Shown piece after piece: positions 1 to 64,000 of a stretch of 64,000 nt of DNA. The notes below the pieces were generated by a model that did not search any database, was not told the origin of the DNA, and saw only the letters and a list, made by a program, of their open reading frames with translations. Numbering within the stretch: the stretch's first letter is position 1; each line of letters opens with the position of its first letter. This DNA is from Lama guanicoe. Lineage: Eukaryota. The translations under genes and the position numbers were made by a program. Location of the stretch: positions 682,001 through 746,000 of the forward strand of contig MU053810.1 in the NCBI GenBank assembly GCA_013239625.1, written 5' to 3'.

Positions 1-3000
1 GTCAACATAAGTTACTATTATTGTTAGAGTATTTACTAGAACTTGCTTCTCATTGACTTTTGTTCATTTGTTCATTGGCTCTAGTGGAAATGTTTCTTCT
101 GATGCTTTCCTGTTATTTCAAGAGAAAATGTTTAAGAATAATAGGAACTTAATAACTGAATCATTGTTAGAAGCAATAGGTTTACATTTTTGCCTCTAAG
201 GAAAAAAATAATAAATGATATATGTATTTTTGGAAAGTTTTCATTTTGTGGAGAGATCAGACTAAATTGAGTATCTAATTCTCAGGAGTTGTGTTTAAAT
301 GAAAAATTTCAAGTTTTTTTTGGTAATTACGATAGTTTTGAATTGGAAGGCTCATTAGTGATTATGTTGCTAGTAATTCAAGCAGCTTACTCAGTTGCAT
401 AGTGCTTTTAGAGAATGTAATACTCCAAGTTACACTAAATTTACACCACCTACATCAACTGTGTATTTTAGGACCACAACAGGTCATAGACTGTGGACTT
501 CAGGAATCTGGAGGAGATCCATCTCTGTTTATTCAGCAGTGAATAATTAGAGGATTTTGTTGTCTGTTACGATGATTACATACAACATAGCTAAGATAGA
601 TTCTTTCCCCAAAGGATAAGGATCCTGAGGGATTTCACTAAAGGTTTCTTAAGCAAAATTTTGATTTGGTTCATCCATTGGTCTCCTATTGGTAAAATTT
701 CTCAGTGAACAAAATCACTACTTTTCTTTTTTCTTTTATATTGGTTTTTATCTCCTGTCAGCAGCATTAATTAATGTGAGCATTTGGTTTTTCATTTTAG
801 TGGGGCAAAGGAGGTGAAATGTGCTAATGTAGTGAGTAAGTAATTCAGAAATTGAGAAAATCATAGATGAATTATTTTTACTATATAAAATTATATATGG
901 CATTATGAGGTGCACCATTATTTCATGTACAACTGAGAAAAAAAATATTGCCAGTTATTTTTAAGGCTTTGATTTCAAGACACATTCTGCTTTGAAACTC
1001 AAATATTTTAATATCTTGGACCAGTTTTTTTTAACTGATGCTTTTCTTGACCTATACAATGGAATGTTTACTTTCATAGTTTTCTTTTCAACTATTTATT
1101 TGAACGAAGAAACATGCAGTAACAATTATCTGGACTTTTAGCATAAAATGAACCAAATTTAGCAAAAATAAAAGGCATTATTAATGAAAAGAAATTAGGC
1201 AGCGATAGTTAAGTAGTTTACTTATAAAAGAGAATTTTGCCTCCCTGTAACCCCATTCCATCCCACTTCACCATCCCCACCCCCCAAATGCTCCTCAGGA
1301 ACTATACACTTTTACCTGGTCTTATGCCAGTTATATCCTTTATAACTGGATTTATCTGCGTAGCTCACAGCTACAAATTAGAAGTAGTTGGAATCTGCTA
1401 GAATCAGTCTTGAAAGTAGTAGGAAGTAAAACTTTATGGTTTGAGAGGACAGGAGAAAAATAAAGATGCAAATTCTTGAAATGCGTAGCCTCTTGGAGCC
1501 ATGAGAAAGAGACCACATAGTCTTACATACCTGAAATATGTAAGTATAAAAATTTAGGTTTCTTGCAGTCAGCCTGAGTGATCAAGAAAGGTTAAATTAA
1601 GTTGTAAAACTAACTTACTCATTCATCAAGGATCTATAGTATGTTGTGATTAGTGCTGGAAATGCAGAGGTGCACAAGACAGAGTCAGCTCTTGTACTCA
1701 CATAGCTTATGGTTTGGAGAGGGAGAAGAGCAGGATTTAAGTGCGGTTACCAAGAAGAATTCCAGCATTATTTATAGAGTATATAACAAGTGGAACTGAT
1801 TGAATCAGTCTCAGGAGCCAGAGAAGGCTGCTTGGAACAAGGGTCATTTAATCTGAGTCCTGAGAAAGGGCTGAGCTAGGCTAGGGGTGGATGAGGAAAG
1901 GGAAGGTAAAGGGCGTTTCTGGCAGAGGCAGCCGTGTGTGCGAAGAGCCAGAGACGGGAAGGGCCACGCATCAGACTACTGCAGAAACCTCCTCCTTGGC
2001 TTCCGTGGGCATTGTCGTCTAGACTCGGCTGCGGGAAGGAGGCCGCGTGTACTCCTCATCCCCAGCGCTTAGTGCGGTGCCTGACACGTAGAGGCTGATA
2101 AACTGATGCGACATGATGTTTGATGCCCTTCCTTACCTAGCTCCCTTTCAGCTTCTTCAGCCTTCACTGTAGCCACTCTCCTTGCAAAATCCTGATGTGT
2201 AATGATTTCTTGAATACCCTTTGCTCTCTGCTTTCAAGCCTCTGCTTTCTGCTCCATCTGGGACATCCTGTATTTTCCCACTGAAAATCTCTGGCTTAGC
2301 CTTGAGCTCTTAACATAAGAATTACCTTCCCTGAACAACCATCCTTATTTACATATGTACAACCTGATACAGATGGGTGCTTTTCTATAGACTTTCAACA
2401 TAATGTCTTCATAATATGAAGAATTAAGCACATTGCATTAGGCTTATTAGGTACAGCTCGAAGTTGGTTTGCTGCCTGCATCCCCATGAAACTGTAAAAA
2501 CTATGGGCTGTTTAAAAGAGGACTAGAGCTCTTAATTTTGAATGTCTCCGACACCAAGTATTGTATTGATACATAGTAAATGCTTGAAAATCCTTGATGA
2601 ATTAACATTGGTCATTAGCAAATTAAAAATTTTGTTTAAAAAAATAAGTAATGCGTTCATAGGACTCAGAACCCTGAAATGTTAAGCACTATGCTGGAAA
2701 ATAGCCTTCCTGTCCTTGTCTCTCCATCTACCTAATTCCTGCTCCTCCCAACAGAAGCCACTGTCTTGATTCTTGCATATCCTTCCAAAGTTTCTTTTGC
2801 AGGTATAAGAATATGCAGTTAGAGATCTTGTATTTTCTGTTTTTTACACAAAGGGCAACTTATATCTATTGTTCTGAACTTTACTGTTTTCATGTAGCAG
2901 CATATCTCAGACATCTTTTCATATCAATACGTAAAGATTTCCCTTGTTCTTTTGTTTTAAATCTGCAGTGTTTCTTTTTATGAGTGTACTATATTTAACC

Positions 3001-3107
3001 ACCTTGGACGTTCCTGTTTTTGCCATTGTAAACAGTTCTGTATTTTTACTTCCCCTTTCTTCTTTCTCCTCTTCATTGTGTTAGCTAGTGGTTTATTCAT
3101 TTTAGTT

Positions 3108-3110
<3 letters not shown>

Positions 3111-3143
<33 letters not shown>
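3111..3143. repeat. (CA)n microsatellite
   Basis: Uninterrupted CA run. Confidence 0.95.
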
Positions 3144-3145
<2 letters not shown>

Positions 3146-3914
3146 AGGCCCAGCTTCTAGATTACTTATGTATTCTACTGTTTTCTTATTCATTATTTTG
3201 ACTTTTATCGTTATTTTCTTCTTACCTTTATTTTGTTCTTCTTTTCTTTTATTCCTTTGTCTCTTTTGAGGGGCATTTAATGTATCCTCTGACCTTGGTT
3301 TTCGCTGTCTCTCTTAGTTCTGACATGTAGTGATTTCTCTTTTTATGTTTTCTAGAAATTCTTCAATTTTAATTTATTTTTCCATTGTTACCTAAGGAGA
3401 TGTTTGAGAGAGGCTCGAAATTTCCAGGTAGTGGGACTTTTGTTTTCCAGCTTGGTTATTAATAATTCATATTTTTCTTGCACTGTGACTAGAGAATAAT
3501 GTTAGTTTTAGTTTTTGGATAATTTTGAAATTTTTCTTGTGGCCTATTGTATAGTTTTCATGAACATTCCACAAACGTTTTTGAAAGAGGGGTGCCTCCC
3601 TTTTTGTGTGGCATTTCCTCCCCTCCTTATCCCTCCAAAGGCCATGAATCCTAGGGAGTGTCGTTGTTCTTCTCTCTGGCCAGGATTCCCTACTTGTCCG
3701 TTTAGCCCATCCAGCCTGGGTGACCAGAAAAACCAGAATGAATTATCTGATAGTCACCTGAGTGCCCTATGACTGTGAGGCCCCGAAGGTTTCATATATA
3801 TGTATTTGTGGTAGAGAATTTAGCTGTCTTACCTAATCTGTATAGTTTGGTTTAGGAAATGCCAAACTAGGTAACTTTTTAAGGTTCTTTACAGTTCTTA
3901 TCTTTAAAATAAAG

Positions 3915-4895
3915 TTTTGTTGGGATATAATTCACAAAACCATACAGCTCACCCATTTGAAGTGTACAGTTTAGTGTTCTAAGTATGTGCAACTATCACA
4001 ACAATAAAATTTTCTAAAACATTTCCTTCCTCTTAGAAGTAATCTTATATCCATTAGCAGGCAATTCCATTCCCTCCCTGCCCACTCTCTTGTCCTGAGA
4101 AACCAGTAATTTACTTTTAATCTCTGTGGATTTATTCTGGGTATTTCCTGTAAGTAAAGTTATAAAATATGTGGCCTTCTCTCACTTAGTATGTTTTCAA
4201 GATTCATCCATGTTGTAGCATGTGTTAAAATGTCCTTCCTTTTTAAGGCTGAATAATATTTCACGGTATAGATATACCACATTTTGTTTACCCATTTGTC
4301 ATTTGATGGACACTTGGGTTGTTTCTACTTTTTAACTATTATGAATAATTCTGGTGTGACTCTTTGTGTGTAAGTTTCTTGACATGTTTTCAGTTCTCTT
4401 GAGTGTATACCTAGGAGTGGAACTGCTGTGTCATATGGTAACTATGTTGAATGTTTTTAGTAACTGCTAAACCGTTAGTACACCGTTATTCACAGTGCCT
4501 GCACCATTTTACATTCCCAACAGCAATGTATGAACGTTCTAGTTTCTCCATATCCTCACTAACACTTGTCACTGTCCCTTTTTGATCGTAGCTGTCCTAG
4601 TGACTGTGAAGTGACATCTCTGTCTCATTGAGGGTTTGATTTGCATTTCCCTAATGGCTAATGATTTTGGGCATCTTTTCATGTGCTTATTGGCCATTTG
4701 TACGTCTTTGGAAAACTGCTCAAATCCCTTACCCCTTTTAAAGTTGTTATTTGTCTTTTTATTATTGAGTTGTGAGTTTTTTCTATATTCTTTGTACTGT
4801 CCCTTATCAGATACAATTTACAAATGTTTTCTTTTATTCTGTGAGTTGTCTTTCCATTTTCTTGGTATCATTTGCAGCACAAAAGTTTTTTAAAT
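3915..4895 (-). mobile_element. Old L1 (L1M-type) 3' fragment
   Basis: Typical antisense L1 text: gatataattcac...ttgaagtgtacag, ttcatccatgttgtagca, tttgcatttccctaatggctaatga. Confidence 0.85.
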
Positions 4896-7674
4896 TGATT
4901 TATTCCGTCTTTACAATTCTTAATGGCCTGATCTGATGCATTACTATAATTTTCCATTGTGTTCTTCCTTCATTAAATAAATAGTGGTTTAAAAAATCTC
5001 AGAAGACATGGTATCTCTTGGCCTATTAATTTGAAGGACTCCACAGAAATGAAATCTACTATAAATCCCCTTACTTATATATTTACATATCATTCTGTAG
5101 TTAATATGTAGTATAATTATCCACACATATAATTGAAATTTCACATGAAGTGCTTATATCTTGTACATGTGTGTACCCACCACCTAGATCAAAATATGGG
5201 GCATTCCCGGGACCTCTGAAGTCTCTCCCGCAGAAGAATCGGGGAAAGTACCTAAGAGTCTCTTAGTTCCTGGTTTTAGACAGACGAACCTGGTATTGGC
5301 TTTGTGACTCTGAAGCCGTATGGTTTTAGCCACATTTTAGCAGATGGTTGGATGTTCAGAATACTCTTCAGAGGTGGGTGCTTCACTTGAATCTTGACCA
5401 GCTTTTCCTGATCCAGCTCTTAGGAGCGTTTGCTGCAGTTTTTGTGAGGGACTCTCTAATTGGACCCCCTTCCCCTTGCTGAAAAATGAAAAAATGAATT
5501 TTGGGAAATCTGTTAGCATGGTATACCACCTGATGGCACTGTTGCATCGGGAACATCAACATTGTGAAAAAAGTCACCAGAGCATTTGGTTGCTTGTTTA
5601 GGGTAAATGGTCACGGTCTTTTGTTTTACTCTATTTTGTCTTTTTTGGATATCATCGGGTTTGTGTTTCTTATGAAGAAAAATCTTTGTATTCTTTAATT
5701 GAACAGTAACAATGTTCTTTCGCATTAATTTTTCCCTAGGCATTTTTGAGCACAGTGGTAATTATAATTAATGGTTTTCAACAGTCAACTTCTTTAGATT
5801 TTAAAAGAGAGAGAAAAAAGCCGGACATTTCTTTTAAAAAGCTGATTGATGACGAGATAAAAGCCTTTAAGATTCCTCTCTTCTCCCTCAGGAACAGAAG
5901 TGTGTGTCATTCTGCACTTTTGTCATTGTGGTTAGTGACGAGGTGTTTACTTGCTTGATGATCATTAACTGCTAGTAGAATACTTAAAATGTGTGATTGA
6001 GGAGACCGTGAAACTATAAGCAAGATTTTGTTATTCTTTTAGAAATGCATTCTTTTTAAATGGTTCACTCATTAACTGTCGGTCAAAATGATTATCACTC
6101 TCCCAGAAGGTTATAAAATTCAGTTTTCAAAGGAAGGATCTAAGTGTATTTTCTAGTTCACTTTTGGAAAAGTCAAATAAAATAACTAGCTTAAAATTTA
6201 ACAGAATTTGTTCTTTATGTTGATTGAAAGTGTTTTATAACTTTCATGTGATTGAGGTGGCATTTAGCACTCTGTCCCCTTTTGGGCTTACATTTGTAGG
6301 AAGCTAGAAAAGCACACTTAAGTGGACTAACATTGAAAAAACATGTACTTTCTTAACATTATTTACAACATAGGGGATCGTATTTTGTGAAGTAATGAAT
6401 GAATGGTCCCAGAACTTGAAGATTTATGTAGGGCAGGGTAACATGGAGTATCAGCTATCCATTTCATTATAAAAGATACAGTGGAAAAAAGGAATTTTAG
6501 GAAGTTGTCAGTTTAAAAAGGATTTGGTGAGTTTACAAGTAGAGGATTCTGAGAAAGTGCAGTATTTGACTTTACTTCCATGTGACCAGTTCCAAAAGAA
6601 ACAAAAACCAGAATTACAACTACCTAGAAAGGCTTAATTAAAAGAGTTAAGATCTTTTAGGGAACCCGTAAACTAATTTTTAAATTCCTATTGAAGCTGA
6701 AAGCACTGACCTGTGTCCATGGATAGCATAGGCTGCTTTACTTTAAAATGGATGGCTCTACCTACCTTTCTTTTGGGGCTGGAAAAAGCTTTGAAGTAGA
6801 TTGATGTAATTGGAAGAAGAAGAAAAAAATGAAGCAAGGTATAGGTGACTTGCCTGGGAAAGAAAAAAAAAAGGAAATGACATAGTTTGGTTAAATTTTT
6901 TTGATACTGCTTGTTATAATCTCAAATTTTATTGAAAGACACAACCAAGTTTAAAATTAATTTTATGAACTCAAGAGCTAGTTCTTTAAAAAAAAAATCC
7001 AAGTAGAGAACTATTTAGAAAATTTTTTTAAAAAGTATCAAAAAAAGTTTAATAATGAGCCAGACAGTGTTCTAGAAATATTTAAAAACCACTTGAGAAC
7101 CTTAAGATAAGTTTTTGGAAAAGTATGTATTTTCAAAATTGATTCATGACAAAGTTAAATAGGCCAGTGATCACTGAATGAAATGTAGAAAGTTTTAGAC
7201 TAATTTCTCTGCAGTATCATTTTTTCCAGAGCATAGGTAAGAAACCTTGCCATTTTATAACATGAAGAAATAGGTAAAATCTTAACAAAAAAAGAGCAAG
7301 GAAGTTACAAGTATGGCCCCATCTCATTTTTAAATGCTGATACAAGAATTCTAAGTAAAACACTAGCAAATTATATTAAATAGTATATTAAAAATTAAAA
7401 TCCGGTGTAATCAAAGAGCATTGATTTTGGGAGTGAAAAGATACTTATTAATATATATAACATCAGTAGGGAAAATAAGAAACTGATTTTCCCATTAATT
7501 GCATAAAAGATAATTATTGATAAACTAGCTCTTGTTCAATAAAATACAAAACTTGAATCAAATTTAATATTCTTATAAAAATAGGATGATACTTCCTCAT
7601 TATGATGAAGAGTATTTTAGACTAAAAGCTAACACTATAGTTAATTGTGAGATAACCAGAGATACCCATTTATA

Positions 7675-8100
7675 TAACAAATATCTGTCTAGCACCTGCT
7701 GTGTTCCAGGCGCTGTTTTTAGTGTTGGCAAACTGTTTCCCATGGAGTTTATGTTCTGATGGGGAAGGGTGACAAACAAGATAGCAACAAATGTAACAAG
7801 TAAATCATATGTTACAAGATGATAAATTCTATTTTTTTTAAAAATAGCGTAGGGTAGGGGGTTTGGGGGTGGGGTCGATTTACAGTTTCAGTGCCCTGTT
7901 CGGAAAGCATCTCAGCGAGGGGATGTCATTGGAACTAAGACTTGACCTTCATGAGGGAGTAAGGGGCGTGGATATTTGGGAAGGTGTACTCCAGTGAATG
8001 AGGACAGCTTGTGCCTGAGGCTCTGAGGAGGATTAGGGGGAAACCGGTGAGGGTGCAGCTGTGAGCAGGGGAGAATAGTAGGAGATGAGGTCAGGCTGAG
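7675..8100 (-). mobile_element. L2 fragment
   Basis: caaatatctgtctagcacctgctgtgttccaggc...catggagtttatgttct...ggagatgaggtcag. Confidence 0.65.
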
Positions 8101-8922
8101 CCTCCTGACTCCCAGCGCATTGCCCTTTGTTATCCCATGACCTCCACTCTTTTGAGAATTAAGTCTTCTGACCTGTGGTTGTGGTAGTGTGGGAGAGATG
8201 GAACCTAGGGTTAGGGTTAAAGTCCTGTATTTGTAATTGATCATGAACTGAAAAAAAAAAATTGTTGCTAAAGTGGTTATGAAAAACCTAGTGTTCTAGC
8301 TAAAATATAATAGTACTATATTAAAATACAATATTCTAACTAAAGTTTGAAAAATTTAGAAAGTAATTTGATATTAGTATGAATCTATAGATTATGCTAG
8401 AAAATTAAGTGTGCAGTTGCCCTAGGCTTGCTTTTCTTTTTTCTTTCTTTTCTTTTTTTTTCTTTTCTCTTCTTTTTTTTTTTCACTAGCAGACGGTAAG
8501 AAAATTATTATGTATGTGTGAGATTACAGGATACCTAATTTTTGTAATATCATCAAGGAGTAGTGTGACCCACGTGTGCATTTTCTGTGTAACAGGAGCT
8601 TAGCCTTCAATTGATAAAACTTTAAGATAATTTAAGAAAACATTTACAATAAAACTTAACATTAAATGTTTTGATTCAGTTCATTACATAATAGAGTGTA
8701 CTTTTCTATAAAGAAGAATATAATGCATTTAAAATTTATCGAGGTACTACTGCAGAACCACTACATTGTTGACTTCTCTCAGTATCTATACCTTTATTTC
8801 TAAAATGCTGATTATATTATCTACCTGATAGGGTGGATATTAGGCTCAGCAAGATAAATAATGTGTATTAGATACCTAGAATGGGGCTTGGCACATTGGT
8901 CAGAACAAAATAAATGACAATA

Positions 8923-9007
8923 TTTTTTTAGTGGAGTCACTGGGGATTGAACCCAGGACCTCATGCATGCTCACCATGCACTCTACCACTGAGCTATATC
9001 CGCCCCC
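8923..9007 (-). mobile_element. tRNA-derived SINE (camelid Vic-1-like)
   Basis: Reverse complement shows A box TAGCTCAGTGG, B box GGTTCAATCCC and an A-rich tail. Confidence 0.85.
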
Positions 9008-10228
9008 GAAAATAATTTTTTAAAAGAAATTGTAGTGGCCAAAGAGGAGTACAAAGTTTTGGAGGCCCTTCTGCATGAATTTGAGCATTTTTCTCTTTTT
9101 GACTTCACCTTTGAAGTTTATCTCCGTTCCTTCTTCCTTCACTTCTCCCAGCTAAGGCTGCGTCTGTCCACACTGGGAGTTTTTCGGATCTAATTCTAAG
9201 CCTTTCATGGTATGCAGAGTTTGCTCTGATGATCCAGCCATTTTCATGTCCTGTTCTATAGTACTGTGGTATATTCAGGGAAGTTTAAGACATATATAGT
9301 TATTTGTAGCTGTTCTAAATGGCTTCAGGTTGTAGTATTTGAGCTCTTGTTTTGAATTTGTCTAGTTTTCCCCTTGCCTTCCTTCCTGTCAGCTCCCGTT
9401 ACTTCCTGCTGTCAGTGCAGCTGCGTGTTAGTTCCTCATGGCTTCTCATCCTCAGAGTCTTATCTGCTGAGTGTTGAGTTACTGGATAATCAGGTTTCAT
9501 AAAATAACGTCCCTGGCAGGAATGGAATATAAATTCTAGCTTGTGTGTTGATTCTGACTGGTTGTGGCTGCCTGGAGTGGTGGATTCTGGAGCTGTATCC
9601 AATTTTGATGAGAAAGTGCTCTGAAGAGGGAAGGGGGTGGCAGTGTTAGTGACCACATATTTGCATTAATTGAGTGAAGAGTAAACAGGCCCTGTGTGAG
9701 AATCCGGGTGGCTTCTGTAATGGGTAAAATAAGGTGGTGGGTTTTGTGATTTTTTTGTGCATGTGTGGTTGTGACTCTTTAGATGCCTTTTTGGTTATGG
9801 TACCTTTTTACTTTGCATCGAGGTTTCCAAATAACTTACCCATGGATAAATGAAAGAAATGATTTAAAAGAAATCTGTACTATTTACGTTACCTTTAGGT
9901 TTGTTTACTCAGTGATTCTGTGATTAAAAATTTAAACCATGCTTTCTTCTCTTGGTATTTTATATTTTATCAAAATTGCGTGCTCGATGAGAATTGCAGG
10001 TGTGCGATAAATGCACTGAATGGAAAAGACCAGGTTGTTAAGAAACTCTCCCAAGGCAAGTTGAATTTCCAAATGCTTCATTACGGTGGCAATAAATAGG
10101 CATGTCTGTATGATTATTAGTTGTTATAATCATCTAATGTGTGAATATATCTGAGAAAGTTTAAACTTTAAAATGAGTTATTTCTGGTGTGCCCTTCCTT
10201 TTACACGTATCACATATAACTTTTGCAG

Positions 10229-10337
10229 GTTGGATTTGCTCCCATTTTATGCAAGATTGGTTGCTACATTGCATCCCTGCATGTCTGATGTAGCAGAGGA
10301 TCTTTGTTCCATGCTGAGGGGGGATTTCAGATTTCAT
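10229..10337 (+). CDS. UPF2: UPF2 exon a (MIF4G-2): (R)LDLLPFYARLVATLHPCMSDVAEDLCSMLRGDFRFH
   Basis: Acceptor ttttgcag, donor gtatgt; 109 nt = 1 nt + 36 codons. Confidence 0.96.
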
Positions 10338-13300
10338 GTATGTATTTAAGCATTTCTTTTGTAATATATATATATATATATACCTATAAGTTGAGTGAAA
10401 ATTCTTTAAGAATATGATTGTTTTATTGGTAAGCATGTTTTGAAACTTGATGGTGTATAACAGTACAGAATGTATAGGCTTCTAAGTTTTTAAAATGTAA
10501 ATCTGCTCAACAGCTTGAAATTGATAAATGATATTCCAGTTTGGAGGTGAGCTGTGGCTGCTACCTTGTCTTCCCATTGTAGATACCGCATGTTTTGCTT
10601 TTGTAAGGTAAAAACTATCCTCCAAGATCAAGAGAGCCAGCAGGCCTCATTGGTGTTCCCAGAAGAAACATAGGATTGTCTGTGTTGAGTCAGGCCACAG
10701 TGCCTGTAGGATGCCCGTTTAGGTGTCGGGGGTCCAAATGTTTGGGGCACATAAGTTGCATAAATGCTCTGACCTCAGTGAATGCTGTCATAGACCATGT
10801 TTTTATTGACTCTTGCCTTAAGAATCTTTGCCTTGGATAGTGGTGAGTTTCTTACAGGGTATCCTGGTAAGTACCAGGGACCTGTTACCAGACAGCTTCC
10901 CTCTCTAGTCTGAGGAGTCTTAACAGACTGCCTACTAGTGGTTCCGGCAAACCCACGTTTCCCATCGTCTTGTGGATGCAGGCTCGGTAGGAGTAAAACG
11001 ACACCTTAGAGGTCACGTTAGAAAGTGAACATGGGTAGACTTGGGAAAGACATGAAATGCAAGTGTTCGTGTATGCCCGTGGAAAAATTGTGCTGATAAA
11101 ATTTAGCTTAAAAAATTTAGCTTTATAGCAAGTTGCTTGGAATGCAAATAAATGTTTGCTGTGCTCAGCACACACTTTGTTGCACCCACTGCACACAGAT
11201 CAGTAGTGTTGCTGAGCACTCAGAGCAGACCTCACTCCTGAGGTCAGGAATGTCACAGTGTAATTGGGAAGGTAAAGCATAAATACTCACAAAAGCAAGA
11301 GTGAAATAAAAATTTAAATTCTAAATATATCTGGTATAATAAGGAATTACGTGCTTAATTGCCAAGTGAATTGTTGGAGACTTAGTGCCTTGAGTCCAGA
11401 GGAAGCAAAGGTCTCTGTGAGGAGCGGAATGAACTCTAAAGGCTTCTTGCCGTAGGCGTTAAATTGTCAGTATGAGCTTTGTGGGTGAGATTTTTCTGCG
11501 CCAGCTTTTGCTGAAGTGTGTTTCACATTTTCATAGATAATATTAAGTGAGGATAGGTTTTTATGTCAAAGTAAGTTTGGAAACACTGAGATAAAGAAAG
11601 TGAAACAGTCTTGCTTTTGTTTTATTTTAAGAGTTCTCAAAACTTTAATAGGGTAATGAGCGCTGTGCGCCTCCTGGAAGGGGCTGAATGTAGTCAGTCA
11701 GAGGACGCACTTCGATAAATGCTAGTTCAGGTACAGAGGCCTTAAAAATCATGATATTGTTGATTTTTTAATCCCACGACACAGACAGAGACAGTCTGTT
11801 TCACTAGCAGGCGGTACGACTGTATTGTTTGAGTTACATGCATACAGCCCTCAACCAAAGCCACAAACAGCACATAAGTCGCCAGACCAAGCATAATGAG
11901 TGCTTTTGACGAGAAACCTAGAATTAAGAAAATTCTGTTCATGTGTACTTCCCCCTCCTGTCTTTGAAGGTTGGGGTGAGAGTTAAGGGAGGTGGCATTT
12001 TTGTTACTATTGTAAGGTTTCGTTACAACTAGCTAACACTAGGTTTCCAGAGTTTACTTTGGGAAGCGCTGCTCTTGGGAGGGAAGAAAGGGCACTTGAG
12101 GTCCTTGATCACCTCTGCTTCCTCCAGCATCTGCCCTTTCCCACCCTCCGCTTCCCTTTCCCCATCCTCTTTCATTTCCTTCTTGTTTGAGTGTTGTAAG
12201 GTGTGCTTGCCTCCTCCGCTCTGACACGTCCTCCCATCACAGCACCCTGGCGGAAGCCACCAGTGTCCTCCCAGTCGCCTCTTCTTAGTTGATGTCCCTG
12301 CAGATTCTGAACTGCTGGATGCTTCCCGCCTTTTAGGAAACCATCATCCTGTCTCCACCACAGGCCAGCTTTGTAACTTTGGCCATTACTTAAAAGCTCT
12401 AAACCTGTTTCTTGTCTATTAAATGGGATAATTTGTATCTTTTAAAATAGGATTGTTCTTACTGATGAAACAAGGTAATGCATATAAAGCTCATCACCCA
12501 GCACCCAGACATAGATGTCATTATAATAATTGTCCCTTCTCAACCACCACGCTTTCCTGGTTCTCATTTATGACCACTGTCCTCAGGAACATCCTTCTCT
12601 CTCTTTTCCAGCTGAGTTTATGTATTGCTGTTCCTCCCCCAGACTTTCTTCCTTCATCCTCCTCTTTGATGGAACACAGTTTACCTGGGGCTCAGTTCAC
12701 AGCTGTTTCCCAGCAACCTCACATACACACCTGTTGCCAGAATGAATCTCCTGGTGCTTCGTTAAGTTCTCATGTACTTCTTGCTAAATAAGTCCATAAA
12801 ACAAACTCATTATTTTCTCTCAAAAATCTCTTTTTCCTTTTCTTCCTCATACCAACTTCTATATGCTTCCTGTAAATTTACAATATATTTTATCTAATTA
12901 CTTTACTTTTGCTCCTCTGACATCCACGAGCCTGTGTTCACCACGTTCCATTGCTGTGTCTCCTGAAACACCTCCTCAAGCCTGGCGTCTCTTCTTTACA
13001 CCCAGCGCCACTGTCTTTCACTCTCCGTAGCTTGAATTACAGAATAGCTTTTTAACCAGGCTTCTCCACCTCTGCCTTCTATCAGAGGTAGAGATGTACT
13101 GTCACAGTCTGATCCTGTTTGCCCCTTGCTTGAGAACCTCACCTGAAAAAGCAAGTTGGTTAACAAAACTGTATGAAATCTCAGCTAGTAGTCAGAGGAA
13201 TCCTAGTTCAAACAATGGATTTGCTAACTTGACTAACAGGTTAGTAAATGTACTAGAAATGAGAGACCATTCACATGTACTTGGGGTTGGAATTTGGAGA

Positions 13301-16300
13301 AGGAATTTGGCAGTATGTTTCAGGATCCTTAGAGGCATTCATACATTGGACATCTCTGAGAATCTGTTCTAAGTAAACAGTCCTAGGTACCCAAAAGAAC
13401 TTGATTCACATAATCAGTTGTCATAGGGAAAAAAAGGGAAAATAACCTAAAAGCCCAGCAGTGGATAAAAAAATGGTCATATGGGGTGTGGGCATAGCTC
13501 AGCGGGAGAGCACATGGCATGCACAAGGTCCTGGAGTCAGTCCCCAGTTCCTCCACTAAAAAAGAAACAAAGGGAAGAAAGATAAAGAAAATGGTCGTAT
13601 AATTACAATGTTAAAATGATAGAAAGTCACATTTACCAAAAAGCTTTCAAATCATGGAGAAGTGCTTTTGGGGGGAGGGGAGGAAGCCATAAAATCTTAC
13701 ACATAATAAATTTATAGTCATGTTAAAATGCTTGGAAATTGAAGAATAGAAAAAATTATCAGTATGTTAGCTGTGGCTGTCTTTGGATAGTGGGGTTATG
13801 CGAAATGTTTTTTCCTTTCTAGTTTTCTGTATTCTCCAAATTTTCGACAGGGCCTATTTCTTCAGTAACGGGGAGGACAACTTTTATTTAAAGATAGCCG
13901 TATCACCCTTACTGATTGACATTTTTGAAATCAGTGGTCTTTCAGCAGCTTGTTTGGTCAAGCCTCTCCGTTGGTAAAATAAGTTGACCGCGTATCTCAA
14001 TATAGGCATATTTATTTATAAATTATATGCATTTGCAATTCTACCACATATTTTATGTACATCATAAAATGTACAAAAGTTAACTTCAGAGGTATGAGAT
14101 AAAAAACAAAAACAAAAATAGAAATTTCAAGATCTTTTCCCAACAGTAAATCGAGTCTTGCCCACCCTACTTTGGAGATTAGTGTTCCATTGAATAAAAT
14201 GAATGTTTATTTGAAGGCAGATTTACTTATTTATAGACTCAGTGCCCACTTAGTGTTTATTGTGTAGTAGATTTTTTCAAAAAGTTAGTTGAATGATTGA
14301 ATATTTATGTGAAACCAGTAAATCGTGGAGGACGGAAAATAAAATCTTTGGATAAAGTTGTAGAGGGGCCGATCCAGTTTGGGGCAAAGGGTTCTTCCTT
14401 CAGGGGAATAATGAATGATAAGCTTCGGAAATTCTTACTTTTTATATGTTGATATATCCAAAGAGTTTTTTATTAATGTGTATGAATTCAGTTACTCAGT
14501 TAACCTCAATTTTAGCAGTCCAATAAATGAGTCACAGGGGGAAGGTATAGCTCAGTGGTAGAGTGCCTGCTTAGCATGCATGAGGTCCTCGGTTCAATCC
14601 CCAGTACCTCCGTTAAATAAATAAGTAAATAAATAAACCTAATTACCCCCAAATAAAAACAAAACAAAAAACCAAATTAAAAATGAAATATTTTAAAAAA
14701 ATACATGAGTTATAAGCACCATTATTGCTAAATTTGGTTACATAAACAAAATCTTGTGAGACATTTCTGAACTAAAAATACATAGAAAATTTCACATTGT
14801 TAATTGATCAGTATTTACTTTGCAAGAAGTGTTTGATAAACCATTTGATCATAATCATCAGATGAGGTTGGAAAATACTGAATGAGGAGTCAGGATAAGT
14901 TACTTTTTTTTAATAAGTCATAATCTGTTGAAAAGCCTTCAGTTTTTTCATCTGAAAATGAGGGAGTGAGATAATTGATTTCTAATATTTATTTAAAACA
15001 TCTGTCATTTTGTCATGTTAGTTACATTGTATCTCCTTAACCTCCAAAGTATTTAAGAAGAGTTGTGAATGGTACATGATGCTACATGTTTTGAAAGCTG
15101 TGATGCTCAGTAATACTTAAACTTTTATGTTCATGATACTCCACACACAAGTTGTTAAAATCTTGTGAATCGAGATTCACCCAAGGAGACTTTTTGAAAA
15201 CATGTATGTGTATTTCCAAGCCGGGTCTCTCAAAGATTCAGCGTTAGCATATCATTTTTGAAATGCTTCTTTATACTTTTTGCTTGTTTCTACATTTCTT
15301 TAACTGTAAAAGGAACATGTTAGTGTGGTGTGATTTAGGAAATATGACAGATACAAAGTAGAAAGGAGGGAACTTCATAATATCATCACTTAAGGCAAAT
15401 CTTGTTAATATTTTAGTGTTTTTTTTTTTTACTTTTTTTCTCTAGTTTTTCATGGATGAATTTATATTTTATGTACAATTTTCCATTTTTTGTTTCTCAG
15501 AAGCATGTTACAGTATCACATAAAATACTTCTCACACATCATTTTAAAGTTTATGTAACCTGTGCTGTGCATTGTTTAATATCACGTGAAGTGTAGTTCT
15601 CATCATTACTGCTACCACCATCATCCTTATTTTTATCTTTATTTTACCAAGTGAGCCAATAGGGTCAGAGAGTTTCAATGAATTGTCCAAGATTATATAT
15701 CCCCCAAAATGACAAAGCCTCACAGCCCTGTGATATAGGTTACTTTTATTAGTTCCATTTTACAGACAAGGAAATTGAGGCACAGAGTTTGTCGCAATTA
15801 AACTTGCAGTTCAAAAAATAAGTTGATAAGAGGTGCTTTTTAAATGCAGTGTTTATCAAACATCTGTTTCTGAAAAGGTCTTTATGAAGGCTGTACTCTT
15901 TTCTAAATTGCAAGACTAGACTAGTCAAGTTTATTCAGTATTATAAACTAGAACCTAGTTCTATTTTTTGTTTATCTCTAATCTCTAAGTTATTTTATAT
16001 GCTTTAAATCACATGGTTAAAGTTCTGTAAGTCAAGTTTTGTTATTTTATCTTTAATTGCTGCAGTTTTATTGATGCTTTAGATTGAATGTAGTTAGTAG
16101 TGAGTTTCTAGTTTCCTCTGGTTTTTTTTAAATGAGTGAACATAGTTTTGTTCAAAATTTATCCCTGAGGTTCTAAAAAGCCTAAACACCTACTTCTGCT
16201 TACAATAGAAAGCAGGTCCTTAAAAATGAAACGATAAATTCTACTCAAGTGTCAGCTGTCTGAGTATGTAGAAGTTTAGTACTTATGTAAAAGATTGTCA

Positions 16301-19300
16301 TTGATTGTCCAGGTGCCGATGAGGTTATAAGACTTACTTTGAATCCCAGCACATGCTAGGGTAGCGGAATTCTCAAGTACAAGCTAGGAGACGGGGATTT
16401 TGGAAGTGATCCTTGGTCAAGTCATTTGAGAGCTTTTGTTCTTCTATTGTTGTTTTTTTAACTATTAAATCAGAATTATAATAGCTTTTGCTCCTTTCTC
16501 AGAATGTTGTTATGTGGAACAAATCAGGTAGGATAGTATTCTGGAAAAATAAGAAACACTAAACTAGTTCAGAGCACTACCATACATATTGTCATTGTTG
16601 TTCAGATAAGAGTTTCTAGACTGTCAGTTTGATTTTCTGATGAAAATGTAGTTCTGAGGTTAAATCCAATTATATTTATCTGAGGTGTTTGTTTACATTG
16701 TACTGTTGCACTAGGATTTTGTTGTATTCAGTGTTTCTTGAAATGTTTGCCTAAGTAGAGGGCTTATATTTGCAAATCATTTGAACTTTGTGACTGTTGA
16801 TAAAAAAAGAATAGTGATTGTATTAGAAATTTCACTGTATCAATGAATTTATAATAAAACGTGCAGTATATAGTTCATAACTGTAATACAAAAACTGAGC
16901 CTTAATATTTTTGCTTAAGTGAGCTCTTGGCATTTATTAGTTTTAAAACAACATTTCCTAGAGTGTATTCCTTATAATTTTTAAAACAACATTTCCTAGA
17001 GTGTATTCCTTATAACATTGATTTAATTTAACAAACTAGTAGTTAATATTTCAAAAGAGGGGTTTATATTGCCCCCAAAATTTGAGAAACATTGAATTAA
17101 GTTAATAATAAACAGGTTTCTTTATTTGAGAGCCTCTTTAAGGCTGATAAAATACATTGTTTCCCCAAATTATTTGACCATGAAACTGTTTTGCAAAGCA
17201 TGTCCTGGCACTGGTGTTCCACAGAGCTTATTTTGCCTTAACTTAAAATAGTTTGAATATAGCAAGAAATTATACTCACATTTATTTAAAAAATCTAGAG
17301 TGAATTCAGTCTTATTAAAATAACAATTTTTATCACAGATTTCAAAATGATATAATTATCTAAGCAGTGTCTCTTTTCTCTTAATTTGTAGGTGCGAAAA
17401 AAGGACCAGATCAATATTGAAACAAAGAACAAAACTGTTCGTTTTATTGGAGAACTTACTAAGTTTAAGATGTTCACAAAAAATGATACACTGCATTGTT
17501 TAAAGGTTAGTTCTGAATCATTTGAAATATTTTTAATAGAGTTAAAGTTTTAGTTATAAATGCTGGAAAAATGAAATAAGATGTATTTAAGTAATCTAAA
17601 GGAAGACAAAAAATAAGTAAAAAAAGAACATTAAAGAGATGAGCAAAATAGAGAACAAATAAGATGGTAGATACAAACACAGCTGTAAAACTGAAAGTTT
17701 TTTTAACGCTGTAGTTGAAAGGAGTCACGTTATGAACAACAAACATACTAGTATATTTCTTTCTACGAATTACTAAACATATATAGGAAGTCTGTACATT
17801 TCTTTGACACAAATTCATTTCTGTAAGTTCCTTTTAGGGGAATAATCATAAACGTGTGCACAGGTTTATCTAGAAGGATGTTTGTCACACCATTGTTTAT
17901 AGTGGCAAGAAATTGTAAACAATTTGGACGTCCAGTAAATAAGAATCAGTTGAGTTTTAGTGTAGTTCGTATTATATAGCGTTATGTACCTTTTCTGTCA
18001 TGCCCTAGAAGGATAAACAAGGACATGGAAAATACTCCTGTTAGTCAAAAAAAACTAAGTTATTAAATTATTAAATGATATGTCTAAATTTGTTTTGGTT
18101 TAAAAAATGTGCACAGAAAAAGATTGGGAGGATAAATACTAAAATGTGGTAATGTGTTTGTAGATTTCACACAGCTATTTACACAATGTTAACTGTGTAT
18201 GTGGCATTTGTTTAAGTGCATAGCATCACCTAATAAATACAGCAAGGGCTTTAGTGTATTAGTTTCCATATATCTTTCCAAAAGGAAAGACATTAAATAT
18301 GTTGAAGTATTTAGATAAAGTTTTGTGGTTGAACACAGAAGATACCCAGTGATTAAACTTGGCCTGTAAAGTAGACTTTTTTTTGCAGTGACATTTTAAA
18401 ATTGTTGCACACATTAGATGTATAATATTTTTTTCTAACAGAATTGAAATGTGTCTTTTGGTTTTTCATCCCTGTTATTATTACAGATGCTTCTGTCAGA
18501 CTTTTCCCATCACCATATTGAAATGGCATGTACCCTGCTGGAAACATGTGGAAGATTTCTTTTCAGATCTCCAGAATCTCATCTGAGGACCAGTGTACTT
18601 CTGGTAAGGGCTTGAACATCCTTGCAAGAGCTTGAGGTGTTTTGTTTTGTTTGCTTGTATTTTTAATTTTTTTGGTCTTTTTTTGAGAGGAGGTGGTAAT
18701 TAGGTTTATTTATTTAATGGAGGTACTGAGGATTGAACCCAGGACTTTGTGCATGCTGAGCACACACTCTACCACTGAGCTGTACCCTACCCCCCAAGCT
18801 TGAGGTTCTTGATGTACTCCAGAGGTTACACATTTTGACCAGTGCCAGTTATTTTGCCCTGCCATCTAAAAATGTTTCTACCTAAACTAGAACTCCAGCC
18901 GTTTCTGGAGAGCTGTAGGAAGTTTTCTCATTTGGCTGCTGCTGAGTTCACACTATTGTAAGGCGGGATTAAGTTCAGCCCCAAATAATTTTTGGCAGAT
19001 TATGCAAGTGAACAGCTGCTCTAAATACTATTGCGTTAGAGCTGTCTTTACAGATATTCTTGGTATATTGTTACTGTGCCATAAGCACATAAATTATAAA
19101 GCTTAAAATTTTTAATTAAAAAAAACATAAAATATAAGCTTGAAAGATTAGTTTAGGGGAGACGACATTTAGCTAATTAGGGTGCCAAATGGCCATCAAG
19201 TTTATTAAACAATTAAGTTATTATGCTTATTGATAATATCCATGTGTTCGCTTGCAGCCTTGAGCGGGAGAGAGTGTGGTGGGGGTGAGAGTTGGTGTTA

Positions 19301-22300
19301 AAGGGAGCGCTGGGTCAGGAACCACCTCAGTGTTGCTTTTACAGAAGTGCTGATTATATCACTTTCTCCAGGTGCGCTGTTCTTTTAGAATCTAGTTGTA
19401 AGCTTGAATACTTCTCTGCCAATGATACTTAAAATCAAAACCATGGGAATTTATTTCTAATAAACAGAAATATTAATGTGAAGACCATCAAGTGAAATTG
19501 ATTTCCACATTCTCTCTATGCTGATTGATGTAACAGGCATTCCAAGTTCAAAATAAATTTTTTGACCTTTGACCTTTGTTATTTTGTTTTTTAATGGAAG
19601 TATAGTCAATATACAATGTTTTAATTTATGATGTACAGCATAGTGATTCATTTATATATATATATTTATTTCTTTTCATACTCTTTTTCATTATAGGCTA
19701 TTATGAGGTATTGAATATAGTTCCCTGTGCTATATACAGTAGGACTTGTTGTTTGTCTGTCTTACATGTAGTAGTTAATATCTGCAAATCCTGAGCTTCC
19801 AAATTTATCCTTCCCCACTCCTTTTCCCCTCTGGTAACCATAAGTTTGTTTTCTCCAAGTTCAGATTTTTATTGTAAAACTCTTCCTCCTCTAACTCAAG
19901 CTGGTGAGGTTAAATGAGACCCTGCGTATGAAAACGTAATACAGATGCCAGGAATGCTCAGTTTTTTTTTTAAAAGAAAACTATATTTTATTTATAATAG
20001 TGAACTCTCTAATTTATTCACTCGGGAAAGTTTACTGGCCGTGGTGGTGTGGCTGCACATTGCATTGCTGAAGACCAGGGTCTTTCCTGCCCAACTGGTT
20101 TTCTTGGCTCAGTGGATCTTTCCCTCTCTTATAGCAAAAGCAGCTAGCCTTTGTCATTGGGTTTGTTTTTTTTCGCTTTCTGGGTAGGAGCCTTGTTTAT
20201 CTATCATCTAATGGTTTTGGGCTCCTCCTGTGTGTTAGGCGCTGAGTTCTGCAGGGATGTTGCTGCTGTTTGGGAGGGACAGTACAGAGAAATGAAACAC
20301 AGCTGCATCCTCAAAGTGGTCCGTATTGAATGCTAATTCTAATGCAGTGTTGTAAGTGCTTAAACAGAGGTTTGTAGAGGCTGTGATGGGCTCGGGAGGG
20401 AGTACTTAAACCAGACGGAATGAGTCAGGAAAGCTCTTCCCTAACAGCTTCACAGTATTCACTGAGCGCAGACCCTTCTGTCAGACCCTTCAGATATAAA
20501 CGTGAAAAAGATATCCCTGCCCTCATGGAGCTTACAGTTCAATAACCCAGACAGATGAGTAAATAGACTATTGGAATACATGGGGAGGACACGCAGCAGA
20601 GCAGTGGGGGTGAGCATCGGGTGTAATGTGTAGAGGAGATGCTTAATTCAGTCTTGGTGTGTCAGGAAGGGTTTCCTGGGGAAAATGGTGTTTGTTTTAT
20701 AGACTAGCCTGAGTCTTAAAGGCAGAGAAGAGAGACACATTGACTCGAGTGGCCATGGATAAGACTAGAGAGGCAGGCACACACTAGATTACACGTGAGG
20801 AGCCCTGAGCGCCATGCTAAGAAACTAGGGTTTTCCCCTGATAAGCAATGAGTATGTTGAAGGATTTTAAGCAAATAGGTATAATTAGATTCATGTTTTT
20901 AGAAAGATCAGTGTGGAGGAGATACTTGAGGTGGCTGAGGCCAGATGGAAAAGGCTGTTTTCAAAACCTAGGGGGAAAGCAGTGAAGAAAAGGTAAGGGT
21001 GAGAGGCATGGGGAATGATAACTGGCTGTAGGAAGAATTTTAGGAAATAGAACTGATGAGACTTGGTGGTGAGATATAAGGGATGAGGAAGAGAAAGTGC
21101 CCTCAAGTAAAACCCAAGATTCTGACGTGGACATCTGAGCAGATGCCAGAGATGAGGGAATAGGGGGAGGAAAGAGGTGATGAGTTTGGTTTGACACACG
21201 TGGATGCTTACAGGATAATCTAAAATATGTCCCTATTTGTTTGGGAACACATGTAACCTTCTAACTGAATTGCATTTAAAATTATTCTAAGCTAATGCTA
21301 AAATTAGTTGGTGTGTTTGTTGGGGGAAATGATTCTAAAATAGTCCAAATAACAGGTTGAAACTAATGTTGACTTAAAGCTGCATTACGTGTGTACTGGT
21401 GATAAGTAACGCATTATGTTTTGTTCAAAGAGCTTACACAACGTGGGCATTTTCTCCAGCCCTGTTCAATATGGAGCTGTTCTCTCTTTTTGAAAGCGTC
21501 ACCGTTTATTCACAAATTCATGTATAAATAATTGGAAGCCTCCCATGTGCTAGGCCAGGTACTATCTTAGGTGCTGGGTTTACAGCAGTGAAAATGCTGC
21601 AGCCCTTGGCCTGGCTGGGCTTACATACCCAGCCGTGTTTACAAGACGGGGAGTCGTGTCTCCGCCCGCCGCCCCAGTCAGGCGCCCGCCGCCCCAGTCA
21701 GGCACCCACCTGAAACTCGTCAGTGGTTTCCCTGTTCATGCTTAAAACCCAGCGTTTGTCCCACGGTCTGCAGAGTCTGTTGTCAGCTCGCGCTCCCCGC
21801 CCCTTAGCGCTGATCTTGCACCTTTCCAGTGGCACCTGTCTGGCCTTCATTCGTTCCTGTAGTGGCTCCCCCGCGCCCGCTGCTGCCCTCCCCACCCAAA
21901 GGATTTTCCGGTCCAAAATGTCAGTGGTGCTGAGGCTGAGAAACCTGAAGTGGGTGATGACTGAGTTGACACGTGCTTTTAACCACCTCCTGTAAGCTGA
22001 TGCTGAGGGCTTGGGTGTTCTGTAGAGATGCCCTGGGTTTACCTGGAGCGACACTGGATGGCACGGGCTCTGAGGATGAATTTATTCTCAGCTGATGTAT
22101 GTGGAACAGCCAGAGGCGTTCACCCCTTCGTTTGTATTCTCAGTCCTTAATTTCAGTCACTCATATACCAGCCTTGTTTTACTTGGAGTTCATGTATTTG
22201 GTAGAGTCATAATTTTGCATAAAGTTACATTTTTAGCAAAGTTCTCTGAGTATTTTATTGGACAAGGCCTAAGACCAGGCAGTCATGGACTAAAAGTTTT

Positions 22301-25300
22301 TCTAAAAACATGATTAATGGTATCATAGTTAGTCTGCTGGCTCACTCTTGGAAATACCTCGTGACTGTTTTTTCCCTTTTCTAGCCCTTTATCCTGAAAT
22401 CTTATCACTGAGAATGGAAGTTTAAGTAGGAATAAAGAAACCTTCGGATGAAAGTATTTTGACTAATTTAGACTTTATATTTTAGGAACAAATGATGAGA
22501 AAGAAACAAGCCATGCACCTCGATGCGAGGTACGTCACAATGGTCGAGAACGCCTATTACTACTGCAACCCACCCCCAGCTGAAAAAACAGTGAAAAAGA
22601 AGCGTCCTCCTCTCCAGGAATATGTCCGGAAACTTCTGTACAAGGATCTCTCCAAGGTTACCACCGAGAAGGTAAGTCCTGATGAAGTCACAGAACACCA
22701 GTCAGCTTGAGATTGGTGGTGGTGCTAAGCTTGCATAACCTTCAGCCAAGTCCGCTCCTTTCCAGCCTCATGGTAACAGCACAGAGAGCAGTGCCCTTTC
22801 CTTCTAGTCCTGCCCCAGAGTGTTTTAGGCCAGGGACATACATTTCAGTTTTCCTACATCAGCCTGTTTATGAGTTGCTTCCGTGCCCCACAGGGTAAGA
22901 AATACACGCAGCTCACATTGTTCACCTTTTGTAAATGGAGAAATTGAGGCAGAGCTGTTAAAGCCCCGGGAGTGGAATTTCGGAGAGGCGGGGTTAGGTC
23001 CCAGGCTCCACTGTGACTGATCGTGTACAGGTCATTCCAAGAAGAGAGTCATATGCTGGTGCTTAATAAACGGAACATACGTCTTGTTTTCCTTTCATGA
23101 TAATAACTTCTTATTCTGATAAAAATGATGCTTCTAAATCTAACGTTGATGCTGTGTATGTTTGAAACTGTTACGTTGTCTCTGATATCCTATCAATTTG
23201 CCTTCAAATATATTGCTTCAGTTCAAGGGTTCTGAACCTTAAGTGGGTTTCAGGAGGCCTGTAACCTTCTGAAACTTAATAATTTTGAACCTTTGGGCGT
23301 GTGTAGTTTTCTGGACGAAGGTCTGTAGCTTTCTTTAGATTCTCAGCAGGGGTCAGTTTCCAGAAAAGGTTAAGAACCACTGACATATTACCTTAATTAT
23401 TGTAGTTATGTTGTTGGAACCTTAATTTTTTAAGTAAGATGTGTCAAACAAAACATTTCTTGGTTAACCCTGCTAGTTAAAATAATATGGTATGGAACTT
23501 TTTTCAGGAAAAAAAATAAAGCCAATTAACTTTTGGACAGCTAAAACCTGTGGGGAGGATAAAGGCATGGAATCATACATGTATTATACGTAGATGGAGT
23601 GGAAGGTGATGAGGCATGATAGTGCAGCTTTGAAAATTGAAGCCAACTGTAGAGCGCCAGAGATAGTAGTCATTTAAAACAGCAGGATTTGGAAAGCTAT
23701 TTCAGAATTGGCTGGAAGTTTGAAAAGTATGGCATGCTTATGCAGTTGACATGACGTTAACATTTCCAGTGAAGCTGATCTATTTAGTGCTTGAAAGATG
23801 GATTGTGGGCATAGAGTAGAGGTGAGAGGACTACTCTGTAAAGTCCGCTGTGGTGCCCATTTGTTTTCAGGATACAGATGGATTAGAACTTGACAAGTAA
23901 GCTCTGCTGATCATCTCATTACCAGTAGCATTTTTGAAATAGCAGTAGCTGACTTTACTGGGGTGCGTGTACTGTGACACTCCCCTGTGCGCTTGACACA
24001 CTCTACATTGTGATCCTTGCAACAGACCGTGAGGTAGGGGCCTGTCATCCCCCTTTTACGTATGAGGAAAAGGGACATTGTGTGATGTCAGTCTTGATGT
24101 CGTGTCCTCCATCTTAAGTGACCTTTTACCCAGTTTACCTTGGGTTTATTTTCGTTTATTGGAAATTTTTCATCTATAAAAAGAAGTGTCTGAGATTATT
24201 TACATCAAATCACGCACAAAAGAAAACATTTTTGTTAAACCGTGAGTATTTCGTACAGTGACCTGAGTATGTGAGTGTATACCATTGGCTTGATTGAAGA
24301 CATGGAAACTCTAGGAAATTTGAGGGCATTACAGAAAGATACAGGGGATATGTGAATACATTTTGCCAATAATTAGAAAAATCTCATTTTCCCTGTCTCT
24401 AAAAATGAAGAGGCTGATAGGGAGTCTCTAAAATGCAGTTAGAGAAAACATTTCATAAATTCTGTGACTGCACAGTCATCATAAAGTATCTGTATTGTTG
24501 GGTATGTGTAAGATAAACTCCTGTGTGTTTACCTTAGTAATTTAAACACAGTTCTCCTTGTTTAGGTTTTGAGACAGATGCGAAAGTTGCCCTGGCAGGA
24601 CCAAGAAGTAAAAGACTATGTCATTTGCTGCATGATAAACATCTGGAACGTGAAATACAACAGCATTCATTGTGTGGCCAACCTCCTAGCAGGGCTCGTG
24701 CTCTACCAGGAGGATGTTGGAATCCATGTCGTAGATGGAGTTTTAGAAGACATCCGATTGGGAATGGAGGTAACAGAGACTTTCTTTAAAGTTACCAAAT
24801 TGGAGTTTGTGGAGAATTTGAACAACTTCTAAATCCGGTTACTGAAAAATAAGAATTCGGAAACCTTCCTTCCCCATGTGGTGTTATTTACCGTTCCGTA
24901 TTTGGAGACGGTGGTTTCTTGATAAGCCCTGTTTTGTCAGATTTTTCTAGCCTCTCAGGCTGTCATTAGGCTGGCTGACAATCGTTTGCCAAGGATTTCT
25001 GTACACAGCTCCCTCTCTGTGGGCTCACTGCTCCGTAATTCATGGATGATGGAGAAAACGTGTTATGGAGGGCTGATGGGGAGGGTTACTTTTCAACTGT
25101 TTATAAACTATTCATTCGTTTAATGACGACTGAATGCTAAATTTAGTATTTAACATGTCCTTTTTACTAAAACATTTTAAAGATAGCCATTTTCTGGAGA
25201 GAAAAAGGACACCCCAAAGCGACCACCGTGTTAGGAAAGAAGGGAAGACCCCAGGCTTCTCGCTCTGTTCAGTGAGTGAGATTGTGGAGTGACAGAGGGC

Positions 25301-28300
25301 ACTTTGCCTTTTCTCAAACACAGTACTGTTCTTTAATGGAAACCTGCTGTTTGTGTGTCTGTCTGTTTCTCTTCCGCCTTTAGGTTAACCAACCTAAATT
25401 TAATCAGAGACGTATCAGCAGTGCCAAATTCTTAGGAGAGCTGTATAATTACCGAATGGTGGAATCGGCTGTGATTTTTAGAACGCTTTATTCTTTTACT
25501 TCGTTTGGTGTTAACTCTGACGGGAGCCCAAGTTCCCTGGACCCTCCCGAGCACCTTTTCAGGATTAGACTAGTGTGCACTGTTTTGGATACCTGCGGCC
25601 AGTACTTCGACAGAGGTTCCAGTAAAAGAAAACTCGATTGCTTCCTTGTGTATTTTCAGGTATATAAATTGAAGTATGCAGTGGGGCATCATTGAATGCA
25701 TTGCTTGTGTTACAGAAATACTAGAGAAGAAATGCTGAAGCATTTATATATCATGCATAAGATATATTCATAGTTAGATTAATTGTTCCTGCAAGAATGC
25801 TTTAGAGATTTTAAAAATATATGATGAATTCTATCATATAAAGATTGTGATAATGTTTTAACTGTTATGAAGGGTAATTATTGATCATTAATTTTGAGAA
25901 TTATTTTGGTATAGTATAGATTATTTGGTATTTGGTACAGTATTATTATGAATTTAATTACTTGTAATATTTATCCATTTGATAACATTCTTCTCACTCA
26001 TCTGTGTTCTGGTTTTACATCTAAAGTTGTTGTTTCTAAATGATTTTTTTTTTAAGTAAAAACCTCCATGATTTTGGGGAAAATGTTATTTTTAATGCTG
26101 AAAGAATTATTTGTTCATTCATTGCTAAATTCTTGGATTCTGTGTTTCCTATCTTAATTTAGGTTGCTCATGTAAACTTGTGATTTAGGGCAAGTGCAGT
26201 ATAAATTAAATTCAGATACAAATATAGAGACATTTCTGCAACAGTTGGAGTTCCAAATGTTAGCTTGTGGGTTGGTTGTTTGAAATCGAATCACTATTTC
26301 CCATAAAATGCAATATTATATGTACTAATTAGGGGAACCATCTTACTGTTGAATTCTCCAGATGTTACTGAAATACAGTACCACTGGTAGCATGCAATTC
26401 TTTTTGATCATTCGTTTCTACATAATCTATTGTTAGTATTGTTTTCATTTATCCATTGTTGAAGAAAATAAATTTAAAACTGTAACCAGGTATCAAATAT
26501 ATATCCACGTACTAGCTGTTGCTAAGTAGGGGTAATTACTTGGCGAAGAGCTGTTTGTTAACTTTTTCTTACTACTGTACTTTTGCATTAGAGGACTGCT
26601 TGTTACTCCCTATTTTCTGAATTGGTGAGCCAAAAATGGGGAGGGGTTTTCCAGATTTGATCCCTGTTGCATGTAAGGACAGCCTTAAGCTCGACTCTGC
26701 CTGTATTGAAAACTACAATTTTGCTGCCAAATGTCAGCTGTAACTATCAGCATCCAAAGCAGAATCCCTTTCAGGAAAGTATTCTTATTTGCACTTCCTA
26801 TGACATTTTTGCAGATCCCTCAGGCAGAGTAAAGAGCCACTCAGAAATACGCAGAAGCAGAGGAGACAAAAGTATTTTCCACACTGACTAATAGGCAGGA
26901 ATGTGTAACAGGGATGTACCAAGGGCATGGGAGTGAGAAGTGAGTGAGGTCTGGGAGATGTGGTCAGTGTGTTGTGCCTGTAACAGAGAGTGTCCAGTTA
27001 AGTATCAGAAAGCAGATAGAAAGATTCACCTGCAGTGGTGCTTCTAAACTTCAGTGTGCATGCACATTGCCTGGGTATATTGTAAAATGCAGACTATGGT
27101 CTAGGGTGGGGGCCTAAGATTCTGTATGTCTAACAAGCTCCCAGTTCCCTTACTTTGAGTAGCAAGGACCTAGAAGAAACTGGAGAGGACGATTAAACAC
27201 CCAGAGCAACACTTGGTTATATGCAAGTAAATTCTTGGGTTGTGCTTTTTTAGTTAAGGTAAACTTGTGAAATAGATCGAAGGAACCAGGCCCGGAGAAG
27301 AGGAGGAGAGTATCTAAACAGTGCCATATACACAGTAGATGTTTAATAAATGCTTGTTGATTACTGATTTTTATGTATTCAGGAACCTGTCTTCAGATAC
27401 TTTAATTGACCCTTTAAAAAAAATCAAAGCAGGTAGTATAGAGAAAGTAATTAAAATTTATCAAAACCATGGCCTTGAATTAGGTTTTTTTGTTGCTATT
27501 GTTAAATATTTAAACCCTATTTGGGAGTAGAGTTTCTGTTTTCAGAACCTAAAAATTTGTTTGGTATTTTATTTATTTATAGTTTTTCCTTGCCTTTGTA
27601 AAAAGATTATGACCATTATAATAAAAAGTATATTTAAAGTCACCAAATGGCTTAGAAACTGCATGGATGGAGGGGAGTAAGTGGCCTAGGATCATTGCTA
27701 TTGACCACTAATAAAAGTGGTCGGTGTCTTGTACAACTCTAGCTTCCTTATCACGTATAAGTAGGTGATGTCCCAATACAGACTGTTATTTTAAAGTATT
27801 CTGTTACGAATTTCTTGTAGCTAAATTTATTTTTCATTTATTCTCAGCGTTATGTTTGGTGGAAGAAAAGTTTGGAGGTTTGGACGAAAGATCATCCATT
27901 TCCTGTTGACATAGATTACACGATCAGTGACAGCCTAGAACTGCTAAGACCGAAGATCAAACTGTGTAATTCTCTGGAAGAATCCATCAGGCAGGTACAC
28001 GCCTTGGAGCGAGAGTTCTTAATAAAACTGGGTAAGCAGTGAACTACAGAGAGAAGAATCGAGATGGTGTTTGGCAGATTGTTGTTAGAACTTGCTTTAT
28101 AATGTTTCTCGTCAGCATCTACTTCTGTATACTTTCTGTTTTTGATGCTGAGTGTCACGTAATAGTGTTAGGTGAGACCTGGGTAGCGCACTTCTTGGTT
28201 TCATTAAATAATCCCCAATTGGCCGAAAACAGTCACTAAGACCGAAGCAGACGATAGTGGGGGGGTTGTCTCGTTTCTAAGGACTAGAGAAAATGCAAGA

Positions 28301-31300
28301 AACGTGCTGCAGGGGGATTGGTCTGGCTCTTTCTCAGTATCCGTCTGAGGTCGTTCTGGAGGAAGAGTTAGCATTTGAACGGCTTCCTCAGGGGCCGAGG
28401 AGCGGACTGGCCTTGCCAGTGGAAGTAACTGGAACACGGTGGGGCCTTGTCAGTCTGGTTTGCTCTGCTGACAGTTCTTAGCACGTTGTATTGCAGTCAT
28501 TTCAGAGTGACACATGTTTCAGCCTATGAGCTAGCATTTTATTACGAGATTATTAGGAGATTCGTACCTGGACCAGTTATACTAATTGTATAAATTTACT
28601 GTGTTGCATATCTGAAAAACTACTTTTCATGACAAAGGCATTGGTGATTCTTTTCCTCTAAAACTACTATTTCATATTATATCCAGCATATTAACAGGGT
28701 TTCTTTCTCCAAAAGTAAATCCTCTCCTGGAGAATATGATTGCTGTTGTCCATTTGAGTGTTATTTTCAAAGGCACTTCCGATTGTGCAACCCATAGAGA
28801 CATAAGCAATTCTTTTTGTTCTTTGCACTTTGTCCCGTTACATTCTTTTCCTGTTCAGATTTCTAATTGTATAAAATGGTTATTTCAAGCAGTGTTTATT
28901 TATCTACTTACTCATTTCATTTACTGCAAATACTTTAAAATAGTTGAGTCTTAGTCTTGTTTCCCCAAAACCTTTGTGAACGGCAGTCTCTGTATAATGG
29001 GCATGAGGAAATAGTAGTTTGACACCCAGTTTGGCAGCAGCAGAGAGAGCAGTACACTTCATCCTTTATAGAGCGGAGAGTTAAAGGACTTAAAGCTCCT
29101 TTTGAGGAGTCTGTCCTTGTTTAGAACCTGGAAAGAAAAAAAACAGGTCACCATTTGCGAATGCAGCTCTAAAGATGGGGGCAGCTAGAATCAATATGCT
29201 CCCAAGTCGTCCCATTTTCCTTCTGTCTTAGAGTCTAAATATCAGAGAGAAGATATGTATGAATAAATTATATTAAATCTCTTTTCTGTTGATAAACCGT
29301 AAGATAATATAGCATCTTTGGTAGTTTTTGTTTTCAAGCACTTGCAAATTGATGATCTTTTTAATTTTACAGCAACCCAATGCTAACATAATGGGAAAGC
29401 TCTAAAAAAACATTTTCTTATTTTTTAAACCTTTTTAGTATTATTATAAGTAATAAGGTGTTCATGGTAGAAATTTTGAAAAATGCCAAGAAAACAAAAA
29501 TCTCTGATATTTCATATACAAGGATAATCATGTGTTAACATTTTGATAAATGTTCTTCTATTAAAAAGTTTTTCCCAGATGTTTGCAGTTTTATAACTGG
29601 ATTTTTTTTCTATTTAATAAAATTTTTTCCTGACATGATACATTTTTCTAAATCTTTTTTAAAAAACTGCTATATTCCTTTGTATGAATGTGTTCTGTTG
29701 TTTGACACTTAGGTTACTTCCAATTTTGCATCACTAAAAATAACGTTATGATGTTATTTTTGTGTGTATCTTGGTTTTCTCAGGATAGATAGAATTACTG
29801 GCTCTAAGACATTCTCTTTAAATTTAGGAACAAAGCCAAAATGATAATAGGCAATGTAATTTAATTCCAGTTTGGAGGCTCTAGATTATATTATAATATA
29901 AGGAACAAAAATGGGGGAATAGAAGTGGAAAAAGAAGTCATGTGAATAAATTACATTTTAAAGCAGAAGAGTGTATTTCATAAATTAGAAATAAAATCAG
30001 TAGAATAAAAGGCTCAGAATTTGCCCCAATTAAATACAAAGCAATGTAGTATATGATGAAATAGGAATCTTAATAACAGGATGAGGGCAGCAGTTTAGCA
30101 TTTCGAGGGAAGTTGATATACAGCCACATCTTACATCATCAAACTCCAGATGGAGTAAAGAGTTCAGTATTTATTGTCTGCAAGTTAAAAGTATATCTAA
30201 TCATCAAATATTTGAAGAGGTGTTAATTTTCCTAAATTTTAAAACAGTAGAAGAAAGCACACATACATAGGCCGATTTGGGTGTTTAAAACTTTTGTACA
30301 GTGGGAAAAAATAGCTAGAATTGAAGTGAAAATACTTTCTGTGCCAGGATATTTTCACTTGCATAAAGAGCACAGACCAATTGGTCATAAATAGAACACC
30401 CAATAGATAAGTGAACATGATGTAATCAAATGAGGGAGGACAGGAAGAGCTGGTATTTTTATTGAGCATTGGCTGTTTGCCAAAATTAAAGTGGAAGGTA
30501 ATGTTGCTCATATTTGACAGGTGAATTATGTAAAGCCCAAATTAAAACACCGGGTTAACCGATCGAACTAGAATTCAAAGACTGCTCTTTCTCACTATGA
30601 AGTATGTGGGGGAAATAGTCAACATTTCTAGTGAGCAGAGAAATGTAAATAAAAGCTAACTGAAAGGAAGTATGACAATTGTTACTGTGTCTGTTGTGAG
30701 TAGGAAAACCGAGGCACCAAGCAGCTCAAAATCAAGAGAACGGTAATTGATTTTGGTCTCCAAGGACACTTCATTCTGAAACACATTTTAAATATTTTAT
30801 TGTCTGGATTTTGCATGTTGTTAACCCTCTATCCTTTATGTGTACATTTTTATCTGCATTGTTTATTTCAGATTGACAGTGTCCCAGAGGTCAGCAAGTG
30901 AATGGTTTATTATACAGTTTAGCAAATGCAAAATATATAAACTGTTTTTGAAACTAACTTGCAGTGCAAATGAAAATGTGTTAGAAATAGTATGCATTTT
31001 CCTTACAAATTAGAAGTATGGCTATCAAAATAGAGCTACTTATCCATCGGAGTTCTTCCCATGATACATATTTTTAAGTGGCTATCAAAAAGGGTATAGT
31101 GATATATTAGGCCATGTGAGTTTATCAGCACTGTGGTATTTTTATTGAGAATGCTTAGATATGTACAATCCTGAGTTTAAATTTTTTACCTTTGATAATG
31201 TGAATAACAGCTCAATATTTTGCTTCTGAAAACCTGCATTAAAAAATATAGTAAGTTAATGGAGTCTCAATCTGAGATAGCAGCTTTTCTCAGTATTATT

Positions 31301-34300
31301 TTCCTTTTAAAATAGATCTCTCTGAGCTTCATTCATCTTTTCTCATTTTTTTTAAATCTCCAAACTTAAACGTACCTATTTTAATCACTCTGCGTCTGTA
31401 TTTTTGTTGGTTCTTAATTGCTTAGACTTAAGACACTAGAGTCATTTTTTGCTTTTGTTGGTTGTGTTAGTTATTCAGACTTTCTGGGCTTCAGTATACC
31501 TCATAAAAATCAAAGGGGTAAGTCACATCATCACTAAAATTTCTGTCTGCTCTAATTGTCTAAGATTCTATAAATAAACAAGTATTTACTAAACACCTAC
31601 TGTGTATTTATCAATATATGGCCTCTAGTAAGTTCTGAATATTTAAAAAGAAGTTTTGTGTCCTCAAGGGTCTTATAACCTGATGTAACATGTATTGAAA
31701 TCATCAGAAAAAGGATTACATGGTGTATCCTTAAATGTTAAGTGCTGTAATCAGTTCCCCAAGCGCTTAGGAGCAAGTAGGAGAGAAAGTAAGACTCAGT
31801 GAGTTTATGCAGGAAGTAAAACTGAAGTTGAAGATTGTATAGGATTTGAAAGTGCATAGTGAAGGATATTCTGTGTTGAGAAGTGTATTTAGCAAGATTC
31901 CAAGATTAGTGTGCTTTATGACAGGGAAGAGTCTGACCAGCTACAGGACAAGGCTTAGGCTTAGGGAGTGTGGGGGAAAGTCGGATCAGATGAGGCCATG
32001 TTATGTGCATCTTGAAAGTGGGAGAGTAGCTTGGAATTCGTGGTGACAAAGAATTGACTCGGCAGTGAAATGTGGATGAACGAGGGGAGGTGGAGGCAGG
32101 TGCTAGCTGGGGAGTTCCGTTGGGAGGAAAACGCTGTTACTGAAGGAAGGAAGAAGATCTGTGGTGACACAGCTGCTAGTCTGCCTCCTTCCCTCGGTCT
32201 TAATTTGCAGACATTCAAATTGACAGCCAAATGTGATTTCTCCATTAAAGTGACATAACGGTGTCTTTGAGTTTTTAGAGATTGTTGAAATATCATTTGA
32301 TAAAAGGTGTGACCAGGGCTTCGTTTTATTTATGTGGCTGAGGCTGCACCTTAAGTGCTGCTACTGTTTGCCTTCGTACATCTGAGACTGAGGTAAACAG
32401 TTTGAAGCTCTGAGAAAAGAAAAACTTTTTTTTTTTAGTGGTTAAGAAATGTATCAGTGCTCCTTTGTTGAAATGGTCTCCCTATGTAGTTTTTAAAATA
32501 TTTCTCAAAATAGTTTTGAATTCTGTTATTTTATTATTCTGAGAACATGGCTGTTGAGTTTTCTTACTTAATATGTACTTTAAATGACTTGGTATAATAG
32601 TCACTGTGGAAAACTTGTCGCTGTCTTTTTTTTTAATGTATTTTTCCATTTTCTCCTCAAGGCCTAGTAAATGACAAAGACTCAAAAGACTCTATGACAG
32701 AAGGAGAAAATCTTGAAGAGGATGAAGAAGAAGAAGAAGGAGGAGCTGAAACAGAAGAACAATCTGGAAATGAAAGTGAAGTCAATGAACCAGAAGAAGA
32801 GGTGATGACTTTTATTTATAGCAGATCGGTACTTTTGTACAAGTGATTCTGTGAGCCAAGGTTTTCTTTAATGTATAAAATAAGATCTCTCCCTTAGTTT
32901 TATTAGAATAAATGTAACGACTAGTATAGATCTATTATAAAACCCTGATTAAATAATTAAGAGGGTTTTTTAATAAGAAAATGCTGATCATAGGATTTTA
33001 AAAAAATTACTGTTATTATTACTGTTTTCCCCTTGGGTGGAAGGTAATTAGATTTTTTTTTTTCTTTCTTTCTTTTAACAGAGGTACTGGGGATCGAACC
33101 CAGGACCTCATGCATGCTAAGCATACCCTCTACCACTGAGCTATACCCTCCTGACCCCCAAATTACTACTATTAAAACCTTTTTTCAGAGCAGCTTTAGG
33201 TTCACTGCAAAATTGAGGGGAAGTTGCAGAGATTCCTCGTATACCGCCTGTTCCTCCTCAGTCACACAGCCTGTCCCCCATTATCAGCATCTCCCACCAG
33301 AGTGATGCATTTGTTACAGTTGATGAACCTACACTGTCATCACCCAGAATCCCTCGTTTATATTACAGTTTACTCTTGGTGGTGTACCGTGTATGGGTTT
33401 ACCTGAATGTGTATGATGACGTCTGTTCATCAGTATAGTTAGGATTTTTATTTAATAAGCAATCTGAAGGAAAAATTGATCTGCTGTGTATCTTAATACC
33501 ACTTTTGAATTTGGATTTTTAAATTTACATGTTTTATGATAAAATTACTAATTAGATATTAATCACTTTATTTTTCCCAGATCTAATGGCATATGAAATC
33601 TGAAAATCATGTACCGTAATCATTGATGAGCCCTTTTGTTTTTACAACTCTGCTAGGCCAAACCATGTGAAATGACTCTTTTATCATTTTGGACCTACCA
33701 GAAAGTCATTTTCATATGGTTCAACCTAATAGTTTTAATTCTTTCCCTTTTTCTTCTACACCTACTTAAAAGTTCCATCTAAAATAATAGTACCTAGAAT
33801 TTGCTTCATAATCTGGACGTAGGCTGGGGAGTGAGTGAGGGATATAGAAGAAACTGTAAACTGGCCCTGAGCTAATAACTGTTCAGTTGTGTAATAGGGA
33901 AGTAAGGATTCGTTATGCTGTTCTATCGACATTTATATATATATTTAAATTAGACAATTAAGAAAGTAAAAAGCAGGATGAATAAGAACAGCAATAAAAT
34001 ACTAACGAATATGAAATTTAAACCGTGGAATTAGCACTTTTTCACTTGTTTTAGTTTAAGTGTAAGCTTATAATTATGATTTTATGTGTATGGTTTTTTT
34101 TTTTGTGTTCCTTGAGTGCTTAAAGCATTTAGGAAAGTGTGATTTTAATTAAATATTGAAAAAGTTTAGATTGGTAGTCAATATTTAAATGTTTTGGTGA
34201 AATTGAATGTAACTTTTTAAGTTTTGATTTATTTGAGTAAATAGAATGTAAATAGAGAATGTGGGTTGTTTAATGTATGAAGGAATGTTAATTACTGAAC

Positions 34301-37300
34301 GCATTCATAAGATAGATTCATAAACTGGATTTTTAAAAAGCTTCATTTAGAATGAAAGAAAAATGACCCGTAATTTAAAATTTCTACAGTTAAAAGTAAA
34401 AATCCTTAAATCTTTGTTTCTTTCAGCCCTGAAGTTCTGTAGCTGTTAATGAACATTTCATGTGATTTGACTACATAGCAAATAGCATTATTGTTAATTA
34501 AAAACGAAGGATTATGGGGGAGAGGGTATAGCTCAAGTGGCAGAGTACATGCGAGATCCTGGGTTCAATCCCCAATAGTACCTCCATTAAAAAAACAAAT
34601 TAAATATAAGTAAATAAACCTAATTACCTTCCTCCCCACCCCTGCAAAAAACTAAAAAAAACCCCACAAACAAATGATTGTGTAACAGGCAACATAAACA
34701 ATAATGTATGACTTCTGTAACAGGCTAGCATTTGTAGACAGTAGAAATATATGCACTTTTATGTTATTATTTTGCTACCATTTTTTCCCAGTTTTATTGA
34801 TACGACTGATACAACATTGTATTAAAGGTGTACATATGATTTGATACATACTTTATATATATATGGATATAGAAATGACTAACATAAGTTTCGTTAACAT
34901 CCATCACCTCACATAGTTGCAAGCGCTTTTTTCTTGTGATGAGAACTTTTACTATCTACTGTTTTAGCAAATTTCAAAAATATAATACAGTATTGTCAGC
35001 ACTGTCTCTTTCCAACCGGAGAATCCCCCTAAAGTAGACAAATAAATTGGTAAGAATTTAGAACTGGAATATGTTTTTACAAATTGACTTCTGTGTAATA
35101 GAAGGACATTATTATATCCTATAAATATTTGAGTAATTGCTATGTATTGTTTTTTCCTTTAAATGCATTTTTTCCCTTCTCAAAAGTGAACTTTATAATT
35201 TTAAGATTGTATCATTTAAAACTATTTCTTACTTTTCTAATTGCAAAGTGAGTATTATACACAATACATGTGTGTTTGCTAAGTGGAAAAACAAAACGTT
35301 CAGTAGGAAGACTCATGAGCCTTGTCTGGGCGGAGAAGTGAAAGAGCCTTGTCTGGGCGGTTTAATTTAAAGGAATGAAGTTGGACTAGTTGACTCTCCC
35401 ACTGGAGACCACCGTTTCCCATGACTGCTCTCCAAATACAGAGAGGAGAAAATTCTTAGAGAGAAGATGGGTTGATGATAATGTAGTAAGAGCAGTGTAG
35501 GAAGTTCTATACTTACCTCAGCTGAGAAAGAGCAGGGCTAAAGTCCAACTCTTCAGAAACATTGTACTCTTTTATCTTGGTCCTCAACTCTTTGAAGCTC
35601 CACTTTTGAAGTTACTCTTAGCACCTGACAACTAGAATATTTTCTCCTCAGTATCAGCTGTGTAAGTTAAAGGTAGCTTTAGAGACGAAGTAAGTGTTCT
35701 TCTGCCAAAATTCTAAATTTCCACAGGATTTATACAACTTAACAGAAAATGCAAGATGTATTATTGTCAAAGCAAAATAGTTATTTATTGAGCATGATCA
35801 CTGTATTCATACTTCATTTCACATGTATTCATTTCTCTTAGCACCCTATGAGTTAGGTGAGAAATAAGGCACAGGTAGGTTAATAATTAGCCCCAGGTCC
35901 CAGCAAGCCAACATTTGAACTTGGACAGTTAGATTTGTGCTGTGCTCCCTTCCTGCTTTCCTTAGCTCAGACTGTGTGGTCCATTGACTTCCTTACCCTG
36001 CAGGTTATAATGACTGTGTGCTGTGAGGTTAGGACAATGAGATTCTTGTTCAGCATTTTAATTTCAAAAGTTAATGCATTTTATTTTGCCTAAGCAATAT
36101 AAAAAATAAAGGGTGAGGGAGAAAGTTTAATGCATTTTAGCTTAGTTTTTGAAAAGGAAGAATCTTTTAAGTGTTAAGAGAGGATTAATTTTTTCTGGGG
36201 CCAATTTAAGAGCATTTCTATTGCAAATTTAGTTTTGAATTAGTGCCTTCTTAGCACAGCAGGCAGTGCGTCAGTCTCATAATTTTGAATTATAGAGTTA
36301 TGTCAAGAAAAGTTTATGCATTTGAAAAAAAGAAGTTAATGCATTTCTGTACTTTCCCCAAGTATTTCCACTTTAGAAATTCTAAAAGTTTTCACTGTCC
36401 ATATAGTAAGTAGTAATACACTGTTTGGATTTTTGAAATTAATTGCTGTGTATAGTAAAACTATTTTAACAAATTTTTAATCATTTGTTTTCTGTTAGGA
36501 ATTATTTCTCGTTCACTTTGCTTGGCATAATGAGAAGCATCTGGGTATAGTGTAGTCTTTTTTTTTTTTTTTTTTATTTTATTGAAATTAAGTGTATAGT
36601 AAAACTATTTTAACAAATTTTTAATCATTTGTTTTCTGTTAGGAATTATTTCTCGTTCACTTTGCTTGGCATAATGAGAAGCATCTGGGTATAGTGTAGT
36701 CTTTTCTTTTTTTTTTTACTGTCTAGCTCTTCCTGACAAAGCATGTGTCGTTGGGCAAGTCACTCAACTTCTCTGAGCCTTAAGTTTTTTCACATATGAA
36801 AATGAGGTCAGTAAAGCTTACCCTTCCTTCTTCAGAATTGGGTAGAGCCAACAGAATTATGTGAGAGCACCTTCCAGACTGAGGGGCTTTGTATAGCATA
36901 GTGCTTTATAAGATGTTGTGTCATTGCCTTCAGATGGTAATGGTGTTAAATTTGAACTATTTATCACTTTTCATTGCAGGGTTAGGTGGGTATTGAAGAA
37001 CTGCTATGAGAAAACCAGTCTTGAGTTAGTTGGGGAGGGGAAAATACAAAATGTTCAGGAAAGTCATTCCTTGTGAAATTTAAGGAAGAGTTTCTACAAA
37101 GGATCTTCCTATTATTAGGTCAGTGGAAGATAGCGAAATGGGTTTTCAGCTGCTGGTGTGTAGTAAGTGGTCCCGGCTGACTTCGCCCTACTGGTCTAGG
37201 CAGACTGCATGGAAGACTGAAACTTGAGAATAATGGACAATTTATACAGAAGTTTTAACATCTTTTTAGTAACATCTTTCAAAATGTTTTAATGTTTTGA

Positions 37301-40300
37301 ATGTTGAACAATTTCAGGAGGGTTCTGATAATGACGACGATGAAGGAGAGGAAGAAGAGGAAGAGAACACAGATTACCTCACGGATTCAAACAAGGAGAA
37401 TGAAACTGATGAAGAAAATACTGTACGTATGGCTGAAAATTTGGTTTTTGAAACTGCTTCATTTTCATAGTATTTCGATTTTAGTCACAGAAGCTTTGGT
37501 TTTTGTGATTATTGAAATAATATTTCTTTGGAGATTCATTTTCAATATGTTTTCCTAAGTGCTTTTCTTTATTAACAAGTTCTTTGAATATTTAATAATG
37601 TTCTATATTTTGTTCATTCATTGCTTGAGTTATGTTGAACAAGTTATCAATACAGAAGGCTCTGCCGTACAGAACACTATTAAAGTTAGAATTCTGGTCT
37701 GAATTCTCGTTTCTGTTTTGTTTTAATAAGGAGGTAATGATTAAAGGAGGTGGACTTAAACATGTACCTTGTGTAGAAGATGAGGACTTCATTCAAGCTC
37801 TGGATAAAATGATGCTAGAAAATCTTCAGGTATTAAATGTTGCTCTGTTCCAAAGTACTCAGTACAAAATATTGCCGCACATTTGATTCTGGTTAGAGGG
37901 TCTCTACTATCTAAGTATTTGCCTCTGTGGCAGCTTTTTCCTGATTCAGACACTTTGCAGTTGCCAGTGCTTCTTGCGTCCCACACCTTGATGTGCATGT
38001 TTCTTTAAACTAGAGTGAGGGAAAAATGTAGTAAGTTTAAGACTTGAAACAGAGTAATTTCAATGTATCAGCCTCCACCTTTTCTTTCTCAGGTCATATC
38101 CTGTTTCTAAGACCCCTTACTTGCAGTTTGTTTACAAGTCAAACTACAGAAGATAAATATTTGGGGAAATTTAATTTGGTAAATTTTTAAGCTTGGTTTA
38201 TAATTTGAATAACTTGTACATAAATTCTCGAGGATGATTGGTTATGTGATGTTTAAAAAATGTTGCTTAATGGTTCCTGATACTAAGATACTAGATTTTA
38301 TAAAAAGCCCCATCTTCCCAGTGATTCAGTAATCACATTTTATTATAGTTAAAACTAAAATTCCGTGGGCTGCGTACTTCTGCCCCGTACATAGCTGCTG
38401 TTACGCCCTGTGGTGACTGGAGAAGAGTGCCTTTGCTGGAACGGTGGGCAAAAGCCCCACGGAGGGGCTCAGTGGTGAACTGCGGACAGGGGGGAAGTGA
38501 AAACGCCAGACACAGGTTGAGCTGACTCTTGAGAAGTTTTGCTAGAAAGGGAAGAGAAATGAGGTGCAGCTAGAGAAGTCATAGTGAAGACTGGAGGGTT
38601 GTTTTTAAGGTAGAACCTAGGTATTATGGTGTATATGCCAGTGGAGTAATTCTTCGGAGAAGAAATACTGGATTTTACTGTCATTGATGCTACCAAGGCC
38701 AAAAGCTGTGATAATGTACAGATTAGCATTACAGATGTATTAGGCCAATTTGCATCTTCCTCCATACGTGAAAATTTCTTCATACATCTAGAAAGCTCTT
38801 AATTTATGAAATAAATCTTATCATTCAGGAGCACAAGTCATCAAATAAAACATGATCATTGTAATCCCTTTGAAGAGGTAATAAACCGTTTACTTCTTAA
38901 AGAACTGTTTCCTGTCAGAGGAGAGTCCAAAATAGACCTAGAACATGGCAGTTTCATCATGATGAAGTTAACACTTCAAATCAGTTGAGGGAAACTGCAT
39001 TATTCAACAAATGCCCAATGAAAATAAAACTGGATTTCTGTTTTATTTCCACACCAGAATAAATTGCAAATCTATCAGAGAATCTTAGGAACTGTGAAGA
39101 CCGTTGAGCCCGGCATTAAGCCTTTACCATTTCTCTTCACACAGTGCCGTCTCATGCCGTTGGTATTCCCATGTTGCAGTTAAAGAAGCAGGCCTGCAAA
39201 GACAAAAAACTTGCCCAAGGTGGAAGGCTAGCGAGGGGTGCAGTCTCTTATCAACCATTTGTTACATTGCTATCCAGCACAGAACGCCATAAAAACCTTA
39301 TAGAAATAACAAGCCAGGAAAAAAGTACCTGCAGCCTACACAGCACAGAGTTAAATACCTGTACTGTACCACAGAGATCTTACACACTAAGGAGAAAGAT
39401 GAATGACTCAGTTTGTTGCTGTTGGACAGAGCGATCACAGCCTGCTAACATGCACTGAGAAGCAAACAGCTGGGCCTTTATCAAATCGTCAGATCTTCAG
39501 GTTTAAAAATGGCAGTACCCTTTGTGGTTAAGTGTGGGTAAACATACAGGTTTTGTAAAAGTAAACCAGTGCAGCCTTTTTTAGGGAGGAATTTAGGAAG
39601 CCTGTCAGATGGGCTGCCATTTGATTAAAAACGCACCCTTAATAATACTCCGTCAAGTGCATGGAGTTAAATATATCACAGAGCTGTTACCTTGTAGTAG
39701 AAAAAAGCTGTCTGTGGATAGAGGAGCAATTCAATAAATAAGGACACACCGTTGTAATTAGCTCTGTATATTGTGAACTAGATTCCCAGGATACACAAAA
39801 AGAAGAAAAGCTTGTATGTTTAGTATAGAACAGTGTGCATCGTGGCTGCTCGTATTTGTATGTGTATATTGAATATGTTTATATGTGAATATATGCAAGA
39901 CAGTCTGAAAGGAGGTGACCCACTGTTAATAGTTGTTGCATCTTGGAGTCGGCAGAGGGAGGCAGCTGGAGGGATTGATATGGACACACTTAATAGTATA
40001 TTTTTGTATTAAAATCATTTTTGAAAATAATGTTAATTTGTAATCAGAAAGATAATTTACAAATCAAGATTTGTTTAACATGATTCTTTCAAATTTTAAG
40101 CAAAATGTCTTAGTAAATCTTATGAACCTGGGAGAACTTCAGGTAAATTCTAGCAAGTTGGAACTGAGAAATCAAAAACAATAAAACCTTACACTTTTAT
40201 TACCATTTTGCTTGATTTGCAAGACTCGCAAATATGGAACCTATATCAAAAGACTGTTTAAATAGTAGTAAAGCAGTTTTAACACCTGCATGGCCTTTCA

Positions 40301-43300
40301 GCATTACCTGCTTGGCTTTGGAGAGTCATGTTCAGCTCTTGTCTCATTTGTACTTCATTCATCAGACTAGAGCATTATTTGAGGTTCCCTGACTGCGTCC
40401 TTGCTTTTGCACGTGTTTTTCCCTCGCCTAAATCCCCTCCATATCCCCAGACTGCTCTTTCACTGTCTGCTTGGAAGAAGTCAGCTGAAGTCTTTAATGT
40501 TCTCAAGTGTCCCATCTTCATTCAGCCTTTTGTGAAATCTCAGCACCCACCCACCCTCAAACAGGCCCATGTAGTCCCTCCATCCCCAGCACACATTATG
40601 CATACCTCAGATGGCGCGTAATTATTATTTCTCTCCCGTACTGAACAAGTTTATGACTCTTTGAGGGTAGAAACTATCTTTTAATACTATTATCTCCAAG
40701 CCTAACACACAGTAAGTTATTGGTGAAGGTTTGTTCAAATAATTGGTTGATAGATCCAGTGTGAATGTTAAAAATAATTGGTATCAGCAAGCAGGAAGTT
40801 TATCTGAACATCAATAGATTCCATTCACTGTTAAATATGAACTGAGCACCTGCTGCGTGTGAAGCACTGCCGACTGAGAACATCAGGGAGAGTGTATACA
40901 GTCATCACCCCAGCAGTCGGGTGGGGGCTTCCCACAGACGAGCAGGCAGTCGTGGCCCTAGATAATCATGAAGGAAGATGTGTGCTGTGAGTGTGAATGA
41001 AAGGGCACAGTGCGTTCGAGGAGCGGGAATGTCATAGAGCCCACAGCACTGTGTGTGCGCACTTGGGAGAGGCTGGAGCGACATAGAAACAGGAGCCACA
41101 TCCCATTGTCCTTCCGAGGCACGTGTAAGGATCGGGAGGCGGGGACACCTGCGCTTTCAGAAAGATTACTCTGGCTCTGATGATTGTTCTAAAATACAAC
41201 ACTGAATGGATTGTTTGCAGTTTACACGTATCCACAGGTACTTGGAATATTTACATTCTTTTTCATTTCTGTCTTTAAGCAAACGGTTTTGTAAAAGTAA
41301 ACCAGTGTAGCCTTTTTTAGAGAGGAATTTAGGAAGCCTGTCAGATGGGCTGCCATTTGATTAAAAACGCACCCTTAATAATACTCCGTCAAGTGCATGG
41401 AGTTAAATATATCACAGAGCTGTTACCTTGTAGTAGAAAAAAGCTGTCTGTGGATAGAGGAGCAATTCAATAAATAAGGACACACCGTTGTAATTAGCTC
41501 TGTATATTGTGAACTAGATTCCCAGGATACACAAAAAGAAGAAAAGCTTGTATGTTTAGTATAGAACAGTGTGCATCGTGGCTGCTCGTATTTGTATGTG
41601 TATATTGAATATGTTTATATGTGAATATATGCAAGACAGTCTGAAAGGAGGTGACCCACTGTTAATAGTTGTTGCATCTTGGAGTCGGCAGAGGGAGGCA
41701 GCTGGAGGGATTGATATGGACACACTTAATAGTATATTTTTGTATTAAAATCATTTTTGAAAATAATGTTAATTTGTAATCAGAAAGATAATTTACAAAT
41801 CAAGATTTGTTTAACATGATTCTTTCAAATTTTAAGCAAAATGTCTTAGTAAATCATATGAACCTGAGAACTTCAAGTAAATTCTAGCAAGTTGGAACTG
41901 AGAAATCAAAAACAAAAAACCTTACACTTTTATTACCATTTTGCTTGATTTGCAAGACTTGCAAATATGGAACCTATATCAAAAGACTGTTTAAATAGTA
42001 GTAAAGCAGTTTTAACACCTGCATGGCCTTTCAGCATTACCTGCTTGGCTTTGGAGAGTCATGTTCAGCTCTTGTCTCATTTGTACTTCATTCATCAGAC
42101 TAGAGCATTATTTGAGGTTCCCTGACTGCGTCCTTGCTTTTGCACGTGTTTTTCCCCCGCCTAAATCCCCTCCATATCCCCAGACTGCTCTTTCACCGTC
42201 TGCTTGGAAGAAGTCAGCTGAAGTCTTAATGTTCTCAAGTGTCCCATCTTCATTCAGCCTTTTGTGAAATCTCAGCACCCACCCACCCTCAAACAGGCCC
42301 ATGTAGTCCCTCCATCCCCAGCACACATTATACATACCTCAGATGGCGCGTAATTATTACTCTCTTGGGAGCTAATTCTAGTATTAGGAGGCAGACGTAG
42401 GGAAATACATAATGTCAGATTGGGGACAATGCTGTGAAGGACAGTCAAGTGAGACGGGAGGGAATAAGGAGACTGGGGTGGGGAGGCTGTTGTGGGTGAG
42501 TGGTCAGGGGAGGCCTGGCCTCAGGAGTCCTCTGTGAGGGGAGGGATAGTGTGTTCCCTCCCTGCCAGTACAACCTCAAAGAGATGATGCCTACCTTAAT
42601 TTTTTACCTCTGCTTTGCCAGGTTATTTCTTTCTACTCGAAGAATCAGAGTTGTCCAGTATGCCATTATTTTGCTATAGTGCAAGTAAAGCTTCAGCTAT
42701 GAAAACTGTATACCAGTTAGAATCATGGAGTGGAGGGCTGGGGAGAAGGCTCTACATTCTGACTCATGTTGACATAGTTAACTCTGACTTAGATCCAGAG
42801 TACTGCTGTCCTTTTCAGACACTGTCTTCTTAGTTCCTTTTCAGTCAATGTGCCTTTCCTTCATCCCAGACTCCAGGGTTATCAAGTTTTTAGGACAAGA
42901 CAGTTCCACCCTCTCTCACTCTCAGGCCAGAGTTGAGCCCTGGCATTTCCCCTCTCCTCCCAGTCCCTAGAAAAATTAGGTTTGGGGTTTTGTTTTTGTT
43001 TTTTAAGTCAAGATCCTAAACTTGGTGTTGGGGTGAGATCTTTGTAAAACTGTTCTCTTCAGAGCACCTGAAACTGTACTTGGTTATTAAGTACATGTTC
43101 AACTCATAAACATTACTTGGAATTTTGGGAAATGTTCAGTTTTAAGAACATTATTTGAAGAAAAATCACTGGTATTTTGTGGTCTGAAAAAGAAAGTATA
43201 TTTTGTTCTGATTTTTATTTCATTATTTGACTTTTGGGTGTTGTCCCTTCTGGTACAACGGTTTTTCTAGAAATGTGAAGTGTGTAGCTTTATAGGAATT

Positions 43301-46300
43301 TTTAGTTCTTAAGTGAAAGATCTCTTTGTGCACCGTATTTGTGCCCAGAAATAACCTTCTGTACTAAGTAGGAAAATAAAAATTTACGCCAATGAAGTGA
43401 GTATTTGAAAAGAAAGGATAATACTGTTGATAATTTTTCTAAATTTAAGTATCATTTAAATCTAGATTTAAATGAATTTGAATAATGAAATAAAATGTTT
43501 TGATTATTAGAGCAAAGGTTTTAATGTAGTGGAACTATTAGGTAATGTTTTAAAGAGCTTTTTGATTGTTTTAAGCTAATGCACAATATATTTGTTACAA
43601 TTTAATACTAGTTAACAACTCATTTTTTGGAATTAATACTTTCGAAGTGGTTTGTTTCACGTATCTTGTGACTGCAGTAGTTGATACTTACCATCATAGT
43701 AACTTGGGATTATATGTATGTATATACATACATATTTTTATCAGTTTCAGTTTGTTACAAAGTAGCTTTAAAATACAACTGAAATCACCTTTATTGCCAT
43801 TATTGTGTTCTAGGAAATCTAGCATGAGTGACTTCAATCTTTTTGTCATTTAATTTGCTGTAAGACAGTGCCTCTCTTTTTTGAAGTATCTTAGCAGCTT
43901 TACGATTAAGGCACCTGGTGAAGAAATTCATCAAGAATTCATCCCTTTTGCTCTCTGTATTTATTTATTACTGTCTCTTTTCTGTTGTTTTTAAGTGTAT
44001 AATACTTGAGAACTTTTCCTTTTGTAAAACTTGTCTCAGAGCATAAGATGTGTTTTTGTTTCTTTGTTTTCTTTATAATCATTTCCCTGCAGAAGATCTA
44101 GAACTTTCTAAAAAAAATTATTAGTCTTGTAAACGAATGAATAAAAACCTACGTTTTCCACATTTTAATCAGATCATCATGAAATTTGCTTTATAATTTT
44201 TAATCCTGTTTCATTAGTATGATCAGTACCATTAGCCATTAGGCTTGTCAGTACTAAATATGAAGGACGTTTCAGGCGTCATGATCAGAGTAAGGGGAGG
44301 AAGCGGCCATCCTGTCTTATTGCTGAGTGTGTTAATGTGGTGACAGACAGAGCATCTTAAACTTGCAGCTTGTGACTTCCTGGTGATGAGTAAAGTATCT
44401 ACCTACACTTCTTACCCGGCTGCTTTGCTTGAGTATTTTGTAAAACAGTAGTATGTCACTGCCTCTGTATTTGCATATATTTACAGCTATTTGAAACCAG
44501 TCAGTAAAACCAATGAGAGGAAAACCAGCCAGCTGATTAAGAGCTTTATAACGTTGGGGCCTGTGATTCACATTAAGAAAGTCAGGCTTCCAGCTCTTTT
44601 TTTTAACCCTTAGCATCACAGATAGTCATCTTATTTGATACTAGGAACAGAGAATGACTTTAGCTGCCCTCTCAAAGCCTTAGGGATTTCTATTGAGACT
44701 GAATATTTCAGTATTGCCCAGAACACCTACCTGTAATAAAATAATAAAGCAATTGTGATATTAATAATAACAGCTAAAATTTACTGAGTTCTTACTGTAC
44801 TTCAGACATTGTTCTTTTATATGTAATCATATCTTTAAAATTAATGTATTAATTTATATAGCCATGTCTTTGTTGATTTAAACTGACAGGTTAAATGTTA
44901 CTTCGAGTATCTGCAACTTGGATACACCTGCTAGACTCCACAGTTACTCCTCTAGGGAAAGATTAGAAAGTTGCTTCAAGTCCTCATTCTGGAAATTGTT
45001 CTCATAGCTGTGGTCTTTCTCTCTGGAACTTTCATCTCTGTCTCTGGTGGCATATGATTTGACCCAGCTCTGTTCCCAGGGCCTGTTGAATGGAGCTCTT
45101 CTCTGCTGCTAGTTTGGTAGCAGCTGCATTTGGAGGCACAGGCGCAGCAGAGCGCTTGCTGCGTGGCCGGCCCTGGAAGTGAGGGGTTGCGGTACGAGTT
45201 ACCGTGACGTTTCGCAGTGACTGCTGCTTGGGAAGAGTGACTTTATGGTGAAGTTTTTGTTGCGTGTATTAGATCCATGTGTCTGAGCTGAACTTTTTCA
45301 TTTAGTTATTTTTGTGTGTGTCTTCCTGAATTTTGAAAAGCAAATGAAAATGTTTATTGCAGGAAGTGATGACCATTGTATTTAACTTTGTTTCACTTGT
45401 GTTTGTTAGTAGAAATAGAAACAGTTGGGGCAAGCCTCATTCCTGATACAAATTACTTACTACAGAGGCCTGGGGACAGGTGTACAGAGTAGTTAAGGAT
45501 GTCAGTTTCTGTCTGTTGGTTGTTAATCTCATTCTTGCAAAGAAGGTGATTTTTCAAAAACTGTCTTTTTGATTCTATTTTGCTAAATAAAATAGTTTTA
45601 TTTTCACAACGTGTAGGAAGTAATGAGGGAGACTGTGAGTCTGGATGTCAATAAATTATTTACATGCATTACTAATAGGTAATATTTATGAAATACCTAA
45701 TACCTGCTAGGCACTGACCTGTGCGCTTTACATATTTTATCTTGTTTAATTCTCACAACAGCCCTAAAGTTAGAATTGATACCCTCGTTTTACAGATGAG
45801 AAAAATAGTGTTCTTAAGTGATTTGCTGGTCATACCAGTAAATGATAGGGCTAAGGATTAAACTTTGTCTGACTACAAAAACCCATGTTCTTAACATCTT
45901 TGCAGCACTGCCTAGCAAGTATATATTTTATGAAAGAACTGATTGTGGAAAGGAAACTTGGGGAAGGGGCAGGAAAAAAAAGAGCATAGAATTCATGTGA
46001 AACAAGAAAAAATTGACCATCATCAGACCACATATCTTAGAATTTAGAAACAAATAGCCCACAGCCAGCAGTTTTTAAAGGAGATGTGGTTCAGGAGGAT
46101 GAGAAAGTGCTTTGTTAAAAGGCTGTGTTCAGAGACTTAAGAACAGGAAGGGGCACAGTTTGTGGAGAGAGTATGGAAAAAGCAACTATTTACTTTCCTT
46201 TTTATCAAGAAGAAAGATTTTAGTCTGAAGGGATAAATTAACGATTGGGTAAAATTAGATAGTATTAAAAGAGATTCATCTGCTTTAAATAAGTCGCAGT

Positions 46301-49300
46301 CTTCAGGCATAAGCAAATTACATCCTCAAGGACTGAAAGGACCTGTGTGTAATTGCAGATCAATTGTCATTAAACTCAGAAAAGTCCTACAGAATAGGAC
46401 AGCAGTCAAAAGATTCATAGTGGTCAAATCTTTTGTTTTTCAAGACCAGGGAAAAAATACATTCTGAAAACTATATTCCAGGAAACTTGATGTCAACTTT
46501 AAGCATAGTTCTAGATTGAGTTTAAAGACAGGTAATTTTAGTCATTAGGAAAATGAAAATTAAAACCAAAATGGATATATTAACTATATACTCACTAGAA
46601 TGCCTAAAATTGAGAAGACTGACCATATCAATATCAAGTGTTGGCAAGGGTATGAAGGAACTGGAATTCTCATATACTGCTAGTGGAATGCAAACTCCTG
46701 GAAAACAGTTGAGCAGTTTCTTAACCAATAAAACACATCAGATAGTCCCACCTTTTCCGTGCCTAGCATTTTTTCATTTAAGCAAAATGAAAACACACGT
46801 CCACACAGACAATTGTATGTGATTTATGACTGTATTTGTAATAACCCCAAAACTAGACGCACCCTGAATGCTGCCAGCAAGCGATCGGGTAAACAGATTA
46901 TGGTGTATTCACTCAGGGGGCTCTTTCTCTTTCCCAGCGTCACGGCTGTCTTCAGTAAGATGAAGGTCTGTTAATCCTGAAGGTGGACTAGATTTGTTCT
47001 GTATGGTTCAGAAGGGCAGAACTGGCTCCAGAGGGTAGAAACGAAAGGGTGCAGATTACAGCTTGCTGTATAAAAGCCTTTCTGACAATTACCCATATAT
47101 AATAGGGTCTACACAATGGAAAATGATCCCCTGTTGCTTAGATGCGTGCTACCGGACAGGGGACAGGAAAGAGGAGCGTCTGCTTTCCGTGGAGGTTGAA
47201 CTTGGCCTTCCACTTCCCATCCAGCCCTAATAGGTTGGTCTCTTGTAGAGTAACACTGTTATGTTTATGCCCTTAGACCGTCTTTATTGACTTACTAGGA
47301 AAGGAAAGATTATGATTTTCCTAAACTTGTTTAAATCTACTTATTTTTTTTCCCTCTTGATTTTCTCAAGCCATTTGTGACTTCTTTGTCATTTTTTTCT
47401 CAGTTTAAGATCCTTAATGTACCCATGTCTTCCCAACTTGCTGCAAATCACTGGAACCAGCAACAGGCAGAGCAAGAAGAGAGGATGAGAATGAAAAAGC
47501 TCACGCTAGATATCAATGAACGGCAAGAACAAGAAGATTATCAAGGTATCAGCTCGTTTCCAGGACGGAAGGGGGAAATCGCGATGCCCCTTGGGCTTTT
47601 AGAACATAGGATGTCAAAGGTGTTGTTCTCCACCTTTTCACGGCGTGTTTGTGTATATTTAGCCTGAGAGGCTGATTGTTTTTTACATCCCACTCTTCTC
47701 TCACTTACTTGTAAAAGAACACTAGTGGAAGTCTCATCACATTTTGCTAACTCCATAGTTCAGTTAGATTCCATCCTGTTAGAGCCATGTTTGCAGGTGA
47801 CACAAAGACCAATTTTTAGTTGCCTCGTGTTGCCAGTCAACTGTGAACAAATTAACTCAACAAATACCATCTCGTTTTGTCTGTTTGATAATTCTGGTCT
47901 TAAAGGCCCTCTGTTCCTTCAAATTTGAGGGTATATTCAAGTTAGGATTCCAGTTTTATGCAGACATACCCAGCACACTTGGCTTAACTGGAACTTTAAA
48001 TACAGAGGTCATGGACACCTCCTGAGCCAGCCCAGCCCTTCATATAGGGCTGTACTCAAAAACTGGAAGAGATTGCTGTGTAAATAAATAATTGGTTTTC
48101 TATCTTTAAGTCCCACTTCTAGAATACTCTCTTCCAGCTGACACTCGACATTCTTAATAACAAATAATGGTAGTTAACAGTCAGTGTAAGTGCTTACTGT
48201 GGGTCAGACACTTGAGTAGCTTTCAAAGCATTTAATCCTCACAATTCTGTGAGATCAGTGCCCATTATTATTTGCATCTTACACTTAGAGACACTGAACC
48301 GAAAGTCCCATGGCTAGTAGGTGGCAGAGCTGGGACTCGAGCCAGTACTGTCTGGCTGCCGTCCTGCCTGCTTCTTACACTGTTGACTGCCTCACAAGAC
48401 ACTTGGGTGGTGGCCGCACTGGCTGTAAGGGGGGCTTTGAGTGTTACGTGGCAGTCAAGAGCGTATCTCATCTCTAGATTGCTCTTTGGTACTTGTTCAT
48501 CGTTTCAATCTGTGCAATGGTTGCTGTTCCTCAGCCGGCTCCCTGAGAGACTGTCCTGGGCTCTGGCTTCTTGAGAGGAGTGCATTTACCAAGCGTAACC
48601 ACCTGTTCTGTTTGGCTCCTAATTCCAGAAATGCTGCAGTCTCTTGCCCAGCGCCCGGCTCCAGCAAACACCAATCGGGAGCGGCGGCCGCGTTACCAGC
48701 ATCCGAAGGGAGCGCCTAATGCAGATCTAATCTTTAAGACTGGTGGGAGGTAGGACCCTCTCTTGTTTCTCCCTTAGCCATTTTCTTCATCATGTCCGTG
48801 TGAATAACTTAGATAAGTATACTGGATTATACTTAATGATAAAGGCTGAATTAGCAAACTTAGAAAAGTTGTTGAGTTATAGATAGGTGAGAGAAGAAAA
48901 CCTTTTAGTACAATATTTACAGTTTTGGTTTTTGGGGTTTGTTTTTTTTGAATCTTGATTTCAGCCACACCATTCTTGGCTGTTGCTTTCTCTGAGTGGA
49001 GTTACTTGTATTTTTAATTTTTCTCTTTTGCCTTTATGGAGAGGACTAGTTTTAGATTCGTTTGAGAGAAATCAGAGGCTTTTTGTTGGGACCTCTCAAG
49101 CCACTGTGAAGTAATCGTGATGTTTACTAAAAGTCAAAACCCGTTTGCTAGTAAGACTTTCAGACGTGCAGGCTAGAGTTTGTTCTGGGGTATTTTGTTT
49201 GTCCGTTTTTGAGTTATAAAATGTCCTGCAGGGGTTCATGCCGGTTCTTCTTAAACGTGAGTTGCCTAATGTGAAATAATTAAAACTCTGTAAGGAATAT

Positions 49301-52300
49301 CACATGGAAGATGTTCCCTAATAAGACCTCATTCATCTTTTTTTAAGGAATAAAGTTGTTAAAGTTTCTCTGGGATCTGATCTAAAGACCTGTCGGTCCC
49401 GCCTTCTATCTTGTGTCTGGGTTATAATCCGCAGTGACGTGGGCTTTGCTGCTCTGCCTGCTCTCCCTTGGGCATCCAGGTTTAGCCTGCGGCTGTACAA
49501 CAGCCCTCAGATGTCCCCTTGTTGTTGGACGGAGACAGGCACACGGGTGCAGAAAAGGGAGCTGGGGTCGCAGAATTGGTTCAGTGTCGGGAAGAGTAGC
49601 GTTGGGGGAAATGCAGGTGTCAGAGCCTTTGTCTTTTACTCTCTAAATGTGTTTGTGTGTTCCTGGTAACATTTTTCTTAGAACAGTATGCTCAGACAAC
49701 TCTAATCCAGTTGCAGTTTAAGAAATTGGTTTGTCATGACAGCTTAGGAATCTATTTTTTGTCAGGAGGAGGGTTCTGTTTTTTAACACCTGTTGAGTTT
49801 TTCAGAAATGATGTACAAACCTGTCTGATTCGGTGTAAGATGCTAGGTTGAGCCTGTCCGTAATACCTTTTATTATTGCTGCTAAGATGCAGACGCTGGC
49901 TCAGTTAAGAAAGGGGCCATGGACATTTTCGTTTCCTCCTTTTACATTTTCTTAGAGGAGCTTTAAATATATACCATTGTGTTCTTGGTAACGTCTGTTC
50001 TCTCTTCTTGTCTCGTTATTAGAATATTTCTATCTTGACGTTTTTCCATCAACTGCACCTGTCTTAGTGCAGCCTTCCATCCCTGAACAGCATTGTCCCT
50101 AATCCCTTCTCCTCTCCGTTCAGATACTGCAACTGTAGCATCTTTTACTAATTTTTCAATGTTTGGGTGACTTTACAGAATCAGTAAATATGACATTTGC
50201 TGCATAAATACTATTTGCAGTAGGATTCACTCCCTGCAGCTTACATTCATCCAGCACCTTCCATGGGTTCAGTCCTACACTATGGAAAATTCAAAAGTAA
50301 AAGAGTCTTCACTCTCAAGCTTACAGTGCAGTAGGCAACCGAGTCCAGCTACTTGAAAGAGCTAGTTCTGCCCTAGTCTAAGTAGCCAGCGTTTCTTAGG
50401 CAGCAGGGAGCAGAAATACAGGGAAACGTGTTAGCTTACATGTGTGGTAATAATAGATGTGTCTGTGAACACGGAGGCATGCCTTTTTTAGTTTGCTACC
50501 AGTTACTCAGTCGTCTTTCAGAATTCTTTGTTAACTTTCTGTTTTGCTTCCACACACACACTGTGCCTGCCTCCCAGCTTTTCCCCGACACTGGCCTCCC
50601 CGAGCCAGCGCTACCTCAGCGCTCCGTTCGGTGCTCTAGGACGCCGTCTTGGCAGCCCTTGGCACTTGGACCCTCCTTTTCTTCTCGGCACACTCTCTTC
50701 CCTTGACCTTTGTGGCTCTGCTGTCTTCTGGTCTCTGTCTTCCCTCTGTGACCTCCGCTTCCTGGCTCCTGACTCTGGGTCGGGCTCGCCTCCACCCGGA
50801 GGGCTCGTGTCCCTCGGGCTGGTCCTGAGCGCTCCTCCCTCACCCCAAGCGCCCTCCGCCCCACCCGGGGCTCAGTTACCATCCACGCCTCCGGCCCGGG
50901 CATCACGTTTTAGTTGCTGACTGCACGTCCAGCTGTCTTCTGAACGGCCACCTGGATGTCCTACTGGAACATCAACCTCAGTGTGTCCCCAGCTTCTCTC
51001 CTCTGTCCTCTAGGTCAGTGAGCGGAAGCCCTGGCCACCCCCTTGTGCAAACTAGAAAAGACAGGTGTATTTTTGACCCTGTCCTCTCCCTCAGCCTCCA
51101 CATGTGGTTAGCTCACACGTCCTCTGACACTGCGTAAGCGGCTGTCTCTCTCGTGCCCCGTGTGCTCCACCCCCGCCGCCGAGGTCCTGCATCCAGCTGT
51201 CGTCACCCCTCGTCTGGGTCGCTGCCCGCGTCGGCTTCTCAGTCCCCAGTTTCCGCCCCTTCCACGCCATTCTCTGCTGCACCCACGCTGTCCTTCCTCC
51301 AGCGCAAGCCTGCCGCCGGGCCGTGTGAGCGAGCTGCCCCGCGCACACCCCGCGGGGGCGCCTCTCGGCTTGCGGGGAAAAGGCCAGGCCCCGCAGCCTG
51401 GGTGACGCGGCCCCGCGCGAGGCGCGCCGCCTCGCTGGCCTCCTCTCGCCCTCCTTTCCCCGGCTCCCACCGGGCTGGCCTTTCCGTTCTTCTCGTTAAG
51501 CTCTTTTTGCCTCCCTCTGTTTGGGACCCTGTCGTGCTCTTGCCCCGGACACCTTGTCTTGTTTTCCGTTCTGTCTCCTCCGCAGCTCTTGGTGCCTGGC
51601 ACAGAGTAGGTGCCTGGTAAGTATTTGCTGAATGGACAGGGGCTTTTAAAAATCTACGTTTAGCCATCTAATAAAAACGTCTTCTTGTGTTACGCTCCCC
51701 AACTCTCTCCTTCCCCTTTGTTTTCCTGATTTTGTGAGACTCCCACCGCTTGGGCTGCCCACTGTACCTGCTTTAAATCTTGTCTTAAAATTATCACTCA
51801 AAAAAAAAATCCTAATTTGTCCAGCACTCTTGAAAATGGCCCTCTGTGAAGTCTTACCGTTTTATGGTGTTTTCAAAGCCAGTGCTCTTAAAATGCTGGT
51901 GTGGATGAACATCGTAGAGGAACAAGCTAACGAGTAAACTTGGGTTTTTGAGCCTTTCAAGTAGCAAGAGTTCTTTGCTATGTTTTAAACTTGAGTTTTA
52001 AGTGAAGAAATGCAGTCATTTGGGAGAACGTACGTGATGGGGTGGAGTCTTTTGGTGGCTTGGCTTGGCTTTGTTTTCTTCTGTTTTTAACGCTGGGCCA
52101 GACCTGGTAGGAAGGTGTGTGTTGAGAGCCATGCTCCTCGGGCATCTGCGTGCTGAGTTCCTGCACAAAGGAGGCAGGAGGTTAAAATCTGCGTGAGGTT
52201 TAAGAAACTGCTTTCGGTTTTACTCCTATCTTGGCTACTACTTTTTTTTTAAGTTACTAATGTTGTTGACATTGTATGACGGATAAAAGGGAAGTTTATT

Positions 52301-53792
52301 TACAAACTGGTTATTAAAGCATTTTAAAGTTTTTCTTACCTATGGATTTTGATACGGCTCTCAGACATTAATCATGATGATTTTTATATTTTTCTAATCT
52401 GGACTGAAGTAAGGCCGTAAGTTAACATTTCAGCCCTTTTCGCGGGCAGTAACGCTCTAACAGAGTGTAGGCATTTGCTTATCACGAGTTAAAATGGCAG
52501 TAGCGCTGTCCGCAGTGCAACTGTCAGATACTCCGTAGTGCGGGACAGGGTTCCCTCCACTCCGCCAGTGTTGATAAAGCCTGTGACCCTCGGCATTCGT
52601 GGCGAGTGTTAGCACTGATGTGGTTTGTGTGCGGCAAGTTCACGTGGCTTATACCAGTGCTCCACAAACCTTAAAAATACGCATTTTAACCATCTCGACT
52701 CTTAATTAAACTGCTGGTTCTGATTCGTTGCTAACAAGCTCCCAGGCGATGTCAAAGCTGCTGGAGTGTGGACTGCACTCTGAACAGCAAGAGGTTGTAA
52801 GAGGCGTGTCTTACTTGCCAACGACCGAGGTGCTTTTCCTGTCGTTCACTGCGCTTATCCGACGCGCTCTGTTTTAGCCGCTGCTCTGTCTCGACTCCAG
52901 GAGAGAGACCTCCTCTTTCTCTCAGGGAATAGTGGTGTTACTGACCTTTTTCCATTCAGTTCAGCTCTGCCTGACATAACGGACGTATCCAGCTGAAGAT
53001 ACTTTTCCACATTTGCATTTTATTCTTTGAAAGTTTCTTGCCAATGCAGCTTGCCTTGTGAGAGGCAAACTGTGTTAGTTTGCTGGAGCTGCCGTAAGAA
53101 AGCGTGGTGAACTGTGTGACTGAAACCACAGAGCTGTTGGTCCCACAGTTCTGGAGGCTGAATCCAAGGTCAGGGTGTCGGCAGGGTTGGTTCCTTCTGG
53201 GGGCTGTGAGGGATTCAGGCCTCCCTCCCGGCTTCTGGTGGTTCGCTGGCTGCCTTTGGCCTCCCCGGCTTCCACAGCACCATCCAGTCTCTGGCCGCAT
53301 CTTCCTGTGGCGTCTTCCCAGCGTGTGTGTCTGTGTCCAGATGTCCTCTTGTTATGAGGACACAGTCATAACTGGATTTGGGGCTTGTCCTTCTGTCTGG
53401 CTTCATCTTAATGAATTACATCTGCAGCGACCCTGTCTCCAGCTAATGTCACATTCTGAGGTACTGGGGTTAAACTTCAGCATATAAATTTGGGGGGGAC
53501 ACAGTGCAACCGTAACACAGACCATGAATTCTCAGCATCTTAGGAAGCAGTTATAGTAGTTGTATGCTGGGCCCACCCCTTCCCGTCACAGTCAGAATTG
53601 CTCTCCTTGGTGCCCCTCTGCTCCCCGTTGTGTCTCAGCCTGGCAGGCGTTGTGCGCTCTTGAGAAGCGCTGCCTTGTCCGCAGACGTCGGTGAACAGTG
53701 GCTGGTGGTGTCTGGGGGCCTTTTCTCGCCGGAGGTTGTCCTCAGTACTAGTCCTTTAACGTTGCCCTGTTTGTGCCTCTAGGAGACGCTGA
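10229..53792 (+). CDS. UPF2: UPF2 regulator of nonsense-mediated mRNA decay, partial multi-exon CDS (5' exons lie upstream of the window; one internal exon not found)
   Basis: Thirteen exons with AG/GT boundaries splice in frame to give LDLLPFYARLV...MIF4G-3...acidic tract...FKILNVPMSSQL...IFKTGGRRR*, recognisable as vertebrate UPF2. Confidence 0.98.
13483..13587 (+). mobile_element. tRNA-derived SINE (Vic-1-like) with target-site duplication
   Basis: gggcatagctcagcgggagagc...cccagttcctccact plus A tail; flanked by aaaatggtcatat / aaaatggtcgtat. Confidence 0.82.
14537..14700 (+). mobile_element. tRNA-derived SINE (Vic-1-like)
   Basis: ggtatagctcagtggtagagtgcctgcttagcatgcatgaggtcctcggttcaatcccc, then aaataaacctaattacc and an A-rich tail. 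Confidence 0.88.
16941..17015 (+). repeat. Tandem duplication, 37-nt unit x2 (period 38)
   Basis: ttttaaaacaacatttcctagagtgtattccttataa repeated. Confidence 0.92.
17392..17505 (+). CDS. UPF2: UPF2 exon b: VRKKDQINIETKNKTVRFIGELTKFKMFTKNDTLHCLK
   Basis: Acceptor tttgtag, donor gttagt; 114 nt; contains the MIF4G FIGEL motif. Confidence 0.96.
18487..18603 (+). CDS. UPF2: UPF2 exon c: MLLSDFSHHHIEMACTLLETCGRFLFRSPESHLRTSVLL
   Basis: Acceptor ttacag, donor gtaagg; 117 nt, in frame with both neighbours. Confidence 0.96.
18639..18795 (-). mobile_element. tRNA-derived SINE (Vic-1-like) with TSD agcttgaggt
   Basis: Antisense A/B boxes; agcttgaggt flanks both sides (18629-18638, 18797-18806). Confidence 0.88.
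19585..19853 (-). mobile_element. L1 3' end fragment (artiodactyl-type)
   Basis: gaagtatagtcaatatacaat...tattgaatatagttccctgtgctata...ggtaaccataagtttgttttct. Confidence 0.75.
20450..21205 (-). mobile_element. L2 fragments
   Basis: ccctgccctcatggagcttacagt...gaaggattttaagca...gagtttggtttgacacacg. Confidence 0.65.
21663..21702 (+). repeat. GC-rich 20-nt tandem duplication
   Basis: cgcccgccgccccagtcagg x2. Confidence 0.9.
22486..22671 (+). CDS. UPF2: UPF2 exon d: EQMMRKKQAMHLDARY...LSKVTTEK
   Basis: Acceptor ttttag, donor gtaagt; 186 nt; overlaps ORF 22492..22710. Confidence 0.97.
24566..24769 (+). CDS. UPF2: UPF2 exon e (MIF4G-3): VLRQMRKLPWQDQE...LEDIRLGME
   Basis: Acceptor gtttag, donor gtaaca; 204 nt; overlaps ORF 24569..24832. 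Confidence 0.97.
25384..25659 (+). CDS. UPF2: UPF2 exon f (MIF4G-3): VNQPKFNQRRISSAKFLGELYNY...LDCFLVYFQ
   Basis: Acceptor ctttag, donor gtatat; 276 nt; FLGEL motif; overlaps ORF 25456..25695. Confidence 0.97.
27032..27170. mobile_element. MER5-like hAT-Charlie DNA transposon relic
   Basis: cagtggtgcttctaaact...aaaatgcagact...gggcctaagattctgtatgtctaacaagctcccag...actttgagtagca. Confidence 0.7.
27848..28031 (+). CDS. UPF2: UPF2 exon g: RYVWWKKSLEVWTKDHPFPVDIDYTISDSLELLRPKIKLCNSLEESIRQVHALEREFLIKL(G)
   Basis: Acceptor ttctcag, donor gtaagc; 184 nt, ends in phase 1. Confidence 0.96.
32662..32801 (+). CDS. UPF2: UPF2 exon h (acidic linker): (G)LVNDKDSKDSMTEGENLEEDEEEEEGGAETEEQSGNESEVNEPEEE
   Basis: Acceptor ctcctcaag, donor gtgatg; 140 nt; phase matches the previous exon. 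Confidence 0.95.
33022..33159 (-). mobile_element. tRNA-derived SINE (Vic-1-like)
   Basis: gaggtactggggatcgaacccaggacctcatgcatgctaagc...ctaccactgagctatacc; flanked by aattact...att on both sides. Confidence 0.85.
33180..33435 (-). mobile_element. L1 3' fragment
   Basis: agagcagctttaggttcactgcaaaattgag...gcatttgttacagttgatgaacctacactg. Confidence 0.72.
34516..34670 (+). mobile_element. tRNA-derived SINE (Vic-1-like, internal deletion)
   Basis: gggtatagctcaagtggcagag...cctgggttcaatcccc...aaataaacctaattacc. Confidence 0.83.
34790..35000 (-). mobile_element. L1 3' fragment
   Basis: ttttattgatac...gttaacatccatcacctcacatagtt...gtgatgagaacttttactatctact. Confidence 0.7.
35317..35360 (+). repeat. 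17-nt direct repeat (period 27)
   Basis: gagccttgtctgggcgg x2. Confidence 0.85.
36448..36705 (+). repeat. Perfect 114-bp direct repeat (36448-36561, 36592-36705) separated by a poly(T)-rich stub
   Basis: gtgtatagtaaaactatttt...gtatagtgtagtctttt occurs twice, 144 nt apart. Confidence 0.93.
36720..36910 (+). mobile_element. MIR
   Basis: ttgggcaagtcactcaacttctctgagcct...tgaaaatgagg core. Confidence 0.7.
37318..37422 (+). CDS. UPF2: UPF2 exon i (acidic linker): EGSDNDDDEGEEEEEENTDYLTDSNKENETDEENT
   Basis: Acceptor tttcag, donor gtacgt; 105 nt. Confidence 0.94.
37731..37829 (+). CDS. UPF2: UPF2 exon j (UPF1-binding helix): EVMIKGGGLKHVPCVEDEDFIQALDKMMLENLQ
   Basis: Acceptor ttttaataag, donor gtatta; 99 nt; overlaps ORF 37632..37886. 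Confidence 0.95.
39549..42359 (+). repeat. Direct duplication of a ~1.08 kb intronic segment (copy 1 39549-40627, copy 2 41285-42359)
   Basis: Manual alignment from ggttttgtaaaagtaaacc to gatggcgcgtaattatta shows 8 substitutions and 3 small indels; duplicate ORFs 40328 and 42061 in the track. Confidence 0.97.
45670..45910 (-). mobile_element. MIR
   Basis: tttaattctcacaacagccct...tttacagatgagaaaa core. Confidence 0.7.
46545..46915 (+). mobile_element. Old L1 fragment (ORF2 end / 3' UTR)
   Basis: aaatgaaaattaaaacc...caagtgttggcaagggtatgaaggaactggaattctcatatactgctagtggaatgcaaa. Confidence 0.75.
47404..47545 (+). CDS. UPF2: UPF2 exon l: FKILNVPMSSQLAANHWNQQQAEQEERMRMKKLTLDINERQEQEDYQ(E)
   Basis: Acceptor ttttctcag, donor gtatca; 142 nt; overlaps ORF 47377..47667. 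Confidence 0.96.
48629..48749 (+). CDS. UPF2: UPF2 exon m: (E)MLQSLAQRPAPANTNRERRPRYQHPKGAPNADLIFKTGG(R)
   Basis: Acceptor aattccag, donor gtagga; 121 nt; overlaps ORF 48571..48753. Confidence 0.96.
50930..51636 (+). mobile_element. L2 3' remnant, CpG-enriched
   Basis: cacctggatgtc... and terminal gtgcctggcacagagtaggtgcctggtaagtatttgctgaatgga match the L2 3' end pattern. Confidence 0.7.
53071..53517 (-). mobile_element. MaLR MLT1-like solo LTR in the last UPF2 intron
   Basis: tgtgttagtttgctggagctgccgtaa...cacagttctggaggctg...gggacacagtgcaaccgtaaca; near-TSD caaac/cagac. Confidence 0.85.
53783..53792 (+). CDS. UPF2: UPF2 terminal exon, coding part: (R)RR-stop
   Basis: Acceptor tgcctctag followed by G AGA CGC TGA completes the ...GGRRR* C-terminus. 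Confidence 0.9.
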
Positions 53793-55070
53793 TCCAGCAG
53801 CACGTGTCATTTCATTAGGTCCTGTATCTGATGTTGTGGATAGTGGAGTCCTCCAGCAATTGAGTGAGAGCAGTGGACACATCTCAGCATGTCGGTCTAG
53901 AGACTTGCGAACTTAAACCTGGGACAGGCTGGGGCCGTGAGGCGGGAAGAGCAGCCTCTGCCAACACCGGAACAAGCCGACGCTTCCCGACGAGGCGCGA
54001 AAGGCCTTTTGTATGGAAACCACGCGAGGGTTAATCTTCTGTTGAGAATGGCAGTCAAGGAATGAGACGGTTGACTTGACTCCTGAGCAGTTACACTGAG
54101 AGGAGCGTCAGTGAGATGACTGAGCCGGAGAAGAAACGGTTGTGATGGTAATGGTATGGGGGAAACGAACTTGAGGTTAAACTTGATTTGAGTTACAGTG
54201 TCTCTGAATTGAACATCCCATGTTGGAAAAAGATACACTTGGGGGCTCCAGGACTGCAGTAGACAAGCATAGAGCAAGCGGTAAAATCTCCTAGTGAAAG
54301 CGCACATGCAGGACAACAAAACGATGAAAGACCCACACACAGATAATCCACCAGGAAGGCTTCTGCTTAGGGATTTGTTTCAAGAGGAGCAAGAGATGAG
54401 GGAGGAAAACCAGTTTTGTCCATCAGAGTCAGTAATACAACATTGCCTATTAGGGTAAGAGGAGAACGTGGCGACTAGTGTGCAAAGAGCATGAACCCAG
54501 GCGGCGCAGGGGCGTCTGACACCAGCCTGAGCGCAGGGGTAGGTGAGCCCATTGTAAGTATCATCGAACACAAACAGCGTGCCAGGCAGACGTCACAGAA
54601 GACGGACGAAGGACAGCCAGGGGGGTCCGGAGATTTTGTTGACCTTCATGGGTTTACAGCCTCTGTCTCTCAGCAAAGTGTGGAAACAGTAGAGCTTTTC
54701 TTTTGCTTTGTTTTTGTTTTGTTTTGTTTTGTTTCTCCTCCCCCCACCCCACCCCCAAATAGAAACGAGGGTTCTTAGTCTGTTTCTGGCAATCTGTTAA
54801 TTTCTTAGGATAGCTGTCTTTCATTTGCTTTCCGATAGGCGTAGTAAATTTAGTTGAAGAGCACATCTGTATGCTACAAACTTGATTACATCTTTTCTAG
54901 CTATTTTACATTTTTTTCCTTTTTACCATGCTTCAGTTTCTGCATGTAGAATTAAATAAGAAACAAAAGTTGTAAAGTTGTAACATTTCACATGGAAATG
55001 CTGCCCGATCTTCACCAGCTTCAGAAATCTGACCTTTGCCGATGCTGCAATAAAGTGTTGTAATTTAGAT
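53793..55070 (+). other. UPF2: UPF2 3' UTR (~1.27 kb)
   Basis: Follows the stop codon, no repeat recognised within it, ends shortly after a canonical poly(A) signal. Confidence 0.8.
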
Positions 55071-55100
55071 TTGGTGTGGTTGTGTTTTATTTGGTTTGGG
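55049..55100 (+). terminator. Poly(A) signal AATAAA with GU/U-rich downstream element
   Basis: AATAAA at 55049-55054 followed ~15 nt later by tttggtgtggttgtgttttatttggtttggg; an upstream ATTAAA lies at 54951-54956. Confidence 0.82.
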
Positions 55101-56589
55101 TATTGGAGACGTATAAATGGGTAAATCAGTATCTTCCACAGTCATCTTTGTCCTTTACAAAATAGTGTCAGAGACGATCTCTTTGGCATTTCACTAATAA
55201 CGTTGCTCTCTTTAGCATCTGTATTTGTATTGTTCTCCTGGGTGCCTGAGTTACCTTACCTTTGGATCAGTACAAAAAGTGTACAACAGAATAAACATTT
55301 TTAGAATAGGCTTGAGGCTGGTTACAATAGGAAATAAATGTTGGCACCGCACCGTGTAGCTTGAGGCGGTGTTTATGATCTTACCGCGTGTGTGTGGCAG
55401 GGCTGATAAACGCCTCGGTAGGACAGGCAACTCAGAAAGGAAATCGCGAGAACCAGTGTTTTCAATTTCTTTCCAGGTATTCGTTCCAAGGTGACTTAGA
55501 CAGTCCAGAAGGTGTGATGTCATTATCCTTCCTAAAATTTCTAAAATTCAGCTGGGAGTCATTCAAATTTGAAAAGAAAAGACTTGATGAAAAAAATTTC
55601 AAAACTCAATTCTGTTAACCCTGTTTTCCAAACCTCATCATCGCTGACCTGTATACTGTTGCCTGCTATTCTGTGCTGGGGAGAATGATTTACAAGTTTT
55701 GTCATTTTTATATTATTTCTGAGTTTTAGATTGTTAGAAGGAACCAGGGATAATTCTTTTGTGTGTCATGCACAAGGCAGAAAATGCCTGAAAATCAGTT
55801 ACAATAATTCACCTGTGTTCATCTTTCATCAAGAACGGAGGTCCCTGGCAGGTGTAGCATGTGATGGGAGCCATAAGGAAAGTGGACTAAATAAGGTGGT
55901 GCCCATCACTGTACTTTATTCAGTTAGATTTCTGTAGCAGAGATGGACTGCTGGTGACCAGGTTAGTAATACGAAAGGTTCTGTGTTCACCAAGGAGCTT
56001 GTTTATATTTTAAAAAATAAATGGAAAGCCTCCTGAATTTTGCAGAAGAATTTTGGTCTGTCTTCTGGGCCTCTTTTTCCCCCTTGTGATCCACCAAAGG
56101 TAAGCAAATGTTAACAAACCTGATGTTTGCTGTCAGACGTCTCCCTTTGATTCATTGATGCCTCTTGGGGAACAAATAAGCTAAAAAGGCCTCTGGGCAG
56201 CCTTCGGGACCCTTAGGTACCTCTCCAGGTGAGTCCCTGCACTTGCCCACGAGAGCCGCCCAGGCCCCGTGTGCTCGTTCTCCGTACAGTGGTTACACAC
56301 CTGACTCGTGCAAAACACAGCGGCTAGACACGCCCAGCGAGGAGCCAGGCCAGAGAAGGAGAACGCACTTGAGAAGGACACCGAAAAGCACCAGGGGGGA
56401 GGGCGTGGCACAGGTCCCTGAGGGGCCCCATAGGATGTTACTTAGTTGTAAATAGAAGAGACCCAATTTGAATTCACTTAAACACGCAGGAGATTATCGC
56501 AGGGATCCTGAAGTTTGAAACCAACACAAGAATGTCGGGCTTTGGAGATACCTGAATGCAGTCAGGACCCTGAGGCGCGTGCTTCCACT

Positions 56590-56932
56590 CTAAGTTGGCT
56601 CCGGCTGCCGTAACAACCTCACACAGCAGACGTTTACTGTACCTCACCGTCCCGGAGGCTGGAAGCCCACGCGCTGTCCGTTTCCCGTGAGGTCTCTCTC
56701 CTCGGCCTGTAGCCGCCACCCTCGTGGTGTTGTCACATGGCCTTAATTCTGCTTCCTTGATGCCTCTTAAAGGGCTCCAGTCCTATTGGATTAGGGCTCC
56801 ACCCTTCTGACCGCATTTAACCTTCATTACCCCTTAAAGGCCCCACCTGCAAATGCAGCCACACTGGGGGCCGGGGCTCCTTACCTGTGAATATTAGTGG
56901 GGGAGGGGACACACACAATTCAGTCCTGAGCA
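56590..56932 (-). mobile_element. MaLR MLT1A-like LTR remnant
   Basis: ggctgccgtaaca...ggaggctggaag...ggattagggctccaccctt...ggggacacacacaattcagtc. Confidence 0.75.
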
Positions 56933-58814
56933 CTCATTGTAAACCTGGCTGCCAACAGCTCCTGAGCTGTATTTCATGGCAGTTACAGAAACAGTGTGAG
57001 GGACACTGCCGCCAAGTCTGCACACCCACAGAATTGCTGCCCCACTTGGCAAAGACGTCAGTCCTTGGACCGGTGATCTCTGGTCGGGGGAGGGAGGGGC
57101 AGGTTCTATGAAACCGTGGCCGGGAGGCCACTTTCCTGTACTCAGGTAATCTGTCATTGGGGTTCTCTCAGGTTTTAAACATGAGGTTTTCCACAGAGCT
57201 GTATGTTTATTTCTAGAGTTCGGTTTTTAAAGAACTCCAGGTGTTTTTACCTATACAGCCTCTCACTAAAGCATCTCTCTCCCTTTGTCTGGCTGGCACC
57301 AGGGTGTGGCTGTCCCAGCTCTGTCTGGTGGTCTTCCCTAGACTTGTTTGAAATGAAAACAAAATGGAGGTGGAATCAATTTTAAAATACTTAGCACGCT
57401 GTAAGTAAAATCACGTTTTAGGCATTCTTATTTAAATGGTGACTTTCAAAAAACCTTTGCAAGTCCAAAGGACAGTCAGCCAGCTCATCCCAGTAGAAAT
57501 GCTTCTTTCTGGAGGAGTAACTTTGCAAATTGCTGGCTTACTACTCAAGTGTATGTGTCCCTGGAAGCAGTCCCAGTTTTACAGTTAACTGGGGAAAGCA
57601 CTTCAGATCCTGCTGAGCATGTGCACGTGTGTGTGCAAGTGCTCAGGGTTTTACGCCTGCTTTGGTTTCCAGTGTGATACTGTACAGTCAGTTTTATTGG
57701 ATTCATGGACTTAAATATTTATACGAATACTTGGCAACCATTGGGAAGAGAAAGATTGACCCCGTTCTGTACATCAGGCGCTGATCTAAGCTCCAAGGAC
57801 ACGGAGGTGGGGGGAAGTCTCTGCCCTCTTGAGATTTTTAGTAGGGGAGACAGGCATGAAATATGAACAATTCCCTGAAACTGTGACGCTGTCAAGTGCT
57901 TACCGCAGCGTGTGGTATGTAGAAAGGGTCCATTTGGTGGCAGCCACCCTCACTGTGACACCTTTGCTTATGCCCTGTCCTCTGCCAGAAATGTCATCTC
58001 CGAGTCCCTGGCTCGTGCTACTTGCCTTTCAAGATTTAGTTCGTACATCACCTCCTCTGGGAAGCCTTGCTGTCCTCCCTCCCCAGAGTTGATTTAGATG
58101 CTTTTCTTGAGCTTCATCAAAGGGACCTCTGTGCGCGCCCACCCATGGTGGGGGATGAGATTACAGGAGGGTGGTACTCAGTGGCCGCTTTGCAAAAGAG
58201 CCCCTTGTGTGGGAGCAGCAGGCTAGGCGTGAGGGAGCCCTGTGAAGTGTCCAGCAGATGCTTCCCCCAGACTGCGGGAATCCTGAGGGCATCTCCTCCA
58301 CCCCTGGAAGCAAGCGCTTGTGGCCACGTCCTGAACCTCTTGCCCTGCCACGTCCACAGCAGGGCTTCCGCGACTGACCCAAACGCCACTGGACCTCAGA
58401 CTTGCCGATGGGCTCTCCCTCGTCTGCTTGACCAGTTGGGCTCAGGAATTTGAAGAGTGGACACAGGTCCCACGAGTCTGCCATTTCCCAATTCACCCTG
58501 ACACTGGAGGTGGCCTGGTGCCTTTTGGGCCAGCATTGGCAGGATGTTTCTAGTCAGGACTGATGAGCAGAGAGCATCAGTCGAGTTCCATGTACTGTTT
58601 GCTTTGTAATCTTAAGAGGTGAGCAGGTGGGCTTCATGTGTCTCCCCGAGAGCTGTGTGCACCTGTATGGACCCTTCTAAGGAGCCCTCAGCCTGGAACA
58701 TTTCTCACCAGAGGCCCAGAGACAGGAGATGCCTACTGCATCCAGAGGGACAGGGGGCGCCAGGCTGACACACTCACCCATTCATTAGATGTCTATCGAG
58801 TACCAGCTCTGACA

Positions 58815-58985
58815 CTTCCTAATTGTATGAGCTTGTGTATTTATTGACCTCTAAACCTCAGTCTTCTCGTCTGTAAAATGGGGATAAGTTACTAGGGTTG
58901 TATAAGGAATTAACAAGATAATGGACATGCGGGTCTTAACATCGTGGCTGTTACATTGCTAAGTGCTCCGTAAGGGTTAACTAGT
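58815..58985 (+). mobile_element. MIR
   Basis: acctctaaacctcagtcttctcgtctgtaaaatggggata core. Confidence 0.7.
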
Positions 58986-59849
58986 AGTGGTCATAGTATC
59001 ACTACCACAGTTTCTGTGTTTCAGATATGGTGCTGGGTATAGAATTGACCAAGCGCACTCAGCCCTTGGAGAAGTCATAGACCCTTCACGAGTGCAGAGA
59101 GTGAGTACCAAGTTCAGACCTGGGTGACTAAAACCACACGCGTAACTTGCAACAGATGTTACTACTCACAGAAAAAATGTGGCTGAACAGCAGTGGGGAT
59201 ACCACCCTTCAGGACCATGTCCTGTTTCCTTGCCAGAGAGAGAAGTAACGTCCCCATCTCCCCAGAGATCACTGGTCACTTAAGTTCAGCCATAAACCTT
59301 TTAGTTTCTCATTAATTTTTTTTCTGTATGTTTCTTCCTCTCGCAATAATAGAAGATTGATGTATGACTTGAATACTAAGGAGAAATTCATGGGGTCCTG
59401 GTTCATATGGCTCCGAAAGTCTCATGGCAGCTTTGGAGTCCTCCAACCCCCGGGACAAGCATGGCCTACGGCTCAGACCGCCCCCAGATATATCATGGAT
59501 GAGGGGCAGACCAACGACATTCCAGGATGCTCTTTGGAAAAGCAGGGTTTCTCAAAACCCCACGGACAGTGACTTCTTTCAGCAAACAGAACAGGCCTGG
59601 AAAATGCTCCAAAGTCCTCTTGAGACTGAAGTGGGATTTTCCCAGGCTCCCTTGAGAGGACATCGGCCAAGGAGAAGTGAGAGGAGAAGGCAGAGCTGTC
59701 CCTTTGCTGAGTCAGATCGACCACCCGCTGGTGTGCGTAGGGGCTGGCTCACGACGACTCTGTGCACAGGGGCCGTGGATTAAACACCCAGCATAGGAGG
59801 GATCGTGCAGAATGGCCCAAATCCTCCAGTAATTCATAATCTTGTTTGA

Positions 59850-60070
59850 AGCCGCCCGCGGAATGTGCTCCCCCCCTCGTCAGCGCTGCACGGACCCGGC
59901 GCTGCCCCCGCGATGCCTGCGGCCGAGGGCGCTGCACGGAGCCGGCTGGAGTGCTGCCTCCGCCCCGTGCTGGGCGCGCCTCCTCGCCTAGGCCGCGCCG
60001 AGGTCGTGCAGTGAGACGCGGATGATGCGTTTTCCGGGCTGGTTGTGAACGCGAGGCTTTCGCTCAGCAC
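59850..60070. promoter_or_regulatory. CpG-island-like element ~5 kb downstream of the UPF2 poly(A) site
   Basis: Dense CpG, GC boxes (ccgcccc), CTCF-like GC-rich motifs; no repeat recognised. Confidence 0.5.
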
Positions 60071-61338
60071 CTACCACGTGATGGGCTGAGGTCCCAGGGT
60101 CCTGCTTCCGTGGAGCTTCTGTTCTCGGAGGGAGAGACACATTGTCACGAAAAGTTGAGGGAAAGAGCAAAATGAGAGAAGCTGAGATGAGGCTGTGATG
60201 CCGCAGGCCCTGTTCCGGGAGTGCTGTGGGCAGGAGACCCTCGGCTGTCACCTCCTGTGGGGTGGGCTCAGCGCAGACGTGGCCGGAGGGGGCCTGGGGG
60301 CGCCACGTGCGAAGGCTGATCGCTGCAGGCCATCCTCGGCCCAGGTCAGGACAACCCAGGGGCCACTCCGACTGTCCTTAAGCCTGCATCGCAGCCCGCC
60401 TGCCCCTGCCCGCCCCTCCGCAGCTCTGCATCCGGAGGGCTCCCTGACGAGCACCTGTGCTCAGACCCCTTCTCTGGCTCTACTTTCCTGAGACCCAGAC
60501 TGCAGCCCACGTGCTCTGCTGGGCCAGGCGCGTGACTGGTGGCCCCTCGAGACTGGGCCTGTCGAGAAGGGGTCCTTCCCGTAAAGAGAGAGGGCTCAGC
60601 CAGGACCTGGGTGACCAGGATCCGTCCCTGGAAGATGGAGGCAGCACGTTCCAGACAACAGCAGAGGGAGAGGAAGGAGAGTGGCCTCCAGAACCGAGGG
60701 GGAGAGCCCAGAGGGGGCGGAAGCAGGGCCTGGAGAGGCCGGGCCTCGTCAGAGAGGCCTTGTAGGCCAGAGTGAGAAATCTGGATTTCCTCCCAGGTGT
60801 GATGTGATTGATTTGATCTGACTTTACAGGATCACAGGCTCCTGGTGGAGGTCAGACTGTAGGGGCAAAAGTAGAACTGGGGAGCCGAGGCTGGACGAGA
60901 GACGATGGTGCGATGGGGAGAGAAGTCGCGGAGGGCTGGGTGATGGGTGGACGTGGGAGGGGTGGGTAAAGGATGCGATGGGGGTCCTGGCCTGCGTGGT
61001 TGGATGGGTCGGGTCTGAGGAGGTGGGTAGTGGGTGCACAGACCCCAGTGCTGTCCTTCACGGATTGGGAGAGCGGCCAGGGCTTCCCACGCCTTCCCTC
61101 CGGACGGGGCGGCTGGCACAGCCTGGCTCCACGCCTCGTGTGTTCCCAGGCTGCCAGGGGAAATGACCACTGCCAAGTGGACTTGGTTTCTGGAGACTTC
61201 CTGGTCTGTAGGCTGTTAGGCAAAGGTCTCAGCCAGAGAGCTGAGATTACATTGCCCTGGGAAAGGGGAAGCAGGTCCCGGAGGGCCTCATCGCCAGAAG
61301 TGCTGCTCAGCTGTAGAGTTTGTAGAGCGCAGGCCCTT

Positions 61339-61367
61339 GGGCCTGGGCCTGGGCCTGGGCCTGGGCC
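61339..61367. repeat. (GGGCCT)n hexamer repeat, G-quadruplex-compatible
   Basis: gggcct x4 plus gggcc. Confidence 0.85.
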
Positions 61368-62265
61368 GTGGAGGGCGCTTGAGGAGTGAGGGGACTCTGC
61401 TGCCACGCCCTTTGCGGATTGTGAGAAAGGGGCTGACTGTAAACTGATCTCTCTCTGGTCTTCCTGACCTGGATTTTCCTTTTAATTTGATTTCTGTTTA
61501 TTTGCTTTGCATTGTTCCTGAGAGACTCAGGGCACAGAACAGAGGTGGCCCAGGCTGATGGCTGCACACCTGGCTCAGGCCAGAGCCTCCCGGCCACAGT
61601 CTGCCCTTGTCCCTCCCAGAGGCCTGGGCCCCACTCTGCAAACCCCCACTGGCTTCCAAATTCTTTGCTCCGGGCGCACCGCACCCACCCTGGGCCCTGG
61701 TCTGGTCTCTTCTCTCCAAGTCACTGCCCGCTGCAGTGGGACCCGGGGAAGGTGCCGTTGGCCAACACAGCCCCCTCGGGAGAAAGCCATCTGGTCACTC
61801 CCTTGGGCGTGGCGGAGGGTGGGAGAGATCAGGGGCTGGCGGACGAGTGTTTAGGTCCCTAGAGCCAGCTCCCTGTGACTTCCGTTTCCTGCCCCTTCTA
61901 CAGTCAACCAGTGTTTCTGCACCGGCTCCTGGGGCTCTCAGTTCCTGCTGCTGCAATCTGCAAACACACATGGAGGTCCAGTGTGTAAAGGCTGGGCGGC
62001 CCCGTGTGTTACTGGGGGAGGAAATCTAACGTCACTACGGGATCCCTAACTTCATTTTACTTTTTTAAAAAATTTTTATTTAGAAATAATTACAGACTCA
62101 CCAGAGGTTGCAAGAATAGCAGAGTCCTGCAAACTCTTCATCCACCCTCCCCCCAGTGGTAACTTCTTATGTGACGATAAGATACAATATCAAAACCAGG
62201 AAACTGATGCTGGTTCTGTACTGGTAACTAAGACTAAAGACCTTATTCAGTTTCCACAAGTTTCT

Positions 62266-62267
<2 letters not shown>

Positions 62268-62298
<31 letters not shown>
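62268..62298. repeat. (TG)n microsatellite
   Basis: Uninterrupted TG run inside an L1 fragment. Confidence 0.95.
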
Positions 62299-62301
<3 letters not shown>

Positions 62302-62404
62302 ATGCAGGGTGACTCCATGTGTACGTTTATGTTAACTCCACCACAGTCAAGGTACAGAAATATCCCATCACCACGAAGGAGCTGTGTGCTACCCCTGCCC
62401 CCTG

Positions 62405-62952
62405 GCGTGTGAGAGTTCTGTAGAGAGAAGGACATTCAGAGGTGCACACGGGGACGTTTTATTACAGCGATAGGCACGTGCAGTCCTGGAGGCCAAGCCG
62501 TCTCACGATCTGCCCTCTGCAAACAGAAGCAGCAGGAAAGTCAGCTCTACGGCTCTTTCCAAGTCTGAGTGCCCGAGAGCCAAGGTGCTGAGGGTGAACG
62601 TTCAAGTTCAAGGGCCCAGGAATCGGGGCCTGATGGTGTGAGTCCACTCTGAGTCTGAAGACTGGAGAAGCAGGAGCGCCCATGTCTGAGGGCAGGAGAA
62701 GAGGGGCGTCCCAGCTCAGGTGGAGAGAGAGCAGATCCCCCACCTCTGCTCTGCTGTTCTCTTCAGGCCCTCAGTGGACCGGCTGATGCCCCCCTACGTT
62801 GGGGGGTGGGGGGTCTTCTTTACTCAGTCCACGGATTCAGATTCCTCTCCCTTCTGGAGACACCCTCACAGACACACCTAGAAATAACGTCTCACCAACC
62901 GTCTGGGCTTCCCGTCGCCCAGTCAGGTGGACACAGGAAATTAATCATCACA
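62405..62952 (-). mobile_element. ERVL MLT2-like solo LTR
   Basis: Ends ...caccctcacagacacacctagaaataa...cccagtcaggtggacacaggaaattaatcatcaca, the reverse complement of an MLT2-type start. Confidence 0.78.
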
Positions 62953-64000
62953 CCTGAAAGCAACTAACCCGGTTTCCCCTGTGAAGCTGTGTCATCTTGC
63001 GAACGTTATGTAATTGGAACTACATCGTAGGAAACTGTGATGCCTTTGAGATGCACCCAAGTTGGCGCACGGGGTTTCTTTTTATTGATGTGTGGTACCC
63101 CACTGTATGGGTGTATGAGTTTGACCACTCACCCATTAAAGGACATCTCTGGGTTGTCTCCAGTGTTGTGCTATTCTGAACAAACCTAGGAATATTTCTG
63201 TTTAAGTCTTCTTTTAAACTGTGGTAAAACGGACATAAAATTTACCATTGTCACTGTTTTAAGTGCACAGTTTAGTATGTGGACAGGCTTTCGTATGGAT
63301 GTAAGTCTTCCTTTCTCTGGGACAAATGCTGGAGAGTGTAATTGCTGGATCACACGACAAATGCATGTTTAGTTTCATACAAAACAACTGCCGAACTGGT
63401 TTCTGGAGTGACCGCACCGTTCATCGTACCTCCCACCAGGGATGCAGGAGAGATCCAGTTTCTCCACAGTGTTGCCAGCATTTGGTCTTATCACTGTTTT
63501 TTATTTTAGCGGCTGTAATTGGTGTGAGTGGTATCTCCTTGGAGTTTTGATTTGCATTTCCCTAATGGCTAATGATGTTAAACATCTTTTCATGTGTTTA
63601 TTTGTCATTCCTATCTCCTCTTTGATAAAATGTCTGTTCACGTCCTCTGCCTTTCCCATCTGATTAGAAGCAGGGCCTGCATTTGTGTATTTATTGCAGT
63701 TGTGTTTTGAGTTTTGAGAATTCTTTAAATTCTCTTAGAGATTCTAGATACAAGTCAGATATGTGGTTTTCAAATATTTTCCCCCTACCTGTAGCTTGTC
63801 TTTCATCCCTTTAACAGGGTCTTTTGTTCAGCAAAAGTTTCAAATTTTGATAAAGTCCAACTTATCCTTTTTTTCCCCATAAATTATTATTTTGGTGTCA
63901 TGTCTGAGAACTCTACTCTTTGCCCAGCCCTGCTATCTTTCTTTCCTAAAAGTTTAATACATGTACACTTTACATTTAGGTCCGTGATCTGTTTTGAGTT

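Follow-up and report, generated by a model that had tools for sequence, protein, structure and literature searches.

Earlier vertebrate assemblies often contain false losses and false duplications of the heterotype kind, according to the excerpts considered here of two reports on assembly errors (PMC9516828, PMC9516821). Gaps between falsely duplicated pairs are given there as a usual hallmark (Ko et al. 2022, PMC9516828), and structural or sequence errors are stated to affect 26 to 60% of the genes in previous assemblies (Kim et al. 2022, PMC9516821). As for UPF2, the consulted sections of two further papers describe how this protein grips the CH domain of UPF1 via a helix and a beta-hairpin, placed on opposite surfaces (PMC9891255, PMC11162806).

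The window analyzed in this work, i.e. the whole 64,000-nucleotide stretch of the Lama guanicoe assembly, carries a part of the UPF2 gene in which one conserved exon (designated k) is interrupted after its first bases. The distinguished features are as follows.

37318–37422, + strand: UPF2 exon i, EGSDNDDDEGEEEEEENTDYLTDSNKENETDEENT, with an AG acceptor and a GT donor (tblastn to P0076 and P0013)
37731–37829, + strand: UPF2 exon j, VPCVEDEDFIQALDKMMLENLQ, 33 aa, the UPF1-binding helix segment
37830–39548, + strand: first part of the j-k intron; positions 37336–39487 are present too on the orphan contig C54735
39549–40627, + strand: block A, intronic, repeated as A' (direct repeat, spacing 1732–1736)
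40628–41279, + strand: block X, the authentic intron flank immediately 5' of exon k, whose last bases form a polypyrimidine tract and the AG (41278–41279)
41280–41285, + strand: stub of exon k, CAA[A]CG, i.e. the first five exon bases plus an extra A
41285–42359, + strand: block A', a 1,075-base copy of A in the slot of exon k and its downstream intron
42360–47403, + strand: block Y, the remaining intron up to exon l
47404–47545, + strand: UPF2 exon l, FKILNVPMSSQLAANH...EDYQ, the second hairpin strand and beyond
48629–48750, + strand: next UPF2 coding exon, EMLQSLAQRPAPANTNRERRPRYQHPKGAPNADLIFKTGGR (tblastn)

The UPF1-binding region of human UPF2 in complex with UPF1 was reportedly presented by Clerici and co-workers in 2009 (PDB 2WJV, chain D), and this 97-aa fragment (2wjv_D) was used as the reference for the exon boundaries. 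Exon j (EVMIKGGG...MLENLQ; acceptor AG at 37729–37730, donor GT at 37830–37831) corresponds with its residues 12–33 to residues 4–25 of the fragment, and exon l, which begins FKILNVPMSSQL behind an AG acceptor at 47402–47403, corresponds with its residues 1–16 to residues 82–97. The end of exon j at 37829, the start of exon l at 47404 and the phase 0 of both boundaries were placed correctly in a preliminary description of this DNA. Residues 26–81 are left uncovered by the two exons; these are 56 residues, in agreement with the approximate figure which that description had given. They have no match in any frame of the whole window in tblastn searches with three UPF2 proteins (P0076, P0013 and P0005) under permissive settings (word size 2, E up to 10), and none of the stop-to-stop ORFs of the j-l interval carries them, so the earlier claim that these 9.6 kb hold no coding sequence for the intervening peptide is upheld. 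Exon k comprises 168 bases, and splicing of j directly to l would keep the reading frame, as had been claimed. Exons j, l and m show no difference from canonical UPF2 (100% identity), and no N bases occur anywhere in the window.

Exon k is partly retained. Its polypyrimidine tract, AG acceptor and first five bases are found at 41262–41285, the stub at 41280–41285 containing one extra A, and there the scaffold switches abruptly into A', the last G of the stub doubling as the first base of A'. The read-through of block X resembles the flank preceding exon k in contigs of other mammals (P0005, P0123, P0124 and P0133), and the acceptor flank before exon l resembles the read-through ahead of exon l in other species (P0002). 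Block Y is not homologous to X, nor to the intron of the exon k-bearing contig described below, with chance matches of at most 13 bases.

A tblastn search of the whole assembly had been proposed in the preliminary description as a check. Carried out with P0005 on the window's own assembly (2,050,533,365 bases in 55,231 contigs), it revealed the missing part at C5645:994-1254(-), with an E value of 1.1e-34. C5645 is an unplaced contig of 1,962 bases, whose reverse complement matches window positions 40494–41282 over 789 bases with one mismatch and no gap. It thus overlaps the scaffold up to the exact break at 41282, past which it continues into an intact, open exon k of 168 bases starting CAACGAAGTGG; the contig reads CTTTAAG followed by CAACGAAGTGG where the window reads CTTTAAG followed by CAAACGGTTTTG. 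The exon has AG as its acceptor and GTAAGA as its donor; beyond it lie 1,008 bases of intron (Z). The translation of the exon aligns to residues 26–81 of 2wjv_D, exactly the hole, with 54 of the 56 residues identical. Matches to the Pfam family PF04050 (Upf2) cover profile positions 15–34 for exon j (17.8 bits, below the family cut-off of 29.8 bits when taken alone), 36–97 for exon k of C5645 (38.7 bits) and 98–133 for exon l (42.7 bits). An unbroken match is obtained only with the C5645 exon added, while the window alone lacks positions 36–97.

The downstream intron, of which 1,003 of the 1,008 bases were used as a query, has a full match nowhere else in the assembly, and in the window the full 1,008 bases gave chance matches alone, none longer than 13 bases. 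Since the exon and the intron of C5645 are absent from the scaffold, the latter lacks at least 1,171 bases at this place. The 3' end of the contig likewise gave only chance matches to the window (13 bases or fewer; blastn-short, word size 7), including one 9-mer at 39541–39549, about 12 such 9-mer matches being expected by chance according to our estimate. C5645 therefore cannot be joined to Y.

Exon k presumably supplies the first strand of the hairpin, judging from the structural background and the sequence pattern. With exon k of C5645 placed between j and l, residues 4–97 of 2wjv_D are covered without a gap (identity of 22/22, 54/56 and 16/16 for j, k and l, respectively). The two differences from the human fragment, G to S and A to T, lie in the glycine-/acid-rich stretch between helix and hairpin, and the serine is shared with Camelus ferus; nothing in the sequence suggests that these substitutions would alter the UPF1 interface. 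In a comparison of the C5645 exon with proteins of other data sets, covering those of 99 residues or more, the best identity among the 120 listed of 296 matches was 98%. The serine variant surfaced only through a cluster look-up (P0172).

Exon k is retained in two Camelus species. In the protein of C. ferus (XP_032329434.1, P0172) exons j, k and l are contiguous, and the serine within PPLSGGEGE is common to the C5645 exon. The Camelus dromedarius models KAB1253902.1 (P0013) and KAB1253901.1 (P0153) represent the same gene. In the former, exon k lies between j and l and is frameshifted, so the serine in dromedary is deduced from frameshifted text; the first eight residues read through from the j-k intron (VLNVALFQ) are common with the window. 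Exons i-j are written twice in the dromedary model, which, with the frameshift in exon k, marks assembly faults of its own at UPF2. Six upstream residues of the window differ from both C. ferus and dromedary, which probably sets it in another lineage of camelids. Five amino-acid changes at otherwise invariant positions were also noted in two upstream exons of the window locus. Among 130 UPF2 proteins that have both the j and l cores, the exon k core is present in 126 and a direct join of j to l in none; the four exceptions are two frameshifted dromedary models, an odd rat model and an elephant-shark model.

The sequence that occupies the slot of exon k is a 99% copy of block A. A' differs from A by eight substitutions (seven of them transitions) and three indel events, two of which are a base dropped from a TT pair and one the loss of two bases from a GGG run, and the copy ends sharply on both sides. 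In the 2.05-Gb assembly A has only three matches, namely A itself, A' and the 134-base head of C5645, and so it is not a dispersed repeat. An insertion of A, as a dispersed repeat or transposon, into the exon was ruled out on the basis of these three matches and of the lack of any exon remainder past A'. An error-rich long-read gap fill was also considered as the origin of A' and is disfavored, because the differences are transition-rich, with no indel in a longer run, and look like real variation. The last 134 bases of A' agree at 100% with the head of C5645, and the single variant distinguishing A' from A in this stretch is shared by the contig. Block X is identical on the scaffold and on C5645 (0/655 differences, counted to 41282). 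If the join between X and A' were as old as the divergence of A and A' (8/1078), about 4.9 differences would be expected in X, and the Poisson probability of finding none is about 0.008 (hand calculation).

Four ATG-started ORFs were looked up by exact match: two across the X/A' join, one across the ordinary join leading into A, serving as a control, and one from X into exon k on C5645. None was found, and because the control failed as well these look-ups carry no weight; the same holds for a similarity search with a 44-residue ORF across the X/A' join, which gave no candidate. Among 24 sequencing runs, 14 DNA-like ones hold 0.89–0.91 of the words and six RNA or possibly-RNA ones 0.13–0.26, shares that by themselves are uninformative on the joins.

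Further orphan contigs derive from the same locus. C54735 matches window positions 39487–37336 over 2,152 bases with 99.72% identity (six mismatches, no gaps). C54735 (37336–39487), A' (equivalent to 39549–40627) and C5645 (from 40494) tile the locus almost end to end, an arrangement that looks like a second haplotype. Contig C787 is a mosaic of UPF2 with a 300-base internal back-step, which indicates that the assembly is unreliable at this gene. All 15 matches to P0013 in the assembly sit on C1724 or on the orphan contigs C5645, C54735 and C787. The orphan contigs are mostly 98.5–99.9% identical to the window, introns included, with the exception of one 1.1-kb piece of C787 (93.5%). The assembly has a single UPF2 locus plus near-identical orphan contigs. 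A UPF2 paralog or retrocopy was considered and is not supported, as only one locus is present.

The presence of an intact exon k on an unplaced contig of the same assembly means that the gap almost certainly reflects a mistake of assembly rather than any change in RNA surveillance, and we consider it highly likely that the loss of this exon is false, produced by misassembly of one kind or another. The locus of the animal would most likely consist of exon j, intron, A, X, exon k, at least 1 kb of intron (Z), Y and exon l; with this order, its UPF2 would have a UPF1-binding region with normal helix, linker and hairpin. As to the particular mechanism, the misplacement of a haplotype contig appears probable. 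The assembler would have retained two versions of the variant-rich block A, with A' as the contig of the other haplotype, and the scaffolder would have set A' into the slot after X, in place of the contig carrying exon k and Z. C5645 would thereby have been left unplaced, and both joins closed without N. From the sequence comparisons we infer that A' is an allele rather than a paralog and that both joins are artificial. Against this mechanism stand the two joins, neither of which is marked by N or a gap, and the end of C5645, which lies in unique sequence with no connection back to Y.

A different artefact would arise if A' were a real, older intronic duplicate of A located downstream of exon k in the k-l intron; near-identical blocks would have broken the contigs at the repeat edge, and the scaffold would therefore have dropped all that lies between the stub of exon k and A' (the rest of exon k, Z and perhaps further sequence). 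Counting indels, A and A' diverge by about 1.0%, which is 3 to 7 times the divergence of the haplotig-like orphan contigs from the scaffold (0.28% and 0.13%, i.e. 6/2152 and 1/789), and on that count A' may be a genuine older paralog instead of an allele. The start of the scaffold contig also coincides exactly with the edge of the repeat, a place at which contigs readily break, and A' continues into Y and exon l without N. We nevertheless regard an older duplicate as rather unlikely, since the tail of A' agrees at every base (100%) with the head of a contig, C5645, that leads into X and not into Y, no assembly contig provides a different left flank for A' (there are only the three matches), and C54735, A' and C5645 tile as a single alternate haplotype would.

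Two readings that take the scaffold at its word carry much less weight. If the animal were heterozygous for a rearrangement that put a diverged copy of A in the place of exon k and at least 1 kb of intron, the scaffold would be a true haplotype. This reading would be suited by the continuous joins without N, by the single G shared across the left join, as a repair junction may leave it, and by the possibility that C5645 is the second, normal allele. The rearranged allele would encode an in-frame UPF2 without the linker and the first hairpin strand or, alternatively, a protein ending at a stop just past the retained acceptor (QTVL-stop), its transcript then being an NMD target itself. This is very improbable: a recent rearrangement should have left an exact copy of A, whereas A' departs from it at 11 places, and an old one is contradicted by the identity of X between scaffold and C5645. 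For a simple deletion, the breakpoint would have to coincide precisely with the start of a repeat that was already there. General misassembly is evident from three orphan contigs of UPF2, and exon k, present in 126 of the 130 relatives, is never skipped among them. That the one animal sequenced should carry an exon deletion in an essential, highly constrained gene is a far rarer event than the dropping of an exon from a draft assembly. Relaxed constraint might be seen in the five changes at otherwise invariant positions, in line with loss of the exon throughout the lineage (and a UPF1-UPF2 interface rewired accordingly) or with a relaxed UPF2 paralog in the window; to these we assign next to no probability, given an intact exon k with canonical splice sites adjoining sequence 99.87% identical to the window, a single UPF2 locus with canonical exons j, l and m, and the retention of exon k in two Camelus species. 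Of the three explanations offered in the preliminary description, an assembly error is thus supported, a rewiring of the UPF1-UPF2 contact falls away and a relaxed paralog finds no support; the intact exon k in the same assembly removes the reading of a UPF2 lacking the first hairpin strand.

The misassembly matters mainly as a caution. Taken at face value, the scaffold yields a UPF2 model that misses a part of the UPF1-binding hairpin and invites a story of NMD rewiring in camelids. With exon k confined to an unplaced 2-kb contig, any gene model or screen for gene or exon loss that is based on this assembly will go wrong at UPF2 if unplaced contigs are left out of the search. Taken with the faults of the dromedary model, the present case makes at least two camelid assemblies in which this part of UPF2 is misassembled.

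The locus shares several features with the heterotype false duplications of Ko et al. 2022 (PMC9516828), as far as these are portrayed in the excerpts considered: near-identical blocks on one scaffold, SNP-like and transition-rich variants, a locally variant-rich stretch, and further near-identical orphan contigs of the same locus. It differs from those cases in that no N gap separates A from A' and, unlike the false gains described there, A' has also displaced the exon-bearing contig, so that the visible result is a false loss. In this respect it resembles the losses treated in the corresponding parts of PMC9516821, a conserved coding exon being off the main scaffold though present in the DNA of the animal. 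Whereas the stress there is on GC-rich 5' exons, the exon of UPF2 concerned here is an internal 3' exon of ordinary composition, situated beside a local duplication.

The plus strand of the window encodes the 3′ half of UPF2. In a tblastn search, residues 615 to 1270 of a canonical mammalian UPF2 (P0076, 1,272 aa) were assigned to consecutive exons across 10227-48750. Splice-site coordinates place exons j and l exactly on either side of 37830-47403, the interval singled out in the preliminary description, and comparison with the 97-aa chain 2wjv_D (a human UPF2 fragment solved in complex with UPF1) showed that they encode its residues 4-25 and 82-97, respectively. The gap reported there was thus borne out: 56 residues (2wjv_D 26-81), expected from exon k, are absent between the two. 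Permissive tblastn searches of the whole 64 kb (word size 2, E up to 10) found no trace of exon k residues with P0076, with P0013 (a dromedary model with a frameshifted exon k) or with P0005 (from a contig whose ORF runs through the intron end into exon k). The exon k peptide is encoded by none of the stop-to-stop ORFs of the interval, and the window contains no N bases. The features of the interval, in order, are as follows.

Features between exons j and l (window coordinates)
37731-37829, plus strand: exon j, EVMIKGGGLKHVPCVEDEDFIQALDKMMLENLQ; acceptor AG 37729-37730, donor GT 37830-37831; followed by intron
39549-40627: block A
40628-41279, plus strand: X, the genuine flank upstream of exon k
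5 bases between X and A′, plus strand: exon k stub
41285-42359: block A′, a copy of A
42360-47403, plus strand: Y, from the end of A′ to exon l
47404-47545, plus strand: exon l, FKILNVPMSSQLAANH...EDYQ; acceptor AG 47402-47403

The first 30 residues of P0005 gave a weak tblastn match to 41202-41282 (E 0.29), ending ...FFFISVFKQ. At this point the window has a normal acceptor and the first bases of exon k (...tttcatttctgtctttaag/CAAACG; slashes mark borders), after which the sequence turns into GTTTTGTAAAAGTAAACC..., the beginning of a direct repeat. The two copies, A and A′, are spaced 1732-1736 bases start to start and share 98-99% identity; base-by-base alignment revealed 8 substitutions, of which 7 are transitions and one is a transversion, and 3 indel events totalling 4 bases, with homology ending sharply at both edges. 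Within the 2.05 Gb assembly, the only matches to A apart from A itself are A′ and 134 bases of a single small contig, which rules it out as a dispersed repeat. As scaffolded, the retained acceptor is followed in frame by CAA ACG GTT TTG TAA (QTVL-stop; 41280-41295). Were the X/A′ join genuine, splicing at this acceptor would lead to a premature stop rather than to a clean in-frame skip.

Exon k was found elsewhere in the same assembly. When its 55,231 contigs were searched with P0005, exons l and m were recovered on the scaffold carrying the window (C1724, where the window is 682001-746000), and a strong match appeared on an unplaced contig (C5645:994-1254, minus strand; E 1.1e-34). This contig has 1,962 bases and no N. 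After reverse complementation, its bases 1-789 align without gaps to window 40494-41282, showing a single mismatch, and its first 134 bases are identical (100%) to the tail of A′ (42226-42359). Starting at base 787, the contig has CAA CGA AGT GGT GAA TCT GTT AAA GTG CAC ..., an open exon of 168 bases that closes with ...AAG CAG CAG/GTAAGA and translates to QRSGESVKVHQLDVAIPLHLKSQLRKGPPLSGGEGETESADTMPFVMLTRKGNKQQ. The peptide aligns with 2wjv_D 26-81, exactly the missing stretch, with 54 of 56 residues identical, and occupies Pfam PF04050 profile positions 36-97, flanked by exons j (15-34) and l (98-133). The 1,008 bases that follow start as this intron does in other mammals, the read-through VRICP... 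being shared with P0122, P0123 and P0130. This intron sequence is not in the window, and no full match to 1,003 of its bases was found elsewhere in the assembly. An intact exon k and 1,008 intron bases that the window does not contain indicate that the scaffold is short of at least 1,171 bases at 41285, in place of which it has the 1,075 bases of A′.

Comparison with relatives supports the identity of this exon. In Camelus ferus XP_032329434.1 (P0172) exons j, k and l are contiguous (...MLENLQ/QRSGESV...RKGTPLSGGEGETESADTMPFVMLTRKGNKQQ/FKILNVP). The serine of the C5645 exon is shared with this protein and occurs in none of 120 other representatives (the best 120 of 296 matches; best identity 98%), which marks the exon as the authentic camelid exon k. 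The cores of exons j and l were both present in 130 of the 184 proteins compared; 126 of these 130 also have the exon k core, and a direct j-to-l junction was seen in none. The four exceptions are both dromedary models, a rat model in which unrelated text stands at this place and an elephant-shark model in which this part is shortened. In the dromedary GenBank models (P0013 and P0153) exon k lies between j and l but with a frameshift, and exons i-j appear two times over; these faults are an independent sign that this part of the gene poses assembly problems in camelids. The first eight read-through residues after exon j (VLNVALFQ) are common to the window and the dromedary; like the serine and the nearest named relatives, they agree with a camelid genome. 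Six UPF2 residues of the window differ from both Camelus models, and the animal is probably of another camelid lineage.

The apparent loss of the exon is almost certainly a known kind of assembly error and not real biology. A UPF2 that lacks it, as put forward in the preliminary description, is strongly contradicted by the presence of exon k in the same assembly, beside intron sequence 99.87% identical to the window. That description had itself named finding the exon as a refutation and had listed assembly error as its third option; an intact exon on an orphan contig that overlaps the scaffold up to the break supports the latter. Only one UPF2 locus is present in the assembly: each of the 15 hits obtained with the dromedary protein falls on C1724 or on one of three orphan contigs, which are near-identical duplicates of window sequence. 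One of them, C54735 (2,152 bases), covers 37336-39487 and differs there by 6 mismatches. C54735, A′ (the equivalent of 39549-40627) and C5645 (from 40494) tile the region nearly end to end, and A′ and C5645 share a variant (G/A at 40600) that sets both apart from A. The three look as the contigs of a second haplotype would. The variant-rich block A may have been the spot where the assembler would not merge the alleles; the scaffolder would then have put the 1,075-base allele contig (A′) into the slot after X, leaving the competing 1,962-base contig (C5645) unplaced. In earlier vertebrate assemblies both kinds of error, heterotype false duplication and false loss, are described as well documented (PMC9516828; PMC9516821).

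Two observations count against this explanation: neither join is marked by N, whereas false duplications are reported usually to come with gaps (PMC9516828), and a search of C5645 against the window found no overlap that would reconnect it to Y. In a less likely variant of the artefact reading, A′ would be a true older intronic paralog located downstream of exon k, and the scaffold would have dropped the sequence between; this would account for the divergence of A and A′ (about 1.0%), which exceeds that of the other orphan contigs from the scaffold (0.28% and 0.13%). A real heterozygous allele, with exon k replaced in one haplotype, is very improbable. A fresh rearrangement should have left an exact copy of A, yet 11 places separate A′ from it; had the rearrangement been old, about 4.9 differences between haplotypes would be expected in 655 bases of X, where none was observed (Poisson P of about 0.008, calculated by hand); and a simple deletion needs a breakpoint exactly on the first base of an already existing repeat. 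With an inexact A′, an identical X and such a breakpoint, a real rearrangement fits badly. In other data sets, exact look-up of join-spanning ORFs was empty, as it equally was for a control ORF, and a similarity search for the join gave no match. Of the words sampled from the region, 14 DNA-like sequencing runs contain a share of 0.89-0.91 and 6 RNA or possibly-RNA runs a share of 0.13-0.26.

Other peculiarities were noted at the locus. The third orphan contig, C787 (5,390 bases), is a mosaic of window 17661-21062 and 34720-36203, parts 13.7 kb apart, with a 300-base back-step (20497-20796 present twice) and a 1.1 kb piece (35114-36203) whose identity falls to 93.5%, with 45 gaps. This contig seems chimeric or poorly resolved, which indicates that the UPF2 locus is badly assembled. 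C54735 (no gaps relative to the window) spans exon j together with part of exon i and 1.66 kb of intron; together with the tandem i-j doubling in P0013, it indicates that the same segment was redundantly assembled in two camelid assemblies, through haplotype retention or possibly a real duplication. In the exon at 27848-28033 four residues are changed: I is replaced by V, M by T and T by S in FPIDIDYMISDTLELL, at positions invariant from sharks to mammals in all 65 segment-bearing proteins (of 120 compared), and D by A in VHDLEREF, where D or E occurs in 64 of 64 proteins reaching there (both Camelus models having D). One exon earlier, at 25384-25659, V stands in place of I in CTILDTCG (25582-25584). 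These residues, in exons that we take to belong to the third MIF4G region, could be lineage-specific changes or assembly sequence errors; a protein search of the assembly found no second copy of 27848-28033.

UPF2 is described as wrapping around the UPF1 CH domain so that its alpha-helix and its beta-hairpin occupy opposite faces (PMC9891255; PMC11162806). The models P0056 (Crocodylus porosus) and P0098 (Narcine bancroftii) join exon i straight to k (...DEENT/QRSGESV and ...DEDNN/QRTGESV), skipping exon j, whose 33 residues carry the UPF1-binding helix, either as an in-frame isoform or through model error; this is the mirror image of the exon k loss proposed for the window. By our reading of the sequence, the first hairpin strand is presumably PFVMLTR (exon k) and the second FKILNVP (exon l). 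With exon k present there is no indication of the rewired UPF1-UPF2 interface suggested earlier: as predicted from sequence, the UPF2 of this animal has a complete UPF1-binding region once the C5645 exon is put back. It differs from the human fragment 2wjv_D only by G to S and A to T, both in the glycine- and acid-rich stretch between helix and hairpin.

Follow-up and report, generated by a model that had tools for sequence, protein, structure and literature searches.

How could UPF2, an essential RNA-surveillance gene, come to stand here without one of its conserved exons, and with a piece of its own intron duplicated in the place of that exon? The 64-kb window (the whole stretch of DNA analyzed) covers the 3' half of the gene, and the 5' half lies beyond it. 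Searches with tblastn using four UPF2 proteins revealed exons for all of residues 615-1270 except residues 1127-1182, in agreement with an earlier note on this DNA that had reported one exon missing. The exons are distributed as follows:

10229..37422, + strand: nine UPF2 exons, residues 616-1093, with open frames and AG/GT ends
37731..37829, + strand: UPF2 exon, residues 1094-1126, UPF1-binding helix, with a phase-0 GT donor (tblastn, sequence, predicted helix)
47404..47545, + strand: UPF2 exon from residue 1183, with a phase-0 acceptor (tblastn)
48629..48749, + strand: penultimate UPF2 exon, intact (tblastn)
53783..55054, + strand: terminal UPF2 exon, with the last codons and stop (53783-53792), the 3' UTR and AATAAA (55049-55054)

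The exon at 37731..37829 is the final one 5' of the lesion, and joining 37829 to 47404 preserves the reading frame. The absence of any stop in 595 translated codons and the AG/GT ends of 12/12 exons indicate that base quality is good. Outside the lesion, no frameshift, stop or damaged splice site was found in the 64-kb window, the 3' UTR appears complete, the introns are retained and the MIF4G-3 exons are intact. As a possible disabling lesion, the locus combines the absence of a conserved exon with a skip that is nevertheless in frame. We also looked for a foreign exon of the USP6NL type upstream of the first UPF2 exon (positions 1-10228); none of the 79 plus-strand frames of at least 32 aa matched Pfam, a search that short exons may escape.

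The missing exon comprises 56 codons and encodes most of the UPF1-binding beta-hairpin. No credible match to this 56-aa segment was found anywhere in the 64 kb (best E 0.25, over six residues). According to the available text of 10.1101/2022.03.26.485946, the UPF1-binding region of UPF2 spans residues 1105-1207 and consists of a helix plus a hairpin. Compared with canonical vertebrate UPF2, the window encodes residues 616-1126 and 1183-1272 as expected and lacks residues 1127-1182, so that the UPF1-binding region is incomplete and the hairpin cannot form as described. A single-sequence fold of low confidence (mean pLDDT 57), which served only for strand placement, predicted a helix at 1111-1129 and strands at 1168-1177 and 1180-1189 (pLDDT about 50). 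In a distant vertebrate locus, the one locus obtained from a metagenome scan for the missing exon (21/64 parts covered), residues 1127-1182 form a single phase-0 exon opening with a Gln codon; its introns are too diverged to align. Clean skipping of this exon was seen in 0/167 stored homologues having both flanks.

In place of the exon lies the second copy of an intronic block, and the interval between the flanking exons is organized as follows:

39549..40627 (1079 nt), + strand: copy 1, intronic, the putative donor (pairwise alignment with copy 2)
40628..41284, + strand: single-copy spacer of 657 nt, with the orphan acceptor plus 5 nt at its 3' end
41257..41282, + strand: orphan splice acceptor, with a pyrimidine tract, AG at 41278-41279 and the Gln codon CAA at 41280-41282
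41285..42359 (1075 nt), + strand: copy 2, the putative templated insertion, in place of the 1127-1182 exon
42360..47403, + strand: rest of the downstream intron, 5044 nt, beginning inside an old repeat remnant, putatively L2

Alignment bore out the earlier description of this 1.08-kb duplication and of the acceptor beside it. The copies lie in direct orientation, 1736 nt apart, and differ by 8 substitutions (7 transitions and 1 transversion) and 3 indels, giving a substitution divergence of 0.74% over 1.08 kb. The transition excess (7/8, P=0.003) and the CpG substitutions (2/8, P=0.015, one in each direction) give the differences a germline-like spectrum, and they look like real mutations; with no N in the window and hence no assembly gap between the copies, this is consistent with the previous suggestion that transition-rich divergence suits a real duplication. 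The differences are unevenly spread, with an identical run of 534 nt (P=0.007). Each of the 3 indels is a loss of bases from copy 2 within a short base run, as may arise from long-read errors. Copy 1 starts at a CAG/GT motif, and a second near-perfect duplication, of 144 bp, is present 3 kb upstream.

Among the 705 AG sites of the 9.6-kb gap, 12 are strong acceptors (at least 14 pyrimidines in 16 positions), and the one at 41280 is the only one of these with a Gln codon next. Copy 2 starts 5 nt past its AG. If this site is orthologous to the acceptor of the exon that opens with Gln, positions 41257-41282 probably mark where the lost exon began. Reading from this acceptor into copy 2 gives four codons and then a stop at 41292-41294.

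The structure had been interpreted as a deletion with templated insertion of the FoSTeS/MMBIR type, with the microhomologies aaac and ctctc at its junctions. The anatomy fits, with two join-points and an insert copied from nearby DNA. The short matches are present but do not abut the joins: aaac (left) is offset by 5 nt from the copy edge (chance rate 0.028) and ctctc (right) by 3 nt (chance rate 0.0085). The flanks of both copies align poorly to each other, and the deleted sequence is absent from the comparison; because it is missing, true junction microhomology is not visible. As a mark of template switching, the offset matches are suggestive only. They resemble the microhomeology that PMC6902434, in its available part, gives for about 32% of join-points. 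The FoSTeS/MMBIR (serial replication slippage) deletions at human PLP1 described there are similar in having two join-points with a same-orientation insert, here from 1.7 kb away, in an apparent lack of long homology and in having imperfect short matches beside the joins. Unlike the PLP1 cases, the present event is known from an assembly alone, its pre-event sequence is missing, and it is apparently old (0.7%) and not de novo. Repeat-mediated recombination was also considered; the ends of the duplicated block do not fit it.

We favor, with a probability of roughly 0.55, the reading that a genuine deletion with templated insertion arose through two switches of replication template, in a UPF2 duplicate that is probably redundant; the joins would then exist in the DNA molecules themselves. 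Synthesis would have entered the exon by 4-5 nt and then fallen back by about 1.74 kb; after copying 1.08 kb it would, at a second switch, have jumped forward beyond the exon into the next intron, and each join would have cost a few bases. A separate deletion after a tandem duplication would yield the identical product, and this route is indistinguishable from template switching. If the gene is transcribed, an in-frame exon skip would give a protein in which the linker and the first strand of the UPF1-binding beta-hairpin are predicted to be missing; use of the orphan acceptor would instead end translation after its four codons. Either product would be tolerable only thanks to an intact UPF2 that presumably exists elsewhere.

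Redundancy is suggested by amino-acid changes outside the lesion:

25582..28003, + strand: I925V, I970V, M975T, T979S and D1002A, private to the window's UPF2, in two neighbouring MIF4G-3 exons

Pig, horse and marmoset UPF2 are identical across 475 codons, in which the window's copy has these five changes. Of 12 other mammals, 11 have 0-2 private changes, and pangolin UPF2 also has 5. Residue M975 is invariant in 159/159 aligned homologues. Four of the five changes fall in one exon (P=0.005), unlike even neutral decay. Set against about 1416 replacement sites, the five changes amount to 0.35%, in agreement with half the divergence between the copies (0.37%), a clock match weakened by the uneven copy differences with their 534-nt identical run. 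Three of the changes are carried by 0/213 stored proteins and for that reason lack confirmation, while the remaining two are present in a small number of other species. Protein searches that used the exon bearing four of the changes (154 and 15 matches), like cluster look-ups, gave no protein with the window's set.

The camel proteins retain the ancestral residues. Part-length UPF2-like models are annotated in Camelus ferus (XP_032329434.1, 458 aa) and C. dromedarius (KAB1253902.1 and KAB1253901.1, 655 and 657 aa), and have one derived residue in common. These camel models may themselves be assembly products. The window shares with them, and with unprocessed duplicated pseudogenes or partial paralogues, an intron-bearing 3' portion of UPF2 and a small number of private replacement changes. 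The dromedary models carry their damage in this exon too, there by a broken frame and here by loss. The window does not have the derived residue of the camel models and they have none of its five changes, so that it is at most a candidate orthologue of them. A literature search covering few subscription papers returned no paper on UPF2 duplication in camelids or on UPF2 in alpaca, and none on the UPF2 M1173 hairpin; the available part of PMC6598621 contains nothing on this locus.

The window's UPF2 is probably a spare copy undergoing decay, a likely context that the first interpretation missed. Since UPF2 is essential and this copy bears signs of redundancy, the exon loss becomes much less surprising; Upf2-null mouse embryos fail, and UPF2 loss is embryonic-lethal in that species, according to the available text of PMC9687065. 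The lack of stops and frameshifts, the clustering of the changes in two exons and the apparently complete 3' UTR speak against redundancy. Both the mechanism and the likely status of duplicated pseudogene are of kinds already known, and the locus is best read as yet another scar left by replication slippage in a spare copy of a gene. It could serve as a marker distinguishing camelid UPF2 copies, and cautions against calling UPF2 loss from this assembly.

A possible but doubtful alternative is an assembly artefact, in which haplotypes or collapsed paralogues were stitched so that 1.08 kb was repeated and the exon dropped, while the animal's gene is intact. This would account for an essential exon being absent from an otherwise unbroken gene. 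According to the available text of PMC9516828, heterotype is the predominant type of false duplication, and 61-92% of such cases remaining in long-read assemblies sit together on one scaffold. The window resembles them in having two adjacent copies of about 99% identity within a region that is probably duplicated; mis-joins are common where, as here, a region appears segmentally duplicated. The 144-bp duplication upstream, the mosaic distribution of copy differences, which fits a chimeric consensus, and the fact that alleles too would show transition-rich differences point the same way. Assembly gaps are among the marks of false duplication used in PMC9516828, and no N separates the copies here. 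Moreover, an exon was lost and not gained, and an artefact needs two separate, non-homologous joins. It also leaves the five replacement changes unexplained on its own. Against a typical camelid heterozygosity of about 0.2-0.3%, the 0.74% of substitutions across 1.08 kb would be a high figure for two alleles, though admixed haplotypes might reach it. In public runs, 14/24 rows (4 organism codes, 7 studies) contain 0.87-0.92 of the stretch's words, compatible with both the ceiling of 0.922 calculated for an artefactual copy 2 and that near 0.936 for a real one with variants merged in contigs, such merging being assumed. Exact look-up found 0/4 frames crossing the joins and likewise 0/6 control frames, and is hence uninformative. 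If the assembly is in error, the locus flags a mis-joined region.

We consider it improbable that the lesion is real and lies in the main UPF2 gene, as a heterozygous loss-of-function allele or a fixed, viable in-frame form without the hairpin. The skip is in frame, the helix exon, MIF4G-3 exons, last exons and polyadenylation signal are intact, and the first 10 kb give no foreign-gene sign. Against this, mouse embryos need UPF2 (PMC9687065, in its available part), no stored homologue skips the exon, and both the camel proteins and P0053, a protein with the camelid residue, retain it; a deleterious allele is also unlikely to persist until the copies diverge by 0.7%. The least probable route is RNA-mediated, with a spliced or lariat-derived intron piece written back at the acceptor, which would explain a left join 5 nt from the exon edge and a copy 1 starting at CAG/GT, but the insert comes from the interior of an intron and has no donor site at its right end, it has neither poly(A) tail nor target-site duplication, and the deletion stays unexplained.

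For RNA biologists, the locus matters only if an in-frame product without the hairpin is expressed or represents the main allele. In public runs, 0.15-0.22 of the words of the exon-free stretch are present in six RNA-type rows (4 studies), a word share only and no evidence of expression. According to the available text of PMC11162806, the UPF2 hairpin and SMG6 bind one and the same surface of UPF1, and an expressed product would be a natural test of UPF2 function without it. It would be a long shot that South American camelids express such a paralogue or main allele, with MIF4G-3 and the UPF1-binding helix, and that it tunes or antagonises nonsense-mediated decay; MIF4G-3, the UPF3-binding domain, would be retained in it, with its five changes as part of this role.

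UPF2, regulator of nonsense transcripts 2, is matched at up to 99% by a frame at 25387-25662, and tblastn with four UPF2 proteins identified 12 exons encoding residues 615-1126 and 1183-1270 (numbered after the stored UPF2 protein P0023, 1272 aa). The window covers the 3' half of the gene, the 5' half lying outside, and shares with Camelus proteins one residue that is otherwise non-mammalian. The 64 kb contain no credible match to the segment that should encode residues 1127-1182. The features are:

8921-9007: short tRNA-like interspersed repeat, UPF2 intron
14537-14637: same repeat
18707-18793: same repeat
33054-33154: same repeat (one of the four copies is inverted)
10229-48749, plus strand: the 12 UPF2 exons
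39549-40627: copy 1, intronic
41278-41279: AG of the putative orphan acceptor
41285-42359: copy 2
51200-51500: patch rich in G+C and CpG, within the last UPF2 intron
53783: start of the final UPF2 codons and 3' UTR

The tRNA-like repeat is presumably a camelid SINE.

Copies 1 and 2 are direct copies 1736 nt apart. Re-analysis returned the same differences that the earlier note had counted, 8 substitutions, of which 7 are transitions, and 3 indels, all three being deletions in copy 2. In L001, a distant vertebrate locus holding the missing segment, residues 1127-1182 form one phase-0 exon that opens with a Gln codon. Between the flanking exons, a strong pyrimidine tract precedes 12 of 705 AG sites; of these, the AG at 41278-41279, 5 nt before copy 2, is alone in being followed by a Gln codon. 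This strongly suggests, as the earlier note had proposed, that it is the acceptor of the lost exon. Its AAG ending is no objection, since the acceptors of this gene at 32662 and 37731 end likewise.

Microhomologies had also been claimed at both junctions. Short matches do lie near the joins, but 'aaac' is offset by 5 nt and 'ctctc' by 3 nt, so neither abuts the copy; the probability of a chance match is fairly low for both (0.028 and 0.0085, respectively). Any exact microhomology would be hidden within copy 2, and the lost sequence is needed to see it. Imperfect junction matches like these are described for replicative rearrangements in PMC6902434. The product probably arose by two template switches within one replication event: the first would have led back 1.74 kb from the opening bases of the lost exon, 1.08 kb would then have been copied, and the second would have led forward beyond the exon, at the cost of a few bases per join. 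Such a lesion works like a FoSTeS/MMBIR event, a likeness short of proven membership. A tandem duplication followed by a deletion fits the product equally well.

The joins are about two-thirds likely to be real, and an assembly artefact is possible, though clearly less probable. Seven of the eight substitutions are transitions (P=0.003) and two lie at CpG (P=0.015), a germline-like spectrum that counts for real DNA; alleles would show the same spectrum. The window contains no N bases, its 595 UPF2 codons and the ends of the 12 exons are free of error, and an artefact would require two joins, neither with long homology. Pointing the other way, all three indels fall in copy 2, and long-read assemblies still retain false duplications, according to PMC9516828. 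The differences are also uneven: 9 of 11 lie to the right of a 534-nt identical run (39586-40119 versus 41322-41855, P=0.007), possibly a gene-conversion tract or a polishing effect, which would fit conversion or a chimeric consensus. In public runs, the word share was 0.87-0.92 in 14 of 24 rows, at or under both the ceiling predicted for an artefact (0.922) and that for real DNA with variants merged (~0.936), and so favours neither.

We favour a real lesion in a redundant UPF2 copy, with a probability of about 0.55. Pig, horse and marmoset show no difference from one another across 475 codons (9 of the 12 exons; three were dropped for lack of a gap-free alignment across all 13 rows), and the window departs from their shared sequence at seven sites, five of them private (I925V, I970V, M975T, T979S and D1002A). 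All 159 aligned homologues, out of 162 full-length, have M975. Camel proteins retain the ancestral residues at the private sites, so these changes are recent or errors. Five changes in ~1416 replacement sites amount to 0.35%, near the 0.37% that is half of the divergence between the copies. Part-length UPF2-like models from two Camelus species, present in camel databases, have one derived residue in common; XP_032329434.1 of C. ferus has 4 changes relative to P0053, an exon-retaining protein with the camelid residue, and in KAB1253902.1/KAB1253901.1 of C. dromedarius two exons are doubled and the exon lost in the window (1127-1182) is frame-broken. Counting against redundancy, pangolin UPF2 likewise has 5 private changes, four of the five in the window, which together span 25582-28003, fall in one 61-codon exon (P=0.005), its UPF2 exons contain no stops or frameshifts, and no intact parent gene came to light. 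Few such defects in the frame are expected at this age, and the clustering suggests a mosaic of copies, or conversion from a more decayed paralogue, rather than even decay.

The exons flanking the lesion are both phase 0, so skipping would stay in frame. The orphan acceptor, if used, would add four codons and then a stop (41292-41294); with an AATAAA ~190 nt downstream, at 41469-41474, copy 2 could form a short alternative last exon. Several reports (10.1101/2022.03.26.485946, PMC9162471, PMC12170185, PMC12775136) describe the UPF1-binding region as a helix plus a beta-hairpin spanning residues 1105-1207, and PDB 2WJV was also matched. In an intact homologue, modelled at low confidence, the helix lies at 1111-1129 and the strands at 1168-1177 and 1180-1189, so that loss of 1127-1182 would remove the linker, first strand and turn. 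Upf2-null mouse embryos fail (PMC9687065), and none of the 167 stored homologues having both flanks skips this exon cleanly (the exact exon motif is absent in 13, mostly variants with a few odd gene models), which leaves a spare copy, a wrong assembly or something unusual. A lesion in the main UPF2 gene is thus very unlikely. Expression of a hairpin-less UPF2 is marginally less probable still; if true, it would raise the significance of the lesion well above that of a scar in a spare copy.

Least probable is an RNA-mediated route, which does not fit the right end of copy 2. Neither decaying partial paralogues nor a mutational mechanism of this sort is new, and this lesion would be a further example; a literature search with few subscription journals in its coverage returned no paper on UPF2 duplication in camelids or UPF2 in alpaca. 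Elsewhere in the gene, a tandem duplication of 144 bp (36448-36717; 1.9 copies, near-perfect at 99%) lies 600 bp before the exon at 37318; at its join a short flank match gives way to a gap of 5 nt, as also at the left-hand join of copy 2.
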